The translations under genes were made by a program, and so were the position numbers. This document shows positions 1 through 64,000 of a stretch of DNA of 64,000 nt, in pieces. Source of the DNA: Desulfobacteraceae bacterium (lineage in GTDB: Bacteria; Desulfobacterota; Desulfobacteria; Desulfobacterales; Desulfolunaceae). The notes beneath the pieces were generated by a model. The model made no database searches and had not been told where the DNA came from. It saw only the letters and a list, made by a program, of their open reading frames with translations. Position 1 is the stretch's first letter. The number at the start of each line of letters is the position of its first letter. The stretch is from NCBI GenBank assembly GCA_041660385.1, contig JBAZWJ010000031.1:3137-67136 (forward strand), given 5' to 3'.

Positions 1-456
1 GTAATGCCTTCATTGGCTTTTTTCACAAGACGATCAGCATAAAACCCCACAAGGATTTCACCAATCTCTCTACTTTTACCCGTATAGACGATTTGAACAG
101 TCCTTCCATCCAACCGGATTAAACCCATGGATTCCTTGATCATGTCACCAATAACGGCACCGTATTTCTCAGCCCATCCTGTCATGATATCGCTGGTAAG
201 TTTTGTAAGTGAATAACTGTTAAGGAAAAATGATTCGGGTTCAAGACTCAATTGTTTGAATGTCATGAAACCCACAGGATCAGTCATAAGGGCAACTGGG
301 GCGTCATTGGTTATCTCAACATTCTGGGCCACAGTATACCTGTCTGGTAAAATTGCGGATATGACGAGAAAAAGCATTGGGATGATAAAGATAAACAGGC
401 CGATCCATTTGCGTTTGGCCATTCCGTATAAATAACGTTTGATATTAAAATACATG
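1..456 (-). CDS. Polysaccharide chain-length determinant (Wzz-like), N-terminal 152 codons; 3' end lies beyond the window edge
   Basis: Absent from the ORF track because it is open at the window edge. Minus-strand ATG at 454-456 with AAGGAGA ending 4 nt upstream. Reads MYFNIKRYLYGMAKRKWIGLFIFIIPMLFLVISAILPDRYTVAQNVEI...: basic N-terminus, one TM helix, then the 'P.rYta...v.i' start typical of Wzz/PEP-CTERM-locus chain-length determinants. Frame stays open to nt 1; starts 38 nt after the kinase-like gene. Confidence 0.5.
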
Positions 457-494
457 GTGTCTCCTTATATAGAGGATAAAAAACTCTCCGGATT

Positions 495-1175
495 TTAGAA
501 CAACGGATTCTGCCAATGATTCGCAACAACACCGAGTATATTTGCCCCCACGGTTTCGATCGCCGTACACACACGCTTTACATCCTGACGCAATGTCACA
601 TTGGTCAGGGTCACGATGACAACGCCATCGGACGATTTGCATATTTCAAGGGGATCAATCATCTTCTGATTTGTGGGGTATGCCGGAGCTGTATCCACTA
701 TCACAACATCGTAACTCGCCTTTGCTTTATCAAGAAGATCAGCAACCGAAAGATTCACGGTCATAATACCCGTTCCTGACTCCCCTCTGATAGTTTTTGG
801 AGCAGGCAGAATATCAAGATTCTTGACGTAAGTATGACGGACCAGTCTTTCTATCGGTCCGCCATCAGTGTAAAAGGCCATATTATCAGATAGTTCATCT
901 TCGAAAATGGTATGCAACGTTGGCGCATACCAGTTAAAATCAACAACCAGAACCTTTCTCCCAGCGACCTTTGACGCAGCAAGAGCTAATCCGGCTGAAA
1001 GAGTCGATTTCCCTTCTCCCTGAATACTGCTTGCCACAACAATACACGCCGAGTCCTTGATTGATGACTCAATGACCGTGTATATCCTTTTCATTTCAGC
1101 GATACGACCCAGCAATTCAAGCTTACCGACCGTCGACGAATTCATTGTTTTCATCTCCCTGTGCTTTGAATTCAA
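495..1175 (-). CDS. CpsD/CapB-type P-loop ATPase (bacterial tyrosine-kinase-like module of EPS export systems)
   Basis: Walker A 'SSIQGEGKSTLS', Walker A' 'KVLVVDFN', Walker B 'YDVVIVDTAP'; ~220-aa stand-alone module next to a Wzz-like gene. No C-terminal tyrosine cluster (ends ...VANHWQNPLF), so autokinase activity is not assured. Alternative starts at M8/M11. Confidence 0.7.
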   Translation of the reverse strand: MNSKHREMKTMNSSTVGKLELLGRIAEMKRIYTVIESSIKDSACIVVASSIQGEGKSTLSAGLALAASKVAGRKVLVVDFNWYAPTLHTIFEDELSDNMAFYTDGGPIERLVRHTYVKNLDILPAPKTIRGESGTGIMTVNLSVADLLDKAKASYDVVIVDTAPAYPTNQKMIDPLEICKSSDGVVIVTLTNVTLRQDVKRVCTAIETVGANILGVVANHWQNPLF

Positions 1176-1514
1176 ATCAAAGCGCCCCCGCTAATTCTGA
1201 ATGTTAAAGGTGTGACTTGACAAAATCTGCAAGAATTATACCGTCGGCGTCATACTGAACAAGAGAAGCGGGAAACGCATTCCATCAAGGATTTAAGGAT
1301 ATTGCACAGTTCATAACGCACATCATGATCATCATAAATTGATAACAATCATGACATTCACCACATAGATGTGTGCAATTCCTTTCCTATTTCAGGAAAA
1401 GCTATGCCTTATTTTAGAAGAAAAGCCAAATAAAAATAACGAGGAATTTAAGATACTGGGATTTTTTTGGTCCTATCGAACCATTAGATAGATCACTCAC
1501 GTATCGCAGGAGAA

Positions 1515-1895
1515 CTATACTTTTCCTGTGGTCCGGTTAAACAGAAAATAGTCAAGCTGGGCGAGTTGATTGGATGAAAGATTTGAAAATTGAACTCTTC
1601 TTTGTCTCATCACAATAGAACTGAAAGACGATCCATTGTCGACCTGCTCATCTTCCACAATCTTATATGGCATCTTTTCAAGATAGAAACCATTGTCCCC
1701 GACAAAAATATGAGTTGCCACAGATTCGAAGGCTTGTTCTCTATGGACAATATATCTGAAACAAAGACCGCCTCTCCCGATATTGACAATCTGCCCCATG
1801 ATGGTGGAATCCGGACTCAGTGCTGCGTAAGCACCATCCTTGACGCTGTATCTTGGATAAGTCCTACGCTCCTCCCAAAACATATTCCCACTCAT
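1515..1895 (-). CDS. PilZ domain protein (putative c-di-GMP receptor)
   Basis: N-terminal 'RRTYPR' (RxxxR) followed ~25 aa later by 'NIGRGG' (variant of the (D/N)xSxxG PilZ motif); 126 aa, typical single-domain size. Confidence 0.6.
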   Translation of the reverse strand: MSGNMFWEERRTYPRYSVKDGAYAALSPDSTIMGQIVNIGRGGLCFRYIVHREQAFESVATHIFVGDNGFYLEKMPYKIVEDEQVDNGSSFSSIVMRQRRVQFSNLSSNQLAQLDYFLFNRTTGKV

Positions 1896-2159
1896 GCTTT
1901 ATTCCTTAATTTATTTCCCAGTCGTACAAACAAAAAAATTCCTCTTTCACAATCATGTAAGGATCGACGAATTTATTTAAAAAAACGGGTTCCAGCCCAT
2001 CACGTTGCGACCTTCATCATTTCAAAAAACTATATATATGAAATAATTAGTATAAATAGATGACGATATTCGAAACGAAACGTACCATATTCAAAATAGA
2101 ATATCAATATCACACATTTCATCATTCGCTTTTTCAAAAAAATGTGACGAAAATTCCTA

Positions 2160-2873
2160 TTATAAGTATTCCTGTTTTTTTATTTCAGAGTCTTTCAGAA
2201 GATTTCTGGCAAGCAACACATCTTCCTGGGTAGTGATTTTGAGATTATTTCTACTACCTTGAACAAGTCTCACTTTTTCCCCAAGAGCCTCCACCAGAGA
2301 TGCGTCATCTGTACCCACCCAATGGTTTCGTATCGCTGTTTCATGGGCTTCACATATCAGCCCAAAGGAAAAGGCCTGGGGAGTCTGGGCTGCCCATATG
2401 CTTTTCCGGTCAAGGGTTTTTTCGACCATTCCATGGTCATCGGCCATTTTCAATGTATCGGATACAGGAACTGCAAGAATTGCCGCACCGCATTCACGAA
2501 CAGAGTTAATACAATCCGTGATATGCTGATCGGTGACAAAGGGTCTCACTCCGTCATGAATAACCACTATATCATCCGGCATCATAACAAGAGATTTTAA
2601 ACCGTTATAAACCGATTGCTGGCGCTCATTACCACCTGAAACAAGCCGGAACGGTTTCAAAAGAGAAAGGGGCTGCACAATACAGTTCAAACAATAGTCA
2701 TGATCCTCTCTGGGTATGACAAGGCATATATCCGAAATCAAGGAACAGGCATCGAACGTTTTCAGCGTATGGGCCAATACGGATATTCCGTCAAGCTCAA
2801 GATACTGTTTTCGCTGGGGCATTTTCATTCGGAGGCCTTGACCGCCTGCGACTATGATGGCCGTGATTTTCAT
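2160..2873 (-). CDS. ispD: 2-C-methyl-D-erythritol 4-phosphate cytidylyltransferase
   Basis: MKITAIIVAGGQGLRM...KQYLELDG...VIHDGVRPF...AAQTPQAF: canonical IspD motifs and length (237 aa). ATG overlaps the upstream stop by 1 nt (TAATG at 2871-2875). Confidence 0.9.
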   Translation of the reverse strand: MKITAIIVAGGQGLRMKMPQRKQYLELDGISVLAHTLKTFDACSLISDICLVIPREDHDYCLNCIVQPLSLLKPFRLVSGGNERQQSVYNGLKSLVMMPDDIVVIHDGVRPFVTDQHITDCINSVRECGAAILAVPVSDTLKMADDHGMVEKTLDRKSIWAAQTPQAFSFGLICEAHETAIRNHWVGTDDASLVEALGEKVRLVQGSRNNLKITTQEDVLLARNLLKDSEIKKQEYL

Positions 2874-4186
2874 TATTTCAGATATAATAGTTCTTTAGGA
2901 AGTGGGAGTCCTTTGCCCATGAAATCTTCAGCGTAGTTTACTGAGGCAAGAATCTTGATATCATTCAAAGCTCGCATATCGCCTTCAAAAATGACTTCCG
3001 TTACATTCTCTTTCTGAATCTTGCCGCCTGCCCACTGAATATCAAGAACAGAGCTTGCATCGAAACGGTCTCCATTGACGATCATTTCCACTTTACCCCC
3101 AAAGTGCTGAACGATTTTCGCGACCATCATGCTGGGGCGGTTATGAAATCCTCTCGTCATGGGAATGCCCACACTGATGGTCGTTTTTTCGATATTTTCA
3201 TCGAGGATTTCAAAGGCAACTTTCTTCCCGGCATTTAAGAAATGACTGGCGTAATAAAGACCGTAGTTGATGGTTCGATCAAGGAGTATTTTGGGGTCAA
3301 CAATCTCTGACAGACGCTTTCGGACCTGTTGATACAAACTGATAGTCCCCAGTTCCAGAAGATGCCGTTCATAATAATGGAGAAGTCTGCCCTGAACCTC
3401 AAGAATATGAAGAACAACTGAAAAATGTGCTCTCAACTGTTTGAGTTTACGGTTTCCATACCTGTAACCACCAATAATGACATAAGAGTCAAAAGACGAT
3501 TGAAGGTTGTGAATCAGCATTTCGAAATTTCGTATCTCAACTTCACTTACCTTGGATGGAACGATGGCAAGAATTTCGGCGTGGGTGTAAGGCTCGTAAA
3601 AAGACAAAGGCTCAAAGGATTTGACAATATTTAAAAAATCGCTGGCGATTTTAACCACATGCTGGTTCTGTTCGGCAACACGATCATCGTCGATGTCATA
3701 TTCAAGCATTTCACCCGATACCACTCCAGGGAAATTGGCTTGATCATAACTCCCATCCGGAATTTCTATATTCAAACGTCTGGCCTCCTCAATGACCACA
3801 GGCGCAAGACTCATCAAAGATTTAGTAATGAACTCAAGGGTCTTATCCCCTTCTTCTTTGAAATTACCGATATCCGGCAAGTCATAAAACTTCATGCGGT
3901 TTGCGATATGACGCTGAGAATATCCACTAGAACTCAAATGACGCACTGAGGAGGCGAGTTCACGGAAAAAAAACCACTGTTTATTATTTTTTGCACCATG
4001 AAGATCAAGAAAATCTTCAAGAAGATGGGATGTGGCGACCAGCCTGGAGTAGAGTTTTTTCGTAAAAATATGATCAGGAGAGCTGAAGCCCGAAATATAA
4101 ACACAGGCTTTCAAAAAATCATGGGAATATATTCTGACCTTATTAAAGAACGCTGAACCGCATGACGTTGTTTCCAAATTTAGCAC
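2873..4186 (-). CDS. Uncharacterised ~340-aa domain fused to a C-terminal HPr-like (PTS phosphocarrier) domain
   Basis: Last ~90 aa 'ISVGIPMTRGFHNRPSMMVAKIVQHFGGKVEMIVNGDRFDASSVLDIQWAG...' match the HPr fold signature (GLHARPA-like GFHNRPS with the His retained; Ser-46-like 'DASSVL'). The N-terminal domain has no motif I recognise. GTG start at 4186; next in-frame Met is ~107 codons downstream. Confidence 0.6.
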   Translation of the reverse strand: MLNLETTSCGSAFFNKVRIYSHDFLKACVYISGFSSPDHIFTKKLYSRLVATSHLLEDFLDLHGAKNNKQWFFFRELASSVRHLSSSGYSQRHIANRMKFYDLPDIGNFKEEGDKTLEFITKSLMSLAPVVIEEARRLNIEIPDGSYDQANFPGVVSGEMLEYDIDDDRVAEQNQHVVKIASDFLNIVKSFEPLSFYEPYTHAEILAIVPSKVSEVEIRNFEMLIHNLQSSFDSYVIIGGYRYGNRKLKQLRAHFSVVLHILEVQGRLLHYYERHLLELGTISLYQQVRKRLSEIVDPKILLDRTINYGLYYASHFLNAGKKVAFEILDENIEKTTISVGIPMTRGFHNRPSMMVAKIVQHFGGKVEMIVNGDRFDASSVLDIQWAGGKIQKENVTEVIFEGDMRALNDIKILASVNYAEDFMGKGLPLPKELLYLK

Positions 4187-4330
4187 CTGACAAAACGATA
4201 TGACCTGTATTCACCGAATTATGTTGAACCGGTCTAAACGACCAAATTCAACCTAAGCGGCATCAAGGCAACCGCAACCTATTCAAGGAAGCTTGCCACC
4301 AACTTTGAAACAATTTGAAAATAAAAAAGG

Positions 4331-4728
<398 letters not shown>

Positions 4729-4765
4729 CCTGTAAACTTAGGCATCTTATGATTTCTTATCAATA

Positions 4766-5488
4766 TTAATCAACTTTTTTATAGTAAATCATCCTATGAC
4801 ACTGGGGGCAAAAGTTCAAGGATTCACCGCGTTGGATTTCAATAAATCTCTGTGGCGGAATATTCATAAAGCAACCACCACATGCCGTGTTTGTCACAGG
4901 AACGATAGCAATGCCTGAGGATTGTAAGAGGATTTTGTTAAACCGATCAAGGAGTCTTGGTTTGACATTGACTGCTACCTCATCACGTTTTGCTGTGATG
5001 ACTGCAAGTTCCTTTCGTTCACTTACACAATTGCTTTCGATTTCAGCAATTTCCCGTTCTGTGGTTTTAACGATTCCGTCAAGCCTTCCTCTGCTTTCAG
5101 CCACCTCTTTTTCTTTTTTTTCGATCTGGTCGAGGTATTCGATCATCTGGCTCTCGGTTTCGGAATTTCTTTTACGGTTGTCATCAATTTCCCTCAATAG
5201 AGTCTGGTATTCCGTATTTGTTTTGACGTTTTTGAGGTACTCTTCGCTTTTCTTTAAACGGACATCCCGATCTTTCACTTCGTTCTCAAAATTTCTGTAC
5301 AGCCCCTTGACTTCCGCAAGTTTTGATTCCAGGGTGTTCAGCTCGTTTTCAGCATCCCGCCTTTTCTTCCTGCGGCTATCGATTTCGCTTTCAACCCCTT
5401 CCAGCACCTTCCTTATCCTGTTCACTCCCTTCTCTATCTCTTGAAGTTGAACAAGAATTTCCACATCTTCCCTTGTAACGTTTTTCAC
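4766..5488 (-). CDS. Coiled-coil protein with C-terminal C4 zinc ribbon (COG1579-type)
   Basis: K/E-rich coiled coil, then 'CGGCFMNIPPQ...NFCPQCHRMIY' (two CxxC pairs). Sits directly downstream of a Nif3-family gene, the usual partner arrangement. Confidence 0.8.
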   Translation of the reverse strand: MKNVTREDVEILVQLQEIEKGVNRIRKVLEGVESEIDSRRKKRRDAENELNTLESKLAEVKGLYRNFENEVKDRDVRLKKSEEYLKNVKTNTEYQTLLREIDDNRKRNSETESQMIEYLDQIEKKEKEVAESRGRLDGIVKTTEREIAEIESNCVSERKELAVITAKRDEVAVNVKPRLLDRFNKILLQSSGIAIVPVTNTACGGCFMNIPPQRFIEIQRGESLNFCPQCHRMIYYKKVD

Positions 5489-5514
5489 AATTAAATGCCC
5501 CGTTTTTAAGATTT

Positions 5515-6630
5515 TTATATGAATTTAAAGGGGTCTTTCTCCATTCTACACACATCGATATCCATGGGTATCCCCCTTTCCTTACAAACTTTTTTTATTT
5601 TTTCACCCATCGCTTCAGCCACAATAATCTCGGAAGCAAAATGGCCCACATCAACAAGAGTCTTACCGGCATCTTCCACATGACGGGCATCATGATACGA
5701 AAGATCACCGCTGACAAAAACATCTGCGGAACTTTTAAGAAAGTCGCTGATCATACTTGACCCGCTCCCAGTACAAAGGGCCACACGACCAACCATATTA
5801 TCACGCCGTCCGGCAACCTTGATTCGCTCAACTCCCAGTCTTGCTTTAACCTGACTGATAAATTCATCCATACTCACAGGATGATCGAGACAACCGATAC
5901 GGCCTAAGCCCTCCGAATGTTCCGTACTGGTCAGGGGATACACGTCATAGGCCATAACGTCGTATGGATGCACTTTTCTCACATGCTGGACCACGTTTTC
6001 CACATCTTTTTTCTTTACGAGACTTTCGATTCTGAATTCTTCAATGCTGTCGATCTCGCCTTTCCTACCCGAAAAAGGCTCACTGAAAACACCTGGCTTA
6101 AATCGACCTTGACCAGCGCTTGAAAAAGAACAGCAGGTATAATCATCGATCACACCTGCTGAAGTTTCGGAAAGAGCTGTAAGGATTCTTTCCCTATGGT
6201 CGAGTGGTGTAAAAATCACCAGCTTTACAAACGGTTCTCCAACCATCCTTCCCAGAACCTCTGTCTCATTCAAGCCCAGTTTTTCGGCAAACATATCATT
6301 GAGTCCCCCTTTGGCGCTGTCAAGACTCGTATGAGCTGAATAAATAGAAAGGGAGTGTCTGGCTGCTTGAAAAATAACATTTCCAGGATACACGGAAAAA
6401 TCGACGCATTTAACCGGTCGAAATATCAGAGGATGGTGTGTGACAAGAAGGTCAGCCTTTACAGAACAGGCGTATTCCACCACGGCTGGGAGCGGATCCA
6501 GAGCCGTAACTATTTTTTTTACCGTCTGTTCCTTATGCCCAACTTGCAATCCGCAGTTGTCCCACTCTTCCGAAAGATAGGGATCGGCTATCGTTTCAAT
6601 GACTCTGACGATGTCCCCAACTGTAACCAT
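5515..6630 (-). CDS. Nif3-like dinuclear metal centre protein (YbgI/GTP cyclohydrolase 1 type 2 homologue), long form with inserted PII-like domain
   Basis: 'EEWDNCGLQVG', 'LLVTHHPLIF', 'SIYSAHTSLD', 'CTGSGSS...FVSGDLSYHDA', 'VDVGHFASE': characteristic Nif3 motifs, 371 aa. Confidence 0.85.
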   Translation of the reverse strand: MVTVGDIVRVIETIADPYLSEEWDNCGLQVGHKEQTVKKIVTALDPLPAVVEYACSVKADLLVTHHPLIFRPVKCVDFSVYPGNVIFQAARHSLSIYSAHTSLDSAKGGLNDMFAEKLGLNETEVLGRMVGEPFVKLVIFTPLDHRERILTALSETSAGVIDDYTCCSFSSAGQGRFKPGVFSEPFSGRKGEIDSIEEFRIESLVKKKDVENVVQHVRKVHPYDVMAYDVYPLTSTEHSEGLGRIGCLDHPVSMDEFISQVKARLGVERIKVAGRRDNMVGRVALCTGSGSSMISDFLKSSADVFVSGDLSYHDARHVEDAGKTLVDVGHFASEIIVAEAMGEKIKKVCKERGIPMDIDVCRMEKDPFKFI

Positions 6631-6707
6631 AATCTCTCCCGGATGAATGAATCTGAAATACGATGCGCGCCATGGGCAAAGGAAAAAGCACCGTCACAAC
6701 AGGTAAT

Positions 6708-6742
6708 AAAAAAAGGCGTGGTATTGTGACCACGCCTTTTTT
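6708..6742 (-). terminator. Rho-independent terminator (bidirectional shape) after tRNA-CAU
   Basis: AAAAAAA-GGCGTGGT-attgtg-ACCACGCC-TTTTTT: perfect 8-bp GC-rich stem (6715-6722 / 6729-6736), 6-nt loop, A-run and T-run on either side. Located between the tRNA (6811) and the nif3 start (6630). Confidence 0.7.
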
Positions 6743-6810
6743 CAACCTATATAAGAACAGTGATTCGGATGCTTCATACCACCTTCGTCAACTTGGTAAC
6801 TTACATTGTG

Positions 6811-6886
6811 TGGTGGGCCCACCTGGGTTCGAACCAGGGACCGACCGGTTATGAGCCGGTGGCTCTACCAGCTGAGCTATGGGCCC
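6811..6886 (-). tRNA. tRNA with CAU anticodon (elongator Met or lysidine-modified Ile2), CCA encoded
   Basis: Reverse complement GGGCCCATAGCTCAGCTGGTAGAGCCACCGGCTCATAACCGGTCGGTCCCTGGTTCGAACCCAGGTGGGCCCACCA folds as a cloverleaf: 7-bp acceptor, GCTC/GAGC D stem, ACCGG/CCGGT anticodon stem, loop CTCATAA, CCTGG/CCAGG T stem. G1:C72 and no GGG/CCC anticodon stem, so not an initiator. Confidence 0.9.
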
Positions 6887-6940
6887 TCAAGTGCCTTGGA
6901 GTCACGTTAAATAACCCCAGGACATGGTGTTTGTCAAGTT

Positions 6941-8752
6941 TTATATTTCGATAAAACTCTTGAGTTTCTTGCTTCTCGTGGGGTGTCTCAACTTCCTCAA
7001 AGCCTTGGCTTCAATTTGCCTGATTCGCTCACGGGTTACGGCAAAATCCTTACCCACTTCCTCAAGGGTATGATCGGCTTTTTCACCAATACCAAAACGC
7101 ATACGGAGTACTTTTTCTTCTCTGGGCGTAAGAGTGGCAAGAACCTTTCTGGTTTTTTCCGCAAGGTTCATGCTGACCGCCGCATCCGAAGGCAGCATAA
7201 ACTTCTTGTCTTCGATAAAATCTCCAAGATGGCTGTCTTCCTCTTCTCCGATGGGAGTTTCAAGGGATATAGGCTCACGGGCAATTTTAAGGACACGACG
7301 AACTTTATCCAGAGGAATCTCCATCTTTTCCGCAATTTCCTCAGGCGTTGGTTCTCTACCCAGTTCTTGAACAAGATAACGGGATGTACGTATCAGCTTG
7401 TTGATGGTTTCGATCATATGAACAGGAATACGGATAGTTCGAGCCTGGTCGGCAATGGCTCTTGTAATCGCCTGCCTGATCCACCAGGTCGCGTAAGTAC
7501 TGAATTTATAACCCCTTCTGTACTCGAACTTATCCACAGCCTTCATGAGGCCGATATTCCCCTCCTGAATAAGATCCAGAAACTGGAGTCCCCGGTTCGT
7601 ATATTTCTTGGCAATGCTCACCACCAGACGGAGATTGGCTTTAACCAGTTCGCTTTTGGCTAGTTTTGATTTTTGACGCCCGTCTTCAATGGATGATACA
7701 ATTCGGGACAACACCCTGTTGTTTGCTTTGATGGCGTATTCACGTTTATCAATCTGGTTCTGGATGTATTTGATATCAGAGAAAAGTCTTACCCTTCGTG
7801 AATCATCCAGGTCACAACGGTCTTTTGACCATGTCGGCCCTTCATCACCTAAAATCACAGACCTGAACTCCGTGACACTGGAATTAAAGGATTCAGCGCA
7901 ACGGATGATGACCTTGTTCATTTCCTCGAACCATTCAATCTGCTCCTTGATGATTTTATCAACCTTTTCGGTAACACCCACTTCAAGACGCCATTCTTTG
8001 AGGAGGTTGAAGATTTTATCCGTTCTCCTTCCAATGGCACGCCTGGTTTTTCTTTGTTCATCATGGTCGAGTTCGAGTTCTTCGTTGTAAAGCTTTTCAC
8101 GAAGTTCAACGTTTTCGTCATGAACCGCTCTGATGCTGTCAATGGTGGCAAGGAAACTGTCTACCTGGATCTGTTCATCCACCATTCCGTCACCCTCGTC
8201 AATATCCCTTAAAACGTGCTTGGGTCTCAGACGACCGTCCCGGATACTGTCCGAAAGAGAGAGGATATAATCAATGGCAAGAGTGGTGTCCAGCTGACAT
8301 CTTAAGACTTCCTGATCACCGATCTCTATTTTTTTTGCAATTTCTATTTCACCTTCACGGCTGAGAAGAGTGACAAGCCCCATTTCACGCAGATACATTT
8401 TTACAGGGTCAGTAACCGTACCAAAATCAGTAGCAGTTGCCGTTTCATCGGCTTCTTCCCTTTCCTTATCCATGTAGATGTCGTCTTTGGTCAGCTTACT
8501 TCCGCTCATTTTTTTATCTTCAACCAGATCATCGAAGTCTTCCTCTTTTTCCACGAGCTGAATACCCATTTCGGAAAAACCCAGGAAAATCTCATCAAGC
8601 TGATCCGATGATGCAACTTCTTCAGGAAGCCCTTCGTTAACTTCATCGTAAGTAAGATACCCTTTCTTCTTACCTTCCACGATCAACTCTTTCATGAGTT
8701 CCAGCTGTGTTTTCTTATATTCATCTCCACTGGTTATGGACTTTCTGGTCAT
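6941..8752 (-). CDS. rpoD: RNA polymerase primary sigma factor (sigma-70)
   Basis: Regions 1.1 to 4.2 recognisable: '[11 protein letters not shown]', '[75 protein letters not shown]', '[30 protein letters not shown]'. ATGA overlap with the dnaG stop. Confidence 0.95.
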
Positions 8753-10593
8753 ATACTCTTGCCTCCTCCGATTCCGGAATTAAATATCTTTTTCTGGCTC
8801 AAACCTTGTTTTTTCATTGTCTTTGAATACACATTCTTCTCATGAATCAGCTTGATCAAAAGGTCCTGATCATTTGTTTCTTCTGCAAGTCTGATTCTCT
8901 GAGAAAGGGTGTTTTCATTCTTCTTTTTGTTCGTGATGTACTGATGGATCAAATTGACACAATTTTTATAAAGATAAGGAATATCTCCTATAGCGAGTCC
9001 TGTTATAAGTCGTCTCGTGGCTTCATCCGAAGCGCGGTTTGTAAGAACAGCCGCCATATCATTGGCATTTCCCTTGTATTCCATAATCATGGTTCCGATG
9101 GTTTTGAAACTTGGCTCATCCAAATGTTCAACCACACCATATTCACGACATTCTTCAATAATATCAGGATACTGAAGCATCATGGAAACAATCTGCCGTT
9201 CCATGTCAATAAAACGCGACAGAGTCTTTCCAGGGCTCGTCATGGGAAGTGAGCTTTGCCCTGTCCTGCCATCCGATTCATACCCCTGTTCTGCCGGTGT
9301 ATGCTCCTTGACCTTCTCATGAACAGCTTTTTCATCCACACCAATCTTATGTGCAAGGTCCCTGATATATAAGGAACGTGCAACAGGATCTTCAATCATC
9401 CCAATGACGCTTTTCATATCATTGATCACAGCTATTCGCCCCTCAATGGACAGGCCGTGTTTTTTAACAGATGATTCGGATAAAAAAGGGACAATACCCA
9501 GGGCTTTCTCCGATGCCATTCTGAATTGATCAGGCCCGAACGCCCTGATAAAGGTATCCGGATCATGAGGCTTGGGAAGAACAAGAATATCGGCACTGAC
9601 AAATTCTTTTTGAAAAACAGGAATACTCCGTGCGGCTGCATGGATTCCAGCTTCATCAGAATCAAATACCAGAACGAATTTTGTCACGCCACACCGGCTC
9701 AGCATACGCACGTGGTCCCGAGTCAAAGCTGTACCCAGCGTTGCAACCACATTGGTTATACCATGCATATAAAGAGCCAGAAGATCAAAATACCCTTCGA
9801 CAATATGGACAACACCCGTTTCCCTTAATGCCTGCCTTGTTCGATCCAAACCATAAAGAGACCTGCTCTTGTTATAGACCGGTGTTTCAGGGGAGTTCAG
9901 GTATTTGGGAAGAGACTGGTCCATAACCCTTCCGCCAAACCCAATAACACGCTGCCCCATGTCACTTATCGGGAAAATGATGCGGTTCCTGAAGCGGTCA
10001 TAATATCTTTCATTGTTTTTTGAAACAATGAGGCCTGATTTTTCCCCTAAATCCCTTGGGATTCTCTTTCGGGAGAAAAAACGGCAGAGATTGTCCCAAC
10101 CATCGGGAACAAAACCCAGGTTAAATTCTTCAGCAACAGAACCGGTCATTCCCCTCTCTTTCAAGTAAGCACGGGCGATTTTCCCCTGCTCACCATCAAA
10201 CAGAACCGATTTGAAATAACCCATGGCCTCTTTGTTTACGGAATAAATGGCTTCTCTTTCATTTTCTTCCCGCCTTGATGAAGGGCTCATCTCTTTTTCA
10301 GGGATGGGAATGCCGTATTTTCCCGCAAGCATTCGAACAGACTCGGGAAAAGATACACCGTCCCTTTTCATCACAAAGCTGAAAACATTCCCTCCAACCC
10401 CGCAACCGAAGCAATGGAAGATGGCCCGTGAAGGATTCACTGAAAACGATGGTGTTTTCTCCGAATGAAACGGACATAACCCCATGTAATGATGACCTGT
10501 TTTCTTCAGTTGAACACTTTCAGAAACCACATCAAGAATATCAGCCGCATTCCGGATCGTTTCAACAATATCTTCAGGGATTAAAAAGGCCAA
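8749..10593 (-). CDS. dnaG: DNA primase
   Basis: Zinc finger '[36 protein letters not shown]', Toprim '[13 protein letters not shown]...VATLGTALT...[10 protein letters not shown]', C-terminal DnaB-interaction-type region; dnaG-rpoD order as in the classical operon. Confidence 0.95.
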
Positions 10594-10729
10594 AACAAAA
10601 GGATCTCCATCCCGCTATTACAACAAAATCAAAGTCGTTGGCGTGAAGTCCCTTTCAACCAATGACCATAGGGACATGAGACGAATCCCATACCCATAAA
10701 TTAAATATGCCAATATTCTGCCACCTCTA

Positions 10730-10832
10730 ATGGGTTACGCTAAAGCCTCACCCATCCTACAATTCAGTGTGTAGGATGGGTGGAGCCAAAGCGTAACCCA
10801 TCGCTTCCATGCGATAATCATGGATGTATTTT
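10730..10832. repeat. REP-like palindromic element (two ~32-nt arms around an 8-nt loop, plus ~30-nt extension)
   Basis: ATGGGTTACGCTAAAGCCTCACCCATCCTACA-attcagtg-TGTAGGATGGGTGGAGCCAAAGCGTAACCCAT. The arms pair except for a central 6-8-nt bubble. The right arm plus extension (10770-10832) recurs inverted at 11700-11760. Confidence 0.8.
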
Positions 10833-10975
10833 ATTGCCAGGTTAATATATTTCCAATAAGTTCAATTTACGGAACCGGCGAAGATCCGATCTTCTGGCCG
10901 CGCCATAATTCCACAGACGTTCCCCAAGTACAATGGGAAAACTAAGATCGCATTCTTTTTTGTCAATCAAGGCAA

Positions 10976-11614
10976 TCACGGATGATCACTGATATATTCT
11001 TCAAGGGCGTCATCGATGGCTTTCAATGCCATTTCTTCGGCTTCAACCCAGCGTCCTTTTCTTTTCATAAAAGACCCGATATTCAGGATGTTGCTTAAAA
11101 GGGGTTTCTGGGTTTCGTCGAACTCGCAATGAAAAAGAACATGCCCATCGGAAATTCGAATGATTTTCATATCAAAAGCGACCCTCGATGGTTCGCTCAC
11201 CGAATAGTTTCCGCCCTTCCTGTCTTTATAATGAAATATCCGCCCTATAAGAAATGCTTCTTTCAGGTTGTATCCTTCTAATGGCATGACACCGGAATAA
11301 TACGAAAGCGCCTCCACATCCTTTTTTTTCAGTTCAGGCATCAGGGTCACATTAAGTCCTGTTTTTGCACTCAATATATTGACCAGATGTTCTGTCATGA
11401 CGGAAGACGCATTTTCACCGATGGTCTTAATATCCTGACCATCAAAAGGAACAGCACAATCCATACAGAAAAAAGGAAAAACACCGATGGCTTTCAGATC
11501 ATTCATGGCCGGTTGCATTTCTTTTTTCATACCGGTCTCACATGCGGCAAGCATTAAGAGGCCCAATGATACGACGGAAAGAAGTAAGTATTTAAATCGT
11601 TTATCGATTATCAT
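10976..11614 (-). CDS. Lipoprotein of unknown function
   Basis: Signal peptide with lipobox 'LLMLAAC' (Cys-25). The remainder has no motif I can assign. Gene is bracketed by inverted REP-like copies. Confidence 0.6.
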   Translation of the reverse strand: MIIDKRFKYLLLSVVSLGLLMLAACETGMKKEMQPAMNDLKAIGVFPFFCMDCAVPFDGQDIKTIGENASSVMTEHLVNILSAKTGLNVTLMPELKKKDVEALSYYSGVMPLEGYNLKEAFLIGRIFHYKDRKGGNYSVSEPSRVAFDMKIIRISDGHVLFHCEFDETQKPLLSNILNIGSFMKRKGRWVEAEEMALKAIDDALEEYISDHP

Positions 11615-11699
11615 GATTCTAAATCCAATCTCGTTTTCTTAAGAAATACCGGCCACCCCTGCAACGTTTCACCGTTTCCATGTATATCAACACAGCAAC

Positions 11700-11760
11700 A
11701 AAATACATCCATATTTATCGTATGGAAGCGATGGGTTGCGCTTTGGCTCCACCCATCCTA
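11700..11760. repeat. REP-like element, inverted copy of 10770-10832
   Basis: AAAATACATCCATATTTATCGTATGGAAGCGATGGGTTGCGCTTTGGCTCCACCCATCCTA equals the reverse complement of 10770-10832 with ~5 mismatches in ~61 nt (hand alignment). Confidence 0.8.
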
Positions 11761-11821
11761 ATTGATCCTAAGCCTGCAATTTTTCGTTTGTATGGGTTGA
11801 CGTTCCTGAAAGTATATCCGA

Positions 11822-12412
11822 TCAAATGACACCTTTAGTGGAATGATGCCCCTTGATCCGTTCATCAATGGTCACAGCCCAGTCCAAGGCACGCCCAAGA
11901 GCCTTAAAAACAGATTCGATAATATGATGAGCATTTTCACCGTAGCGCACATTGACATGGAGGTTCATCCCTCCTTTCATGGCGAACGCATGGAGAAATT
12001 CCTTCACATCACGGGTGTCGAAGGTTCCGCACATACCAAGGTTGTCTGGAACATGGTAAACAAGATAGGGCCTGTTTGACAGGTCAAGGCTCACTTCGGA
12101 CAGAGTTTCATCCATGGGGGTCACAGCATGTCCGTATCTGACAATCCCTTTACGCTCACCCAGAGCTTCGTTCACAAGTGAACCAAGGACAATACCCATA
12201 TCTTCCACCGTATGATGGTTGTCCACGCCAATATCTCCCTGGGCCAGAATCGTCATATCAAAAAAACCATGTCGCGCAAAAAGATTGAGCATATGATCAA
12301 AAAATGGGATGCCGGTGGAAATATCCGCTGTTCCGCCTCCATCAAGATCAATAGACGCAGTTATCCGTGTTTCGGATGTGTTTCTTTCAATCCGAGCGGT
12401 TCGATTCATCAT
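11822..12412 (-). CDS. hisB: Imidazoleglycerol-phosphate dehydratase
   Basis: 'RNTSETRI...IDLDG...STGIPFFDHMLNLFARHG...DNHHTVEDMGIVLG...NAHHIIESVFKALGRAL': canonical monofunctional HisB, 196 aa. Confidence 0.95.
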   Translation of the reverse strand: MMNRTARIERNTSETRITASIDLDGGGTADISTGIPFFDHMLNLFARHGFFDMTILAQGDIGVDNHHTVEDMGIVLGSLVNEALGERKGIVRYGHAVTPMDETLSEVSLDLSNRPYLVYHVPDNLGMCGTFDTRDVKEFLHAFAMKGGMNLHVNVRYGENAHHIIESVFKALGRALDWAVTIDERIKGHHSTKGVI

Positions 12413-12624
12413 GTTTCCTTATGATTTTATGATTAACCGGTATCAAAAGAGATCGCCGTTACCAGTTGATTTAAAAATAAAATAGTGAAATGACTTGGTT
12501 TCCTTTAACAGATAATTCGGCAATGGTCAATTTAAAAAAGACATTCCTTTCATCCGGCCTTCATCTATGGTATGGAATTCCGATTTTTAAATTATTATCA
12601 ATGCCATTTCCTTAATAATAGCGT

Positions 12625-12948
12625 TGTAGGGGCGGGTTCCAAACCCGCCCGGACCCGGATTATGAGGCGGATCATGGGGCAAGGCAGGTTTTGAACCTGC
12701 CCCTACGGACTTAAGGGCATGGCCGTCAGGCTAAGGCTTGAAATGATACAATCTGCTGAATCCCAAAGGGATTCCGTATCATAGCCCAGGGTTGCGGCAA
12801 CGCCGCTACCCTGGGATCACCGACGAACATCCCCCAACCCCAAAGGGGTTGCGTCCGGATATTGGCGATTCATGGGAATGTTACGCAGCCCCGTTGGGGC
12901 AAAAAAACTGATTTTTGCCTTTAGCCTGACGGCTATGGACTTAAGGGG
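12625..12948. repeat. Dense array of GC-rich stem-loops (REP/BIME-like cluster)
   Basis: Consecutive hairpins read directly: GGGCGGGTT/AAACCCGCCC; GGCAGGTT-ttga-ACCTGCC inside GTAGGGGC...GCCCCTAC; GAATCCC-aaa-GGGATTC; CCCAGGGT-(GCGGC-aac-GCCGC)-ACCCTGGG; CAACCCC-aaa-GGGGTTG; GCCCC-gtt-GGGGC. Outer inverted repeat GACTTAAGGGCATGGCCGTCAGGCTAAGGC (12708-12737) / GCCTTTAGCCTGACGGCTATGGACTTAAGGGG (12917-12948). Confidence 0.8.
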
Positions 12949-12964
12949 CTCGGAAAATATTATT

Positions 12965-14719
12965 ATGGAGAAGAAGATGAGCGTTACCTTGACGTTGAGC
13001 GATGCCTATAAGAAAGTCACAGATGATCAGGACAAAATTATAACCCCTGAGGAAACCGTCCGGATTTTCAAAGAAAAAGCAGCAAACATCAACCTGGATA
13101 TTCTTGAAAGCACCATGAGAATCGACAACGGACGGCTGGATATCCCCGTTTTTTTCAGCGTATGCGGAAAAGACGCCCAGAAAGTAACAGGCACGAACAA
13201 GCAGATGGGGAAAGGAGCCACTCCATCCCAGTCCGAAGCAAGCGCCGTCATGGAGCTAGCAGAACGCTTCAGTTTTTTCTCATTTAAAAACAATAAGAAA
13301 AACTTTTTCACAGACACATGCAGGAACGTGGGCGAAAAAGCCATGCCTTTTGACCTGATCGCAAAATCAGTTCATGACAACAACACCGATGAAATTGAAC
13401 ACGTCCGGGAATTTTTTATGGATCTCCCGTTCCAGTGGACAGAGGCTTATAACCTCACACGTAAAAAATCCATGCTTGTTCCCTTTGACTGGTTTTTCAT
13501 GATCAACGAGTTTAACGGACCATCAGCCGGAAACTGCAAAGAAGAAGCCATCTGCCAGGGAATCTCAGAAATCGTTGAACGGCATGTTTCTTCACGTGTC
13601 AGCATGGAAAAACGGCCTGTTCCGAGTATTGATCCCTGGACATCTCACGATCCCCTTGTCCATGAAATGCTCACAAAATATGAAAAAGCCGGTGTCCGCC
13701 TTGTGGTTTCAGATTTCACCCTTGACACAGGAATACCCACAATAGCCGTACTCGGCTGGGACCCTGCAACATTCCCGGAAGCAAGTGAAATCGTGTGGAC
13801 AGCAGGCACAGCCCCCGATCCCCACAAAGCTCTGAGCAGAGCCTTGACCGAAGTGGCCCAGCTTGCCGGAGATTTCAATTCCAAATCAAATTACATCGCA
13901 AGCGGCCTTCCAAAGTTCCAGACCCTTGCTGAAGCAGATTACATCACAAACACTGAAAAAACTCTGACCATGCAGGATTTACCGGATCTTTCTGACATCA
14001 ACATCCGTGTGGAAATCGAACGATACGTATCGACTCTCGAACAACGGGGCTTTGAAGTATTTCTCATCGACACCGCCCATGAAGGCCTTGCCATTCCCGC
14101 CTTTTACACCATTATCCCCGGAGCCCATTTCAGGGAAAGAGCAACAGGAACAAGCGTGGGCATGTTCACCGCCAAATTCATCACGGAAAACCTGGATACC
14201 AGGGAAGCCCTCTTGCGCTTGAAATCCATGGCGGAAAAACTACCCAACGCTTATTACATTCAGTTTTATCTCGGCCAGCTCTATCTTTCTCTGGAACGGC
14301 ATGAAAAAGCTCTGGACTATTTCAAAACAGCCATAACTCTCAACCCTCAAGAGCAGGACATTCCTTCGATCTGCTCCTACACCGGAGTCTGCCTGAAAGA
14401 CATGGAACGATACGAAGAAGCCCTTGTCATCTTAGAAAAAGGCGCCGAAACAGACAACGAACGGGAAGATATTTTCAACCTCATGGGTTTCTGCCATTTC
14501 AAACTGAAAAACCATGAACAGGCCATCGGTTGCTTCAAGCGCGTCATCGCCCTCAACCCCTCATCAGCCATCGATTACGCCAACATTGCCTCCAACTACA
14601 GAGACATGGGCCAGCCAGACAAAGCCATATCCTACTACACCCTGGCCCTCACCCTGGATTCAAGCCTTGATTTCGCCCGAGATAATCTCGATAAACTCCG
14701 AAACAGCCCGGGGTGTTGA
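12965..14719 (+). CDS. YcaO-family protein with C-terminal TPR repeats
   Basis: 'KGATPSQSEASAVMELAERFS', 'NGPSAGNCKEEAICQGISEIVERH', 'DTGIPTIAVLG', 'ALTEVAQL' are YcaO ATP/Mg-binding hallmarks. The last ~150 aa are TPR-like ('YYIQFYLGQLYLSLERHEKALDYFKTAITLNP', 'AIGCFKRVIALNP', 'AISYYTLALTLD'). Start moved to ATG 12965 (or 12977) because the longer ORF from 12872 reads through the REP hairpins. Confidence 0.8.
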   Translation: MEKKMSVTLTLSDAYKKVTDDQDKIITPEETVRIFKEKAANINLDILESTMRIDNGRLDIPVFFSVCGKDAQKVTGTNKQMGKGATPSQSEASAVMELAERFSFFSFKNNKKNFFTDTCRNVGEKAMPFDLIAKSVHDNNTDEIEHVREFFMDLPFQWTEAYNLTRKKSMLVPFDWFFMINEFNGPSAGNCKEEAICQGISEIVERHVSSRVSMEKRPVPSIDPWTSHDPLVHEMLTKYEKAGVRLVVSDFTLDTGIPTIAVLGWDPATFPEASEIVWTAGTAPDPHKALSRALTEVAQLAGDFNSKSNYIASGLPKFQTLAEADYITNTEKTLTMQDLPDLSDINIRVEIERYVSTLEQRGFEVFLIDTAHEGLAIPAFYTIIPGAHFRERATGTSVGMFTAKFITENLDTREALLRLKSMAEKLPNAYYIQFYLGQLYLSLERHEKALDYFKTAITLNPQEQDIPSICSYTGVCLKDMERYEEALVILEKGAETDNEREDIFNLMGFCHFKLKNHEQAIGCFKRVIALNPSSAIDYANIASNYRDMGQPDKAISYYTLALTLDSSLDFARDNLDKLRNSPGC

Positions 14720-14830
14720 AAGCGACCGCCTACAGTAAAAAAGAGATGGTATGGTGTACTTGTAGCGGTTTGAAATCATAAACGCCCTGGCCCGATTTAG
14801 AGGGTCAAGCTGGGCCAGCATTATTCGTTT

Positions 14831-15136
14831 CTACGCTTCTAAATTGAATCTTTTAAGCCAGTATCCTGGCTTTCGATGCAAGTGCATCAACGCAAAAACC
14901 TTTACTGTGGTTCCATCATACGAATAAACAATTGCGAAAGGAAAGCGGTGTAAAAGATACCTTCGTGTTCCAGATACGTATGCTGGCCAGCTTTCCGGAT
15001 ATTCCCAAGTGTATTCCATTCCATGATCAAGCTCGTTCATGAACTGATCCTTCAATCCTTGCGATTGACTTTCATACCACTTTTTAGCGCCTTCAATTTC
15101 AAGAAATGCCTGGGGATGGATGATAACCGGCGTCAA
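14831..15136 (-). CDS. RelE/ParE-family type II toxin
   Basis: 101 aa; '...RRYLLHRFPFAIVYSYDGTTVKVFALMHLHRKPGYW' resembles the ParE/RelE C-terminal core. ATGA overlap with the upstream small gene. Confidence 0.75.
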   Translation of the reverse strand: MTPVIIHPQAFLEIEGAKKWYESQSQGLKDQFMNELDHGMEYTWEYPESWPAYVSGTRRYLLHRFPFAIVYSYDGTTVKVFALMHLHRKPGYWLKRFNLEA

Positions 15137-15360
15137 TTTTCACCCCTCAACCGTTTTTTTGCATCATCCCAGGTCACAAATACGATACCTTCACGATTTA
15201 CGTCGGCCATTCTTTTCTGAATTTCCTGCTGCCACTCTTTTTCAACGTCCGTATCTGTTTTCGCCTCAAGGCTTTCGATCAATTGTTCGGCTATAAATGC
15301 CCGTTGCTGTTGGGGCATGTTCATTGCTTTTTCCAAGATCGTCTCTACTTCTTTATTCAT
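15133..15360 (-). CDS. Antitoxin ('addiction module component' family)
   Basis: 75 aa, 'MPQQQRAFIAEQLIESLE....EKEWQQEIQKRMADV' is the helical pattern of the putative addiction-module antitoxins found upstream of ParE/RelE toxins; 4-nt overlap with the toxin gene. Confidence 0.7.
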   Translation of the reverse strand: MNKEVETILEKAMNMPQQQRAFIAEQLIESLEAKTDTDVEKEWQQEIQKRMADVNREGIVFVTWDDAKKRLRGEN

Positions 15361-15372
15361 GGTTTCTCCTTA

Positions 15373-16527
15373 CTGAAGTTTCCTATAAATTAAAAACAAC
15401 TTTTGGATGCCTTATGATGCAATTGGCATAGAAATTGGTTTCATTTTCCATGCCAATTTTCAAGTAAATTACATGGTAAACTACTTAAATTATTGACAAA
15501 AAACAGCAAGATTATCCTTGGAAAAGTAGGAGCTCCTATGGTATGTTTTAATTGCGCAAACAATTGAAATCATACAAAAAAGGAGCTACCTACAATGTTT
15601 ATATTACGCGATTTGCTCGTACCTCTGCAAGCAGAATTTTCTAAAACTGAGCAGGGCCAAAAAAGAAAAGTCTGGTTTGTATACACGTTACTGGCTGTGG
15701 TGGTTCCATTCACATCATCAATCACCTCCAACCTGTTACGTGCCTTGCAAACTCTGTTTGGTTTAAAATTACAGAGTCAGCGTTTTTACACTTTTATGGC
15801 GAGCACAACGCTGCCGTGGCCAGGGTTGTGGAAAGCTATGTGGGGAATGATTCCGTCACCGGCCACTGACGAACGAATTATGGTTGCACTGGATGATTCC
15901 ATAAATCCAAAGAGTGGACACCAAAATATGGCAAACGTTTGGGCTCTGTGGATGATTGTGCAACCAGGCTGAAGGAAAAATGCTCAGACATATACCGCTT
16001 TCCTCTATGGTAAGAAAAGGGAAGTGTTGGCGTATTCACAGACCGTTATGTTGAAAACGATGAAGTGCCCGGTAAGAGTTATTTGGGTTTATCGGAAAAC
16101 ACGATACGTTGCTCTCATGACCACAGACATGACACTTTCTGTTGAGCAAATTATAGAATATTACGGTGCTCGCTGGAAGATAGAGTCTGGATTTAAAGAA
16201 ATCAAACAGGAGATTGGCAGTTCAAAATCACAAGTTAGAAATGCGAATTCTGTGTTGAATCATCTCAATTTCTGCATGATGGCCACAACGCTGACATGGA
16301 TTTATGCCGACCGGTTACAAAATGCGCCGGATAGAAGGCATAAAGTTCGGGGCCGAGCCGGATTTGCATTTTCTGATGTGCGTAGGATAATCGCGGAGGA
16401 GGCATTGAGTCCAGATTTTTATAGGGTTTGCCCTGTGCCAGCACAAATCCCACAAAAATCTTTCATCAAGACCTTGCTACGCATGGTGGCATAGCAAGAT
16501 GCCATATAAATTTATAGGAAACTTCAG
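15373..16527 (+). mobile_element. IS4/IS701-like insertion sequence, internally deleted (non-autonomous)
   Basis: Perfect 19-bp terminal inverted repeats CTGAAGTTTCCTATAAATT (15373-15391) / AATTTATAGGAAACTTCAG (16509-16527), flanked by a 5-bp direct repeat CCTTA (15368-15372 and 16528-16532). Only ~1.15 kb, with a broken transposase inside. Confidence 0.8.
15595..16494 (+). pseudogene. DDE transposase (IS4/IS701-like), two fragments (15595-15972, 16024-16494)
   Basis: Fragment 1 ends just after 'VALDDSINPKSG' (first catalytic D region). Fragment 2 carries 'YYGARWKIESGFKEIKQEIG' (Y-x2-R-x3-E-x6-K signature). The segment that should hold the second D is missing. Confidence 0.75.
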
Positions 16528-16528
16528 C

Positions 16529-17025
16529 CTTAACACTCTCCAATATTATATAACCGGAGCAAAGTCCAATTTAAGTTCTGCTTGAATATTTACAGCACTA
16601 GAAGGGGCAGTGGATAAGTTTTTGATGTCAATCGTAAATGCTTTGTTATCCTCGAATATATCTGGACGTGGAGCATTACCTCCAGCATGGCCTCCAACTC
16701 TTGTCAAAATTGAATTAGTAGTTGAATAGGTTTCATTCAGAATTGTGACCTCACCAGGCTCATAATAATCATCTTCATAATTTAATTTGCCATCAGTTGT
16801 AGTGCCTTTAATGCCCACCCAAAGGTTGGGACCATACTCAGGCCCAAAGTCTTTTAATATAAAATCACCCGTACCTTTTATATCAACTGACCCGGATGTG
16901 TCACCCCACCATGTATATTTTCCTGTAAATTTCCTTGTGATTTCTTTATTCATTGTCATATTTATCCTTACTTGATCTATACAGAGTTTCATGCCAAAGT
17001 CGCGATATGCAACCTTCACGTTGAG
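16529..17025. repeat. ~0.5-kb duplicated segment, copy 1 (copy 2 at 19288-19783)
   Basis: Hand alignment shows near-identity from CCTTAACACTCTCCAATATTATATAACCGGAGC... to ...CATGCCAAAGTCGCG.T..GCAACC.TCACGTTGAG. The copies differ by scattered substitutions and a 4-nt deletion in copy 2. Confidence 0.85.
16546..16959 (-). CDS. Leaderless, anchorless paralogue of the PEP-CTERM protein at 18442-18996
   Basis: MTMNKEITRKFTGKYTWWGDTSGS...DFGPEYGPNLWVGIKG...YYEPGEVTILNE...GGHAGGNAPRPDIF...LDFAPVI* aligns with the mature part of the 18442 protein (TWWGD, DFGP, YEPGE.T.LNE, GGHAGG, PR.DIF). AAGGAT lies 5 nt before ATG 16959. There is no signal peptide, and the ORF stops exactly where the paralogue continues with PEP-CTERM. 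The longer GTG-started ORF to 17127 is not supported, since inter-copy homology ends near 17025. Confidence 0.45.
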   Translation of the reverse strand: MTMNKEITRKFTGKYTWWGDTSGSVDIKGTGDFILKDFGPEYGPNLWVGIKGTTTDGKLNYEDDYYEPGEVTILNETYSTTNSILTRVGGHAGGNAPRPDIFEDNKAFTIDIKNLSTAPSSAVNIQAELKLDFAPVI

Positions 17026-17924
17026 CTTCCGGAAATATGCCTCTTTTAACAAATCATAAATTAAGTTATCGGTGGTCATGGACTTGATTGGAGATCCAGC
17101 GTGTGCATCTGCAATTTCGACAACCACAGTATATCCGTCTGTTCGTTGAATCGTAAATTTATAGATTTTTTCGCTGGCTGAATTAATATTATTTTTACTT
17201 TGCCTTCAATCCATGTCAGCGCTGGAAGCTGGGCCTATTTTATTCCAACCGATGAATTTTGATTCATGGTATTCTGCCTCCTTAATTTAAAGTTAAATGC
17301 GTTTCTTCTACGCTTATAATAATCAACAAATTGCCACTCGATATATATAAGTTATAAGAAAAATATGGTATTTTTTGTAACGACCTTAAAAAATCTTTCG
17401 TGCTTGGAATCAGTGTTCATTCAAGTCTAAATTGAATCAGTAAGAGTATTTGTGCATAATTTCTCAGATTAATCACAAGTTGTCAACATCGAAACATGAT
17501 TATTACAAGCGAAATTCCTTTCATTATCTTCACTTTATTAATCAAGTAAAGGAAAAAACAAAAATTAAAAAAATTGGCTCCAATTATTTAAACAGGGGCT
17601 TTTTAGGGGACAGGTCAATTATTCATCTTTCCGAAAAATCCCCATTTGTTGCCTCACCAAATTCGTTGTTACTTGCTTTTTTTAAATTCTATAATCGATA
17701 TTTTGAACGAGCGAAATGTTAGATAAATCTTACATTCATTACACACATCCTCCTGCATATTGCACACTTATTTGAGTAATTAATTATATATATTAGATAG
17801 TATATTCCACAAAAAGAAATAAGTCATAATACATAATATTCCGCAAATTACTGTATTTTTTAAAAAAATAAATACCCACCTAAAGTGGCGCATTTTTTGC
17901 TTATCAAGATTTTATATTCACAAA

Positions 17925-18127
17925 GTGGGGTAGTCGGTTAGTGCCCAATGGTGTATGATCCTCGTAAAAATATTTTTTTGCTGCGAGATGCTGTTCAAAT
18001 ACCCTTGATATCAGGTCACGATTATCCCAACACGTACCGCAGTTTTGTTGAGATGTTTCCTGACAATGCATCTTGCGCGCGGATATAACTGGGTCTAACT
18101 CTTGTGGGGCACTAACCGACTACCCCC
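17925..18127. mobile_element. MITE-like internally deleted IS1595-family derivative
   Basis: 20-bp perfect terminal inverted repeats GGGGTAGTCGGTTAGTGCCC (17927-17946) / GGGCACTAACCGACTACCCC (18107-18126), with an 8-bp direct repeat TTCACAAA on both sides (17917-17924, 18128-18135). The inner ORF stub MVYDPRKNIFLLRDAVQIPLISGHDYPNTYRSFVEMFPDNASCARI* resembles the N-terminus ('F..FPdeeaC..yL') of IS1595/ISXO2-type transposases (from memory). Confidence 0.5.
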
Positions 18128-18441
18128 TTCACAAATTAGCATGGTTTGAAGGTTCTCAAGCAAATTTTTTTGCCTGATAATCAGCATGAACCCCGAAAAA
18201 TTTATTATTCATTTTTGGAACAAAACATTCGTTTTGCCGGTTCTCCTGAAAAAAAACCGCTAAAAACCCTGCCATAACCTAACATTTATAAAAATGTATT
18301 CGGTTAAAATTACAACAGTCGGGGTAGAACAATCTGAAGTAATAAAAAATAACAGCTATTGGCTTTTGTGTTGATTTGTAAAATTGGAAAACTCGTTTTG
18401 AAGTTATTGACTTGATGCAACTTATTAACTGGAGACCAAAA

Positions 18442-18996
18442 ATGAAATTAAAAAAAATAATCACATTATGTTATGCATTTTTAGCATTGACCAGCTCAGT
18501 TCAGGCCGATTACATTACCAGACCGTTTACAGGAATATATACATGGTGGGGCGATATTTCATCAGGCACAATCTCCTTAGAAGGTACCGCTGATTTTATT
18601 TTAAATGATTTCGGTCCTGGTTTTGGCCCTCCCCCGTGGGTAGGTGTTAGAGGAGTGACTTATGACGGGCAATTAACTTTTGAAGATTGTTTTTATGAGC
18701 CTGGGGAAATGACAGTTCTAAATGAACACTACTCATCAGACGATTCTTTGTTGTTTCGATTCGGTGGACATGCTGGCGGTGATGGGCCGAGATCTGACAT
18801 TTTTGTTGAAAACAAGCCATTTAACCTTGTTTTCTATAATGATTTTTTTAGTCCCCCAAAAGACGGAATGATTCAGATTCAATCAAATTTAGAACTATAC
18901 GTTGGGGCTGCGCCGGTTCCTGAACCTGCCACGATGTTTCTTTTTGGACTCGGATTGATAGGGGCGACAATATCAAGAAGAAAGGTTGATATATAA
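18442..18996 (+). CDS. PEP-CTERM sorting-signal protein (exosortase substrate), unknown family
   Basis: Signal peptide MKLKKIITLCYAFLALTSSVQA|D, ~135-aa domain, then 'VPEPATMFLFGLGLIGATISRRK' = PEP motif (18919-18927) + TM helix + basic tail. GGAG lies 8 nt before ATG 18442. Confidence 0.85.
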   Translation: MKLKKIITLCYAFLALTSSVQADYITRPFTGIYTWWGDISSGTISLEGTADFILNDFGPGFGPPPWVGVRGVTYDGQLTFEDCFYEPGEMTVLNEHYSSDDSLLFRFGGHAGGDGPRSDIFVENKPFNLVFYNDFFSPPKDGMIQIQSNLELYVGAAPVPEPATMFLFGLGLIGATISRRKVDI

Positions 18997-19287
18997 ATAT
19001 TTTACTCTGTTTTTTTCTCAGAAAGTTGAGTTTATTAATATAATCCGCTATCAATTAGCAAAACGAATCTGGAGCTGATGCGGAAAAATGATGATTTGAA
19101 ATGTATAAGAATCCGATAATCATCATTATAGCCATGAACATTTCGTCTGGCCAATCACCAGAATATTTGTTGACAAACATGTGTACCATCATATCAATTG
19201 ACGGTCTTGGACAATACATTGGTACGGCTGAATCCCGATAAGGATAAAGATATCAAGGATGCTCTTTTAAGGTTTAGGTGACAACTT

Positions 19288-19783
19288 CCTTAACACTCTC
19301 CAATATTATATAACCGGAGCAAAGTCCAATTGTAGTTCTGCTTGAATATTTACAGCAATAGAAGGGGCAGTAGATAAGTTTTTGATGTCAATCGTAAATG
19401 CTTTGTTATCCTCGAATATATCTGGACGTGGAGCATTACCGCCAGCATGGCCTCCGACTCTTGTCAGAATTGAATTATTAGTTGAATAGGTTTCATTCAG
19501 CATTGTAACCTCACCAGGCTCATAATAATCATCTTCATAATTTAATTTGCCATCAGATGTAGTGCCTTGCCCACCCAAAGGTCAGGACCATACTCAGGCC
19601 CGAAGTCTTTTAATATAAAATCCACCCGTACCATTTATAACAACTGACCCGGATGTGTCACCCCACCATGTATATTTCCCCGTAAATGGCCTTGTGATTT
19701 CTTTATTCATTGTCATATTTATCCTTACTTGATCTATGCAGAGTTTCATGCCAAAGTCGCGGTAGGCAACCATCACGTTGAGG
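19288..19783. repeat. ~0.5-kb duplicated segment, copy 2
   Basis: See 16529-17025; same 3' end (…APVI* + TATTGGAGAGTGTTAAGG) and same RBS/ATG region. Confidence 0.85.
19306..19776 (-). pseudogene. Frameshifted second copy of the leaderless PEP-CTERM-family paralogue
   Basis: ORFs 19594-19776 and 19306-19578 together match 16546-16959. 'GTGCCTTGCCCACCC' versus copy 1 'GTGCCTTTAATGCCCACCC' shows a 4-nt deletion that breaks the frame. Confidence 0.75.
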
Positions 19784-20200
19784 TTATCCCCCTGTTAATT
19801 TTATAATATCGGATCTGGAGTTATAATTATTGGGTGTAATGGCGAAATATAGGCAGCAATTTAACATTATTCTTGAACAACTATGTTATATCATCAATCG
19901 TTATTATCAAAAGAATGAAATATAATTATTTGTTGAAATAGTAGTCCTAAATATTAACATTAAATTCGAAAAAAACCACAAAAGAAGAATAACGTGGATA
20001 GTACGACACAGCGGCATGTTCAGTCAAGTAGTTTCCAGACCGATTGTTTGCTTCATGGATAGAGGTCACAAGGAGCAGTATATATATACTCAAGCCGGAA
20101 TTTATTATGTCAACCGGCTTAAAGGCAACGAAAAAACCTCCCTTGTTTATTACATTGTATCGGAATTGGAATTTATAATTATTTTAGACTTTAGTTTTAA

Positions 20201-21398
20201 GGTGATGTCCCCATTTAATTGACAAACGATAATAAATTTTATAATGATTGACTCGGTTAGAATAAATTTTTAAATCGGAGGCAATCATGAGTGAACTTGA
20301 ACAATATTTCTGTCCCAACGAGCAATGCAAGGAATACGGTCTTCGTAGACAGGGTAACATCGCTGTCCGTGGCAAGTATGGTAAGGGCAAAAGTCGTGAT
20401 TTGCTTTATTGTCGAACATGTGGCAAACGTTTTGCGGCTACACGTGCCAGTGCTCTGTTTGGTCTTCATTTGCCAGCCGAAATGATTCGCCAAATCATCC
20501 ACCATGCAGCAGAGGGTGTCGGAGTACGAGCCACCGCACGCCTATTGGAGCTTGATAAAGACACAGTCAATCGAGTAATCCTTCGGGCTGGTGAACATTG
20601 CGCTAAGGTTCTTTCAGAACTATTGACCTCATTGGAAATGACAGAAGTACAACTTGATGAGTTATGGACGTTTATAAAAAAAAGGAAAGTTCTGGCAGCA
20701 CCGACGATCTTGAGAAAAAATACGGGCGGACGTGGATCTGGACTGCTATCGACGCATCCACGCGACTGATGATCACGTTTTGGATTGGTGGTCGTGAATT
20801 GGACGATGCCCGGCAACTACTGAAAGATTTGACTGGTCGTTGTATCGGAAAGCCATTGTTTGTCTCGGATGAACTACCCCATTACGGAAGAGTATTGGCC
20901 GAGTTGTATCATAAGCAGATTGCACAGGAACCTACAGGTAAACCCGGGCGCCCAAGGAATCAAGAGCGGGTTATTGATGCAGACCTTGACTAAGCAACGG
21001 TTCATAAGACGCGCTTGGGTGCAAAGATTATCAAGGTCGAACGCAAGATTGTCCACGGAAGCGAGGATCACGTACTATCGCGATTAGAGAAGTCGCCAAG
21101 CAAGACTGTTAATACAGCGTATATCGAACGATCTAATCTGGATTGGCGATTGTGGGATGCTCACCTGGCTCGCAAGGCACCGACTGTTGCCCGGTCAATG
21201 CGCTGGCTAAAGGTCAAGTTCGCAATATGTGTGGCCTGCTACAATTTGATCCGGCCACATGAAACACTCAGTCGTGGCAAGGATCGTGTTTTTCGAGCAA
21301 AGACTCCCGCAATGGCAGCAAAGGTGACCAACCACCGATGGACGTTTGCAGAATTGCTGGCGCATCCTGCTTTGTGTCAATAATATGGGGACATCACC
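20201..21398 (+). mobile_element. IS1-family insertion sequence with target-site duplication
   Basis: Imperfect ~25-bp terminal inverted repeats GGTGATGTCCCCATTTAATTGACA (20201-) / TGTCAATAATATGGGGACATCACC (-21398). They begin GGTGATG like the IS1 ends (from memory). 8-bp direct repeat AGTTTTAA at 20193-20200 and 21399-21406. 1,198 bp. Confidence 0.8.
20287..21383 (+). pseudogene. IS1-family transposase (InsA-like zinc finger/HTH + DDE part), interrupted
   Basis: N-terminus 'CPNEQCKEYG...CRTCGKRF' plus HTH. 'VQLDELWTFIKKK' then needs a -1 shift in the A8 run (20676-20683) to continue 'ESSG...GRTWIWTAIDASTRLMITFWIGGR...PLFVSDELPHY'. An in-frame TAA at 20991-20993 sits before '...ATVHKTRLGAKIIKVERKIVHGSE...AYIERSNLDWR...YNLIRPHETL'. 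Confidence 0.75.
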
Positions 21399-21451
21399 AG
21401 TTTTAAGACCTACTCTTTATTTCAAAATCTTTATATCAAGATACCAAGAAC

Positions 21452-21496
21452 AAAAAAAAGTCAAATACCACTGGTAAAGCCGATGGCATTTGACTT
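21452..21496 (-). terminator. Possible rho-independent terminator downstream of the 21713 gene
   Basis: Minus strand: AAAGTCAAAT-(21-nt loop)-ATTTGACTTT followed by TTTTTTTT. The stem is AT-rich and the loop large, hence low confidence. Confidence 0.3.
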
Positions 21497-21712
21497 TATG
21501 TCTGTTCAAAGCGAAAAAAAGTGGGTAGACTCAAAAGTTGTTATTTTAATAGAAGTCAGAAGCCCTAAACGACTATCTTCTTCAACTTAATTCTCAGAAC
21601 GAATCTTCATCTTTAACAAATGTCAGCAATATTATAACAGCAAAATTCTTTCTTCTACCACAATAATAAATCAGATTTACTCCCCATCAAAAATAACTAA
21701 TTAAACATAAAT

Positions 21713-22087
21713 TCAATTAGTTATCCTTACATTTGTTGGTTTCTGTGGCACAACAACAGGAAAGGAGCTTTCAGAAAATGGGGACACTGAACCGTCTTCA
21801 TAGACATCTTGTACACTGAAATAAAACGAACCACTGACACCATTACCTAAATATACCTGATTATTAGATTTTTCAGCAACCGGGCCATTAATGGGAGTTA
21901 TCTGAAGAGTATTCGGATACTTCGAAGGATCTGTTTGTTCAGTCGTCCCATACTTCAAAACATATTTTGTAACTTTTAGGTTGGGGTTTTGATTGATAAC
22001 TGTTAAATTCGCTGTGCCGGCTACACATATTGATGAAAAACACACCGTGACCCAAAGACAGATCAAAGCATATAGATTCTTTTGCAT
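21713..22087 (-). CDS. Small secreted protein, Fn3/Ig-like beta-sandwich (tentative)
   Basis: Signal peptide MQKNLYALICLWVTVCFSSICVAG. The rest is beta-rich ('VTKYVLKYGTT...SGSFYFSVQDVYEDGSVSPFS'). Start taken at ATG 22087 rather than 22102. No PEP-CTERM tail. Confidence 0.5.
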   Translation of the reverse strand: MQKNLYALICLWVTVCFSSICVAGTANLTVINQNPNLKVTKYVLKYGTTEQTDPSKYPNTLQITPINGPVAEKSNNQVYLGNGVSGSFYFSVQDVYEDGSVSPFSESSFPVVVPQKPTNVRITN

Positions 22088-22165
22088 TAATATTTCCTCC
22101 ATTGATTTTTGTTATGCTATTACACTATTCAGATAAACATAAATATCTAACGTTTAAAATTTATA

Positions 22166-23320
22166 TCATTTAAAATTGACCGGTAAACCATTTGATGGAT
22201 TTCCATTATCATCTACAATAAACAGAAACGCTTGACCACTTGAAAACGAGCCCTTATTAACTGTAATCTTTACAGAATCAACATCACCAACCCTGGGATT
22301 CCACTTTGTTGGAATTTGAATTTCGCGATGTGTACACTGACTCCAAATACTGGAATTTCCGATCTCAACTCGTGCCTGTGAGTTAAACTGAACGAAAACA
22401 TCATCAATGTAAAAATTGCCTTTGTCAACCCCATTACCAAAATAATTTTCCCATACAATGTTTTTCCACGGATAATCAGTTGTTTCTCTTGTGGATGTAT
22501 TTCTAATATAATTGGCAAAGGTAACGGGTGGTACTGGTACACCATCTTCGCTCCTATGAATCAATATACTTATAGTTCCGTCTTTTGTATTTGGGGTACT
22601 TGTTTCTGTCCAGACTTCAATTCGCTGCCAAACATTCGTTTTGATACCATATGATCTATAAATACTTGCAGGCGTTGAATCACCAGCATAACACGAGGTA
22701 TCATAAGTTGGGATAGAAGAAGATCTACAAAAATTTATCAACATATTATTCCCGTTCTCAAACATCGGAGGGTTACTTGTTCCCATTAACTGTTGGGACC
22801 AGTACCAGTTATGGGGTTGATCCGCGTAAATTCCCCCACCGAGGCCCGGCGTAACACGAAACATTTTAAATTGCCCAACGGATGAAGAAGTAGAACCGGT
22901 TGCCCATGTTAATGGAACGGGTTTAAACCACCATGTGGCGTACGCAGAGTTGAACCCCCCTGGTTTGTTAAGAGTGAATCCGCTTGTGTATACAGATGAT
23001 ATTGGAAAAAAAGCTTTTATACTCTTTGAACCACCATGCTTGTCTTCAGTTGTATATACAGGACACTGTCTTGATGAACTTGTTGTTTCAGTACTCCAAT
23101 TAGTTGGAAGTTTTATTTCCGAATTATTAGTCCCTTGTTCAATATTATTACCAAGCCATTGTGTATCAAGAGTGTGTGTTCCGAAACCGGCACCTCTAAC
23201 AATAATACTATCACCATCATCAAACAGTGAATCCGACACTGCAGTAACTTTCGGTATAGCTCCATAAGAATAATATGGAACCATGATAATCAATACAAAA
23301 AAGAAATATAGAATTTTCAA
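22166..23320 (-). CDS. Secreted protein, IPT/Ig-like ends flanking a jelly-roll (lectin/polysaccharide-lyase-like) core; function tentative
   Basis: Signal peptide MKILYFFFVLIIMVPYYSYGA. N-terminus 'IPKVTAVSDSLFDDGDSIIVRGAGFG' is IPT-like. The core 'GQFKMFRV', 'WKNIVWENYFGNG...FYIDDVFV' resembles concanavalin-like lyase/glucanase folds. GAGGAGGA RBS. Confidence 0.45.
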   Translation of the reverse strand: MKILYFFFVLIIMVPYYSYGAIPKVTAVSDSLFDDGDSIIVRGAGFGTHTLDTQWLGNNIEQGTNNSEIKLPTNWSTETTSSSRQCPVYTTEDKHGGSKSIKAFFPISSVYTSGFTLNKPGGFNSAYATWWFKPVPLTWATGSTSSSVGQFKMFRVTPGLGGGIYADQPHNWYWSQQLMGTSNPPMFENGNNMLINFCRSSSIPTYDTSCYAGDSTPASIYRSYGIKTNVWQRIEVWTETSTPNTKDGTISILIHRSEDGVPVPPVTFANYIRNTSTRETTDYPWKNIVWENYFGNGVDKGNFYIDDVFVQFNSQARVEIGNSSIWSQCTHREIQIPTKWNPRVGDVDSVKITVNKGSFSSGQAFLFIVDDNGNPSNGLPVNFK

Positions 23321-23383
23321 TGCGTCCTCCTCACTTTTTTACAATTACAACCATCTCAACTTATTTAAACACGAAGAAACATT

Positions 23384-23399
23384 TGCAAATATTGAGCCA
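23384..23399 (-). promoter_or_regulatory. Sigma-54 (-24/-12) promoter
   Basis: Minus strand reads TGGCTCAATATTTGCA. This matches TGGCAC-N5-TTGCW in GG/GC spacing and in 10 of 11 specified positions (TGGCtC ... TTGCA). The -12 GC lies ~65 nt upstream of ATG 23320. Confidence 0.6.
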
Positions 23400-23728
23400 T
23401 ATTTAACAAAAAATTATGTTTTTCATAAAGCAAATAACTGGTGATTTGATGAGATTAATTAAAGAGTTTCATTTATAAATAATAAAGGTTAATCACTGCC
23501 TGCTGATTCATACAATTTTTCATGGTTTGTAGCCCAGCTCAGTCAGATCTATTTGACTTGAGAAATGGCTCCGTTTGTTTGAACAGTGAAATTTCATTAT
23601 TTAGTGAAGCATCTGCCTCTTATCAAGCCGCCTTTTCAACTGTCGTCGGCTACATCATGTTATAAGCCTCATCTGGTGTTCTTTTTCCCAATTGGGAATG
23701 GGTAAATCCCGTTACTGACAAAAGACTT

Positions 23729-24694
23729 TTACCATGTTGCAATTTTTTCATTTAATTCAATAAGCCGCTTATTCCAAGATTCGGACAGTGTCTTCCTTAA
23801 TATAATTATGTCATTCTGATATTTTTTATAATTTTTTATAATTTCATTTATCCCATCAGAAATTGATTTTGCATCAGGTGTTACAAAAATGCACCCTTTA
23901 TTGAAATATGAGCGTAAAGCAACTGTGTCAGAAAGTATAAGTGGCTTCCCAACAGAAATCCCTTCATATGCCCCACAAACAAGACAATTTTCTCTTAAGG
24001 TCAGATCTAATACTGCATCTACTGAATTTAACAAACTCCAATAGCTATCGTCTGAAATATAACCTAAGAGTTTAACGTTTGAAGAAAGTTCATTGGTATT
24101 AAACTTACCTTTATAGTTGCCTGTAAAATATAAAAAAATATCATCAGAAATAATGTGTCCCGATTTAATCATTTCACCAAATGGTTCATCGTTACTAAAA
24201 GTACAAATGCAGGCGATATTGAATCTTCCTTTTAAATTATAACCCAAGGGTTTAAAAGATTCAAATGGTGAATAGATCTTATCTTGTAAAATAAAAGCAC
24301 GGCCATTATTTTCTTCAACTATTTGTTTTAATGCAATGTTTGTTACAATAGTAAGGTTAGAGTTTTTTTGAATAAAAGCAGATATTTTCATTAAACAATT
24401 ATTTCGACCCTCAAATGGTAGAATACCTGCATTATGGGAATCAATAATTAATGGGAATTTAAAAATTTTTTTTAATAATACCGCTATCAATGATAATAAT
24501 ATCGATGGGTTTTGAACCGCGATAATGTTTTTTCGATTTAAATAAATTATTAATATTGTGCGTAATGTGCAGACAAAGTACCGGACCAACCTTGGTTTAT
24601 TTATAATTAGTTCATATAATTTCCAATTTAAACTTTCGCTAATTCCTTTATTTCTTATTTGCTTCTCCCAAGTAATCCAAATTCCATTTTTCAT
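23729..24694 (-). CDS. Glycosyltransferase (GT-B, GT4-like)
   Basis: C-terminal half 'LLGYISDDSYWSLLNSVDAVLDLTLRENCLVCGAYEGISVGKPLILSD' resembles the GT1/GT4 nucleotide-sugar-binding domain. Last gene of the co-directional EPS string. Confidence 0.6.
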   Translation of the reverse strand: MKNGIWITWEKQIRNKGISESLNWKLYELIINKPRLVRYFVCTLRTILIIYLNRKNIIAVQNPSILLSLIAVLLKKIFKFPLIIDSHNAGILPFEGRNNCLMKISAFIQKNSNLTIVTNIALKQIVEENNGRAFILQDKIYSPFESFKPLGYNLKGRFNIACICTFSNDEPFGEMIKSGHIISDDIFLYFTGNYKGKFNTNELSSNVKLLGYISDDSYWSLLNSVDAVLDLTLRENCLVCGAYEGISVGKPLILSDTVALRSYFNKGCIFVTPDAKSISDGINEIIKNYKKYQNDIIILRKTLSESWNKRLIELNEKIATW

Positions 24695-24701
24695 ATTGCC
24701 C

Positions 24702-25850
24702 CTATTTATGAATATGTATACACTGATCGCTTCTTAAGTACTCAGCAATTGAAGATGCAATTGCCAAAGACCCTGCATCAGTATAATGGACATTATCACC
24801 AAATTCAATTTTACTATGGGGTAAAATACGGTATAGATCAATAAGATCCAAGCGATTTTCACCTGCCACGTATTTTATAGAATTATTACATTTGGCTAAT
24901 GCATCAATAATCCCTTTTAGAGATAATTTAATATAAAATCTTCTAAAATCATAAAAAATATCCTGATAATCTTCCATATTTTCATTACGCAACAACATTG
25001 GATATGTACTCAATACAACTTTGATATGTTTCGATTTTATATATTTTACCAATGTATCAAGATCACTTTGAAATGAAGCCACAGCTTCAGGGGCAACAGA
25101 ATCAGCTGGAGGTTGCCCGTTTAGCTTAACCCTTTCCATGGCAATGACCTGATTTTTCATGGCCATAAGCTGATATTTTTTTAAAATTTCCTGGGGTAAA
25201 ACACTTTTAATCACTATCTTTATTTTTGGTAATATACGTAAAGAACCAATGCCTTGTTTTACATTGTTAATGAAGCTTTTTTTCAAATTAAGGGGTTTAT
25301 TATTTTGTTTGGTCTGCGATATTTGTTTTTTAGTATCACCCATATTATGAGTAGAAATATTATCAACATAATTAAATGGATTAACAACCATAATTATTAT
25401 TTCCGGCTGTAGATCCAATACATATTTATCCAGATAGACTGTCCATTTATCTAAAAACTGTCCGACAACAGCCGTATTAATAACGTCATAGTTATCTCCT
25501 AATATTTCATTCAATTGTCTTGGCCAATCTTTATTTTGGCTCTCATACAAACCAAATGTTTCCGAGGCTCCCATACACACAATTCTGATTTTTCCGACGT
25601 TAGTTCCTGTTTTAATATCTGGCCCACGAAAACCTAAATTATTTATTTTCCATTTTTCAAATTGTGCATTTGGAATATTATGTCTTATTCTTTCAGCATC
25701 ATATTCCCTTAAAATATCTGGCGAGTACTTTCCAAACATCGGGGCATTGTACTTAAATTTGTCATCAACTCTTGCCAAGAATTCGAGCGTCAAACAAAAT
25801 ATAAGAAAAATAAAACAAACATTTATATATTGATAAGTTATTTTCATCAT
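24702..25850 (-). CDS. SGNH/GDSL-like hydrolase/acyltransferase (AlgX/AlgJ-like partner of MBOAT)
   Basis: N-terminal TM anchor; block I-like 'IVCMGASETFG', block V-like 'GDNVHYTDAGS'; 3-nt gap to the upstream MBOAT gene. Confidence 0.6.
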   Translation of the reverse strand: MMKITYQYINVCFIFLIFCLTLEFLARVDDKFKYNAPMFGKYSPDILREYDAERIRHNIPNAQFEKWKINNLGFRGPDIKTGTNVGKIRIVCMGASETFGLYESQNKDWPRQLNEILGDNYDVINTAVVGQFLDKWTVYLDKYVLDLQPEIIIMVVNPFNYVDNISTHNMGDTKKQISQTKQNNKPLNLKKSFINNVKQGIGSLRILPKIKIVIKSVLPQEILKKYQLMAMKNQVIAMERVKLNGQPPADSVAPEAVASFQSDLDTLVKYIKSKHIKVVLSTYPMLLRNENMEDYQDIFYDFRRFYIKLSLKGIIDALAKCNNSIKYVAGENRLDLIDLYRILPHSKIEFGDNVHYTDAGSLAIASSIAEYLRSDQCIHIHK

Positions 25851-25853
25851 TGT

Positions 25854-27302
25854 TTAAAACTGCAAATAAATAAAAGATTGCGCCTTAGCACCATAAAAGC
25901 AAAGAAGATAAGCAACGCATGCATACAGAAAACTCTTTAGGTACAAAGGTTGACAACGAAAATCAACATATTTGATATATTTACAATCAAACTCCCAAAT
26001 AACCCAATTATCTTTCAATATCTGAAAAAGCATAACCGCAAATGGTATGGCAATAAAGAAAGATACTTTACCCAGAAGATCAAATGCCTGCCCGATGGGA
26101 ATAGAACTTAAAGTAACTATATGATACATAATGGTTTTAATCTGGCCATAACTTTCAGCACGGAAAAAAATCCAACCTATGCATATAAACTGAAACATAA
26201 CAAATGCTTTAGCCATATAGATAATAATAGATGAATGTGATTCCATAAATACTATTTTGATATTTTTACTGAATCGATGTATGCAAAGGAGCATTCCATG
26301 GAATCCTCCCCATATTATGAAATTCCAAGCAGACCCATGCCAAAGTCCCCCCAAAAGCATGGTCACCATCAGATTGCGATACGTTTTTTCTCGGCTGGTT
26401 TTGTTTCCACCCATAGGAATGTATAGATAATCTCTCAACCACGTCGAAAGACTGATATGCCATCGTCTCCAGAAATCTGATGGGTCGATTGAAAAATAAG
26501 GATTTTTAAAGTTATGGATTAAATCAATTCCAAGGCATTTTGAAACGCCTCTTGCAATATCGGTATATCCCGAAAAATCACCGTAAATCTGGAACGCAAA
26601 GGCCCAGGTCGCAATAATATATTCTACACCTGTTGAATTTTTATTACCGTATATCTGTTTAACAATAACAGCCAGATTATCTGCCACAAACACTTTCATG
26701 AACAAACCCCAGAAAATCAGATTAAGCCCTCTGATAAACTTATCCTTATTAAATTGACGACTGTTTTCAATTTGAGGTAATAAGGCACTTGCTCTTTCAA
26801 TAGGCCCAGCTAAAAGCAATGGGAAAAAAGATACGAATAATGCAAAATTTAAAAAACTATGGGTTGGTTTCTGTTTGCCGCGAAAAACATCAATCGAATA
26901 TGCCATTTTCTGAAACGTATAAAAAGAAATACCAACAGGTAATATAACATTGATCATGGTAAAACTTGGATGGATTCCAATAAAATGTAGCGAAGAAAAC
27001 AGCGTATCAGAAAAGAAATTCCAATATTTAAAAAAACCAAGTAACGTCAAGTTTATAATTATACTGATAAGAACGTAATGATGTTTCTTAGTTTTTGAAG
27101 GTTCATTATATATCAGTAGCCCACAAAAATAATCCAAACTGGTTGATAAAAATATAAGAAATAGAAATCGCCAATCCCACCACCCATAAAAAACATAACT
27201 GGCTATTAATAATAAACAATTTTGCCAGTGATGACTGAAACAATAATAAAGCCCGACAACAACACAAAAAAAAACAAAAAATTCGAACGAATTAAAAATC
27301 AT
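25854..27302 (-). CDS. MBOAT-family membrane O-acyltransferase (AlgI/DltB-like)
   Basis: 'MIFNSFEFFVFF...' N-terminus, multi-TM, 'FWRRWHISLSTWLRDYLYIPMGGN' with the conserved His. Start set at ATG 27302, which forms an ATGA overlap with the upstream stop (the ORF track starts at 27326). Confidence 0.85.
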   Translation of the reverse strand: MIFNSFEFFVFFCVVVGLYYCFSHHWQNCLLLIASYVFYGWWDWRFLFLIFLSTSLDYFCGLLIYNEPSKTKKHHYVLISIIINLTLLGFFKYWNFFSDTLFSSLHFIGIHPSFTMINVILPVGISFYTFQKMAYSIDVFRGKQKPTHSFLNFALFVSFFPLLLAGPIERASALLPQIENSRQFNKDKFIRGLNLIFWGLFMKVFVADNLAVIVKQIYGNKNSTGVEYIIATWAFAFQIYGDFSGYTDIARGVSKCLGIDLIHNFKNPYFSIDPSDFWRRWHISLSTWLRDYLYIPMGGNKTSREKTYRNLMVTMLLGGLWHGSAWNFIIWGGFHGMLLCIHRFSKNIKIVFMESHSSIIIYMAKAFVMFQFICIGWIFFRAESYGQIKTIMYHIVTLSSIPIGQAFDLLGKVSFFIAIPFAVMLFQILKDNWVIWEFDCKYIKYVDFRCQPLYLKSFLYACVAYLLCFYGAKAQSFIYLQF

Positions 27303-28396
27303 CTGAACGTCATACCCCTGCGGCACGCATCTAAAAAATGTATCATCCCAGTACCATGATAATTCAATGATTCCAGAGTATCTTCAGGATTTACATTTAT
27401 CCTGGAAATGTCCATGGGGTCCCCAAAAACAGAGGACCTCTTATATGTCAAAGAAAACGAAACCTTAATACCAGAGTTTCTAAGAATTTCTTTGTGATTT
27501 TCATCGAAATCGCCTGCCCCCCCGTTGGGGTAGGCAAAAAAGTCACAAGGGCTCCCTGTTAATTTTACAAGTTTTTCATTATTAACTGCTATTTCATTTA
27601 CCACAGCAGGATAACTCATGGAAGAAAGGATGGTATGTGAATGGGTATGCCCGCCAAAATGAATATTCCGATTCGCAAGATTCGTGATCTGTTCATCGGT
27701 CATACTGAAAAACAGCCTCATTATCGGATCATCCGGGCTGATTTTCCTCATAACATCTGAAGATAGTGGGTATATGACGGCATCTCGTTTTTCTGGTGGC
27801 AATAATTTCAGAGCATTAAAAATCAAATCATGTTTCTGAGATGTAATCGCGTTATCCGTATTTTTCAATCCCAGTGCATTGCACAGCCATCCGGCTTCAG
27901 CAATAGAACATCGCATTAAAAACAGCCAGACCATATCAAACCAGAACGGTTTTCGATCTTCCACATACCGTGTGGGAACAAATACAACCGCCGAAATATC
28001 CATGGATTTAAGAATGGGCCATGCCAGACGGTGAAAACTCTCATAACCATCATCAAATGTTATCAGAGCTGAGTTTTCAGGAAGGTCGGTTTTACCATCC
28101 ACGCAGTCCAATATATTCTGGGGGGAAATAACCCTGTACTTTTTTTTTATGAACGCTATCTGCTGCGCAAAATTATCAACGTGCACAAATGTGGCCGGCA
28201 GAGATCCTGTTTTATGAACAGGTCCGTCAAAAAGCCCGTGATAAGTCAGGATCAAAGGCTTTTTTCTGTTCAAATAATGGAACAGCCATGGGAGACCCGT
28301 TGCATTTGCAAGTTTGTATTTATACTTTTCCAGCATGATAGAACCTGAATTGGTAGTAAGTGTTTTCAAAACAACGTTCTGATTGTTTTCAAACAA
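27299..28396 (-). CDS. Polysaccharide deacetylase (NodB-homology domain)
   Basis: 'LILTYHGL', 'ALITFDDGYESF', 'VVFVPT', 'FGGHTHSHTIL', 'FAYPNG': the NodB motif series. Confidence 0.75.
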   Translation of the reverse strand: MFENNQNVVLKTLTTNSGSIMLEKYKYKLANATGLPWLFHYLNRKKPLILTYHGLFDGPVHKTGSLPATFVHVDNFAQQIAFIKKKYRVISPQNILDCVDGKTDLPENSALITFDDGYESFHRLAWPILKSMDISAVVFVPTRYVEDRKPFWFDMVWLFLMRCSIAEAGWLCNALGLKNTDNAITSQKHDLIFNALKLLPPEKRDAVIYPLSSDVMRKISPDDPIMRLFFSMTDEQITNLANRNIHFGGHTHSHTILSSMSYPAVVNEIAVNNEKLVKLTGSPCDFFAYPNGGAGDFDENHKEILRNSGIKVSFSLTYKRSSVFGDPMDISRINVNPEDTLESLNYHGTGMIHFLDACRRGMTFR

Positions 28397-28403
28397 TCAT
28401 GGA

Positions 28404-29519
28404 TTACGAATCGCTTTGTCCAAGCATCTTTCGATAAAAATGATCTGTATTTTCGATCATTCTTTGAATGCTGAAGTTATTTTCAATAAATTCATAGCCG
28501 GACTGTCCCATCTGTTCTGCTTTTTCAGGTGATCGGATTATTTTCAAAACAGCTTCCGCCATTTTTAAATCATCATCCGGGGGAACAATCCAGCCGGTAG
28601 CTCCATCTATCACAAGCTCAGCGTTTCCACCCACATCGGTTGCCACAACAGGAAGCCCCATGGCCATGTATTCCATAATGGAGTTGGAAAGCCCCTCTGA
28701 ATCCGATGAAATAACACCCAGAGTTACTTTTTCAAGCAACTGGGCCACATCACGTCTTCTTCCCATAAACGCCATCACGGATGTCAGACCCAGATCTGAT
28801 GAAAGTTGCTCAAGTGATTCGCGTAAATGTCCGTCTCCAATAACCTGATACTTAACTTCCAGATGTTCTTTATGAACAATGGCACAGGCTTTAACAAAAA
28901 GGTCCACCCGTTTCACTTCACGATTAAGATTGGCCACAATAGCCACAATGCATTCTTTTTTATTGTCCTTTACTCCTGTTCTATTTTCAAAGGACTTAAT
29001 ATCCAGCCCATTATAGATAACGCTGATTTTCTCAGATTTTATTCTCTCCATCTGAGCGGCTTTTTTCTTAACCGCATTGGAATTGGCAATCACTCCAGAT
29101 ACAAAGCGGTTAGCCGCTCTGAGCTTAAGTATGTCCATTGGCGAAAGATTGAATCCCATGTCTCTTCGAGAAGAAATAAGGGTCTTGATACCAGAAAACC
29201 TTGCCAACAGAATTCCAATACTGTTTGATGCAGGGAAAAAAGTATGAACAATATCGGGTTTCTCTTTCTTCAAGATCCTGTAAAGTTTTATTATTGAAGG
29301 TAAAGACTTCGATATATCGGACTTTACACCCAGACTTTGAATCATCACATCCGGGAATAATGAACCAGCTTCGTCAATGATAAACGGGCTGTCCTGCAAT
29401 GAAATCAGAGTCACGGAATATCCAAGGCCAGGCAACTGCCGTAGCAGATGTGATAATTGATTTTCTGTCCCAGCATTAATCGTTCTTAGGAAATCTACGA
29501 TATAAATAATTTTAAGCAT
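28404..29519 (-). CDS. Glycosyltransferase family 4
   Basis: 'LKIIYIVDFL...AGTENQL', 'VISSDSEGLSNSIMEYMAMGLPVVATDVGGNAELV' (E-x7-E region). Confidence 0.8.
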   Translation of the reverse strand: MLKIIYIVDFLRTINAGTENQLSHLLRQLPGLGYSVTLISLQDSPFIIDEAGSLFPDVMIQSLGVKSDISKSLPSIIKLYRILKKEKPDIVHTFFPASNSIGILLARFSGIKTLISSRRDMGFNLSPMDILKLRAANRFVSGVIANSNAVKKKAAQMERIKSEKISVIYNGLDIKSFENRTGVKDNKKECIVAIVANLNREVKRVDLFVKACAIVHKEHLEVKYQVIGDGHLRESLEQLSSDLGLTSVMAFMGRRRDVAQLLEKVTLGVISSDSEGLSNSIMEYMAMGLPVVATDVGGNAELVIDGATGWIVPPDDDLKMAEAVLKIIRSPEKAEQMGQSGYEFIENNFSIQRMIENTDHFYRKMLGQSDS

Positions 29520-29541
29520 ATATTTCTTTTACCATGAAAAA

Positions 29542-29603
29542 TATGAAGGGCATGAAGTTAATTTTGCGACCCTTTCGTTCTACCCCCCTTCATGCACTTC
29601 ATA
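29542..29603. repeat. 16-bp inverted repeat in an intra-operon gap
   Basis: TATGAAGGGCATGAAG (29542-29557) and CTTCATGCACTTCATA (29588-29603), 15/16 complementary, 30-nt spacer. Lies between the GNAT stop (29619) and the GT4 start (29519). Confidence 0.6.
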
Positions 29604-29618
29604 GTGCTTTCATTAACT

Positions 29619-30665
29619 CTATTGATAGAGTTCAATGTCTCCATCTCCATGCCAGAAATCCCAGCGGCAGAGGCCAATCCTTTGCTGAACTTCGGTATCT
29701 AACGCAAGATACGTGAACCGTGGAGACCGGTTCGTTGGTAAAAATCCAAAGCGATAAAACCATTTCCTTGCATCCGGGTGTGTGGCAAAACACCAGATTC
29801 GTGAAACCTTATTATCATTGAAATAGCTAATTGCAGCCTGGATCAGGGCATACGCGCAATCACGATCATTATTGTTACAGATCATATCCACAATCCAGCC
29901 CTCTTCCGATTCAGGCCCGATACAATTCACAATAATGGCACCACGCGCATTTTCCGAACCCGCTTTTAATATGGTGTACTGTTTCACAGGGCACCGTGTA
30001 TATCGCCAGTTCAGATAGTCTTTCCCCTTCCGGGGTCGCAGTGTATTATCGTCAATCAAAGCAGCGTCAAGATCATCGAAGCTGTCATCAAACTCATTGA
30101 TCTGATGAACGTTTATCTTCTGATTAATTTTTGGGAAAGGTAACAGTATGCTCCATAGTCCAAGAACATGGAACAGACTTTTTTTCATCATGGAACCCTG
30201 AATGGCTTTAGACCGGCAGACTCTGATCATGTAATTCGAATGGGAAACATCCTTGTACCCAAGGGCTTTCCTCAAACCATACATGGCATTGCTTGTACCT
30301 TTGGCAAGGGACAGATTAAAACCTTCGCTACCATGGATTACAAGTTTTTTTCCAATTCCCCTGCCCCGTACAGATAGAGAAACCATCGAATCCTGCTGCC
30401 ACGAAGCATTTATTTCTTTACCCGAAAAACCGATCTCCACAGGAGCAATCCCGACGCAGCCTGCTATCCCCAGCCGTTCATCAACGGCAATCACCGCTTT
30501 TTCTGCCATAGAAAAAGGGAGGTTTTCCTTTCTCCATTCCCAGCAACGGACAAAACGTTCGTACTCTTTCAGATTGTCTTTTAAAAAAGCGAGAAGAGCC
30601 TCTTCATCACTCTGACTCATCATTTTTATTTTTATCGGATTAACAGTTGAAATTCTATCATTCAT
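29619..30665 (-). CDS. GNAT-family acyltransferase (two GNAT-like halves)
   Basis: 'VRGRGIGKKLV' (motif A R/Q-x-x-G-x-G/A); second half 'ARGAIIVNCIG...GWIVDMI...DCAYALIQAAISYF'. Alternative start at M15/M16. Confidence 0.6.
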   Translation of the reverse strand: MNDRISTVNPIKIKMMSQSDEEALLAFLKDNLKEYERFVRCWEWRKENLPFSMAEKAVIAVDERLGIAGCVGIAPVEIGFSGKEINASWQQDSMVSLSVRGRGIGKKLVIHGSEGFNLSLAKGTSNAMYGLRKALGYKDVSHSNYMIRVCRSKAIQGSMMKKSLFHVLGLWSILLPFPKINQKINVHQINEFDDSFDDLDAALIDDNTLRPRKGKDYLNWRYTRCPVKQYTILKAGSENARGAIIVNCIGPESEEGWIVDMICNNNDRDCAYALIQAAISYFNDNKVSRIWCFATHPDARKWFYRFGFLPTNRSPRFTYLALDTEVQQRIGLCRWDFWHGDGDIELYQ

Positions 30666-31800
30666 ATGGATTTGTAGATTTTTCTGATGTGATCTTCAAA
30701 GATCGTTTCAATGTTAAAAAAAGTTGCTTAAAATGGCTGGGTCTGATTTTTTTAATTCTTGACCAGGTCAAATCCCCTCCCATAACTGGTTTAACTCGAA
30801 TCTTCCATTCCATCTGAAGCGAATATAGTTTCCAGATAAAATCATATGCTGGCGAATTAAGTCGTAAGCATAGTTTTTTAAACGCAGTTAATCGTCTTTG
30901 CGATTTATCCAGTTTTATGATTCCATCATTTGTAATGAGCGTTGGAATAAAACGATATGTATGCTTGTTTTCTGATGAATTTATAACCGTAAGACCGCTT
31001 TTCCTGTTGTTCTCAGACAACTTGAATTGGCTCTGATGTGGTTTACCTTCCCTGTTGATGAAGGACCAGTTGAATTCATCAAAGAGAAAATTACCCATAC
31101 TATAACAGATCAGACTACCATCATAAGTCTCTATCCCTTGAAGGACATGGGGATGATGACCCAGAATAATATCAGCGCCTGCCTGTACAAGTTTTTTTGC
31201 CATACTGCGCTGTTCAGGAGTCGGATATTCATATTGCTCGATACCCCAGTGAACAATTACAATCACACAATCCGACTGTTTTTTGCACTCTATAATGGTA
31301 TTCACTGTTTCAGTTAGATCAAGGAAAGCAACACCAGGTTCCTGTTCTCCCGCATAACATCGCGACGCAACAACAACCGAGGACCTGGCTATAACAGCAA
31401 CATTATGTCCATTCAAATTCATAAATAACGGCTTATTGGCTTCATTTCTGTTTTTCCCGGCACCTGTAAAAGGCAGCCCTGCCTCTTCAAGTGCGGCAAT
31501 TGTGCTGAAAAGTCCATCTTCACCGTAATCCATCATGTGGTTATTGGCTAATGAAACAAGATTTATTCCTGTTTCTTTCAAGATATCAGCCCACCCGAGA
31601 GTTCCTCTAAGTGTGCATTTCCCTTGAACAGGATGACCTGAGTCACAGGTTATCAGAGGATTTTCAAGATTAATAACAGATAGGTCAGAATTTTTGAATA
31701 CCGGTGTAACAGAAGAAAACACTTCAATCAAAGGGGTGTCGGAATGACTTCCATAAAAAGAAACATCACCTGTTGCACATATACTGAAGCCAGAGCCCAT
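30658..31800 (-). CDS. CapA/PgsA-family protein (metallophosphatase fold), copy 1
   Basis: 'CATGDVSFYG', 'NLENPL', 'LANNHMMDYGEDGL', 'VIVHWGIEQYEYP', 'IILGHHPHVLQG', 'YSMGNFLFD'. Confidence 0.75.
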   Translation of the reverse strand: MGSGFSICATGDVSFYGSHSDTPLIEVFSSVTPVFKNSDLSVINLENPLITCDSGHPVQGKCTLRGTLGWADILKETGINLVSLANNHMMDYGEDGLFSTIAALEEAGLPFTGAGKNRNEANKPLFMNLNGHNVAVIARSSVVVASRCYAGEQEPGVAFLDLTETVNTIIECKKQSDCVIVIVHWGIEQYEYPTPEQRSMAKKLVQAGADIILGHHPHVLQGIETYDGSLICYSMGNFLFDEFNWSFINREGKPHQSQFKLSENNRKSGLTVINSSENKHTYRFIPTLITNDGIIKLDKSQRRLTAFKKLCLRLNSPAYDFIWKLYSLQMEWKIRVKPVMGGDLTWSRIKKIRPSHFKQLFLTLKRSLKITSEKSTNPYE

Positions 31801-31803
31801 AAC

Positions 31804-33195
31804 TTATATTTCCTTTGACACATTGGATATGCAGAAACGCGTTTTACCCGATTTTTCTTTCGGTATATCAGGCACATATTCTTTAATAATTTTCAACTCA
31901 CCTTTGAAATAATAATTCAGACGTTCATCAAGCTGTTTCATATCTCGATCCGAAAAATCAGGTCCTTTGACGATTTTCACCGTCATTTCATCAATCACAT
32001 TCTGTACGAACTGCAATTGCTGAATACCGTTACAATCTTCGATGATACGATCACACAGAGAAACACCCGGGACATAAGAACCGGATGGTGTAACAAAAAC
32101 ATCGGTTTCACGACCAGCAAAAAAATTCATCATGGGCAAAGAAGAACCGCATGAGCATTTATCGTTTGAATGAATACCCAAATCCCCTATCTGATATCGG
32201 ATAAAAGGCATTTCAAAATTGAACAGATCAGTAAAAATAACATTGCCTAGTTCTCCTGGCAAAGCTTTCTTTCCATTATTCAAAAACTCCATGTATATAC
32301 TGGAACAGTTGATATGATAACCTGTGTGCTTGTTACACTCTACTCCGACATATCCCCCTTCTCTACAACCATAAAACAGAAAAACCTCACTGTTAAATGC
32401 TTTTTCGATGGTTTCTCGTTGTGAGGCATTGCATGGCTCAGCTGTAAGAACAATTGATTTGGGAGAATGAATCTTAATCGAATGTTTTAGTATATATCGC
32501 GCCATAATGTGTACAGGGTTTGAATAACCCTGAAGAATATCAGGTTTGAAATCATTAAGTTGTTTTACAAAACCACCCATTGTTTCATTATTCAGAAGAG
32601 AGGAAAAAAGATGCAGCTTATTGTGTGTCAAACGATTTACCACCCTGTACTTCAGATTCTGGATATTCGGGATGTCCTGAGGTGCCCCCCAAAGAAAGGC
32701 CACCTTGTCTCCGATATACCATTTAAACCATTCCCTGAAGTACTGCATTTCCGCTTGTTTGATTTTGGCCCTTTTCTTGTCAAAATAAATCGTAATGGGG
32801 GAATCGGTTGTCCCCCCTGTTCCGCTTTTTATTAATTTGCTCTGATCAATATTATCAGCAAAAAACCTGTCTGTGTTGTTTCTGATGATTGTCTTTGTCA
32901 ACACCGGTATTTTTTCAAAATCCTCAAGGGTTTTGATATCATTCGGTTCAAGACCTATTCGTCGCCATTCATCATAATAATAAGGGACATTAGTGTAAGC
33001 GTGATGAATTAATTTTTTTAATTTTTCAAACTGAAATTTTCTTATCTCATCCTGATTTTTTCTGTGAAACGATGTAATAAAATCAAGTTCCTCATAATAT
33101 CCCGTTCCTTTGATCGTCTGATAAAGAGGAATGGTAATATTTTTTCGTAACCATTTTTCATTGATCATGTTAAGCACCTTTATTGTGAGACACAC
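31804..33195 (-). CDS. PaaK/CapK-type adenylate-forming ligase (phenylacetate-CoA ligase family)
   Basis: 'SGTGGTTDSPITIYF' (P-loop-like AMP motif), 'GCREGGYVGVEC...GYHIN', 'IRYQIGDLG', C-terminal 'KSGKTRF'. Alternative start ATG 33168 next to the upstream stop. Confidence 0.7.
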   Translation of the reverse strand: MCLTIKVLNMINEKWLRKNITIPLYQTIKGTGYYEELDFITSFHRKNQDEIRKFQFEKLKKLIHHAYTNVPYYYDEWRRIGLEPNDIKTLEDFEKIPVLTKTIIRNNTDRFFADNIDQSKLIKSGTGGTTDSPITIYFDKKRAKIKQAEMQYFREWFKWYIGDKVAFLWGAPQDIPNIQNLKYRVVNRLTHNKLHLFSSLLNNETMGGFVKQLNDFKPDILQGYSNPVHIMARYILKHSIKIHSPKSIVLTAEPCNASQRETIEKAFNSEVFLFYGCREGGYVGVECNKHTGYHINCSSIYMEFLNNGKKALPGELGNVIFTDLFNFEMPFIRYQIGDLGIHSNDKCSCGSSLPMMNFFAGRETDVFVTPSGSYVPGVSLCDRIIEDCNGIQQLQFVQNVIDEMTVKIVKGPDFSDRDMKQLDERLNYYFKGELKIIKEYVPDIPKEKSGKTRFCISNVSKEI

Positions 33196-34498
33196 ATAAT
33201 GACGATAAAATAACTGATAGTTTTTGCGTAATAGCTTTCACGTTATATGATTCAATCATTGTTTCATCTGGCGAATAAACCGTTTCAGAGGATTCCTTTT
33301 TCAACTGTATGCATTCATAAAGAAACTGAATCACAGGAGAGGCCCTTTCGTCTGAAAAAACTCTTCCTGTATTTGTCATCTTTATAATGTTTGCCGCTTC
33401 ACCTTCGGGGAAAAAACCAATAATTGGTTTTTTCGCTGCAATGTATTCAAATAATTTCGAAGGGACATAAGTTGAACTTGCAGGCCCGGTTCCAAGGGTC
33501 ACCCACAGCAAATCTGCGGAACACATCTTTATTCGGACTTCGGCCTGGGGAATCCAGGGAATGATTTCAACGTACTTATCAAGATCAAGATCGTTGACCA
33601 GCTTTTTTGTTTCATGGTCTTTAGAACCATAGAGTTTAATTCTCACATTCATTTCATCAAGAGGAGGAATGCCCTTGGGCTGCAATCCTTTATTCCATGC
33701 TTCTATTGCATAAAACAGCGCATAGGGTTTGAATCGCGGATAGAATGTTCCGGCATGCACAATAGTAAACGTTTCATTCTCTGAAACCATCTCTGCTTTA
33801 TCAAATTCAAATAGCTCCCATCCATTTGGGAGGAAAACCACATTCTGTTTATTTATCTCTGGAAAAGCATCCAGTAAATTTCTTTTATTCGCCTGTGTAT
33901 TCGCCAGAACAAAAGACGCATTTCTATAAACAGCTCTTTCCATAACCTCAGAAATTTTAATTAATGTTTCATTGATAACCCCACTATTTCTATATGCGTT
34001 CAGCGTCCAGGGATCACGGAAATCTGCAACCCAGGGTATCCCCGTAATTTTAGACAAAAGATATCCGATAATCTGAGATGAATGGGGTGGCGAGGTTGTG
34101 TATATGGCGCAGACTTTTTTTTCTTTACATATTTTTAACCCACGGAGTAAAGCAAAGGGAAGCCAGAGAATCATATGGTCTGGAAAAGAAAAAAGACGCA
34201 TCAAAACACTTCTGATCCCTCGAAGGATGATATTTTTTGGAATCCGGTTTGACAACCACAGCCAGGGATCAAGCGTCCTTGTTCGGTGGATGGTGATTTT
34301 TTTGTCAAACATGTCTGAATCATTCAACGTTCGATTTTGCTGGGGCTTGATGGTTACGACATCAATATTCCACCCATATTCAGAAAGATACCGTGCGAAA
34401 CGTTCTGAGCGAACAGCTCCGGCACTTGGATTGGGGGGGAACGGATAGCTTATCATCAGGAGGCGTTTTGTTGGGTTCATTGAGTTAGTAGGCTTCAT
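33170..34498 (-). CDS. Glycosyltransferase (GT4-like)
   Basis: 'LLMISYPFPPNPSAGAVRSERFARYL', 'VHAGTFYP', C-terminal 'VPSKLFEYIAAKKPIIGF'. Start ambiguous (34498 or 34480) because the ATG lies in an 18-bp tandem duplication. Confidence 0.7.
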   Translation of the reverse strand: MKPTNSMNPTKRLLMISYPFPPNPSAGAVRSERFARYLSEYGWNIDVVTIKPQQNRTLNDSDMFDKKITIHRTRTLDPWLWLSNRIPKNIILRGIRSVLMRLFSFPDHMILWLPFALLRGLKICKEKKVCAIYTTSPPHSSQIIGYLLSKITGIPWVADFRDPWTLNAYRNSGVINETLIKISEVMERAVYRNASFVLANTQANKRNLLDAFPEINKQNVVFLPNGWELFEFDKAEMVSENETFTIVHAGTFYPRFKPYALFYAIEAWNKGLQPKGIPPLDEMNVRIKLYGSKDHETKKLVNDLDLDKYVEIIPWIPQAEVRIKMCSADLLWVTLGTGPASSTYVPSKLFEYIAAKKPIIGFFPEGEAANIIKMTNTGRVFSDERASPVIQFLYECIQLKKESSETVYSPDETMIESYNVKAITQKLSVILSSLCVSHNKGA

Positions 34499-34510
34499 TG
34501 AGTTAGTAGG
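34475..34510. repeat. 18-bp tandem duplication containing the start codon
   Basis: gTTCATTGAGTTAGTAGG cTTCATTGAGTTAGTAGG. Each unit carries a minus-strand ATG (34480, 34498), giving MKPTNS-MNPTK at the protein N-terminus. Confidence 0.85.
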
Positions 34511-34570
34511 GTATGTGAGCTTTTTGGATTAATTGAGTTTGTTGATATTTTTACAACCCAAGTAACCCGA

Positions 34571-35782
34571 TCATCCTTTAATTCCTTTTTTGGCAACGGA
34601 ATCATCATTTATCATCATCAGGGCATCGCAGAAAAATTTGGCTGCCCAGTTCAGGAGTTCAAACTGTCCGTATTCGGCATCGAAAGGAAAGCTGCCTTTT
34701 ACACCGCCAAGAATTCCTGGGTTTTTATGGGTCAAGTTTTGAGTTTTATTAATGAAGTCAATGGCTTTTCTGGCAGCTGATTTGTATTTCGAATCTGATG
34801 TGATTGAATGGGCTCGCAGCCATGCGATGGACGCTTGAGCATCACCGGTAAGGCAGTCCCAATCAGCTTTTGATGCCCAGTCTTTGTCGAGTCTGCCGGG
34901 AATGCCGCCGTCAGGGCGCTGGCAGGCCAATAAAGCATCAAGAGTATTTATTGCAGCTGAAATATAGCGGGGTTCGTTCAGAAGAATCCCTGTTTCCAGG
35001 ACACCCCGGGTTGCATAAACAATAGTGTGCAACAACGGTTTTTCAGGATCGTTAAGACAATTATCTGCAAACCAGCCCTTCTGATTTTGTTTTCTTAATG
35101 CGTTCTCAATATTTTTGCGGGCTGCCTCACTGTATTTTTTTTCTCCCGTAACATCTCCTAATTCAGCAAGGGCCCAAGCAACACGGGCATTGTATGTTGT
35201 TGCACCTTTCAACGCAAAATTTGAATCTCCACTGTCAAATAATCCGTTTGAATCCTGAACAGATACAAGATAATCCCCCGCTCTTTTTGCAGCTTCAATA
35301 TATTTTTTTCCGTTTGTCTCTTTGTAGACAGCAAGCCATCCGAAAATTACCTGTCCCGTATTAAAAACAGCGGGGGTGGGCTTTGCAGTCACAACACTTC
35401 CCATAACAGCTCCAGAAGACATTTGTATTTGGATTTCCCAGTCAGCCATGTCCCGGGCTCTCTGTTTCAGGGAAGCGTCGCTGATAAAATCGGCTGCCAC
35501 AATCATTGTTGGCATGATATAGCCGGTTGTTTCAGGATAAGAGGCCTGCCACCCCGAAGGTCCGTAACCTTTATATGAAGCTGACTTATAGGACCGTGAC
35601 ACGCCCTTATCCGGTGTTGAATCCTGGGCAAGACAAAGCCATCTAACTGTTTTATTTAAATGTTGATCATCTGATTGAGCCATTGATGCAGTGGATGATT
35701 CCCGATTTATTTCTTTTTTCGTTTCGCTATCAACGGGCAGATATTTCCAGAATTTATTCAAAATAGCATACTTCAAATTCAT
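34571..35782 (-). CDS. Putative (alpha/alpha)6-barrel protein (glycosidase/epimerase/terpenoid-cyclase-like); function unknown
   Basis: Periodic helix-hairpin motifs 'ETTGYIMPTM', 'NTGQVIFGWL', 'TYNARVAWALAE', 'HTIVYATRGVLE', 'GDAQASIAWL', 'LNWAAKFF'. No catalytic motif that I can name. Confidence 0.35.
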   Translation of the reverse strand: MNLKYAILNKFWKYLPVDSETKKEINRESSTASMAQSDDQHLNKTVRWLCLAQDSTPDKGVSRSYKSASYKGYGPSGWQASYPETTGYIMPTMIVAADFISDASLKQRARDMADWEIQIQMSSGAVMGSVVTAKPTPAVFNTGQVIFGWLAVYKETNGKKYIEAAKRAGDYLVSVQDSNGLFDSGDSNFALKGATTYNARVAWALAELGDVTGEKKYSEAARKNIENALRKQNQKGWFADNCLNDPEKPLLHTIVYATRGVLETGILLNEPRYISAAINTLDALLACQRPDGGIPGRLDKDWASKADWDCLTGDAQASIAWLRAHSITSDSKYKSAARKAIDFINKTQNLTHKNPGILGGVKGSFPFDAEYGQFELLNWAAKFFCDALMMINDDSVAKKGIKG

Positions 35783-35795
35783 GATTCACCTTAAT

Positions 35796-37031
35796 TTATC
35801 GTAATACAATTTGAAACATACGACCCCCAAAATAGCTGAGTCCTTTACCCAGATAACACACTCCACGCCAGAGATAGGCGAAAACACCTTCTTCCGGTTT
35901 TCCTTTTTTTGTTTCATAAAAAAGGGCCTGACCTGAAAGAACGAATTTCAACAAATCCATACGCATTCTAAAAATTTGAGGCCAGAATTCCTGGACAACC
36001 CAGTCATAACAATTCCTCATATTTCTTTTTATTAATAAAAAACTTATAAATGCAGAAAGATACGTTTTGAAATGATCTCTGCATGTAAAATAATATTTTT
36101 CGACAAGTAAATCAGGGTTCGAAATAACAGATGATAAATAGTCCAGATGTTTTTCAGCCTCGTTTTTTTTGTCACCGCTCAACAGTTCCGTTTTACCGTT
36201 GGCCGTCTCAACGCAAACAACCTGAATACCCTTAATCGCCTTGTTTTCAACGTCAGCAAGAACAAGCATGCCGATTCTCGATAATGAACTACCAATGGGT
36301 TTCATATCAAAAAGAAAATTTCCAAGGCTGTAGGCAATAAATCCATGTTTGTAATATTCGTAACCTTGAACCACGTGGGGATGATGACCGATAACAAGAT
36401 CTGCTCCCGCATCAATCAATGCACGACTCAAACGAATCTGGTCCGGTGCCGGATATTCATAAAATTCCGGGCCAAAATGCAGATATGCAATGGTGATATC
36501 GGCTTTTTCACTCAAATCGCGAATTGACTGAACTGCTCGTTTTTTTTCAAGCAGCCCGGCTCCGGGTGAGCCTTTGCCAACGGATGATATTTCCTTTTGC
36601 GCCAGGGCAAGGATGCCAAAACAGCACCCGTTTTTTTCAAAAACAATCGAAGTATTGGCTTCATCAGGCGTTTTACCGGCACCCAGCCATTTTATTCCAT
36701 GGGCTTCAAGAATTGAAATTGTATCAAAAAGTCCCCTGTCGCCATAATCCAGAATATGATTATTCGCCAGAGACGCCACATCAACGTTAAGCTTTTTGAT
36801 GATTTGAAATGCTTTAGTACTGGCCTTTAAGGTGGGAAAGTGAGACCAATTGGGTTTTTCTGAATCTGTAACCGGACATTCCAGGTTGATCAGACGCAGA
36901 TCTTGGGCCGTAAACAATCCGATGACGTCTTCTTTGAGGATCTCATCGCCCACGCCGTTTTGCATTTTCTTATCAATGCCACGGGCTAAGGCAATATCTC
37001 CTGTGATAATCATTTTCATAAGGTTAAACAC
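35796..37031 (-). CDS. CapA/PgsA-family protein, copy 2 (with ~100-aa C-terminal extension)
   Basis: 'ITGDIALAR', 'NLECPV', 'LANNHILDYGDRGL', 'AYLHFGPEFYEYP', 'VIGHHPHVVQG', 'YSLGNFLFD'. Confidence 0.75.
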   Translation of the reverse strand: MFNLMKMIITGDIALARGIDKKMQNGVGDEILKEDVIGLFTAQDLRLINLECPVTDSEKPNWSHFPTLKASTKAFQIIKKLNVDVASLANNHILDYGDRGLFDTISILEAHGIKWLGAGKTPDEANTSIVFEKNGCCFGILALAQKEISSVGKGSPGAGLLEKKRAVQSIRDLSEKADITIAYLHFGPEFYEYPAPDQIRLSRALIDAGADLVIGHHPHVVQGYEYYKHGFIAYSLGNFLFDMKPIGSSLSRIGMLVLADVENKAIKGIQVVCVETANGKTELLSGDKKNEAEKHLDYLSSVISNPDLLVEKYYFTCRDHFKTYLSAFISFLLIKRNMRNCYDWVVQEFWPQIFRMRMDLLKFVLSGQALFYETKKGKPEEGVFAYLWRGVCYLGKGLSYFGGRMFQIVLR

Positions 37032-37034
37032 TCA

Positions 37035-38501
37035 TTACGTTGTTCTGAATTTTAATAAAAATTTCCTGACCACTGTCTTTTCATCTCTTGAAATAAAACC
37101 AAAAAACCAGATGATTGGAAGAAAAAGAAAGGTCAAACCCAGGTCATACAAAAGGGCGTTTACAAGCGTTTCTGGATGCACGACAAGACTGAATCCATAC
37201 AAGGCGATGGCGACTAAAAGCATGCCCCCCATTCGCCCCCACTCAAAAGGGATATAAAACAATTTTCTGCTCACAAAATGCAGAGTGACCACCTTAAACA
37301 ACAAAGAGAAAAAAGTGGCTACGACGGCTCCCCAGCTACCATAGGTCGGTATCAAAGCGAAATTCAAGACCAGATTCACTCCACACATGGCAAAATTGAC
37401 ATAGGTCCAGTATTCTGTTTTTTTTTGTACTAAAATACCAAATCCGACATGATTGTCCATGGCATAGATGACATAACTTAAAACAATGACCGGGGCGTAG
37501 TAACCTGCTGCCCAGAATTCTGGGGTTGCCGCAATTTTGATCACGTCTTGAATCAGGATGGAAATCCCCAATCCTGTGAAAACAAGAACAAACCAGAAAT
37601 AAGTTGCGACACGTGCATAAATGTCAACCGGGGCTTTTTCCTGGTACAAGGCATAGCGCCGGGGCTCCCATATCTGCATAAACGGAACACGGACAAAATA
37701 AAAAACGACATTTCCGAATTTATAGCCAAGACTGTAAATACCTGTTTCAGCGATGGAAAAAAACACTTTGATAAAGTACCTGTCCGAGGCATTGACAATA
37801 AGTGATGCAAGATTTGCAGGAATTATGGGGAGATTGAACCGCAACATGTTTTTGAATATAACCGATGAAAATAGGGTTCCGACTTTCCATAACAACATCG
37901 GATAACAGACAATCGCAAAAAACGCAGCAGAAATAAAATTACTCCAGAACAGCCCCAAAACGCCCATCTTTAAATAAACGATAAACAAAATATTCAAAGA
38001 TAATGAAATAACAAGATTCAACAGGGAAATGACCAGGTATTTAATTGAGAACTCTTTAATTCTGAGATACGTATACATCAAATGCGTGTGCTGACCAAAA
38101 AACAGACCCCCAAAGGCAAGGCAAAAATAAATCCATAGGCCTTTATCATCAAGGACAACGGCGGAAATATAGGGTGAGATCAGACATAATGCTCCGATAA
38201 AAACAAATGACATCCCTGAAACCGCCAGGCTTGCTGTACTGATAACCGTATTTCTATCTTTTGGGTCTTTAAATTCGTAATAAAAACGGTAGATCCCCCC
38301 CGCAATTCCCGTACTGATTATTATCCCGCATATTTCAATGGACAGACCCACCAGTTCGTTGATTCCATATCCTTCAGCCTTAAGATATAATGTATAAACA
38401 GGAATCATGATAAAACCGACCAGTCGGCTTAAGACCGTTCCAATAAAATAAACGCTCCCATGTTTAAATAATGTTTTAAGTTCTTTACCTAACGTTGCCA
38501 T
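37035..38501 (-). CDS. Wzx-like oligosaccharide flippase (polysaccharide biosynthesis protein, MOP superfamily)
   Basis: 488 aa, ~12-14 TM segments; N-terminus 'LFKHGSVYFIGTVLSRLVGFIMIPVYTLYL' is typical of this family. Confidence 0.75.
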   Translation of the reverse strand: MATLGKELKTLFKHGSVYFIGTVLSRLVGFIMIPVYTLYLKAEGYGINELVGLSIEICGIIISTGIAGGIYRFYYEFKDPKDRNTVISTASLAVSGMSFVFIGALCLISPYISAVVLDDKGLWIYFCLAFGGLFFGQHTHLMYTYLRIKEFSIKYLVISLLNLVISLSLNILFIVYLKMGVLGLFWSNFISAAFFAIVCYPMLLWKVGTLFSSVIFKNMLRFNLPIIPANLASLIVNASDRYFIKVFFSIAETGIYSLGYKFGNVVFYFVRVPFMQIWEPRRYALYQEKAPVDIYARVATYFWFVLVFTGLGISILIQDVIKIAATPEFWAAGYYAPVIVLSYVIYAMDNHVGFGILVQKKTEYWTYVNFAMCGVNLVLNFALIPTYGSWGAVVATFFSLLFKVVTLHFVSRKLFYIPFEWGRMGGMLLVAIALYGFSLVVHPETLVNALLYDLGLTFLFLPIIWFFGFISRDEKTVVRKFLLKFRTT

Positions 38502-38570
38502 ATAAGTATTTTATTCCTGGCTTCTATTTGAAAAGTTCAAAAAGTGGGTTCACCCAATCAATTATCAGGG

Positions 38571-40352
38571 TCAAAAGTTATTCCGCTGATAGAATTGTTG
38601 TAAAAACAGTATCCGATGCAAATAATTCACCAAATACTGTTTTCGCTTCACTTTATTGAATATGGAGGATATCGTTTCATTATCAAAGACTTCTGGAATA
38701 TAATTCTTCCCAGCAAACAAATCCTTGAACGCATCCAGTCCTTTTTCATGTAAAAAATAATAATCTGCCTGGAACGGATAATACTTGATTAATCCTTGAG
38801 ACGCTGAAGAAAGACGTGAACGAAACCGACCATATTTTTGATCCATTTTTTCCAGCGCCGTTTTTTCTCGATTATTGTAAGAATCTTTGTATCGTACCTT
38901 CATCACATCCGGGAACTCTTTATTTAATAATGTGGTATAAATCAATCCTTTTCTGAGCTTCAAGTCCAGGCCAAATCCAAAATCCATCAGATCATAATTG
39001 AAGCCCGGTTTAAATACATAGCAATAATTTTCCCGTGACAAATAAGATTCACTGACATAGCGGCGCAGTCTCCCTGACGCATAGCATTGCTGACTCTTCG
39101 CAACACCATCGCAGGTTTCGTAACCGGCCAGGACGCCACTGTAAAATGATCGCATCAAGAGATCCAGCGACTGCCTGTCCATGGAATGTGAAAAACTTTC
39201 GACAAACTGAACCGCCCCCCCGTATGTTTTCAAAAAACGTTTAAAATCAAAATCAATGTATATATACGCATAGTTAAAAAGAATATCCATGTAAACACCA
39301 TCATAGATAGCATTATATTGAGGATTCTCTTTAAAAAACCTTGAAAACAAAGGCGCATAAAAATACTGATTCACAACCGAATGATTCTGCTGCTGACGTA
39401 TCATTTGCGTCAGCCCTTCACGAAATGATGGGGATTGAATTATTTTCTTGGAAAAGAAAGCGGGCTCCCCCTTGAGTATGTTGCAGACCTTCGCTGCAAT
39501 GGTTGTTTCATCACCAAAATCATAGGTTATTGTTTTTATTTTTTGTTTTCGGGCGATAAAGCAGGCAATGGCTCGTGAGTCCAGACCGCCGCTCAAAGGA
39601 ATGACAGAGTGTGATTCAAGGGCATGCAGCTCGTCAATGGCGCGTTGCATTTTTTCGTTAAATACATTGATTGTGTCCTGGTCAAGAATCGCCTGTTCGC
39701 CTTCCTGTTTTGGCATCGACCAGTATGATTTCATTTCAATCGGAAAATGATCGGTTGTTGACCTTCTAAATACCGTAGCGGCAGGAAAACGTTTAATATC
39801 TTCAACCAGAGTACTGTTATCGAGAAAAAAGCCTGAGACAAGAATCTGGATCACACCGTTAATATCCTTATGCCGCTTGACCAAGCCGGAGTCCATAAGG
39901 CCTGAAACACTGGGGCCAAAAAGGAACATCTCCTTATCGTTGTGTGTATAACAGTTTTTACTGCCCATCCTGTCTGAAATAATGAAGAGTTCACCGTTGC
40001 AATATATCACACACAAAAAAGAGCCTTCGATTGAAACCAGGCAATCCGGTCCTTGCGTCAGAAAAGCCGTTAGAATACGATTGATCATCTCCTCGGCCCA
40101 ATACAGTTTCTTTTCTCCCTTGAATTTTCCATACCCTGAAAATCCGACCAAACAATTTTCCGATATTTTATGTGAAAGGTCCTTATTGTTTCCGTTTGCC
40201 CGACCTATCAACCCCAAAGTCATGTTATCATGTGTTAACACGCTTAACGAGTAATCGCTATTTTTTGGATCAACCATGCGCCGAAGGGTCTGTTCCCGGA
40301 CATGTTTGTCGACTTGATTCTTGAAACTGAAAATACCTGTTAATCCAATCAT
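38571..40352 (-). CDS. Asparagine-synthase-like PP-loop amidotransferase lacking the N-terminal Cys nucleophile
   Basis: PP-loop 'PLSGGLDSRAIACF'. N-terminus is MIGLTGIF where AsnB-type enzymes have MCG(I/L)xG (codon 2 = ATT, read directly at 40347-40349). Confidence 0.75.
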   Translation of the reverse strand: MIGLTGIFSFKNQVDKHVREQTLRRMVDPKNSDYSLSVLTHDNMTLGLIGRANGNNKDLSHKISENCLVGFSGYGKFKGEKKLYWAEEMINRILTAFLTQGPDCLVSIEGSFLCVIYCNGELFIISDRMGSKNCYTHNDKEMFLFGPSVSGLMDSGLVKRHKDINGVIQILVSGFFLDNSTLVEDIKRFPAATVFRRSTTDHFPIEMKSYWSMPKQEGEQAILDQDTINVFNEKMQRAIDELHALESHSVIPLSGGLDSRAIACFIARKQKIKTITYDFGDETTIAAKVCNILKGEPAFFSKKIIQSPSFREGLTQMIRQQQNHSVVNQYFYAPLFSRFFKENPQYNAIYDGVYMDILFNYAYIYIDFDFKRFLKTYGGAVQFVESFSHSMDRQSLDLLMRSFYSGVLAGYETCDGVAKSQQCYASGRLRRYVSESYLSRENYCYVFKPGFNYDLMDFGFGLDLKLRKGLIYTTLLNKEFPDVMKVRYKDSYNNREKTALEKMDQKYGRFRSRLSSASQGLIKYYPFQADYYFLHEKGLDAFKDLFAGKNYIPEVFDNETISSIFNKVKRKQYLVNYLHRILFLQQFYQRNNF

Positions 40353-40374
40353 TTACCTAACCTTTGCGATGCTA

Positions 40375-41658
40375 TTATGGGGTTGTTTGAAAATTCCGGG
40401 TTATAACCACCACAACCCCTGCAAGAAAATACCAGAAAAAAATATAAAGACTGTGTGAACCCATTCCCAAAACTAGCCGCACAATCGTAGCAACAAGAAC
40501 CGCTTTGCAGATATTGCCGACCATGGGGTCGTCTGTGTATTTTTTCATTAATGTGTGGGCTTTCAATACATAATTTTTTAAAAACTTATAACTTGCAATG
40601 ACACCCAGGACGCCAAGATCTCCCATGAGTTCACCATACAGGTTATGGGCCCAGAGTCCCCATCCAAACCAGGCCCGCCGCGCAACAGGATAGCATCCGG
40701 GCCCAACGCCCAGAATGGGTCTGTTGAGCAACATCTGGAAGCCATGGCTAAGACCCGAAATACGTGAATTTGCGGATGAATCTGTACTACCAACAACCTT
40801 GACGCTTTTCATAAAACTTAAGTAATCTGGATTGATGATAACAATAACGGCAATGGCCACCAGCTCGTAAAACACCATCTTCAACTTATTGTCCGCAAAT
40901 ACGATCCAACAGACAAAAAAAGTGGCAAGACCGAAAAAACCGCCCTTTGAACCGCTCACCACGACCCCGGCAAGCAAAACGATGAACAGGACAAAACCGA
41001 ACAATTTTATTATCTTATTCCTGTGGCACGCCCCGACATACCAGGCCACAGCCAGGGCTTGATTGCACATATTGGCTAAGGCCACATGCCCTGAACCCAT
41101 ACCGGAATCTGCCACGGCATAGGTCATTCGTGAGCTTTCATCCATGGATTCAACCAAATTCCCTGACATGTAGTTGAATATTGCTTCGTAGGCAATGATG
41201 GATGTGAGCATACAAAAAACAATCAGCAACACTTCACAATCCTGAACTGAATCTGTAAGACAGACAACCATAATAAAAAAAAGAAAGATTTTTAAAAAAT
41301 CGTTCATCCAGTTCCAGGACACCGAAAAATCCATGGCTTGCACCATAGAGAGCGTCATGACGCCAAACAGAATGCACATCCATTTGATCACCATATCTTC
41401 CGTATAATCCATCCTGCTTATCTTACCGGATACAAAAATAAAAAGTATCACAAGAACCCCTACCAGCATTTCGATTCGATACGTTGCAAGGGTTGGATAA
41501 TACAGTCCGGGCCGAAGCATCATGATCATCAGATACGACACAACACCCCAGAATGGTCGTTTGAGCATGCCGACAAATGAACAAAGGGCAAATATGGTCA
41601 AGATCAACCGGATCGACTCAGGAGAGGGCATTTGAATTTCCCCTCTCCTTGGTGGCAA
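40375..41658 (-). CDS. O-antigen ligase/polymerase-like membrane protein (Wzy_C family)
   Basis: ~10-12 TM segments with a large loop 'GSTDSSANSRISGLSHGFQMLLNRPILGVGPGCY', typical of Wzy_C/O-antigen ligase proteins. Alternative start ATG 41631. Confidence 0.6.
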   Translation of the reverse strand: MPPRRGEIQMPSPESIRLILTIFALCSFVGMLKRPFWGVVSYLMIMMLRPGLYYPTLATYRIEMLVGVLVILFIFVSGKISRMDYTEDMVIKWMCILFGVMTLSMVQAMDFSVSWNWMNDFLKIFLFFIMVVCLTDSVQDCEVLLIVFCMLTSIIAYEAIFNYMSGNLVESMDESSRMTYAVADSGMGSGHVALANMCNQALAVAWYVGACHRNKIIKLFGFVLFIVLLAGVVVSGSKGGFFGLATFFVCWIVFADNKLKMVFYELVAIAVIVIINPDYLSFMKSVKVVGSTDSSANSRISGLSHGFQMLLNRPILGVGPGCYPVARRAWFGWGLWAHNLYGELMGDLGVLGVIASYKFLKNYVLKAHTLMKKYTDDPMVGNICKAVLVATIVRLVLGMGSHSLYIFFWYFLAGVVVVITRNFQTTP

Positions 41659-42916
41659 AGTCTTCTACACATCGGCAGAGTAACTGGAACATCATGTCAT
41701 TAAAATAAGGTTCGATAGGGATATGCACAAGTTTATCCCAGATATTTTCGGTTCTGGATAATGGACTGTCGGTCTTTTTATAACCGTAATTTTTGATCAA
41801 ATGAATGGGGGTGTAAAGATTCTGCAACTCAAAACCATGGTCTGCAAGGTGTTCTTTAAATTTATTCTGGGGATTGTTTGAGTCCAGTGAAATCATCACA
41901 GGATATTTTGTTGCGACATGCAGCGTGGCATCATGATGAACGATGTCCGCCGAAAGAATGATACAATCTGACAGTCTTGACAGAATCAAGGTATCAAGCG
42001 TTTTCTTCCGTTCCATCCTTATGTGCAGCATGGTGTCAAGTTTTTTAAGTTGTTTCAACCCGAGGGCGGCGTCAACATTACACATCGAATAGATTGTCTC
42101 GTTTTTGCCATTCAGGTCTTTGAAACAAAACTTCAAAAAAGGGTAAAAAGGAAGTGTAAACCGCCGCCAGCGTCTGAATACAAGCCAGTAAACCGTCTTT
42201 CTGAACTTTTTCCAAACGGGTAACAGGCTTGTTAGGAGGCATTCAATCCTTTTGGCAAGGTCTTCATTGTCGGTGATCATCAATCCGCCCCCGGTAGCTG
42301 TCATGGTTTTTCCCGGCCCGAAACTGATAATCCCGGCATCACCAAAAGTGCCCACAAGCTTTCCGTTCAGCCTGGCTCCGAATGACTGGGCCGCATCATC
42401 TATTAATAAAATTTCAGAACGGATATTCCGTTTTATCAGCTCATTTTCAAGAACATCTATATGGCCGGGATTTCCAAACATATGGGGGAATATAATGGCC
42501 TTCACCTCAGGATTGATTAGTGTGAGGATATGCTCGACATCCGGGTTGTAATCATCACCGATATCACAAAACACTATTGTCGCGCCGGAAGCAACAACTG
42601 CCTGTGCTACGGTTTCGCAACAATAGGACGGCATGATGACTTTGTCACCATCGCCAATGTTTCCTGCCCTTAGCGCTGCCAGAATGGCTTCACGACCGCT
42701 GTTAAAACCGAAAACATGGGGTTTCCCTGTTTTTTTCTTTATCTGTTCATACAGTTGTAAACACTTTTTCCCATGGACGATGCGGCCGGATAGTACACAA
42801 AAAAAAATGGCAAGATGCTCCGCCAGTCCCCAGGCTGGGACGCAATAAGGTACCTTGTAAAACTCTCTGAAGAACCGTCTGGTTCTATTTATTATTTTCT
42901 CAAAAAAGTATTTCAT
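41618..42916 (-). CDS. DegT/DnrJ/EryC1/StrS-family PLP aminotransferase
   Basis: 'FNSGREAILAALRA', 'VIMPSYCCETVAQAV', 'LLIDDAAQSFGA', 'ISFGPGKTMT' (PLP lysine). Confidence 0.8.
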   Translation of the reverse strand: MKYFFEKIINRTRRFFREFYKVPYCVPAWGLAEHLAIFFCVLSGRIVHGKKCLQLYEQIKKKTGKPHVFGFNSGREAILAALRAGNIGDGDKVIMPSYCCETVAQAVVASGATIVFCDIGDDYNPDVEHILTLINPEVKAIIFPHMFGNPGHIDVLENELIKRNIRSEILLIDDAAQSFGARLNGKLVGTFGDAGIISFGPGKTMTATGGGLMITDNEDLAKRIECLLTSLLPVWKKFRKTVYWLVFRRWRRFTLPFYPFLKFCFKDLNGKNETIYSMCNVDAALGLKQLKKLDTMLHIRMERKKTLDTLILSRLSDCIILSADIVHHDATLHVATKYPVMISLDSNNPQNKFKEHLADHGFELQNLYTPIHLIKNYGYKKTDSPLSRTENIWDKLVHIPIEPYFNDMMFQLLCRCVEDFATKERGNSNALS

Positions 42917-42941
42917 GGGGCTGAAAGCATCTGATTCATTA

Positions 42942-43973
42942 TCATGTCATTGATTTTAATTTTTTTACAAATGAATATATACGATGGTGGAGGGGCCTGA
43001 GGATAAGTTTTCCTTTAAAACAAGGATAAACCTGCGGAGAAAAACGATGTTTGAAATGATAAAGCCCTGATTGTTCCAATGGCGAACCGTTCAATTCACC
43101 TTCAGATAAACCTCCAAAATTAAAGAGCGTGCATCCTTCCTTTTGATAATCTGTGATGGATGTCCATAAAATCAGGTCTGGAGCAGCCATTTTCAGCCCG
43201 GTGTCACTGGCTGAGCTTAACATATAATAGACCTGTTTGTTGAATGCCACGAAAAAAGCGCCTGCAACAACTTGATCATCACTGTATGTTAGGTAAAGCC
43301 TGCCAAGTCCGGAATCAACCAGATGTTTCTGCATCCGGTTGTATATTGAGTTTTCTCCAGGTGCTGGGTATGGAATGCCCTGGCGCGTTTTTCTTTCGTA
43401 TGTGTCCACAGCCAGTTGCCTGAATTTAAGAAGCTTGTCCAACCCCTTTTCGTTCACAACCCTCAGACCTTCTTTCTGGCCTTTTCTTATCAGGTTGCGC
43501 TTTTTGCTGTGGAGTTTTTCCCATAGTTCTTCTTCCGTTATCCCGATGTCGAGAACAAATTCCCACCTTCTGCTGCTTGAAAACCCGATCTCAGGAATCA
43601 CATCACTTTCACATGGAGTTCCGAATGAATTCATGGAGAGAACAACGATATTGTTATTCTTGCAGTACTTATGAATCTCGTATGCCATCACTCTTGTATT
43701 GTCCGGGATACTGGCAGCCGCCATGCTTCCAAACGATAGAGAGCTGAAAAACCTGATACCCTTTTTTTTTTCGGTTAAAAGGCCGAACGAAACAGCAATA
43801 ATGTTTTCGGATTTGTCTTTCAAACGAAAATATAAAGGTGTGGCAGAATTATTTTCAGCACTGTAACAACTCCAAGTGTAAGTATGAAGGCTGTTTCCAT
43901 TTAATCGAATTACATCTTTGTCCCAGTCTTCAGGATTGACTTGAGTTGAGACAGACAGCTTATATAAAGTCAT
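42942..43973 (-). CDS. FemAB-family (aminoacyl/peptidyl) transferase-like protein
   Basis: Two GNAT-like halves; 'HSKKRNLIRKGQKEGL', 'VVAGAFFVAFNKQVYYMLSSAS', 'GLYHFKHRFSP': pattern of FemAB/BioF2-like acyltransferases recurrent in PEP-CTERM loci (from memory). Confidence 0.65.
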   Translation of the reverse strand: MTLYKLSVSTQVNPEDWDKDVIRLNGNSLHTYTWSCYSAENNSATPLYFRLKDKSENIIAVSFGLLTEKKKGIRFFSSLSFGSMAAASIPDNTRVMAYEIHKYCKNNNIVVLSMNSFGTPCESDVIPEIGFSSSRRWEFVLDIGITEEELWEKLHSKKRNLIRKGQKEGLRVVNEKGLDKLLKFRQLAVDTYERKTRQGIPYPAPGENSIYNRMQKHLVDSGLGRLYLTYSDDQVVAGAFFVAFNKQVYYMLSSASDTGLKMAAPDLILWTSITDYQKEGCTLFNFGGLSEGELNGSPLEQSGLYHFKHRFSPQVYPCFKGKLILRPLHHRIYSFVKKLKSMT

Positions 43974-44998
43974 TGAATTACGATATTCTCTTGAGTTGCA
44001 TTTACGAGGGATTCAACAATAATCTGTTCAAGCTCCAGTGATTTTTCAAGGGGCATATCGATGTTGTAGTTGTCCCTGTATATAAAACTCGGATGTTCCT
44101 TGTATCCATAGTGGTGCCAGACCGGCGAAAACTCACTGATGAAAAATTTTCCGTTGCACTGCATAAGGTCGATGTTCAACCACGTAGCGTTCAGATCTTT
44201 GGCAAGACGAAGGGAAAGATCCATGGCATCTTTTGGGACATATTCCCACACTCCGGTGCCGCCACCGTCAATATTCATCTTCCACATGGTTTTGTCAGCC
44301 TGATAACGCCAATGAGCCTCAACCACTTTGTTTTGGCCTGTAACGGTCTTCAGGTCTTTATCAATATGAAGAAATTTCTGAGCGAGAAGGGGTGAGGAAA
44401 AGAAAGGGTACAGCGAATTTTTACCTTTAATCAGCCAGTAATAAAATATACGTTTTCCCAGCATTTTTTTGAAGAAGTGCTTTAAAAAAGGAGCATTGAA
44501 AAAATCCATTTTGGACATTTTGTAATATCCCAGAAGATCTTCCCTGTTTTCAACCTTGAACACCTGCCCGCCCCCTGCTCCGTATCTGTTTTTCAGAACA
44601 AGGGGAAAGCCCAGTTTTTTCGATGCCTCATCCACTGATTTTTCGGAAAAAAGTGGAACGGTTTCAGGCACAGGATAATTATGGTGTTTTAAAAAGAGAA
44701 ACTGCCGGTATTTGTCGTTGTAGTATTTCACTGTTCCGGGATCGGGGTACATTTTCATATGTGGCCACATTTCATTCAGAAAAGTAAGGTTATCGTAAAC
44801 TTCCTGAAGGGCCTGAGGATGGTTTGAAGAATGATTGAAAACCGGATAATGGATTAAAAAATCAGTGTCGCTGAAATCGTAGCTCAGCCACTCCTGATCC
44901 TTGAAATCCAATATTTTCACGTCAACATTGTTTTCTTTCAACACCTCAAGAAATCGTTCGAATCTGTAAGGTGATTTTATCAAAACAGCTTTCAGCAT
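43970..44998 (-). CDS. ATP-grasp ligase
   Basis: 'FPLVLKNRYGAGGGQVFKVENREDL', later 'WLNIDLMQCNGKFFISEFSP': typical ATP-grasp central and C-terminal motifs. 4-nt overlap with the downstream gene. Confidence 0.65.
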   Translation of the reverse strand: MLKAVLIKSPYRFERFLEVLKENNVDVKILDFKDQEWLSYDFSDTDFLIHYPVFNHSSNHPQALQEVYDNLTFLNEMWPHMKMYPDPGTVKYYNDKYRQFLFLKHHNYPVPETVPLFSEKSVDEASKKLGFPLVLKNRYGAGGGQVFKVENREDLLGYYKMSKMDFFNAPFLKHFFKKMLGKRIFYYWLIKGKNSLYPFFSSPLLAQKFLHIDKDLKTVTGQNKVVEAHWRYQADKTMWKMNIDGGGTGVWEYVPKDAMDLSLRLAKDLNATWLNIDLMQCNGKFFISEFSPVWHHYGYKEHPSFIYRDNYNIDMPLEKSLELEQIIVESLVNATQENIVIQ

Positions 44999-45033
44999 GT
45001 GCTAATTCCTTCACTATTGAGCAATATTAAAGG

Positions 45034-45597
45034 TCATTTATTAGTAACAATAAAATCTTGACTACCTTTAAAGTTGATTATCTTCGCAGGGATTCCAACG
45101 GCCACAGCATTGTCAGGGAGATCTATCGTTACGACAGAATTTGCACCTATGGCCACATTATCTCCGATGGTTATGCCACCAAATATTTTTGCTCCTGGGG
45201 CAATATAGACACGGTTACCAATGACGGGCGTTTTCTGAATTCCATTACGTCCTGCCTGACCTATCGTGTTTTCATTGGAAATATTACAGTATTCACCCAT
45301 CACGGTTTTTGAACCAAGAATTATGCAGCCGAAATGACCAATGTACAATCCTTTACCGATTCGGGCTGTAAAAGGCAAATCAATACCGGTCATTATTTCT
45401 ACCATTTTTTTAAAAACAGTTAAAAAAGGCAGAATAATTCTCGGCCATATTTGGGATTTATTCTGATGGCACCATGATCCAGCACGGTAGACTATCGTTG
45501 CCCAGATCCCTTGCGTTAGTATAATCTTTTTTGTTTTAGATAAAAGTCCATCATTTTTTCTAAAATATCTTTTGATGTCTTCCCGAAGATAATCCAC
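45034..45597 (-). CDS. Left-handed beta-helix (hexapeptide) acyltransferase, CysE/WcaB-like
   Basis: 'IGKGLYIGHFGCIILG', 'VIGNRVYIAPGAKIFGGITIGDNVAIGANSVV', 'AVGIPAKII'. Confidence 0.75.
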   Translation of the reverse strand: MDYLREDIKRYFRKNDGLLSKTKKIILTQGIWATIVYRAGSWCHQNKSQIWPRIILPFLTVFKKMVEIMTGIDLPFTARIGKGLYIGHFGCIILGSKTVMGEYCNISNENTIGQAGRNGIQKTPVIGNRVYIAPGAKIFGGITIGDNVAIGANSVVTIDLPDNAVAVGIPAKIINFKGSQDFIVTNK

Positions 45598-45613
45598 TCT
45601 GATATTCTCAATC

Positions 45614-46708
45614 TTAATTGATTTTTAAAATATTTTTTATTGACTCTACAACCCTGGTTGCCGTCTTGCCATCCCACAACTCCGGTATTGAATGCTTAAC
45701 CGCTTCTGAATTTAAAATTTCATTCGATCGTTTTTCAAGATTGTCAACACGGCACAGTTCGTTGGTCCCTTGTGTTACTGTTATTGGCCTCTCCGTGTTT
45801 CTCCGCATTGTGATACAGGGAATCCCCAGATAGGTTGTTTCTTCCTGAACCCCACCTGAATCGGTAATAACGATGCGGCAGTTGAATACTAAATTCATAA
45901 AATTAATATAATTTAACGGTTCGGTCAGAATAATGTTTCCTGTATGTTCAAGGGTCTCAATCAATTGGTGATGGATCAGGTTTTTTCTCGTTCTGGGATG
46001 AACCGGAAAAATCAGGGGTATACTTTCCGATATTCTCGACAAAATATGACACAGTGTTTTCAGTACATCCGGATTATCTACATTTGAGGGGCGATGAAGC
46101 GTGATCAGCCCATATTTTTTATTTTCAAGATTGTATTTTTGATATGTATTCTGAGTTTCGATAATATCTCGCATCATCTCTAAGGAATCAATCATGATAT
46201 TCCCAACCCTTATGATCCTCTTTTCGTCAATTCCTTCACGCAGAAGATTTTCATTGCCGTCCGGCGAAGGTGTCCAGAGGTAGTCGGCTATGGAATCCGT
46301 CACGATCCGATTAATTTCTTCTGGCATAGTTCTGTCAAATGATCTCAGACCGGCCTCAAGATGGGCAACAGGTATGCCCAGTTTCACAGCAGCGAGAGTT
46401 ACAGCAACGGTGGAATTCACATCACCCACCACAACAATAAGATCAGGCTTGTCGTTCATGATCACCTTTTCGTAGGAAATCATGACGTGACCGGTCTGTT
46501 CAGCGTGCGTCCCACTCCCAACACCAAGATGAATATGTGGCGCAGGCAGCTTTAGATCTGTGAAAAAAGCATCTGACATGTTGATATCATAATGCTGACC
46601 TGTATGAACGATACACGGCTCTGCCCAGGTTTCTTGCTTCAACGCATGAAAAAGTGGGGCAATTTTCATAAAATTAGGCCTTGCAGCCGCAATAAGATGA
46701 ATCTTCAT
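45614..46708 (-). CDS. wecB: UDP-N-acetylglucosamine 2-epimerase (non-hydrolysing)
   Basis: 'MKIHLIAAARPNFMKIAPL', 'HTGQHYD', 'VVVGDVNST', 'AHLEAGLRSFDRTMPEEINR', 'TDSGGVQEE'. Start set at ATG 46708 (the ORF track extends to 46765). Confidence 0.85.
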   Translation of the reverse strand: MKIHLIAAARPNFMKIAPLFHALKQETWAEPCIVHTGQHYDINMSDAFFTDLKLPAPHIHLGVGSGTHAEQTGHVMISYEKVIMNDKPDLIVVVGDVNSTVAVTLAAVKLGIPVAHLEAGLRSFDRTMPEEINRIVTDSIADYLWTPSPDGNENLLREGIDEKRIIRVGNIMIDSLEMMRDIIETQNTYQKYNLENKKYGLITLHRPSNVDNPDVLKTLCHILSRISESIPLIFPVHPRTRKNLIHHQLIETLEHTGNIILTEPLNYINFMNLVFNCRIVITDSGGVQEETTYLGIPCITMRRNTERPITVTQGTNELCRVDNLEKRSNEILNSEAVKHSIPELWDGKTATRVVESIKNILKIN

Positions 46709-46727
46709 TTTAAATTCCATAATTTTA

Positions 46728-47849
46728 TTATACCTGATATATTTTTGTTCTTTTATTAATAACATCAGAATACAATGTCAAATATTTATTCGCCATTGTC
46801 CGGCTTGAATAGGTCTTTACCATCTTGTTGTATGCTTTATCAGCCAGTTCTTTAGAATACAAGGGGTCGTTATTCAATAACAAAAAAGCTTCCGCCATAG
46901 CAGCCGGATCACAGGGATCAACAAGTAGACCCTCTTCAAGATGCTGGATAACTTCCGGGATACCCCCAACTGACGTGGCCACAACAGGGGTTCGTGCCTG
47001 CATAGCTTCAAGCAAGGTTATGGGCAAGCCCTCTGTCAGGGAAGATATAGCATAAACATCGAAATCGGGAATGTATTTTCTGGCATTTTCTCTATAACCC
47101 GTGAGCTCAACCTTGTCTTCCAATTTGTAATGTTTGATCAATTGCTCCAGCCGTCCTCTTTCGTGTCCCTCACCGATCAGGATAAGGCGTGAGTCCACGC
47201 CCTTTTTTAACAGCAAGTTAAACGATTCAATCAGATAGTTGTAGCCCTTTTCAGTTGAGAAACGGCCGATTGATCCGATAGTAAAGATTTCATTTTGTGT
47301 TTTTTCAGACTTTTCGGTTCTGTTGGAAATTGTGATCCCATTATTGATGATATGGAATTTTATTCGTTTTTGTTTATTGAGTTTTGGATGTTTCAGCATT
47401 CCTTTATTAACAAGTACAACGGAGTCAATAAATCTGTGGCTCATGGTGTCAAGCCATTCATAAAGTCGCATTTTGGTTAAACCGCTTGTGCTTGTGTATC
47501 CGTGAAGTGTCGCAATCATAGGGAGCCTGCGAATTACACGTGGAATAAAGCCAAGTAAAATATTGCCTTTGTATCCATGTGAATGAATCACATGAAAACC
47601 GTTGCTCTGTGCGTACTTTAAAAGATCAATGGCTCCAGAGATATTCGGGCCTGGCAGCATTCTGAATTTTATTAATGAAAGCCCCCTTTTCAATGCCTCG
47701 GTTTCAAATGGTTTCTCGGAAATATTTTTTTCTCCAATGCTCGCAATAACAGGCAGCAGCCCCCGAAAGACCTGTTCTTCAACAAGATTCAGCAGCATGA
47801 CTTCTGCACCGTAAAGGCCTCCGCTGTCTATGATGTGAACTCTTAGCAC
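46728..47849 (-). CDS. Glycosyltransferase family 4
   Basis: 'VHIIDSGGLYGAE', 'IGRFSTEKG', 'AISSLTEGLPITLLEAMQARTPVVATSVGGIPEV'. Confidence 0.8.
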   Translation of the reverse strand: MLRVHIIDSGGLYGAEVMLLNLVEEQVFRGLLPVIASIGEKNISEKPFETEALKRGLSLIKFRMLPGPNISGAIDLLKYAQSNGFHVIHSHGYKGNILLGFIPRVIRRLPMIATLHGYTSTSGLTKMRLYEWLDTMSHRFIDSVVLVNKGMLKHPKLNKQKRIKFHIINNGITISNRTEKSEKTQNEIFTIGSIGRFSTEKGYNYLIESFNLLLKKGVDSRLILIGEGHERGRLEQLIKHYKLEDKVELTGYRENARKYIPDFDVYAISSLTEGLPITLLEAMQARTPVVATSVGGIPEVIQHLEEGLLVDPCDPAAMAEAFLLLNNDPLYSKELADKAYNKMVKTYSSRTMANKYLTLYSDVINKRTKIYQV

Positions 47850-47892
47850 TCTGACACTTCAAATTATTTCACCAGCTGAACTTCTCAGCTTC

Positions 47893-49038
47893 TCATCCTT
47901 TTCTCGGTGTCCAGACAACCTGCTTCTGTCTCAAAACAAATTTCATAAAAGCGTGCGCAGAGGCGATGTTCAACAGGGCAAAATACCGGCACAGGTACAA
48001 TAATTTTGATTGATATCCTTTATTCTCAAGAACTGGGGACAGGAATGCACCAGTATAGGCTGATATCTGAATGATAAAGAAAACCTTATAAATAAAGCCA
48101 GGTACAGATAGCAGCAAAGCATTTGAGATAAAAGCTGTTATTAAAAATATAAAACAGAGATAACGAAGCACTTTATGGGACCACAACTGAAAGGAAAAGA
48201 GTCTGTTAGATGGGAAGACAAGAAGATGGCGCATATCACTCAATGCCCATAAAGCTCGTAATGAAACACGAACGCGCATCCTATATTCATCTGAGGCTTC
48301 TTTCAACGCCGGTTCTTTAAGAATGGCATCCGGTTCATATACCACACGAAATCCCTGCTCGACGACTTTAAGAGGCTGAACAAAATCCGGGAGCTGGTCA
48401 GGGTTCAACGTCCTGTACAAATCTTTACGAATTGCGTCAACTCCTCCATCCACACCCACAACAGATCCCATTGCTGTTTCAAATTTCCGCAGCATGTTTT
48501 CATACTTCATATACGTACTGCATCCATCACCTATTGTTGATCCGTCAGGGTTCGTGTAGATCATCTTTCCGGTGACGTAACCCACATGGGGATCTTTAAA
48601 GTTTCTGGTTAATTTTTTAACGACATCAGGATCATAAATTGAATTGGCATCAGAGAAAACGATGATTTCGCCCTTTGCCAGAGGCACGGCAAGATTCAGG
48701 GCCGATGTTTTACCGGCTCTTGGTTTCTGACGTATAAGCCGGACACCCTTTGACTCGAACTTCTTTACGATATCGTCTGTGCCATCGGTTGATTCATCGG
48801 ACACAATGATAATTTCAAGCCGGTCATGGGGGTAATCAAGTTCAAGCTTGTTCTGAATGGTTTTTTCAATTCCGCTTTCTTCATTGTAAGCCGCAGTAAT
48901 AATGGTGACGAATGGAGTAAAGGTTTCATCTTTATCAACATGTCTTTTTTTATTGAGAGACAGAACATAGATGGCTAATGGATATCCCACATAAACATAA
49001 AAAAGCAGAATCAATGACAAAAAGAATATTATTTGCAT
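47893..49038 (-). CDS. Glycosyltransferase family 2 with C-terminal TM segments
   Basis: 'VTIITAAYNEE', 'IIVSDESTDGTDDIV', 'KTSALN', 'VFSDANSIY', then 3-4 TM helices (synthase-like GT2 layout). Confidence 0.8.
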   Translation of the reverse strand: MQIIFFLSLILLFYVYVGYPLAIYVLSLNKKRHVDKDETFTPFVTIITAAYNEESGIEKTIQNKLELDYPHDRLEIIIVSDESTDGTDDIVKKFESKGVRLIRQKPRAGKTSALNLAVPLAKGEIIVFSDANSIYDPDVVKKLTRNFKDPHVGYVTGKMIYTNPDGSTIGDGCSTYMKYENMLRKFETAMGSVVGVDGGVDAIRKDLYRTLNPDQLPDFVQPLKVVEQGFRVVYEPDAILKEPALKEASDEYRMRVRVSLRALWALSDMRHLLVFPSNRLFSFQLWSHKVLRYLCFIFLITAFISNALLLSVPGFIYKVFFIIQISAYTGAFLSPVLENKGYQSKLLYLCRYFALLNIASAHAFMKFVLRQKQVVWTPRKG

Positions 49039-49120
49039 GGTGGATGTATTATTGGGTTATTGGGTTTGTAGGTTGTTTGAGTTTATTGCTTTTTTGAGTT
49101 CGTTGGCAGAACCCAGGCAA

Positions 49121-49765
49121 CTATTTAATAATGAATTCATGGAATACCGGATAAAAAGCTTCGATAAATTGAAACGTCTTATCGTTGTAATATTTAATGG
49201 GCTTGGATCCAATGGGAATTGTTATCCTGACAAAGGCATTATCTTCACCCTGTCCCCTAAGTTTTTTCCATAATAATGCGATTTTTTGAGAAAATGTATT
49301 GGCGTTTGTTTTGTCGTGTGCCTGAAACCAGTATGTGATCAGCTCTTTTTGCTGGCCAAGTTCTCCTGTCATCACGGAATATGAAACTCGCTGGCCTGAC
49401 GCCAGGACACGCTGGTTGGTCTGTGAATTTGATATTTTCCAGCCCTGGCCGGGGAAGCACACCATGGGATCATGGGCTGCACCTATTTTTTTTGCTGAAT
49501 AATAGTAGCCGACGTACAGCATGATAGTGTCCTCGCCATCAGAATAGCTCTGATTGATATAATCATCCAGGTCAAGCGCATCTATTATGGGCTGGTCCAA
49601 CTTTGAGACATTGTCCCTTTCCCATCCGTTGAATGAAGTCAGAGCCGACGCGAGTTTCGTCTGTTTGTGCTGAGTGTGGGAAACCGGCTTGAAAAGAACA
49701 AGGATACCGGCAAGGGCCATGCATACGATCAATAATACTATTCTTTTACTGCTGAGTTGTCCCAA
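49121..49765 (-). CDS. EpsI-family exosortase-associated protein
   Basis: N-terminal TM anchor, 'FNGWERDN...LDLDDYINQSY......MLYVGYYYS....GAAHDPMVCFPGQGW', the EpsI pattern. Overlaps the exosortase gene by 28 nt. Confidence 0.7.
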   Translation of the reverse strand: MGQLSSKRIVLLIVCMALAGILVLFKPVSHTQHKQTKLASALTSFNGWERDNVSKLDQPIIDALDLDDYINQSYSDGEDTIMLYVGYYYSAKKIGAAHDPMVCFPGQGWKISNSQTNQRVLASGQRVSYSVMTGELGQQKELITYWFQAHDKTNANTFSQKIALLWKKLRGQGEDNAFVRITIPIGSKPIKYYNDKTFQFIEAFYPVFHEFIIK

Positions 49766-50583
49766 TGTGATAATACCTTTTTTATAATTGCGATAAGGAG
49801 CAATGCCAGACCAAAAACAACCAGGCCGAAAATGCTGTGGATTTTATCTTCAGTAAGATCAAAATCCATATAATGAAATGCCAGGATCATCAACAGAACC
49901 CTGAAAATATTAACAAAAACCGCCACAGGAAAACCTGATAAAAAAAGAATGGTTCTCAATATATTTGATGAAAGGGTCAGGTATCCAAAAACAGCGGACA
50001 GTGTCAGGAGCGATACCAGAGAACGGAGACCGCTGCACGCCTGGACAACCTGAAGTGTTCGATGGGGAAGGTGGATGACATTCCCTTCTCTTAAAAGCGG
50101 GATATCAAAAAGACCGGAAATAAACACACTGGCTTGAGTTACAAATAACTGGAGAGGAATGGTCAGAGCGGAATAAATTTGTGACGGAATCGGTACGATG
50201 AAGAAAAGAAAACAAAGGGGAAAAATCAGTTCTTTGACAAAACCATAGCCCAGAATATAAATCACGGTGCTGAAAAGAAACAAAACCATGGACACAGGGG
50301 CCAGGGTCTGTATGTCAGCATATTTCGCAAGCAGATAAAGGATAAGGGACATAATAACAAAAAGCAGCCCGCTTTTTTCCGGCTTCACAGGTATTTTGGC
50401 AATATGATCTTTTTTCTGCCACATAATGTAAAGACTGATGGGAAAAATAAACAATCCGTAGGAATGATCATCTGAATTCATCCAGAGCTGAATGAGACTT
50501 TTCAGTACAGGAAAAAATAAAATAATGAATCCCGCAGTAAAAATACCAAGCAGTATTTTATTATCACTTATAATTTTATTCAC
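49738..50583 (-). CDS. Exosortase (EpsH/Xrt family)
   Basis: 8-TM protein; 'WMNSDDHSYGLFIFPISLY', conserved Cys motif 'VQACSGLRSL', downstream Arg/His-containing helices. GTG start at 50583. A PEP-CTERM substrate is encoded at 18442. Confidence 0.85.
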   Translation of the reverse strand: MNKIISDNKILLGIFTAGFIILFFPVLKSLIQLWMNSDDHSYGLFIFPISLYIMWQKKDHIAKIPVKPEKSGLLFVIMSLILYLLAKYADIQTLAPVSMVLFLFSTVIYILGYGFVKELIFPLCFLFFIVPIPSQIYSALTIPLQLFVTQASVFISGLFDIPLLREGNVIHLPHRTLQVVQACSGLRSLVSLLTLSAVFGYLTLSSNILRTILFLSGFPVAVFVNIFRVLLMILAFHYMDFDLTEDKIHSIFGLVVFGLALLLIAIIKKVLSHWDNSAVKE

Positions 50584-50670
50584 AGATCTTTAATTGCCTT
50601 TAAGTTATTGAAAATCTTACTTTTCAATTATGGTTTGTATTGAATACTTTTTAGAATCAGCTTTCTTCAA

Positions 50671-53600
50671 TTACTTATAATATTTTTGCATATATTCATA
50701 GAATTTTTCCACGAGAAGCGGTTCCTCCATAAACTCCATATGTTTGGCTGGGATATCAATCACGTCAATATTACCAACAATATAGTTGTTCCACCCTTTA
50801 TCCATATCAATTTTCAAACCATGATGTGCTTGTGGCTCAGCAAATAGAACCATATCTCCGTCATATCGTCTTGGAGTATAAGCCAGTACAGGCTTCCAGT
50901 GTTTCTGTTCAACATACCAGTATCTCAATTTGTGTGGGATCGGTCTCTGTATGGAATGATAAAAATTACAGAGACAGAACTTCAGCTGAATAACTATTTT
51001 CCTTTGAATGCTTTCAAGTATCTTCTTGAATTGCTCCTTGAAAGTGGTGCCATGTCGCTTGCTGAAAATCAAAGCATTAAATTTATTAACCATTTTGGTC
51101 ACTATCGTATCATTTGAAAATGACGGGTTGTTCTTAAAATAAATTGGGGCAAAGGTATCAAACATGGCCAGAAGTGCAATATCCTGGCCTTCATGTTTCA
51201 ACTGCTGGGCAACCTCATAGGCAATGAACCCGCCCATGGACCCTCCAGCCAGATAATAAGGCCCTGATGGCTGAATCATTTTCATTTCCGCAATATAGTG
51301 ACCTGCCATTTCCTCTATGGATGAATAGGGTTCAGACAGGCCATCAAGGCCTCGTGCCTGTAGTCCATATACCGGTTGATCAGCGTCAAGTCCTGATGCA
51401 AGAGGATAATAATTAAGGACATTACCTCCAATAGCGTGCATGCAGAATATGGGCGTTTTACTTCCGTTTGGCTTAATGGCCACAAGATGGGACCAGCCTG
51501 ATTTCTCGTCCTTTTCGTTTTCTGATGATGCAAATAAAAAGCGATTCAGAAATTTATTGCCATTCTTTTTATCTTTAATTCTGCCGCCTGATGCTTCAAT
51601 GGTCTTCGAAAGTTCGCGGACTGTCGGTGATTTAAAAATCTCCGCCAGAGGCAGATTAATCCCTGTGAGATTATAAATTTCGGAGAATATGCGAACAGAC
51701 AGTATTGAATGGCCTCCGACTTCAAAAAAGTTGTCATTGACCCCGATGTATTCAAGGCCGATGATATCCAGCCAGATTTTTAAAATCCTCGTTTCGAGTT
51801 CGGTGATCTGCGTATTCTGCTGGACTTCGGTAATAAGCGTTGACACGGGCTTCGGAAGACGATTCCTGTCGATCTTTCCGTTAGATGTCATCGGCATGGA
51901 ATCAAGGTTTACAAAATGTTGAGGAATCATGTATTCAGGCAGTCTATCTTTCAAGTACAGCCGCAAGTCGCTGTCTTTTTCTTGAACACCCGTACGTGAA
52001 ATAATATAGGCAACAAGCCTTTTATCATCAGGGACATCCTCTCTGACCAGTGTTACGCATTGTTTGATTCCCTTGTGTTCAGCCAGAGCCGCTTCAATTT
52101 CACCCAGTTCTATTCTGAACCCGCGCAGCTTGACCTGATGATCCATACGCCCGAGATAGCAGATAGTCCCATCGGGAAAATATTTTGCAAGATCACCTGT
52201 CCTGTATAACCTGGATGCTGGATCATCGCTCATGAAATCAGATACGAATTTTTCCGATGTCAGTTCCGCACGGTTGAGATACCCTCTGGCAAGTCCGTGG
52301 CCTCCAATATAAAGCTCACCTGGAACGCCAATAGGCACTGGATTTTGGAACGGATCAACAAGAAATATGCGGGTATTTGAAATCGGCTTCCCGATTGTGG
52401 CCATCTCGTTTTTCTGTCTTAAAGCACAGGTCGAATACGTTGTGTCTTCCGATGGCCCATAAAGATCGAAAACACGTTGAACTGTTTTTATATTGTACAA
52501 CCTGTCAACGATTTCCTGTTTAAGGGGTTCGCCTGCCAGGTTGATGGTCGTGACATTCGCGGGGATAGCTTTGAGCTGAAGCAGTTCAACAATTGCTGAA
52601 GGAACCGTATTGATGAGCCTGACCTCTGATACGTCAGGCAGGTTTTTCAATCCCATGGCATTATCCGCCAGAACAATCTTGCCTCCCGAACACAAGGGCA
52701 AGAAAATCTCAAAAACAGATAAATCAAAGCAGATGGAGGTGGAAGCAAGCATCCCACCAATTTCATCTCCGGTGAACACTGTCCTTGCCCAGGCGATAAG
52801 TGCGATCGCACTGCGATGTTCAATTGCAACGCCTTTGGGAACGCCAGTTGAACCTGAAGTGTAGATTATATAAGCAAGATTTTTCTGGGTTGCTCCTGAA
52901 GAAGGAGACTCCATGCATGCCTTTGAGTGTTTTTCTCCAAGGGCCTCCAGCGTTATCAATCTTGCGGTTGAATCGGAAAACAGCGTTTCAAATTTCTTCT
53001 GGGTGATGATTACACGACTGCACGAATCGGACATCATGAATTTGAGGCGTTCAACGGGATAACCCGGGTCAAGAGGCACATACGCACCGCCCGCTTTAAG
53101 CACAGCCAGCATTCCAACAATCATGTCCATGGATCTTTCAACACAGATCCCCACCAGAACATCCGGCTCCACACCCATCTGGATCAACTCAATGGCAAGC
53201 TGATTTGAGCGCTGTTTCAGTTCGTTGAAACTCATCCTGTCATGGTTATGAACAATCGCAACGGCATCAGGTGTTTTTTCAGCCTGCATGTCAAACATAT
53301 CATGAATACAGACATCGCCAGGATAATCCAGATGATTTTCATTCCAGTCGATGAGCATCAGCCTTTTTTCCGGTTCTGTCAGCAAGCCGATTTTCTGAAT
53401 AGGCAATGTCGGGTTTTCAACCATACTTTGGAGTAATGTCTGAAAATGGTCGACCATGCGCTGAATGGTTTCATCTTTGAATATTTCATCACTGTATTCA
53501 AAGACGCCTCGCAGTTCATCACGTTCCTCCCACATGTACAGCGATAGCTCAAATTCCGTTGCCCCTCTATCCATGACAACAGGGAAAAAATTCAATTCCG

Positions 53601-56600
53601 CAGAGTCATCTGAGGGTAAAGGAAAATTCTGGAATGCAAACATGACCTGGAAGATCGGATGGTGATTGAGAGAACGATCCGGCTGTAGAATTTCAACAAG
53701 TTTCTCGAAAGGAAGATCTTTATTGGACAAGGCGTCCAGAATCAGTTGATGAACCTGTTTGACCAAATCCTTGAAACCCGTTGTTTCGGACAGTTCAAGG
53801 CGAATCGGCAGCATGTTGATAAAAAAACCTATCAAACCTTCAATTTCAACCCTGTCGCGATTCGCGTAGGGTGTGCCCACGACCACACCATTCTGGTTTG
53901 AATATTTGCATAGAAGTGAAAAATAGGCTGAAAGCAGGACGGTGTAAACCGTTGTGTGTTCCTGTTTTGCCATATTCTGAATACTTCGAGTCAATTCAGC
54001 TGAAAGACATATCGCCTGATGCCTGCCCGTATATCGGGGCGACATGGGCCGAGGATAATCCGCTGGCAACTGGATAACAGGAAGTTCTCCTTTTAACCGT
54101 TCTTTCCAGTATTTTTTTTGTTCATTCAGATCGTTATTTATAAGCCATTTTTTCTGCCAAATGGCATAATCCGCATACTGGATTGGGAGTTTTTCCAATG
54201 GAGATGGTCGGCCTTCTTTAAAAGCGTGATAAAGAACCGATAACTCTTTCATCCATACACCCATGGACCATCCGTCGGCGATAATATGATGCAGGATGAT
54301 TGCAAAAATATGCTCTGTTTTTCCAGTTTGAAGGATGCAGACTCTAAGCAGCGGGCCGTTCTCCAAATCAAAAAGAACAGGGGCTTTTCTGGCGATCAAC
54401 CGGCGGGCATATTCTTCGCCTTGCTCCCCATCTTTATCTGTGCAGACTATCTTTTCGATTTTTATCGATTGCAGCGAAACACGCTCTATCGCCGGGCGAC
54501 CATCCCTTTTTATAAATACGGTTCTCAACACATCGTGACGGGCCAGGATATGATCAAAAGCTTTCTGAAGTATTTCCTCATTCAGATCTCCTGAAAGTTT
54601 CACGGCTTGAACGATATTGTAAGCGGGGCTATGGGATTCCAGCTGATTAATGAACCATAAACGCTGCTGGGCCAGCGAAAGTTGCAAACCTTCATTTTCA
54701 GACTCAGGCACAATGGTCTCAATTTTTTTACGTTCAGCACCGGAACTCTGCTCCCTGCTCAGGTAATCGGCAAGGCCTTGAATCGTAGGGAGTTCAAATA
54801 TTTTGCGAATGGACAGATCAGATCCTGACTGTTCACGGATGCGAGATATGATCTGGGCAGCGATAAGCGAGTCACCACCCAATTCGAAAAAGCTGTCCTG
54901 AACACCTATCTGATCGATCCCCAGGACGTCCTGCCAGATGCGAACAAGCATATGTTCCATTTCACAGGAAGGCCGGTCATAATCACTTGAAACACTTGAA
55001 GGTCGGGAATACAAGGACGACGCTTCGATATGAACCACTTCGGGTCTTTCATGGCCTTCGTTTGTCACACTGGAAGAAATCTGATAGCCCTTCTGGGCTG
55101 TGGGTTCAATCCAGAAACGCTGTCTTTGAAAAGGATAACCTGGCAAGGGAACCCGCCCGCACCCCTTCCCTTTGTTAAATGCACTCCAGTCAATATGAAC
55201 ACCTGTAATCCATAACTGTGAAAGTGTCTTATAAAGAAAGGCCCCATCATGACCCTGACTTTGCGGGTGCTTAACTGAAGAATAAATCATAACGGATTTT
55301 TCTTTATCAACGATGTTCTGCCTTGAAAGCGTTGTCAACGTCTGACCGGGACCGACTTCGAGAAGAACACAGGGCTCTTCGATAAGGGTCTGGATACCTT
55401 TTGAAAAACGTACGGTTTGACGAAGGTGACGCGCCCAGTATTCCGGGTTAGTGGCATCACGCTCTGTAATCCATGTTCCCGTTACATTGGAAATGAAAGG
55501 AATTTGAGGATTATTCAACGGCACTGTCTTTAAATATTCTCTCAACGGATCAATGGCACCTTCCATCATCTGGGAATGGAAGGCGTGGGAGGTATGAAGA
55601 ACCGTGCATTGTACTTTCTTGCTGTTCAATGTCTCATGAAGCCTGGCAATGTCATCTGAAGGGCCTGAGACCACACATCGGCCCGGAGAATTGATAACGG
55701 CCAGGGAAACGGGGTTGTCCACAAAAGGCAGAATGTCCTTTTCAGAAAGGGCAACAGCGAGCATGTCACCATGCGGCTGCTGCTGCATAAGCCTGCCCCT
55801 TTCTGCAACAAGTTTTAAAGCATCTTCAAGGGTAAAAACACCGGATAAACAGGCTGCCACATATTCACCCAGGCTGTGACCAATCATCGCATGGGGATAA
55901 ATTCCCCATTCCATAAACAACCGTGCAAGGGAGTACTCCAGTGCAAACAACGCGGGCTGAGCGATTTCCGTTTCATTCAGTCTGTTTTGAGAATATGTGC
56001 CATCATTATCTTCAGGATAAATCAATGCCGTAAGATCACAGCCGATAACCGGTGCAAGTATCTCAGAACAGGCCATCATATGCTGTTTGAAAATCGGCTC
56101 CGTTTCAAAAAGATCCCTGGCCATGTTGACATACTGTGCCCCCTGCCCCGTAAACATAAAGGCAGCCTTTCTGTTGTCGGCTAAACATGATCCAGAAATG
56201 AATTTTCCCGGATCAGTTGAAGAAAAGGCGTTTACAGCATCGGCCACGTTTTTGCACACACATGCTGATCTGTGCCGAAATGCTTTTCTTCCTATCTGAA
56301 GAGTGTAAGCCACATCACCGGCATTCTGAGCAGGGTTTTCTGAAAGGTAGCTGCACAAACGAGAGCGCCTTTGCTCAAGTGCTTGCGCCGATTGAGCTGA
56401 AAGCGTGAAAAGATACCATGGCTGACCTTGTCTATTTTTAAGCTCTTCTCTGGGAACCTCTTCAAGAATGACATGAGCATTGGTTCCCCCCACACCAAAG
56501 GAGCTGACACCGGCCCTTCTCGGCGACATGGAATCATCCCATGAACGCAAGGCTTTATTTACATAAAAAGGGCTTCCCTCCATATTCAACTCAGGATTGA

Positions 56601-59600
56601 CAGTTGTCACATTCAGGGTGGGGGGCAGGACGCCATGCTTGACCATGAGACTCGTTTTGATAAGACCAGCCACACCAGCCGCCACATCCAGATGCCCGAT
56701 GTTGGACTTTAAAGAACCAATGGCGCAAAAAGACTTTTTATCTGTTTTACTTCTGAAAGCCTGGGTGAGAGCTTTAACTTCAATCGGGTCACCCAGTGGT
56801 GTTCCTGTCCCGTGGGCCTCGACATAACCTATGGTTGCAGGATCAACGCGGGACATGTTCTGGGCCATGGCAATAACTTCAGTCTGCCCCTGGACACTGG
56901 GCGCTGTATATCCCACTTTCACATTGCCGTCATTGTTCAATGCTGCCCCTTTTATGACAGCATAAATATGATCGTGGTCTTCTATGGCATCTTCCAGGCG
57001 TTTTAAAAGAACAACACCTGCACCCTCCCCTAAAAGCGTTCCTGATGCTTTACTGTCAAAGGGTCTGCAATACCCATCATCAGAGAAAATTTCTCCTTCA
57101 TGGTGGAGATAGCCTCTTAACCGGGGGGCCTGAAGAGATACTCCCCCGCCTATGGCCATATCGCATTGATATGTCAAAAGGCTCTGATATGCAAGCTGGA
57201 CTGCGACAAGTGAAGTCGAGCATGCGGTTTGAACCGAAAGACTCGGGCCTTTAAGGCCGAGCTTGTAGGAAACCCTCGTTGAAAGAAAGTCTTTATCATT
57301 ACCGATGAATGTCTGAAAATTGAGAACAGACTCCATCAATTCTGGGCGTTCAAGCAGATTTTTAATAAGGTAGTTGTTCATGCCGCATCCAGCAAAAACT
57401 CCCACTGTGCCTGTATAATGATCTGGAACATAACCCGCATCTTCAAAAGCATCCCAGGCGCATTCAAGAAATATTCTCTGCTGGGGATCAATCTTTTCAG
57501 CTTCCCGAGGTGTATACCCAAAAAAACCTGCGTCGAAACAATCTGAATTATTTAATACAGGGCTTCTTTTAACATATTTCGGATTTTTTATTAAATATTC
57601 CGGGACACCTGATTTCAGAAGTTCTTCGTCGGAAAAATCAGTGATAGACTCAATGCCGTTTACAATATTACGCCAGAAAAGGGATATATCATCGGCTCCT
57701 GGAAATCGACCGGCCATTCCAATAATGGCCACATCTGCTGATCTGTTTCCTGGCTGTGCCCATGTATCTCTTACCATACAGGGAATTTTACTCGTAAGAT
57801 CATGAGGTTCAGAAAGACCAGTGTGTTTAGCCTGAATGATATAATTCGACATCATTTGTATGGTGGGATTCTCGAACATATCGACAATCGATATCTTCAT
57901 TCCATACATTTTTGACAGGCGAATCACAATGCCCGGCATAAGAATCGAACGTCCGCCAATATCAAAAAAGTTATCATTCATGCCGATATCATCAAAACAT
58001 AGAACCTCAGCCCAGACAGAAGCCACATTTTTTTCAGTCTGGGAAACAGGAAAGACAACTGACTGATCTGATCGCAACTGTACGGATGCCTGTTTCTTCA
58101 TTCTCTGATCCACGGCGGCCATAATGCTTTTCAGACTTGAAAACGTGTCGGCGATTTCCTGCATGACAAGGGCGTTTGCCAAAGAAACACCCGTGTCTTT
58201 ATCAGTTGTTTTTCGGACTTCCCCGTCTTCGGATGTTTTTTCTGTTGCTGAAGAAGGACTAAAAGAGGCTTCTGAGGCGATTTGAGAGGGTAAAAGAAAA
58301 AACAGCCCTTCGCCTTCCTGTTGTTTGTATTCCTCGCCAAGGGATAAAAGGAAATTTAATGCTGGCTGATTTTTATTTGTGGGCGAATAATTTAAGCGGA
58401 CAGATTTCAAACCTCGATCTATGGCGTTTCTTCCAAGACGATTAAGCAATGCATGTTCAACACCCTTTCCAAGTGCACGGCAGCTCAAAAGAAAGGTATC
58501 AACACTTATCTGATCTTTTTGCTTTTCGTAAATAACCAGGCCGACCAAGCCATAATCACCAAATTTATCCGATACTTCAGCGACCAGACAGACATGATTT
58601 TCAGACAGCTTGAGCCTTGAAATTTCAGATTCATTTCTTCTTATCGTTGTGAGATTGAACTGGTTTGTTCTCAGAGTCAACTGGGAGACTCTCTGAATCT
58701 GAGCATCTTTTATCTCAGATATTGAAACATTCAAATCAAGATTTTTCAGAAATTCATCAAATGTCGTTGAAGATTTCAGCAAGCTGCTTCTTTCTTTCTC
58801 CTTGCGGTAAAGATCAACTCTCTCACGATCTTCTTTTGTCAGTTTAAGATGGTCAAAGGCCCAGATATGTTTCGTAAAATCTTTTATCTTTTCAGGATCA
58901 GACGGAAGCTGAAGCGTGAGGACTTCCGGGCAGTTCGCTCGAACTTCCGCACATTCCACAGGATTGTCATCGATAAAGATAAAGCTGTCCAGCCCAATAT
59001 TGATCTCCTCTGCAAGTTCCGCAATATTCTGTGATTTCGGAGACCAGTTAATCTTACTGTATGAGATATGATTTCTTCGAAGAATCATTTCGGGATTTTT
59101 ATCGAGAACATCCAGCACATCTTCTTCTGAATTTTTACTACACAGGCAAATCAGCGTTCCTGCTTCATGCTGGGATACCATAAGTTCCTGAAGCATTTTT
59201 CTGGCTGGATCAACCGTGACACGTAGGGGACCATCTTCGCCGACCACGCCTTTCCAGAGGGTCTGGTCGCAATCGAGAACAATCGCTTTATAAGGTTTTC
59301 CGAGAATGGAAAAAGATTTTCTTGCAATGATGTATGAAAGAGCTGCAAAGAATTCATCGGTATAAGGGATATGACCGGCATCCAGACCAAGGGGTTCGTC
59401 GTACTGTTCAACACCCATTGGGCCCAGGATTTCACGGCTGCTGACAGGGTAGATATTCCCAATGCTGTTCAGAGAAAGAGCCAAGTCATTCTCAATTCGA
59501 TTCAACAAGGGATTTTCTGCCAGAGCAGGAGAAATCGGGCAGAAACAAATCAGAACCGGAACACTGGACTCTGCAACAAAAGCCTGAACTGCCCCTAAGA

Positions 59601-61464
59601 ATTCATCTTTATTCTGCTCAAGAGTCTGTTTGACTTTACCATCGTCAACCACGGCATGTGATATGCCGGGTATGTCCTTAATCCAGTCCTCAAGGCGGAC
59701 CAGAATAACATTGACCCCCTTGATATTTTTTCTGAACATGCTGCTCGGGTCCAGGAGCTGCTGAAAAATCTGATTGTATGGAGCGAACTGCACGGATTTT
59801 TTAAAAGCAAGCTTGTCAACCCAGAAATCCAGAGGGTCTTTCAGTAAATCCGCTGTATAAGTCGCCGCAATAGCAATACATTGTTTTTCATCAAAACCCG
59901 TTTCTTCCTGTGATTGAATATCTTTTTCAATTTTTACAGGAAAATCAGAAACAAGCGTTTCAGGCTCATCAATGGCACGGACCAAATATTCACAGAACGA
60001 TTCTGTAAAAACAGCAATTGTCTTTTCAGAAAATATATCGGTGTTGTATTTAAAAGCACAGGCGAATTTTTCTCCCGTGTTAATCATTTCGAGAGTCAGG
60101 TCAAATTGACCTTCCTCCTGATCGATGGGGAATGGCAGTATTTTCAAACCACCAAAATCAACAGGAGTGTCAAAGGAAGCCCCGTGGAGAAATTGCGACG
60201 CCGAACCGAGCGTTTTTTGATCAAGTAAATTGAACATGGCCTGAAAAATGGGGGACCTTGAAGGATCCCTCGCCGGCATTAAATCTTCAACCAGAACAGG
60301 AAACGGATAATCCTGATGGTCCAGGGCAGTCAGAACAACCCGCCTTGTTTTAAAAAGATGGTCCCTGAATGTTTGAGAATCGGAAAACCTGGCTCTCATC
60401 ACAACCGAATTGATAAAATTCCCGCAGATGTTTTTGAATTCATTTCGTCCACGACCTATCACCGGCGATCCAACAAGGATATCCTCGCTTCTGCTGTAGC
60501 GCATCAGAAAAAGCTGAAACAATGCAAGAAAAAAGGTGTACTTTGTAACCGATTCCTGATGACAGAACACTTCGATTTTTTTGAAAAGTTCATCACTGAA
60601 ATTAAAATATAATGAACTTCCTTTATAACTTGGCGCATGGGGTCTGTTAAAGTCAGAAGGCAGGTCAAGTGCCGGAAGGCTTCCTCCAAGCTGAGAAACC
60701 CAGTACGTTTTATGTCTCTGCCCAACCTCTTTTTTGAGCATATCATTCTGCCAGTAAGTAAAATCCTTATACTTACCGTTTATTTCGGGTAGCTGAATTT
60801 TATTTCCGCTGCTCTCCGAAGCATATAACAAACTCAAATCGTTAAGAAGCATTCCAAGAGAATAAGCATCACAGGCAATGTGATGAATGGTTATCATCAA
60901 AATATAATCGTCTGTTTTTATTTTAAATAAATGCAGTCGGAATACGGAATCATTTTCAAGGTCAAAGGGTTTGGAATAATACAATTCAAGTCTGGATTTC
61001 AATTCATGTTCCGGCCAGCCGGAAGCATCGATTGGGTATAGTACAGGTTTTAAATTTTTATTTACGATCATGAATGACTGATCACCTGCAGTGCCCACTC
61101 CATAGGCATAGGTTGATCGAAGAATACCATGCCTGTCAACAAGCATGTTTACCGCACTTGATAATGCCTCCACATTTAATTCAGAAACAACCCTGCAGGA
61201 AGCAGCGATATGATAGCACGATGAGGCCGGAGCAATCTGATGCATGAACCAGAGTGATTGCTGATTATATGACAAGAGTTCTTTTACCCTGTCAGCATCA
61301 TCCTCAGCTGAGAGATAACGGATGATATCCGATTTATTCAGAGAAAGTGTTTGATGAAGATCAGACGTCAATGCGCCTTTTGGCGCCCGGTATTTCAATT
61401 TTCCGGAATCAACCCACAAACTGATATGCCGTTCCTGTAAGCTTTCAAGAATCTGTGAAATCAT
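50671..61464 (-). CDS. Hybrid PKS/NRPS megasynthase: dock-C-FkbH-ACP-KS-AT-ACP-C-A-PCP-TE
   Basis: Single uninterrupted ORF. Domain motifs are listed in the sub-features below. Start set at ATG 61464 (MISQILESL...), which shares one base with the upstream TGA (TGATG); the ORF track begins 7 codons earlier at 61485. Confidence 0.9.
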   Translation of the reverse strand: MISQILESLQERHISLWVDSGKLKYRAPKGALTSDLHQTLSLNKSDIIRYLSAEDDADRVKELLSYNQQSLWFMHQIAPASSCYHIAASCRVVSELNVEALSSAVNMLVDRHGILRSTYAYGVGTAGDQSFMIVNKNLKPVLYPIDASGWPEHELKSRLELYYSKPFDLENDSVFRLHLFKIKTDDYILMITIHHIACDAYSLGMLLNDLSLLYASESSGNKIQLPEINGKYKDFTYWQNDMLKKEVGQRHKTYWVSQLGGSLPALDLPSDFNRPHAPSYKGSSLYFNFSDELFKKIEVFCHQESVTKYTFFLALFQLFLMRYSRSEDILVGSPVIGRGRNEFKNICGNFINSVVMRARFSDSQTFRDHLFKTRRVVLTALDHQDYPFPVLVEDLMPARDPSRSPIFQAMFNLLDQKTLGSASQFLHGASFDTPVDFGGLKILPFPIDQEEGQFDLTLEMINTGEKFACAFKYNTDIFSEKTIAVFTESFCEYLVRAIDEPETLVSDFPVKIEKDIQSQEETGFDEKQCIAIAATYTADLLKDPLDFWVDKLAFKKSVQFAPYNQIFQQLLDPSSMFRKNIKGVNVILVRLEDWIKDIPGISHAVVDDGKVKQTLEQNKDEFLGAVQAFVAESSVPVLICFCPISPALAENPLLNRIENDLALSLNSIGNIYPVSSREILGPMGVEQYDEPLGLDAGHIPYTDEFFAALSYIIARKSFSILGKPYKAIVLDCDQTLWKGVVGEDGPLRVTVDPARKMLQELMVSQHEAGTLICLCSKNSEEDVLDVLDKNPEMILRRNHISYSKINWSPKSQNIAELAEEINIGLDSFIFIDDNPVECAEVRANCPEVLTLQLPSDPEKIKDFTKHIWAFDHLKLTKEDRERVDLYRKEKERSSLLKSSTTFDEFLKNLDLNVSISEIKDAQIQRVSQLTLRTNQFNLTTIRRNESEISRLKLSENHVCLVAEVSDKFGDYGLVGLVIYEKQKDQISVDTFLLSCRALGKGVEHALLNRLGRNAIDRGLKSVRLNYSPTNKNQPALNFLLSLGEEYKQQEGEGLFFLLPSQIASEASFSPSSATEKTSEDGEVRKTTDKDTGVSLANALVMQEIADTFSSLKSIMAAVDQRMKKQASVQLRSDQSVVFPVSQTEKNVASVWAEVLCFDDIGMNDNFFDIGGRSILMPGIVIRLSKMYGMKISIVDMFENPTIQMMSNYIIQAKHTGLSEPHDLTSKIPCMVRDTWAQPGNRSADVAIIGMAGRFPGADDISLFWRNIVNGIESITDFSDEELLKSGVPEYLIKNPKYVKRSPVLNNSDCFDAGFFGYTPREAEKIDPQQRIFLECAWDAFEDAGYVPDHYTGTVGVFAGCGMNNYLIKNLLERPELMESVLNFQTFIGNDKDFLSTRVSYKLGLKGPSLSVQTACSTSLVAVQLAYQSLLTYQCDMAIGGGVSLQAPRLRGYLHHEGEIFSDDGYCRPFDSKASGTLLGEGAGVVLLKRLEDAIEDHDHIYAVIKGAALNNDGNVKVGYTAPSVQGQTEVIAMAQNMSRVDPATIGYVEAHGTGTPLGDPIEVKALTQAFRSKTDKKSFCAIGSLKSNIGHLDVAAGVAGLIKTSLMVKHGVLPPTLNVTTVNPELNMEGSPFYVNKALRSWDDSMSPRRAGVSSFGVGGTNAHVILEEVPREELKNRQGQPWYLFTLSAQSAQALEQRRSRLCSYLSENPAQNAGDVAYTLQIGRKAFRHRSACVCKNVADAVNAFSSTDPGKFISGSCLADNRKAAFMFTGQGAQYVNMARDLFETEPIFKQHMMACSEILAPVIGCDLTALIYPEDNDGTYSQNRLNETEIAQPALFALEYSLARLFMEWGIYPHAMIGHSLGEYVAACLSGVFTLEDALKLVAERGRLMQQQPHGDMLAVALSEKDILPFVDNPVSLAVINSPGRCVVSGPSDDIARLHETLNSKKVQCTVLHTSHAFHSQMMEGAIDPLREYLKTVPLNNPQIPFISNVTGTWITERDATNPEYWARHLRQTVRFSKGIQTLIEEPCVLLEVGPGQTLTTLSRQNIVDKEKSVMIYSSVKHPQSQGHDGAFLYKTLSQLWITGVHIDWSAFNKGKGCGRVPLPGYPFQRQRFWIEPTAQKGYQISSSVTNEGHERPEVVHIEASSLYSRPSSVSSDYDRPSCEMEHMLVRIWQDVLGIDQIGVQDSFFELGGDSLIAAQIISRIREQSGSDLSIRKIFELPTIQGLADYLSREQSSGAERKKIETIVPESENEGLQLSLAQQRLWFINQLESHSPAYNIVQAVKLSGDLNEEILQKAFDHILARHDVLRTVFIKRDGRPAIERVSLQSIKIEKIVCTDKDGEQGEEYARRLIARKAPVLFDLENGPLLRVCILQTGKTEHIFAIILHHIIADGWSMGVWMKELSVLYHAFKEGRPSPLEKLPIQYADYAIWQKKWLINNDLNEQKKYWKERLKGELPVIQLPADYPRPMSPRYTGRHQAICLSAELTRSIQNMAKQEHTTVYTVLLSAYFSLLCKYSNQNGVVVGTPYANRDRVEIEGLIGFFINMLPIRLELSETTGFKDLVKQVHQLILDALSNKDLPFEKLVEILQPDRSLNHHPIFQVMFAFQNFPLPSDDSAELNFFPVVMDRGATEFELSLYMWEERDELRGVFEYSDEIFKDETIQRMVDHFQTLLQSMVENPTLPIQKIGLLTEPEKRLMLIDWNENHLDYPGDVCIHDMFDMQAEKTPDAVAIVHNHDRMSFNELKQRSNQLAIELIQMGVEPDVLVGICVERSMDMIVGMLAVLKAGGAYVPLDPGYPVERLKFMMSDSCSRVIITQKKFETLFSDSTARLITLEALGEKHSKACMESPSSGATQKNLAYIIYTSGSTGVPKGVAIEHRSAIALIAWARTVFTGDEIGGMLASTSICFDLSVFEIFLPLCSGGKIVLADNAMGLKNLPDVSEVRLINTVPSAIVELLQLKAIPANVTTINLAGEPLKQEIVDRLYNIKTVQRVFDLYGPSEDTTYSTCALRQKNEMATIGKPISNTRIFLVDPFQNPVPIGVPGELYIGGHGLARGYLNRAELTSEKFVSDFMSDDPASRLYRTGDLAKYFPDGTICYLGRMDHQVKLRGFRIELGEIEAALAEHKGIKQCVTLVREDVPDDKRLVAYIISRTGVQEKDSDLRLYLKDRLPEYMIPQHFVNLDSMPMTSNGKIDRNRLPKPVSTLITEVQQNTQITELETRILKIWLDIIGLEYIGVNDNFFEVGGHSILSVRIFSEIYNLTGINLPLAEIFKSPTVRELSKTIEASGGRIKDKKNGNKFLNRFLFASSENEKDEKSGWSHLVAIKPNGSKTPIFCMHAIGGNVLNYYPLASGLDADQPVYGLQARGLDGLSEPYSSIEEMAGHYIAEMKMIQPSGPYYLAGGSMGGFIAYEVAQQLKHEGQDIALLAMFDTFAPIYFKNNPSFSNDTIVTKMVNKFNALIFSKRHGTTFKEQFKKILESIQRKIVIQLKFCLCNFYHSIQRPIPHKLRYWYVEQKHWKPVLAYTPRRYDGDMVLFAEPQAHHGLKIDMDKGWNNYIVGNIDVIDIPAKHMEFMEEPLLVEKFYEYMQKYYK
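50674..51480 (-). other. Domain: thioesterase (alpha/beta hydrolase)
   Basis: 'PIFCMHAIGGNVLNYYPLA', nucleophile elbow 'GGSMGG' (Ser codon 51238-51240), C-terminal 'IPAKHMEFM' (putative His). Confidence 0.8.
51586..51798 (-). other. Domain: peptidyl carrier protein
   Basis: 'NFFEVGGHSILSVRI', Ser codon 51706-51708. Confidence 0.85.
51855..53283 (-). other. Domain: adenylation domain (hand-read code DLFNNALTYK)
   Basis: 'LKAGGAYVPLDP', 'LAYIIYTSGSTGVPKG', 'FDLSVFEIF', 'NLAGEPL', 'LYGPSEDTTYST', 'GELYIGGHGLARGY', 'YRTGDLAKY', 'KLRGFRIELGEIE', 'NGKIDR' (Lys codon 51874-51876). Confidence 0.85.
53380..54705 (-). other. Domain: condensation domain C2 (canonical HHxxxDG)
   Basis: 'LSLAQQRLWFINQ', 'HHIIADGWS' (His codons 54286-54291), 'YADYAIWQ', 'IGFFINMLPIR'. 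No DxxxxD cyclisation motif. Confidence 0.85.
54736..54963 (-). other. Domain: carrier protein 2 (ACP)
   Basis: 'SFFELGGDSLIAAQI', Ser codon 54868-54870. Confidence 0.85.
55320..56166 (-). other. Domain: acyltransferase (malonyl-type motifs)
   Basis: 'FMFTGQGAQY', 'GHSLGEY' (Ser codon 55873-55875), 'HAFHS' (the HAFH motif usually indicates malonyl-CoA). Confidence 0.85.
56445..57735 (-). other. Domain: ketosynthase
   Basis: 'DVAIIGMAGRFPGA', active-site 'TACSTSLVAV' (Cys codon 57220-57222), 'EAHGTGTPLGDPIE', 'KSNIGHLDVAAG', 'GGTNAHVILEE'. Confidence 0.9.
57811..58038 (-). other. Domain: carrier protein 1 (ACP)
   Basis: 'NFFDIGGRSILMPGIV', Ser codon at 57946-57948. Confidence 0.75.
58290..59868 (-). 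other. Domain: FkbH-like (HAD subfamily IIIC + GNAT-like tail) glyceryl-loading domain
   Basis: 'CIAIAATYTADLL' N-region, HAD motif I 'AIVLDCDQTLWKGVVGEDG' (Asp codon 59272-59274), 'ICLCSKN', 'FIFIDDNPVE', 'FGDYGLVGLVIY...FLLSCRALGKGVE'. Confidence 0.75.
59941..61278 (-). other. Domain: condensation domain C1 (His motif HHIACDA)
   Basis: 'LSYNQQSLWFMHQ', 'HHIACDAYS' (His codons 60880-60885), 'YKDFTYWQ', 'GNFINSVVMR'. G of HHxxxDG is replaced by A. Confidence 0.8.
61300..61464 (-). other. Domain: TubC-type N-terminal docking domain
   Basis: 'ISQILESLQERHISLWVDSGKLKYRAPKGALTSDLHQTLSLNKSDIIRYL' matches the '...GV.LW.eG..LryrAPkGaLt..L...L..hK..il..L' pattern (from memory). Confidence 0.6.
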
Positions 61465-62780
61465 CAAATTTCTCCCTCTTCCCATTCCACAGGTTCTGTT
61501 TTTGAAATATGTGATACCATCACCGTGTTCGATTCCTGGTCTGCAATTCCATGCGTCATTTTCAAAAAATCTTCATCATGATGAGTTGTTGCGTTACTAC
61601 TTAAATATTCGATTTTTTCAGCAAGGTCTGCGATGCTCTGACCCTCAAAAAAATCCATGAGAGACAAAAGAATTCCCAGTTCCGATTCAATTGTACTGAT
61701 CACGTCCACAGCCATCAACGAATCAAGACCCAGATCAATAAAACGCGAACCAGGTAGTATATCATTTTCTTCCATGCGAAATGCTTGAGCAATTAATCTG
61801 CGGATATAATCCACAATATCCGTCCTGCTTTTCATGGATTCAATACGTTTAGCCGTCAAATCTGTTTTTTCAGGGGAATTCGTGGCATCATTTGAAATAA
61901 GATGAATCGAATCTATTGAGCCCTGTCTTTCTTTCTTATTTTCAATTGATCTGCAACCAGCATTTGCGGTTTCGATCTTTTCACCCCCGGCAACAAAAAG
62001 CTGACGATAAATTGCGTGGTCATCCGCTTTCAAAACCTGATGCCATTTTACAGCGAGCTTATCTAAGATACGCGAATCTAAAAATCCATCTTTCACCAGT
62101 TTGGCTGGAATACCCACACCCTCTGATTTTAAAAAAATGTCATCTCCAACAAGACTGTTATGGGCGCAAATAATTTCCATATCAACATTCTTAAAACCGC
62201 ATTGTTTTAATAAATTAGGCAATTGCCGTCCGATTTTCGGGTTTCCACCTTCACTGATTCTTGACTTGCAGTACGCTTCGTATAATGTGTTTATTTCAGG
62301 AATTCCCGGAAAGGTTTTTAAATGCATTTCAAAATCGTTATCTACGAAAACCGCAATACCGCCGGGCTTGAGCACACGATTAATTTCCCAGACAGCCTCT
62401 TCCGGTTCCGGCAGATGTTCCAGAACAAGTCGCGTAATGACAAAATCAAAACAGTTATCTTTGAAGCCCAGTTGTGTTACTGACTGCTGCGAAACTTTTA
62501 TTTTTCTCTTTTCAGCAACACATTTGAGAATGGCAACGAGATATGAATCAATTTCAATGGCTGTTGAAGTGCAGTTTGGGAATTCATTCAAAATCTTTTC
62601 TGTGACATATCCAGGACCGCTGCCACATTCAAGTATGGACATGCCGTCGGTCAATCCAAATTGCCTGTAACACCTTATTTCCTTTTCCCAAAACAAATCA
62701 ACCTGAGCTTTAAGGCGATCGACTTCTCCTTGGACGTCAGTTGAAAATTGCTTAATTTTATATGATCTTTTATGAGTCAT
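61464..62780 (-). CDS. Class I SAM-dependent methyltransferase fused to a C-terminal acyl carrier protein domain
   Basis: Motif I 'ILECGSGPGYVT', post-I 'AIEID', 'FDFVITRLVLEHL', 'LKPGGIAVFVD'. C-terminus 'FIDLGLDSLMAVDVISTIESELG' (Ser codon 61719-61721). Confidence 0.8.
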   Translation of the reverse strand: MTHKRSYKIKQFSTDVQGEVDRLKAQVDLFWEKEIRCYRQFGLTDGMSILECGSGPGYVTEKILNEFPNCTSTAIEIDSYLVAILKCVAEKRKIKVSQQSVTQLGFKDNCFDFVITRLVLEHLPEPEEAVWEINRVLKPGGIAVFVDNDFEMHLKTFPGIPEINTLYEAYCKSRISEGGNPKIGRQLPNLLKQCGFKNVDMEIICAHNSLVGDDIFLKSEGVGIPAKLVKDGFLDSRILDKLAVKWHQVLKADDHAIYRQLFVAGGEKIETANAGCRSIENKKERQGSIDSIHLISNDATNSPEKTDLTAKRIESMKSRTDIVDYIRRLIAQAFRMEENDILPGSRFIDLGLDSLMAVDVISTIESELGILLSLMDFFEGQSIADLAEKIEYLSSNATTHHDEDFLKMTHGIADQESNTVMVSHISKTEPVEWEEGEI

Positions 62781-62843
62781 TTATTCCCTTTATTTATTAT
62801 TCATAATAAGAAAAGCATATAAAAGTGAACATCCAGGACAATT

Positions 62844-63515
62844 CTATTTACTTGTTCCAAGGGCATCAACAAGCTTTTTTGACCATAACTCATATCCAGC
62901 CTTATTTGGAAAAGCACCATTTCGATCAGAATATTCCAGAATATAATGGTAGTCTTTCGTCAATATATCGTTCAGTTCTAAAAATTTAATGGAATTAACA
63001 GTGCAAAAAATTTTCAAATTTTTGTTTAATTTTAAAACACTGACAGCATACTCTTCCATATCAAATTTATCAGGAACAGCAATCAAGGCAGATTGTACAA
63101 TTATGGTAATACCTTTATCTCTTAATTGTTCGATAACATACTTATATTTTTCAAAAACACGTTCAGGTTTGTCACCAAGATAAATATCAAAACCATTTGC
63201 AGTGATGATGCATATTTCAGGCTTTGCCCTGATTATATCATTCAGATGTTTGTTTACAATGTCGATGCTGCCGCCCCGGCTTCCAATAAACAGGATATCA
63301 TCGTTCGATAATAACTCTCTCCATTTATTATTAATTAAAGAATCACCTGTCATGACCATATATTTTTTTGGGGCTGGCAAAAGACTTTTAACACCAAAGT
63401 ATTTTTTCAATACTTTAGCAGGGACATGATAGTGGAAAAGCATATAGCAGAATATCAAAAGAAATAAGATATTTAACGATATTGAAACGTAGACAAGGCA
63501 GGATTTTATATTCAT
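62844..63515 (-). CDS. Membrane-anchored SGNH/GDSL-like protein
   Basis: N-terminal TM helix, 'VMTGDSLINN' (block I GDS), 'GSRGG' (block II-like). The block V region 'SDRNGAFPNKAGY' lacks an obvious His, so catalytic competence is uncertain. Confidence 0.5.
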   Translation of the reverse strand: MNIKSCLVYVSISLNILFLLIFCYMLFHYHVPAKVLKKYFGVKSLLPAPKKYMVMTGDSLINNKWRELLSNDDILFIGSRGGSIDIVNKHLNDIIRAKPEICIITANGFDIYLGDKPERVFEKYKYVIEQLRDKGITIIVQSALIAVPDKFDMEEYAVSVLKLNKNLKIFCTVNSIKFLELNDILTKDYHYILEYSDRNGAFPNKAGYELWSKKLVDALGTSK

Positions 63516-63544
63516 ATGCTATGCAACTTTAAAAAATAAAAGCA

Positions 63545-64000
63545 TTACAGATTCATTGTTTTAAGTAAGGGGATCAATTCATTCTTCCACACTTGATACC
63601 CTTTATCACTCATGTGGACGCCGTCAGACGAATAATCCATGATCAAATGACCTGATTTGGAAAGTTTAGAATTAAGATCAAGAAACAGTATACCCTTCTC
63701 TTTTGAGTATTGATTCAGCATTGAATTCAGCATATCGACTTCTTTGTTCTGCTCTTTATAAAATAATTTCACAGGTGCAACATATATAAGGGATTGGATG
63801 ACAATCTTCATATTTTTTTTCAGCATTTTATCTATCAGTATTTTGTAATCATCAAACGTTTTTTCAGGTGTTTTCATCCAGAACATATCGTTTATGCCGA
63901 TCATGACCAAGCATAATTCCGGCTTTAACTCAGATGCGAAGTCAACACGCTCAAGGATGTCTTCAATCTGCCCTCCACGAATCGATACCATGTCGTTTCG
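63545..64000 (-). CDS. SGNH/GDSL hydrolase, 5' end beyond the window
   Basis: 'IRGGQIEDI' (block II), 'MIGINDM' (block III GxND), 'DGVHMSDKGY' (block V DxxH). The frame is still open at nt 64000, so the true start (and block I) lies outside the window. Confidence 0.65.
   Translation of the reverse strand, partial: RNDMVSIRGGQIEDILERVDFASELKPELCLVMIGINDMFWMKTPEKTFDDYKILIDKMLKKNMKIVIQSLIYVAPVKLFYKEQNKEVDMLNSMLNQYSKEKGILFLDLNSKLSKSGHLIMDYSSDGVHMSDKGYQVWKNELIPLLKTMNL

Follow-up and report, generated by a model that had tools for sequence, protein, structure and literature searches.

Why does a polyketide/peptide assembly line stand directly before an exosortase gene in a polysaccharide operon? 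Exosortases were predicted in 2006 as sorting transpeptidases, and small-molecule genes occur repeatedly beside them, namely acyl-CoA ligase/ACP/hydrolase sets and N-acyl amino acid synthases. The locus analyzed here is part of a 64,000-nt stretch of DNA from a Desulfobacteraceae bacterium (the window; Table 1), for which a sequence-only reading had proposed that a complete thiotemplate line may make a dedicated glycerate/malonate/cysteine-derived metabolite together with the sorting enzyme. Profile matches to Pfam and NCBIfam models bore out the gene order and coordinates of that reading: two SGNH genes, a methyltransferase-ACP (MT-ACP) gene, the synthetase gene, the exosortase gene and EpsI are followed by closely packed polysaccharide genes. 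The co-directional run indeed extends down to position 23729 and comprises 27 genes with a widest intergenic gap of 99 nt, and the polysaccharide genes after EpsI number 21 instead of the 22 first counted (ORFs of at least 120 aa). They encode GT2 and several GT4 glycosyltransferases, WecB, an acetyltransferase, ATP-grasp, FemAB-like, DegT, Wzy_C/O-antigen-ligase-like and AsnB-like proteins, Wzx, a PaaK-like ligase, deacetylases, and an MBOAT protein with a GDSL-like neighbor.

Table 1. Features of the locus, with positions counted from the first nucleotide of the window
Feature	Position	Strand	Details
SGNH/GDSL hydrolase 1 (3' part)	63545..64000	-	PF13472 71.5 bits
SGNH-like protein 2, N-terminal TM helix	62844..63515	-	PF13472 39.4 bits
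Class I SAM methyltransferase-ACP, stand-alone protein	61464..62780	-	Pfam MT models; PP-binding at 324-388
Hybrid FkbH-PKS/NRPS synthetase	50671..61464	-	3,597 aa; 3,604 aa from upstream ATG at 61485
TubC_N dock	61309-61461	-	profile match
C1	59911-61284	-	motif HHIACDA
FkbH	58327-59289	-	TIGR01686 318.8 vs cutoff 146.65
CP1	about 57841-58038	-	
KS	56608-57735	-	TACSTS, EAHGTGT, KSNIGH
AT	55306-56160	-	GHSLGE, HAFH
ACP2	54760-54948	-	LGGDSL
C2	53356-54687	-	HHIIADG
A	51874-53295	-	AMP-binding 247.9 bits; code DLFNNALTYK
PCP3	about 51592-51792	-	GGHS
TE	50674-51453	-	GGSMGG
AT-rich spacer, synthetase stop to exosortase GTG	50584..50670	-	87 nt
Exosortase (GTG start)	49738..50583	-	PF09721 223.7 bits; TIGR02602 226.3 vs cutoff 105.55
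EpsI	49121..49765	-	TIGR02914 110.9 vs cutoff 42.8; PF11984 137.3 bits
21 Wzx/Wzy-type polysaccharide genes	23729..49038	-	gaps <=99 nt
PEP-CTERM protein	18412..18996	+	TIGR02595 26.9 vs cutoff 16

The synthetase has the domain order dock-C-FkbH-CP-KS-AT-ACP-C-A-PCP-TE, and a domain profile search found no KR, DH or ER in it. A database protein (P0001, 3,597 aa, 100% identical) begins at the ATG of the junction with the MT-ACP gene, while the longest ORF begins 21 nt upstream. The FkbH domain scores above its cutoff and carries the HAD DxDxT motif and conserved Cys of glyceryl-loading enzymes (LDCDQT and LLSCR, invariant in eight sequences); the KS Cys-His-His residues, AT GHSxG and ACP Ser are those of a type I PKS extension module; and HHxxxDG, the A core, the PCP Ser and the TE GxSxG make up an NRPS C-A-PCP-TE module. 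The C1 motif has A in place of G in seven of the eight sequences. With four carrier domains in the assembly line, and with catalytic motifs and A-domain code unchanged in seven orthologues, the line is complete, as had been claimed.

Two of the three building blocks first proposed were retained: the line is predicted to start from glycerate (FkbH) and malonate (AT motif HAFH, which we take to be malonyl-type). Cysteine was rejected as the A-domain substrate. The specificity residues DLFNNALTYK, found in all seven orthologues, are the same, at every pocket position visible in the alignment, as those of the McyA chain in PDB 8JBR, presumably its Ala module (194 bits, 171 aa aligned), so that the A domain is predicted to be alanine-type; a literature search for the code string returned nothing. 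LgrA, the apparent top PDB match (634 bits), proved not to be a close relative, the score being the sum of two A domains at about 310–320 bits each. Because the line is collinear, its product should be predictable to within a few atoms: an acyl-O-glycerate, one malonate unit and alanine.

The best NCBIfam match of the TE is the Pks13 TE (100 bits), which at first suggested that the product might be passed to a sugar, an idea that we then discarded; since the NRPS TE 7crn and EntF score comparably in the PDB, we regard the domain as a generic type I TE. The hydr1/2_PEP models had no match in the TE region. A TE of this ordinary kind is as compatible with a metabolite simply set free as with one that is transferred, and a β-ketoacyl-aminoacyl thioester is, by established PKS-NRPS chemistry, the classical tetramate precursor. 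Both points favor a reading that we nevertheless consider rather unlikely, in which the product diffuses freely as a secondary metabolite, such as an N-acyl-alanine or a small 3-acyl-tetramic acid, serves as signal, metal binder or antimicrobial, is chemically unlinked to EPS and exosortase, and is co-regulated with the matrix genes solely through its position in the operon.

The genes that accompany the synthetase speak against such a free metabolite. The cassette brings along no gene for export, regulation or resistance; what is conserved around it are polysaccharide genes and the membrane-anchored SGNH proteins. SGNH1 is partial because its frame is open up to the window end; its orthologues, kept upstream of the synthetase in the relatives L001–L004, are about 220 aa long, are anchored in the membrane by their N terminus and retain the GDS and DGVH motifs intact. 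The second protein is, by its sequence, a degenerate membrane-anchored paralogue that lacks the DxxH block and has S at the nucleophile position in the window, A in L001 and R in L003. The pair accompanies the synthetase in L001–L004 and is missing from two operons of the same frame that have no synthetase (L165 and L166).

The stop codon of the MT-ACP gene shares a base with the synthetase ATG (TGATG, 61462-61466), as first read, and stop and start overlap by 1–4 nt in L001, L002, L003, L004 and L161. The C-terminal tail of the protein, (V/I)EWEEGE(I/L), is conserved in nine Desulfobacterota relatives and is presumed to be a docking peptide. The carrier motif is LGLDSL, and the family, with 124 representatives at E ≤ 1e-30, is a small one. 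Solved structures offer nothing but generic class I relatives for the methyltransferase, and its BioC match scores 44.6 bits against a cutoff of 185, so that neither comparison points to a substrate.

Downstream, the exosortase scores above the family cutoffs (for TIGR04178, 59.7 against 23) and contains the Cys/Arg motif ACSGLR. Its gene overlaps that of the partner protein EpsI by 28 nt. The PEP-CTERM protein, whose tail ...VPEPATMFLFGLGLIGATISRRKVDI combines VPEP, a TM segment and RRK, is the presumed exosortase substrate; its identity stood as first read, and its start moved from 18442 to 18412 in the longest form (end at 18996). The 87-nt spacer between synthetase and exosortase was likewise confirmed, as was the 28-nt overlap. 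A scan of 50584-50670 found no promoter-like or terminator-like sites, the number of sites overall being that in shuffled sequence, and the spacer folds no better than its shuffles (z = +0.38), in agreement with the earlier claim that it holds no hairpin plus T-run. Its sequence is conserved with the closest relative only. In other loci the same junction measures 83 nt (L001) or 99 nt (L002), or the genes overlap by 14 nt (L003) or 4 nt (L164). Based on the overlaps and short gaps, we infer that transcription continues from the cassette into the operon.

Is the adjacency to the exosortase a matter of chance, as the sequence-only reading had itself cautioned? Among seven full-length synthetase orthologues (58–82% identical), exosortase-EpsI lies within 1 kb downstream in five (the window, L001, L002, which is the same as L086, L003 and L162), and in L004 and L161 a PPTase gene takes its place. 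Two further loci are rearranged: in L009 the exosortase lies 2 kb upstream of the MT-ACP, the synthetase is split and AsnB is inserted, and in L164 the exosortase gene overlaps that for a KS-AT-ACP-TE protein. Every Desulfobacterota instance sits among EPS genes (GTs, Wzx, Wzy_C, AsnB, FemAB-like, DegT and DUF3473 deacetylase). An exosortase was found within 10 kb of none of about 150 unrelated FkbH loci. A genome scan of species representatives, a set that leaves out the window's own genome, yielded 80 FkbH loci spread over many phyla, most of them with other architectures, and an exosortase at L009 only; a metagenome scan with an FkbH-CP profile gave 75 loci with one orthologue, L086. The junction thus recurs in independent assemblies, and the adjacency is not chance. 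All loci compared are MAGs or metagenomes. They amount to only about nine independent loci, several of them close relatives, so that vertical inheritance accounts for part of the synteny. IS elements are found near L003 and L165.

A neutral hitch-hiker, that is, a mobile gene cluster that inserted where the operon is variable and tolerant of insertions, passed on by vertical descent and functionally unrelated to the operon, is in our judgment highly improbable. The slot between deacetylase and exosortase does hold differing genes (a 277-aa protein of unknown function in L165, a PEP-CTERM gene in L166), the IS elements are compatible with mobility, and most instances come from a single bacterial order. 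However, the linked exosortases are 93, 72, 69, 60, 43 and 28% identical to that of the window, against 59–82% for the synthetases, so that the two phylogenies are not congruent. Adjacency has been kept across this divergence and across three different splits or orders of the line, the coupling signals (1–4 nt overlaps, no terminator) are maintained, and the unrelated FkbH loci show no comparable link.

The same comparison divides the earlier claim of a linked cassette and exosortase: a conserved link to exosortase/EPS operons, re-created in different arrangements, stands, and the role of dedicated partner is weakened. The exosortases of L165 and L166, which lack the synthetase, are 56–57% identical to that of the window and thus closer to it than some synthetase-linked ones; L004 and L161 have no adjacent exosortase; and related lines in Fibrobacter, Desulfoluna (L167) and a deltaproteobacterial MAG (L013) have none within the 10 kb fetched, with no obvious EPS operon around the Fibrobacter loci. 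That such lines exist outside exosortase contexts, and that exosortase operons can do without the cassette, would suit a free metabolite, which is countered by the recurrence of coupling or overlap with the exosortase in divergent lineages and different module orders. We conclude that the cassette is a real addition to the biofilm-matrix machinery, though a dispensable one, and that a partnership with the sorting enzyme is not proven.

The strongest form of such a partnership, in which the glycerate-C2-alanine product or a carrier- or lipid-bound derivative is the acceptor or lipid-like anchor for cleaved PEP-CTERM proteins, we consider improbable. It draws on the last thiotemplate gene abutting the exosortase in six loci (exosortases 43–93% identical), twice with overlapping frames, and on the fact that what, if anything, exosortases attach their substrates to is still not established (PMC12188702). 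N-acyl amino acid synthases have also been tied to exosortase systems (Craig et al. 2011, as cited in PMC4897644), and the product predicted here falls into the same class of N-acyl amino acids. Those synthases are single GNAT/LuxI-like proteins acting on fatty acyl-ACP, whereas here a thiotemplate line would place a short glycerate/malonate-derived acyl group on alanine. Against an acceptor role, the closer exosortases of L165 and L166 manage without the cassette, as, with no paper found to the contrary, do most known XrtA loci, two orthologues lack an adjacent exosortase, and the predicted product, judged from domain content, would have no free amine as transpeptidation nucleophile.

A second small-molecule set bears on the same question. 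Besides its ligase and hydrolases, the XrtA-associated gene set has an ACP and a PLP decarboxylase. The ligase and hydrolase families named in the sequence-only reading do exist (TIGR03098 acyl-CoA ligase; TIGR03100 and TIGR03101, hydrolases 1 and 2), and their tie to the exosortase system, like the Fibrobacter line preceding distant relatives of hydrolases 2 and 1, would agree with an acceptor role. Both systems bring carrier/adenylate chemistry into exosortase loci, but the present one does so with a multidomain PKS/NRPS that has its own TE, and no decarboxylase was seen. No window protein reaches the three cutoffs; the A domain scores 179.9 on TIGR03098 (cutoff 592.35), a generic similarity, and sub-cutoff matches occur in relatives only (a TIGR03098-like ligase upstream in L003 and L005, hydrolases in L077). 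Haft et al. 2006 (PMC1569441), whose main text is silent on the ligase/decarboxylase set, describe PEP-CTERM/exosortase EPS loci (XrtA/EpsH-EpsI) that share with the window the exosortase, EpsI, a PEP-CTERM substrate and a DUF3473 deacetylase, with FemAB-like, AsnB-like, GT and Wzy_C genes in one operon; this frame also matches L165 and L166. The window differs from those loci in the 14-kb thiotemplate cassette directly upstream of the exosortase, and in an exosortase score of 203.7 on the XrtA model TIGR03109, slightly below its cutoff of 208 (XrtA is the best-matching subtype, and the others are far under theirs).

The explanation we prefer, tentatively, is that the line forms an accessory cassette produced together with the matrix operon, whose predicted product, O-acyl-glyceryl-β-ketoacyl-alanine or its tetramate, would modify the EPS or matrix. 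As parts of this tentative explanation, the four genes (SGNH1, degenerate SGNH2, MT-ACP and FkbH-PKS/NRPS) would occupy a variable slot between a DUF3473-type deacetylase and the exosortase gene, and their host would be an XrtA-like Wzx/Wzy EPS operon in Desulfobacterales. FkbH proteins load glycerate from a phosphoglycerate. In the proposed pathway, the ACP of the MT-ACP would hold a starter acyl group, probably malonate-derived and methylated, and the EWEEGEI tail, to judge from domain content and conservation, would dock onto the synthetase TubC_N; FkbH would load CP1, and C1 would esterify the starter to glyceryl-S-CP1; KS and AT would add one malonyl unit, its β-keto group left unreduced because KR, DH and ER are absent; C2 and the alanine-type A domain would add Ala; and the TE would release the product through hydrolysis, through Dieckmann cyclization that yields a tetramic acid, or by handing it on to an acceptor. 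Because the cassette has no exporter of its own and is always accompanied by a membrane-anchored SGNH protein, presumably an esterase or acyltransferase, we think that the product most likely reaches the exported polysaccharide/PEP-CTERM matrix, or is processed there, and forms a non-sugar substituent or cap. We do not think that it is a general co-substrate of the exosortase.

Both an ester-forming C-FkbH start and the hydrolysis of acylated precursors in the periplasm have precedents (PMC8949500, PMC10099666). The vioprolide, corramycin and cystomanamide initiation modules, FAAL-ACP-C-FkbH(HAD)-T, have the same ACP, C, FkbH, T order, and their C domain esterifies glycerate, which by analogy is predicted here; the periplasmic hydrolase proposed to mature corramycin would have its parallel in the anchored SGNH pair. 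In contrast to these systems, the starter ACP sits on a separate protein fused to a methyltransferase, with predicted hand-over by a docking domain and, according to a domain profile search, no FAAL in the cassette, and the line has just two extension modules and is part of an EPS operon rather than a peptide-antibiotic cluster.

The operon also invites comparison with decoration pathways. Carrier-dependent decoration of surface polymers includes D-alanylation by DltABCD, the tetronate side chain of V. cholerae O1 and the Sinorhizobium RkpA PKS for K-antigen. The present operon, which may resemble these polysaccharide loci in having carrier, adenylation or PKS enzymes, also contains a DltB-class MBOAT (25854-27326; 154 on the DltB model, against 375) and SGNH-fold proteins. 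Unlike Dlt, it has no stand-alone DltC-like carrier or DltA, and the MBOAT lies 23 kb from the cassette; among relatives, whose fetched flanks stop short of that distance, an MBOAT was seen near an FkbH line in L019/L104 only.

Our literature search found no paper pairing an exosortase with FkbH or a PKS, including for exopolysaccharide, in agreement with the earlier claim of novelty. We rate the finding as an extension of the known exosortase-linked small-molecule genes, the new element being a thiotemplate cassette beside an exosortase: several uncultured sulfate-reducer relatives, anaerobes whose secondary metabolism is little studied, carry such a line directly before the exosortase gene of a polysaccharide operon. 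The predicted acyl-O-glycerate/malonate/alanine product can be searched for by mass spectrometry in EPS, PEP-CTERM proteins and supernatants. If it were the exosortase acceptor, it would be the first exosortase partner with chemistry predictable from sequence, and would provide a mechanistic tie to the N-acyl amino acid synthases and the exosortase-associated ligase/hydrolase genes. Even as a mere polysaccharide substituent, a non-sugar decoration built by a PKS/NRPS would be unusual, and would mean that Wzx/Wzy operons can accommodate thiotemplate cassettes.

The sequence-only reading placed a hybrid FkbH-PKS/NRPS synthetase at the head of an exosortase/EpsI-EPS operon, and ORF calls together with domain models bear out that gene order. 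An array of 27 ORFs between 23729 and 64000 lies on the minus strand, with intergenic gaps of at most 99 nt. The first four genes, encoding SGNH1, SGNH2, the methyltransferase-ACP protein (MT-ACP) and the synthetase, form a cassette upstream of the exosortase gene. The TGATG overlap between the MT-ACP stop and the synthetase start is genuine, and the same start is used by an identical 3,597-aa database protein (P0001, annotated "MAG: Desulfobacteraceae bacterium"). In the 87-nt spacer between synthetase and exosortase, a site scan found no promoter-like or terminator-like site, and structure did not exceed that of shuffled controls (z = +0.38). The ORFs beyond EpsI number 21 and not 22. As judged by model scores, the exosortase clears the general exosortase model (226.3; cutoff 105.55) and falls narrowly under the XrtA cutoff (203.7; cutoff 208), and EpsI clears its own model (110.9; cutoff 42.8). 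The GC content of the synthetase (0.45-0.47) is in line with that of the window's housekeeping genes (0.43-0.47), and that of the EPS and SGNH genes is lower (0.30-0.43), so that by composition it is the polysaccharide genes, rather than the synthetase, that seem foreign or rapidly exchanged.

Positions of features in the window and in related loci
Feature	Location	Positions	Strand	Remarks
SGNH1 gene, partial	window	63545-64000	-	frame still open at window end
SGNH2 gene	window	62844-63515	-	SGNH-like, membrane-anchored
MT-ACP gene	window	61464-62780	-	
Synthetase gene	window	50671-61485	-	one very large ORF
Exosortase gene	window	49738-50583	-	
EpsI gene	window	49121-49765	-	
MslH/CapA-like protein	window	35796-37031	-	
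LanC/terpene-cyclase-like repeat protein	window	34571-35782	-	
PaaK/DVU_1553-like adenylating ligase	window	31804-33195	-	
MslH/CapA-like protein	window	30658-31800	-	
Operon distal end	window	24702-28396	-	
PEP-CTERM protein	window	18412-18996		
PEP-CTERM-paralogue region	window	16546-17127, 19306-19776	-	
PEP-CTERM-paralogue region	window	15595-16494, 20287-21383	+	
YcaO-TPR protein	window	12872-14719	+	
rpoD, dnaG, hisB, ispD	window	left third		housekeeping genes
SGNH2 orthologue	L001	7752-8426		
SGNH2 orthologue	L003	8011-8667		
Line without TE, with two hydrolases	L077	18132-19742		Fibrobacter MAG
FkbH/MBOAT locus	L019 = L104	2027-21097		Verrucomicrobia MAG
Desulfoluna spongiiphila line	L167	4548810-4570084		LR701292.1

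We compared the seven distinct full-length orthologue loci with readable downstream DNA, and an exosortase-EpsI pair follows the synthetase in five of them. Besides the window, these are L001 (synthetase 82% identical to that of the window) and L002, the same locus as L086 (63%), where the pair is directly downstream; L003 (59%), where the genes overlap by 14 nt; and L162 (58%), where one deacetylase gene intervenes. In L004 (64%) and L161 (61%) a PPTase gene comes next, followed by Wzx, sulfotransferase, GT and Wzy_C genes and by EPS genes, respectively; the DNA covered there (10 kb and 3 kb) contains no exosortase. A truncated orthologue (L005/L006) lies behind genes for a TIGR03098-like ligase, a DUF3473 deacetylase, FemAB-like and DegT proteins, a GT2 and a PPTase. 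Among more distant, split lines, L009 (a MAG labelled Desulfosudis oleivorans), which has an AsnB gene between the synthetase genes, carries an exosortase 2 kb upstream of MT-ACP. No exosortase was found in the 10 kb examined of the split line L013, within 10 kb of the L167 line or in the DNA neighbouring four Fibrobacter loci (10 kb for L077). Across 155 FkbH loci from genomes and metagenomes, the exosortase profile matched in L009 and L086 only; it also matched L001-L003, fetched outside that set.

The reverse comparison considered the context of three among the exosortases most similar to that of the window. In L164 (70% identical), a KS-AT-ACP-TE gene overlaps the exosortase gene by 4 nt and is preceded by a hydrolase and two C-A-PCP genes, a third arrangement in which a thiotemplate line abuts an exosortase. 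L165 and L166 (59% and 57% identical by BLASTP; 56% and 57% by alignment) share with the window the frame of DUF3473 deacetylase, one variable gene, exosortase, EpsI, GT2, GT4 and AsnB, and lack the synthetase in the operon. Exosortases of this clade would thus function without the cassette, which is probably accessory rather than a core partner; this weighs against the proposal that its product is the exosortase acceptor or anchor, which we regard as improbable; that acceptor is itself still hypothetical. Since the exosortases linked to the synthetase are 93, 72, 69, 60, 43 and 28% identical to that of the window, and the corresponding synthetases 59-82%, the two appear to have separate histories, and their juxtaposition, retained or re-made repeatedly, argues for selection over chance. 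That the cassette is a neutral hitch-hiker is very unlikely.

Pfam and NCBIfam models confirm the domain content expected of the synthetase, in the order TubC_N docking domain, C, FkbH, carrier, KS, AT, ACP, C, A, PCP and a generic type I TE, and detect no KR, DH or ER domain; the FkbH domain scores 318.8 on TIGR01686 (cutoff 146.65). In an alignment of seven full-length orthologues and one truncated (50-82% mutual identity), all catalytic motifs are kept: HHIACDA in C1, LDCDQT and LLSCR in FkbH, four carrier serines, Cys-His-His in KS, GHSLGE with HAFH in AT, HHIIADG in C2 and GGSMGG in TE. The ten-residue specificity code of the A domain is DLFNNALTYK in all seven full-length orthologues, and the pocket positions are identical to those of the McyA chain of PDB 8JBR (194 bits over 171 residues), a C-A-T construct that we take to be the alanine module of microcystin synthetase. 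The predicted substrate is therefore called as alanine; cysteine, the amino acid first proposed for the product, is rejected on this pocket. The earlier interpretation holds in part: its exosortase linkage is real, its amino acid was wrong and the role it proposes is putative.

In vioprolide and corramycin initiation, an ACP precedes C-FkbH-T, and the C domain esterifies the ACP-bound acyl group to glyceryl-S-T (PMC8949500, PMC10099666). The window shares this order, but its starter ACP is encoded apart from the synthetase and is joined to a class I methyltransferase. The extreme C-terminus of MT-ACP, (V/I)EWEEGE(I/L), is kept in every Desulfobacterota relative, which fits a peptide that docks on the TubC_N domain. 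The MT-ACP tail would dock on TubC_N, C1 would by analogy esterify the starter acyl to the glyceryl unit, and a collinear line would extend the O-acyl-glyceryl unit by one unreduced malonate and amidate it with alanine; the TE could then release the product by hydrolysis, tetramate formation or transfer, each chemically possible. Model and structure comparison assigned no substrate to the methyltransferase. Its homologues include database protein P0473 and about 40 stand-alone proteins; the domain is 53-57% identical to stand-alone 270-aa enzymes of Bacillus, Paenibacillus, Clostridium and Desulfocucumis, and one Paenibacillus tarimensis protein combines it with a FabD-type malonyl transferase. 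These kinships weakly hint at a malonyl-derived starter and a malonyl-ACP-directed methyltransferase family.

MT-ACP always accompanies the synthetase, as does the SGNH pair in the full-length clade. SGNH1 has an N-terminal membrane anchor and keeps the GDS and DGVH motifs. SGNH2 is degenerate and may be a non-catalytic partner: it lacks the DxxH block, and its block-I nucleophile, S in the window, is replaced by A in L001 and by R in L003. No exporter or regulator was found in the cassette, and the surrounding genes encode Wzx/Wzy polysaccharide synthesis and many amino-acid-handling enzymes (FemAB-like, ATP-grasp, AsnB-like and DegT). This pattern is circumstantial, and is as expected for a product attached to or processed at an exported polymer, less so for a free antibiotic-like metabolite. 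A free metabolite co-regulated with the operon is a weaker contender, if a serious one; we tentatively prefer an accessory cassette, embedded in the operon, with a product that would modify the EPS/PEP-CTERM matrix.

Small-molecule genes have been tied to exosortase loci before: NCBIfam holds "exosortase A system-associated" families for one acyl-CoA ligase and two hydrolases, and synthases of N-acyl amino acids have been associated with exosortase systems (Craig et al. 2011, as cited in PMC4897644). Our literature search found no paper pairing an exosortase with FkbH or with PKS/NRPS, and a 2025 survey of EPS clusters, in which exosortases are discussed, mentions neither; we therefore file the arrangement as a variant of exosortase-associated small-molecule biosynthesis, not a new kind of system. 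In the Fibrobacter locus L077 and the similar L072, L074 and L081, an MT-ACP / C-FkbH / KS-AT-ACP-C-A-PCP line without TE occurs, followed in L077 by two alpha/beta hydrolases. Because their best, sub-cutoff NCBIfam matches are the exosortase A system-associated "hydrolase 2" (69.8 bits) and "hydrolase 1" (50.9 bits), a common ancestry with XrtA-associated hydrolases as release enzymes is hinted at.

Elsewhere in the window, the expected PEP-CTERM protein is present. Two paralogues of it, one of which is broken into two ORFs, are encoded on the opposite strand; they terminate in LDFAPVI and have no PEP-CTERM tail. Transposase/IS fragments lie between the paralogues, so the stretch between EPS operon and housekeeping genes looks rearranged. 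The gene beside hisB, unrelated to the cassette, encodes a protein that combines a YcaO domain with TPR repeats. Genes uncommon for an EPS operon occupy 30658-37031; the predicted PaaK/DVU_1553-like ligase among them might charge a carrier protein. At its distal end the operon has genes for a PgaB-like polysaccharide deacetylase, an MBOAT protein (best model DltB, 154 bits; cutoff 375) and, next to it, a 382-aa protein weakly similar to GDSL proteins. Since the operon also encodes an alanine-activating A-PCP, this set would recall Dlt-type trans-membrane acylation. FkbH chemistry meets a window-type MBOAT (258 bits against that of the window) a second time, in another phylum, in L019/L104, where an NRPS ending in C-FkbH-TE precedes an ABC exporter, an unknown protein of 385 aa, the MBOAT, a methyltransferase and a stand-alone FkbH. 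The cultured Desulfoluna spongiiphila (L167) has an MT-ACP with the window-type docking tail, followed by dock-C-AT-C-A-PCP and KS-AT-C-A... without FkbH and preceded by GT2, DUF218 and AsnB genes, and is a possible experimental entry point.

Taken across loci, the comparisons point to the cassette as an optional module, known from gene context in uncultured organisms. Its arrangement is unusual and conserved, and offers a chemically predictable handle on the open exosortase question.

Follow-up and report, generated by a model that had tools for sequence, protein, structure and literature searches.

A proposed two-protein start, comprising a methyltransferase-ACP and a C-FkbH-carrier module, for a PKS-NRPS assembly line of a Desulfobacteraceae bacterium: candidate esterification of carrier-bound glycerate

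When a condensation (C) domain is followed by a complete FkbH unit at the place where an adenylation (A) domain is expected, which acyl group does it receive and to which nucleophile is that group passed? The question is raised by a megasynthase gene in a stretch of 64,000 nucleotides from a Desulfobacteraceae bacterium (contig JBAZWJ010000031.1), which is called the window here. An exact look-up of the megasynthase gave no record; the DnaG of the organism has a similarity of 60% to that of Desulfatiferula and of 50% to that of Desulfoluna. The open reading frame runs from 50671 to 61485 on the minus strand and encodes 3604 amino acids. Its N-terminal third (57811..61464, minus strand) has the order docking domain, C domain (C1), FkbH unit and carrier (T1), and this is followed by KS-AT-ACP-C-A-PCP-TE. 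Residues are numbered from the ATG at 61485; translation probably begins further in, with the ATG at 61464, which overlaps the TGA stop codon of the gene upstream by one base (TGATG). We also note that 61464 is the end coordinate given in a preliminary description of this DNA. The parts of the megasynthase are as follows, all on the minus strand.

61309..61461, minus strand: TubC-type beta-hairpin docking domain (residues 9-59; Pfam TubC_N PF18563, 58.2 bits, cutoff 26)
59926..61299, minus strand: C1, putatively ester-forming (residues ~63-520; Pfam Condensation and motifs)
60865..60885, minus strand: His motif HHIACDA of C1 (residues 201-207; motif in the translation)
59296..59883, minus strand: N-terminal extension of the FkbH unit (residues ~535-730, about 200 residues; AF2 with Foldseek, phmmer match to 3slr)
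58786..59295, minus strand: HAD-IIIC phosphatase part (residues ~731-900; TIGR01686, 320 bits; TIGR01681, 67.5 bits)
58270..58785, minus strand: GNAT-fold acyltransferase part of the FkbH unit (residues ~901-1072; TIGR01686, AF2/Foldseek)
58480..58482, minus strand: invariant Cys1002 of the FkbH unit, within FLLSCR (alignment)
57835..58080, minus strand: carrier T1, PCP-like (residues ~1136-1217; Pfam PP-binding, NCBIfam stretch 1141-1217)
57943..57957, minus strand: GGRSI of T1, in FFDIGGRSIL (motif)
55306..57735, minus strand: KS (residues 1251-1626) and AT (residues 1776-2060, with GHSLG and HAFH; Pfam and motifs in the translation)
54760..54948, minus strand: ACP2 (residues 2180-2242; Pfam)
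51586..54687, minus strand: C2 (HHIIADG), A domain and PCP (Pfam)
50671..51453, minus strand: thioesterase domain and stop codon (Pfam Thioesterase, 90.7 bits)

The N-terminal elements are strong profile matches, well above chance. That a docking domain, C domain, FkbH unit and carrier follow one another here had been read from the sequence in the preliminary description, and Pfam and TIGR01686 matches within a single reading frame bear this out. Three of its other points need correction. The docking element is not a helix bundle; TubC-type domains have a beta-hairpin fold with the order alpha-beta-beta-alpha-alpha (PF18563; PMC9113145). C1-FkbH-T1, which it had called a loading module, is better described as extension module 1, the loading module being the MT-ACP protein encoded upstream. 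Finally, the architecture, which had been thought unusual, recurs as a contiguous C-FkbH match in about 120 of the 150 best representatives (50% clustering; E 1e-169 at entry 150), and thus the module is not rare. The gene order MT-ACP, C-FkbH-T-KS-AT-ACP-C-A is also found in MAGs of Desulfobacterales, Spirochaetota and Fibrobacteres/Chitinispirillaceae, uncultured groups from which, to our knowledge, hardly any natural products have been characterised.

The gene directly upstream encodes a methyltransferase joined to a carrier (MT-ACP), with these features:

61464..62780, minus strand: MT-ACP gene (438 amino acids), putative loading module (Pfam Methyltransf_11 and PP-binding)
61971..62780, minus strand: O-methyltransferase domain (residues 1-270; Pfam, alignments)
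61584..61835, minus strand: ACP domain (residues 316-399; Pfam PP-binding, 55 bits)
61716..61730, minus strand: LGLDSL, which holds the phosphopantetheine Ser (motif)
61467..61484, minus strand: C-terminal tail WEEGEI, candidate short linear docking motif (conservation)

We favour, with middling confidence, a two-protein start of the assembly line in which MT-ACP loads the acyl group and C1 esterifies glyceryl-T1. The ACP of the loading module would take up malonate, and the Art28-type MT would turn its free carboxylate into a methyl ester to give methyl-malonyl-S-ACP. The acidic tail WEEGEI would then bind the N-terminal beta-hairpin docking domain of the megasynthase. In the FkbH unit, the unit from 1,3-bisphosphoglycerate would be held on Cys1002 and dephosphorylated by the HAD part, and D-glycerate would pass to T1. 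A hydroxyl of glyceryl-S-T1 would be the nucleophile for C1, and the resulting ester would be O-(methyl-malonyl)glyceryl-S-T1. KS-AT-ACP would add one malonate without reduction, C2-A-PCP would add an alanine-type amino acid, and TE would release the product. Here we infer ester formation by C1 from the analogy with vioprolide VioA; the methyl-malonyl donor, the position of the acylated hydroxyl and the final product are likewise inferred.

The preliminary description had C1 receive its acyl group from MT-ACP via the docking domain, and this partnership is well supported by comparison of related loci. Two natural fusions, P0004 and P0013, have the order MT-ACP-C-FkbH-carrier and contain neither the tail nor the docking domain. 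Tails of the form [WYF]EEGEI occur only before docking-C proteins (WIN, L004, L006, L007, L035, L046, L047, L061, L062), whereas the MT-ACPs that lie upstream of a KS (L015, L018, L027, L031) have different tails. Together with the TGATG overlap, the fusions and this co-variation argue that MT-ACP is the partner of C1. Both halves of a putative docking pair are present, a TubC-type domain that opens the megasynthase and a brief charged stretch that closes MT-ACP; the properties of such short motifs (SLiM/beta-hairpin pairs) are described in PMC9113145. Within the window MT-ACP is the sole free-standing carrier and the sole protein with a [WYF]EEGEI tail, and its D353-S354-L355 is invariant. 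Docking-C-A and docking-C-FkbH proteins, which are close relatives, share this donor module and docking pair.

What does MT-ACP carry? Over its full length (~270 amino acids) the MT is 53.0% identical to a gene of B. formosus NRS-863, 50.4% to one of T. daqus H-18 and 49.3% to one of B. spizizenii, where the sequences L021 and L037 are equated with assayed proteins by strain name alone. Against other methyltransferases the scores are 44.6 bits for the BioC model and 60 bits for the best PDB methyltransferase. We take B. formosus NRRL NRS-863 and DSM 9885 to be the same type strain. Active enzymes are on record for all three of these species (PMC8302727); in the same paper malonyl-ACP was methylated in vitro by Art28, by Thd235 of T. 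daqus H-18 and by Brf335 of B. formosus DSM 9885. By its sequence the MT domain is a member of this Art28-type malonyl-ACP O-methyltransferase family, and because of that membership the donor is probably a three-carbon methyl-malonyl unit and not a fatty acyl group. The glycerolipid-like acyl-glycerate starter that had been proposed finds no support in this comparison.

As in Art28-type systems, then, carrier-bound malonate would be capped as its methyl ester by an MT of the same family (~50% identity) to serve as starter. The present case differs in that MT and ACP form one protein and that the starter would go not to a KS but to a C domain, for ester or amide formation. Art28-type systems also have a BioH/Art9-like esterase, whereas the only hydrolases visible here are of the GDSL type:

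62844..63991, minus strand: two GDSL/SGNH hydrolase genes, upstream of MT-ACP (Pfam)

No BioH/Art9-type esterase was found among the scanned genes of the window, which ends 1.2 kb upstream of MT-ACP; relatives of the locus have Esterase or Abhydrolase genes nearby. The GDSL/SGNH hydrolases are possible esterases of uncertain membership in the pathway. As a conserved esterase partner they were rejected, being absent from every related locus.

The chief competitor keeps an ester-forming C1 but supposes that MT-ACP carries something other than methyl-malonyl, either another acid loaded for instance by a stand-alone AMP-ligase or a fatty or dicarboxylic acyl group, and that the MT methylates the distal carboxylate of that acid, or else methylates glycerate as in the 2-O-methylglycerate of suomilide and dysinosin. 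Stand-alone AMP-binding ligases do lie a few genes upstream (L007) or directly upstream (L047) of MT-ACP in two loci, no malonyl loader for MT-ACP has been identified, and aeruginosin-type pathways have methylated glycerate from FkbH loading modules (PMC8609519). We nevertheless regard this reading as unlikely, given the full-length identity of about 50% between the MT and Art28-family genes of assayed strains. In addition, the same MT or MT-ACP precedes a KS in FkbH-free loci, so that glycerate is excluded as its substrate there, and the window, as far as it extends, has no AMP-ligase next to MT-ACP.

We turn to the C domain that would accept the methyl-malonyl group. All seven core motifs of C1 are intact when judged by eye (SYNQQSLWF, RHGILRSTY, HHIACDA, YKDFTYW, GNFINSVVMR, HQDYPFP and RDPSRSPIF), and the replacement of G by A in HHxxxDG that the preliminary description had pointed out is indeed present at residues 201-207. 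Among C domains in the PDB, C1 matches 8z0q (198.2 bits) and TycC6 (179.5) best, with the starter C domain of SrfA-A (84.6) and SgcC5 (82) far lower. By this ranking C1 is LCL-like and does not belong to the starter (lipo-initiation) class; placement among C-domain subtypes was a check that had been asked of it. This is consistent with PMC12304814, in which C domains that form esters, those of VioA and BurF among them, group with LCL types. A literature search found no relevant paper on 8z0q, whose entry names a 'special condensation domain'.

The nearest relatives of C1 are the C domains of two docking-C-A proteins, P0036 (47.9%) and P0077, both of which follow an MT-ACP; as they precede A domains, they presumably form amides. 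In this comparison FAAL-type relatives stood for VioA: in a rough NJ tree the C domains of P0014, P0015, P0022, P0024 and P0026 form a clade separate from C1, so the analogy with vioprolide is one of architecture and not of C-domain orthology. Of 35 C domains that precede FkbH, 24 have the DA of HHIACDA and five keep DG, and DA is also found in eight C domains with no FkbH downstream; these counts are not phylogenetically independent. The G-to-A change was thus rejected as a signature of ester formation, and in these sequences it is a family habit that is not required.

FkbH-ACP loading modules of the bryostatin type have no C domain. It could be, then, that C1 is non-condensing (structural or gate-keeping), that glyceryl-T1 alone primes the KS, much as PKSs with glycerate or lactate starters are primed, and that the product of MT-ACP goes elsewhere; in keeping with this, C-free FkbH-ACP loading modules exist (PMC8609519), the G of HHxxxDG is substituted in C1 and its nearest relatives presumably use amines. 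This is improbable, however, since the seven motifs, together with the catalytic HHxxxD, are unbroken in C1 and kept throughout the subfamily, the fusion proteins retain MT-ACP directly before C, the tail co-varies with docking-C, and the precedent described for vioprolide employs its C domain (PMC8949500).

The acceptor side of an ester-forming C1 depends on the FkbH unit, which stands in full where an A domain is expected and is followed by a Ser-bearing carrier; no AMP-binding domain was found in residues 1-1225 of the megasynthase (Pfam). TIGR01686 matches residues 733-1053 with 320.3 bits (cutoff 146.65) over model positions 4-321 of 323. The motifs are DCDQTLW at residue 738 and FIDDNP at 837 in the HAD part (DCDQT, 738-742; FIDDNP, 837-842), and FLLSCR at 998. 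In an alignment of 28 sequences (numbering +530), D738, D740, T742, K817, D839, D840 and C1002 are invariant. The full FkbH unit and GGRS carrier that had been reported are therefore real, and the catalytic residues whose loss would have spoken against them, the DxDxT, the HAD S/K/DD and the Cys of LLSCR, are all invariant in the 28 relatives. Cys1002 is the likely covalent site, from its invariance and from the published OzmB scheme, in which 1,3-bisphosphoglycerate gives a Cys-bound phosphoglycerate that is dephosphorylated and passed to the carrier.

An AF2 model of the FkbH unit (pLDDT 86.5) matches PDB 3slr over 370 columns (Foldseek E 8e-20, TM target 0.70), and its C-terminal part matches GNAT acetyltransferases (TM target 0.6-0.76). 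The model thus predicts three parts, an N-terminal extension, a HAD domain and a GNAT-like domain; the N-terminal extension (NEX) of FkbH proteins is described in PMC12304814. Among solved structures the sole match to the FkbH part was the uncharacterised BF1531 (3slr), with no characterised FkbH protein, and the literature search gave nothing usable on the position of the catalytic Cys or on an FkbH structure. That T1 instead holds an amino-bearing three-carbon acid, with C1 making a normal amide because this FkbH subfamily loads another unit or because trans-acting enzymes oxidise and transaminate glyceryl-T1, is very improbable: C1 does group with amide-forming docking-C domains and the operon has DegT-type aminotransferases, but the TIGR01686 match is end to end, all catalytic-type residues are shared with the vioprolide-like FAAL subfamily, the DegT proteins are sugar aminotransferases set among glycosyltransferases, and no dehydrogenase is adjacent.

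Beyond T1, the PKS module contains no KR, DH or ER that Pfam could find, and the whole megasynthase has a single AT (Pfam). When the A domain is aligned with that of McyA in PDB 8jbr, which is presumably Ala-activating, the pocket residues of the two are identical; Cys specificity was ruled out by the same alignment. A 640-bit match of the megasynthase to LgrA was discarded, as it is the sum of two domains. If the 2-OH of glycerate is the one acylated, the newly formed 3-keto group would neighbour the malonyl ester's active methylene, and intramolecular Knoevenagel closure could give a butenolide, by analogy with the A-factor and malleicyprol pathways.

Esterification of carrier-bound glycerate by a C domain is already known. 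In vioprolide the order is FAAL-ACP-C-FkbH-T, with a C domain that forms an ester bond on carrier-bound glycerate (PMC8949500), and corramycin ComK has a vioprolide-like architecture for which glycerate esterification was proposed (PMC10099666). As in VioA and ComK, C1 lies directly before a complete FkbH in the place of an A domain, with a carrier after it, and the FAAL-type relatives P0014, P0015, P0022 and P0026 are 38-39% identical over C-FkbH-T and share all FkbH motifs. The donors differ: VioA and ComK use a FAAL-ACP in cis and a fatty acid, whereas here it would be MT-ACP in trans and methyl-malonyl, and no FAAL was found in the megasynthase or the upstream MT-ACP protein (Pfam). The C domains belong to different clades (HHIACDA here, HHIIADF in the vioprolide-like FAAL type), the next module is PKS here and NRPS there, and the setting is a polysaccharide/exosortase locus rather than a stand-alone antibiotic cluster. 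What is new is the probable methyl-protected malonate donor in place of a fatty acid, and that the gene leads an exopolysaccharide operon of exosortase type, in an uncultured relative of sulfate reducers.

The malleicyprol protein BurF (C-NEX-T-Red) retains a remnant FkbH N-terminal extension after its C domain and, as is proposed for our module, has an integrated LCL-like ester-forming C domain that joins an upstream active-methylene thioester to a carrier-bound alpha-hydroxy acid; in its pathway a Knoevenagel closure leads to a butenolide (PMC12304814). BurF lacks the FkbH phosphatase and acyltransferase parts, obtains its hydroxy acid from another protein and releases reductively, whereas here the FkbH is complete and the carbonyl would come from KS extension and not from a reductase. 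FkbH/OzmB-type glyceryl-ACP synthases (methoxymalonyl-ACP, tetronate) belong to the same TIGR01686 family. They are discrete proteins with discrete ACPs whose glyceryl unit is oxidised or used in tetronate closure; here, unlike there, FkbH is embedded in a module and the glyceryl hydroxyl would be the acceptor for a C domain.

If the two-protein model is true, methyl-ester capping of malonate and esterification of a glycerate that stems from glycolysis, both described only recently, come together in one start module, and the starter is highly oxygenated and non-lipid. The same donor and docking pair works with A domains in some close relatives and with FkbH units in others. This is a natural module swap of use in engineering, and it suggests, from sequence relationships, that a C domain can come to take a hydroxyl in place of an amine through few changes.

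The genes around the assembly line are those of a polysaccharide locus:

49738..50583, minus strand: exosortase EpsH (TIGR02602, 226 bits, cutoff 105.55; Pfam)
49121..49765, minus strand: EpsI (TIGR02914, 110.9 bits; Pfam)
22166..49038, minus strand: polysaccharide operon, same strand as the megasynthase (profile matches)
18412..18996, plus strand: PEP-CTERM protein, presumed exosortase substrate (TIGR02595, 26.9 bits, cutoff 16)

A gap of 87 bases separates the end of the megasynthase gene from the EpsH-EpsI pair, which has the same orientation; a promoter and terminator scan, whose counts were the same as in shuffled sequence, showed no terminator-like site between megasynthase and epsH. EpsH, EpsI and a PEP-CTERM substrate (tail VPEPATMFLFGLGLIGATISRRKVDI) together mark an exosortase locus. 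By its score it falls outside the XrtA subtype (203.7 bits, below the XrtA model's cutoff of 208), and the XrtA-associated FemAB, ligase, amidotransferase and glycosyltransferase models all score far below their cutoffs in the locus. The operon encodes glycosyltransferases, UDP-GlcNAc 2-epimerase, DegT, FemAB-like, ATP-grasp and Wzy-like proteins and a flippase, and in addition an Asn-synthase-like gene, two PGA_cap genes, a PaaK-like ligase, a deacetylase and an MBOAT protein.

Could the assembly line be a conserved accessory of the exosortase-type polysaccharide loci of anaerobes, with its product attached to exopolysaccharide or used by the exosortase? This is improbable. The upstream flanks of two Fibrobacteres and Spirochaetota loci show no polysaccharide/exosortase context (Pfam), and the remaining fetched related loci have no exosortase match, leaving the link in two genomes only; our literature search found no description of an exosortase associated with PKS/FkbH genes. 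The second genome is a Desulfosudis MAG, where an exosortase adjoins a rearranged homologous cluster, and polysaccharide genes lie at most 10 kb away in L002, L006, L007 and L063. If true, the product, a malonyl-glycerate-derived and possibly butenolide acyl-alanine, would not be a free antibiotic-like metabolite but would serve, for example, as acceptor or anchor of PEP-CTERM proteins, and the recurrent polysaccharide/exosortase location would make it a concrete candidate for small-molecule chemistry tied to such systems. PEP-CTERM/exosortase loci also harbour N-acyl amino acid synthases (Craig, Cherry and Brady 2011), likewise a pathway to a small metabolite of acyl-amino-acid type beside an exosortase system; those synthases are single GNAT-type enzymes unrelated to the PKS-NRPS described here.

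The feature under study lies entirely within one minus-strand gene for a 3604-aa megasynthase, directly downstream of a gene whose product joins a methyltransferase to an ACP (MT-ACP):

50671..61485, minus strand, megasynthase ORF, 3604 aa, containing the whole feature
aa 9–59 of the megasynthase, minus strand, TubC-type docking domain (Pfam/NCBIfam)
aa 733–1053 of the megasynthase, minus strand, FkbH (TIGR01686, 320 bits, cutoff 146.65)
61464..62780, minus strand, MT-ACP gene (domain scan)

By Pfam and NCBIfam the megasynthase order is docking, Condensation, FkbH, carrier, KS, AT, ACP, Condensation, adenylation, PCP, thioesterase. We number its residues from the ATG at 61485, but the start codon is likely the ATG at 61464, which overlaps the TGA stop of the MT-ACP gene by one base and is also where the preliminary description ended the module. 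The docking, C, FkbH and carrier domains which that description listed are all present with their motifs in Pfam, NCBIfam and the translation: HHIACDA (aa 201–207, 60865..60885) in the first Condensation domain (C1), DCDQTLW (aa 738), FIDDNP (aa 837) and, within the GNAT-like tail, FLLSCR (aa 998) in FkbH, and FFDIGGRSIL in the carrier T1. The other core motifs of C1, whose loss would have spoken against that description, are likewise intact when the translation is inspected by eye. A 3597-aa protein in the 50% cluster library (P0241), nearly equal in length and 62% identical over the C-FkbH query, is probably an orthologue of the whole megasynthase.

The FkbH unit retains its catalytic-type residues, among them the Cys and Asp that the preliminary description wished to see checked: D738, D740 and T742 (HAD motif I), K817, D839, D840 and C1002 are invariant in an alignment of 28 relatives (numbering +530), some of them FAAL-type proteins similar to the enzymes of the vioprolide and corramycin pathways. 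In an AlphaFold model of aa 531–1130 (mean pLDDT 86.5), the first 370 residues match PDB 3slr (E 8e-20), the N-terminal part of BF1531 that contains the phosphatase, and the C-terminal part matches GNAT acetyltransferases. On these matches, the stretch of about 200 residues that separates C1 from the HAD core is the N-terminal extension known from FkbH-like proteins (PMC12304814). The unit would load glycerate, and the published three-step OzmB scheme (phosphoglyceryl-S-enzyme, dephosphorylation, carrier transfer) offers no ground for doubting this.

The module was at first thought to be unusual, but this view is not supported. A C-FkbH-T module with an ester-forming C domain has already been described for vioprolide (PMC8949500) and proposed for corramycin (PMC10099666), and in an exhaustive profile search a contiguous C-FkbH match occurs in roughly 120 of the 150 top-ranking representatives (50% clustering), with E still 1e-169 at the end of those 150. 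The module type is common and little studied.

Among solved structures C1 matches the LCL domain of TycC6 (179.5 bits) well above the SrfA-A starter C domain (85 bits) and the free-standing ester-former SgcC5 (82 bits). This pattern does not argue against ester formation, since the characterised ester-forming C domains, VioA's and BurF's among them, reportedly fall with LCL domains (PMC12304814). The top match (198 bits) is the unpublished PDB 8z0q, which bears the deposition title "Special condensation domain in NRPS"; our literature search found no paper describing it.

In a rough neighbor-joining tree of 200 C domains from the homologue search, those that precede FkbH fall into at least two clades. 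C1 clusters with N-terminal docking-C domains, and the FAAL-type (vioprolide-like) domains lie apart from it, beside other FAAL-ACP-C domains. The top single match of C1 is P0036 (47.9%), a docking-C-A-PCP protein, and MT-ACP genes precede both it and its relative P0077 from Desulfoluna butyratoxydans; this clade therefore tracks the donor partner, and its members load the acceptor with either an A domain or FkbH. The His motif reads HHIACDA in the MT-partnered C-FkbH subfamily, with a conserved Cys where Ser is usual, HHIIADF in the FAAL-partnered subfamily and HHIACDG in P0036, the nearest A-partnered relative. At two related loci (L061, 6182-10447, and L062, 10001-15340, from the cultivable relative D. 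butyratoxydans) the same kind of MT-ACP, its tail reading WEEG[ED]I, serves docking-C-A-PCP and not docking-C-FkbH-T; the C domains there are closely related to C1 (43–48% identity), so that nature has here exchanged one acceptor-loading unit for another, A domain versus FkbH. At a further locus (L064, 10001-13666) a C-FkbH-carrier protein (P0007) with HHIACDA and no docking domain follows two PKS proteins, KS-AT-ACP and KS-DH-ACP, and on that line it is a polyketide chain, in place of a starter unit, that would be esterified to glycerate.

Three independent observations tie MT-ACP to C1 as its probable partner, in support of the pairing first proposed through the docking domain. First, the two coding regions overlap, stop to start, at the junction TGATG. 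Second, two relatives (P0004, 1610 aa, and P0013, 1599 aa) are MT-ACP-C-FkbH-carrier fusions with neither docking domain nor C-terminal tail. Third, the MT-ACP tail co-varies with the downstream partner in the fetched loci: free-standing MT-ACPs that precede docking-C finish with [WYF]EEGEI or a close variant (the window, L004, L006, L007, L035, L046, L047, L061 and L062), whereas the tails of those before a KS (L015, L018, L027 and L031) are unrelated and in part basic. The binding mode known for this docking class is that a short, charged strand at the C-terminus binds the beta-hairpin docking domain (PMC9113145). The window ORFs include no second tail of this type and no other free-standing carrier.

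When genomes were scanned with the MT-ACP alignment, 54 loci came up, and the MT alone (about 273 aa) stands ahead of PKS genes in many Firmicutes. The MT belongs to the Art28 family. In the aurantinin pathway, Art28 itself caps malonyl-ACP by methylating its free carboxylate for PKS priming, and five homologues, e.g., the Thermoactinomyces daqus H-18 and Brevibacillus formosus DSM 9885 enzymes, act likewise in vitro (PMC8302727). Full-length identity of the MT is 50.4% to the T. daqus H-18 gene, 53.0% to that of B. formosus NRRL NRS-863 and 49.3% to that of B. spizizenii, these genes being matched to the assayed enzymes by strain, not accession. We take NRRL NRS-863 and DSM 9885 to be the same type strain. 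Identities in this range make methyl-malonyl-S-ACP, a three-carbon unit, the most likely donor for C1, and the "glycerolipid-like" product first suggested is not supported. We identified no loader enzyme for MT-ACP. In two relatives stand-alone AMP-ligases lie near MT-ACP (L007 1213-2787, L047 7650-9203), and two loci (L004 13784-17086, L062 1997-5454) carry an Asn-synthase-like gene, a small ACP and a 316-aa protein of unknown function; either set is a possible source of a second carrier-bound building block or of another donor.

Downstream of T1, the translation shows the Cys and both His of the KS, the AT motifs GHSLG and HAFH are of the malonate type, and the Pfam scan finds no reducing domain in the megasynthase. 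In its pocket residues the A domain is identical to the aligned, alanine-activating A domain of McyA (PDB 8jbr). Such a line would build an O-(methyl-malonyl)-dihydroxy-3-oxopentanoyl-alanine skeleton. Were the 2-hydroxyl acylated, the malonyl methylene would adjoin the new ketone, and Knoevenagel closure to a butenolide would be plausible, purely as a hypothesis; the malleicyprol pathway has been shown to close comparable esters in this way, and the same is known for A-factor (PMC12304814). Art28-type initiation is already known, hybrid clusters included (PMC8302727), but our literature search found no account of a methyl-malonyl starter passed to a glycerate-acting C domain, or of a methyl-malonyl/C-FkbH combination linked to exosortase loci. 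The predicted chemistry that joins these two, together with the exosortase link, would be what is new here.

DnaG similarity places the window among uncultured Desulfobacterales. The exosortase gene (226 bits with TIGR02602; with the XrtA model, slightly below that model's cutoff) starts 87 bases after the megasynthase ends and is followed by an EpsI gene and about 27 kb of polysaccharide genes on the same strand. These include the following, which suggest amino-acid or acyl decoration of the polymer:

30658..31800, minus strand, PGA_cap (CapA-like)
31804..33195, minus strand, PaaK/DVU_1553-like AMP ligase
35796..37031, minus strand, PGA_cap (CapA-like)
38571..40352, minus strand, Asn-synthase-like amidotransferase
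43970..44998, minus strand, ATP-grasp (RimK-like)

A Desulfosudis oleivorans MAG has homologous genes in changed order, with exosortase and a FemAB-like gene again adjoining. In the closest relative (L007, a Desulfobacterales MAG, MT 68% identical) DUF3473 deacetylase, FemAB-like, DegT, GT2 and PPTase genes lie upstream, and polysaccharide genes are at most 10 kb away in L002, L006 and L063; the scanned Spirochaetota (L047) and Fibrobacteres (L053) loci lack such surroundings.

The window also encodes a PEP-CTERM protein:

18412..18996, plus strand, PEP-CTERM protein, 194 aa, tail VPEPATMFLFGLGLIGATISRRKVDI, TIGR02595 above cutoff

Nearby are a paralogue without the sorting tail and two broken copies, a group that takes in 16546..17127 and 19306..19776 (both minus strand); transposase-like ORFs (15595..16494 and 20287..21383) separate them. 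GC content falls to 0.30 at 24–26 kb, in the polysaccharide operon, and outside that operon a 615-aa protein (12872..14719, plus strand) fuses a YcaO domain to a long TPR region.
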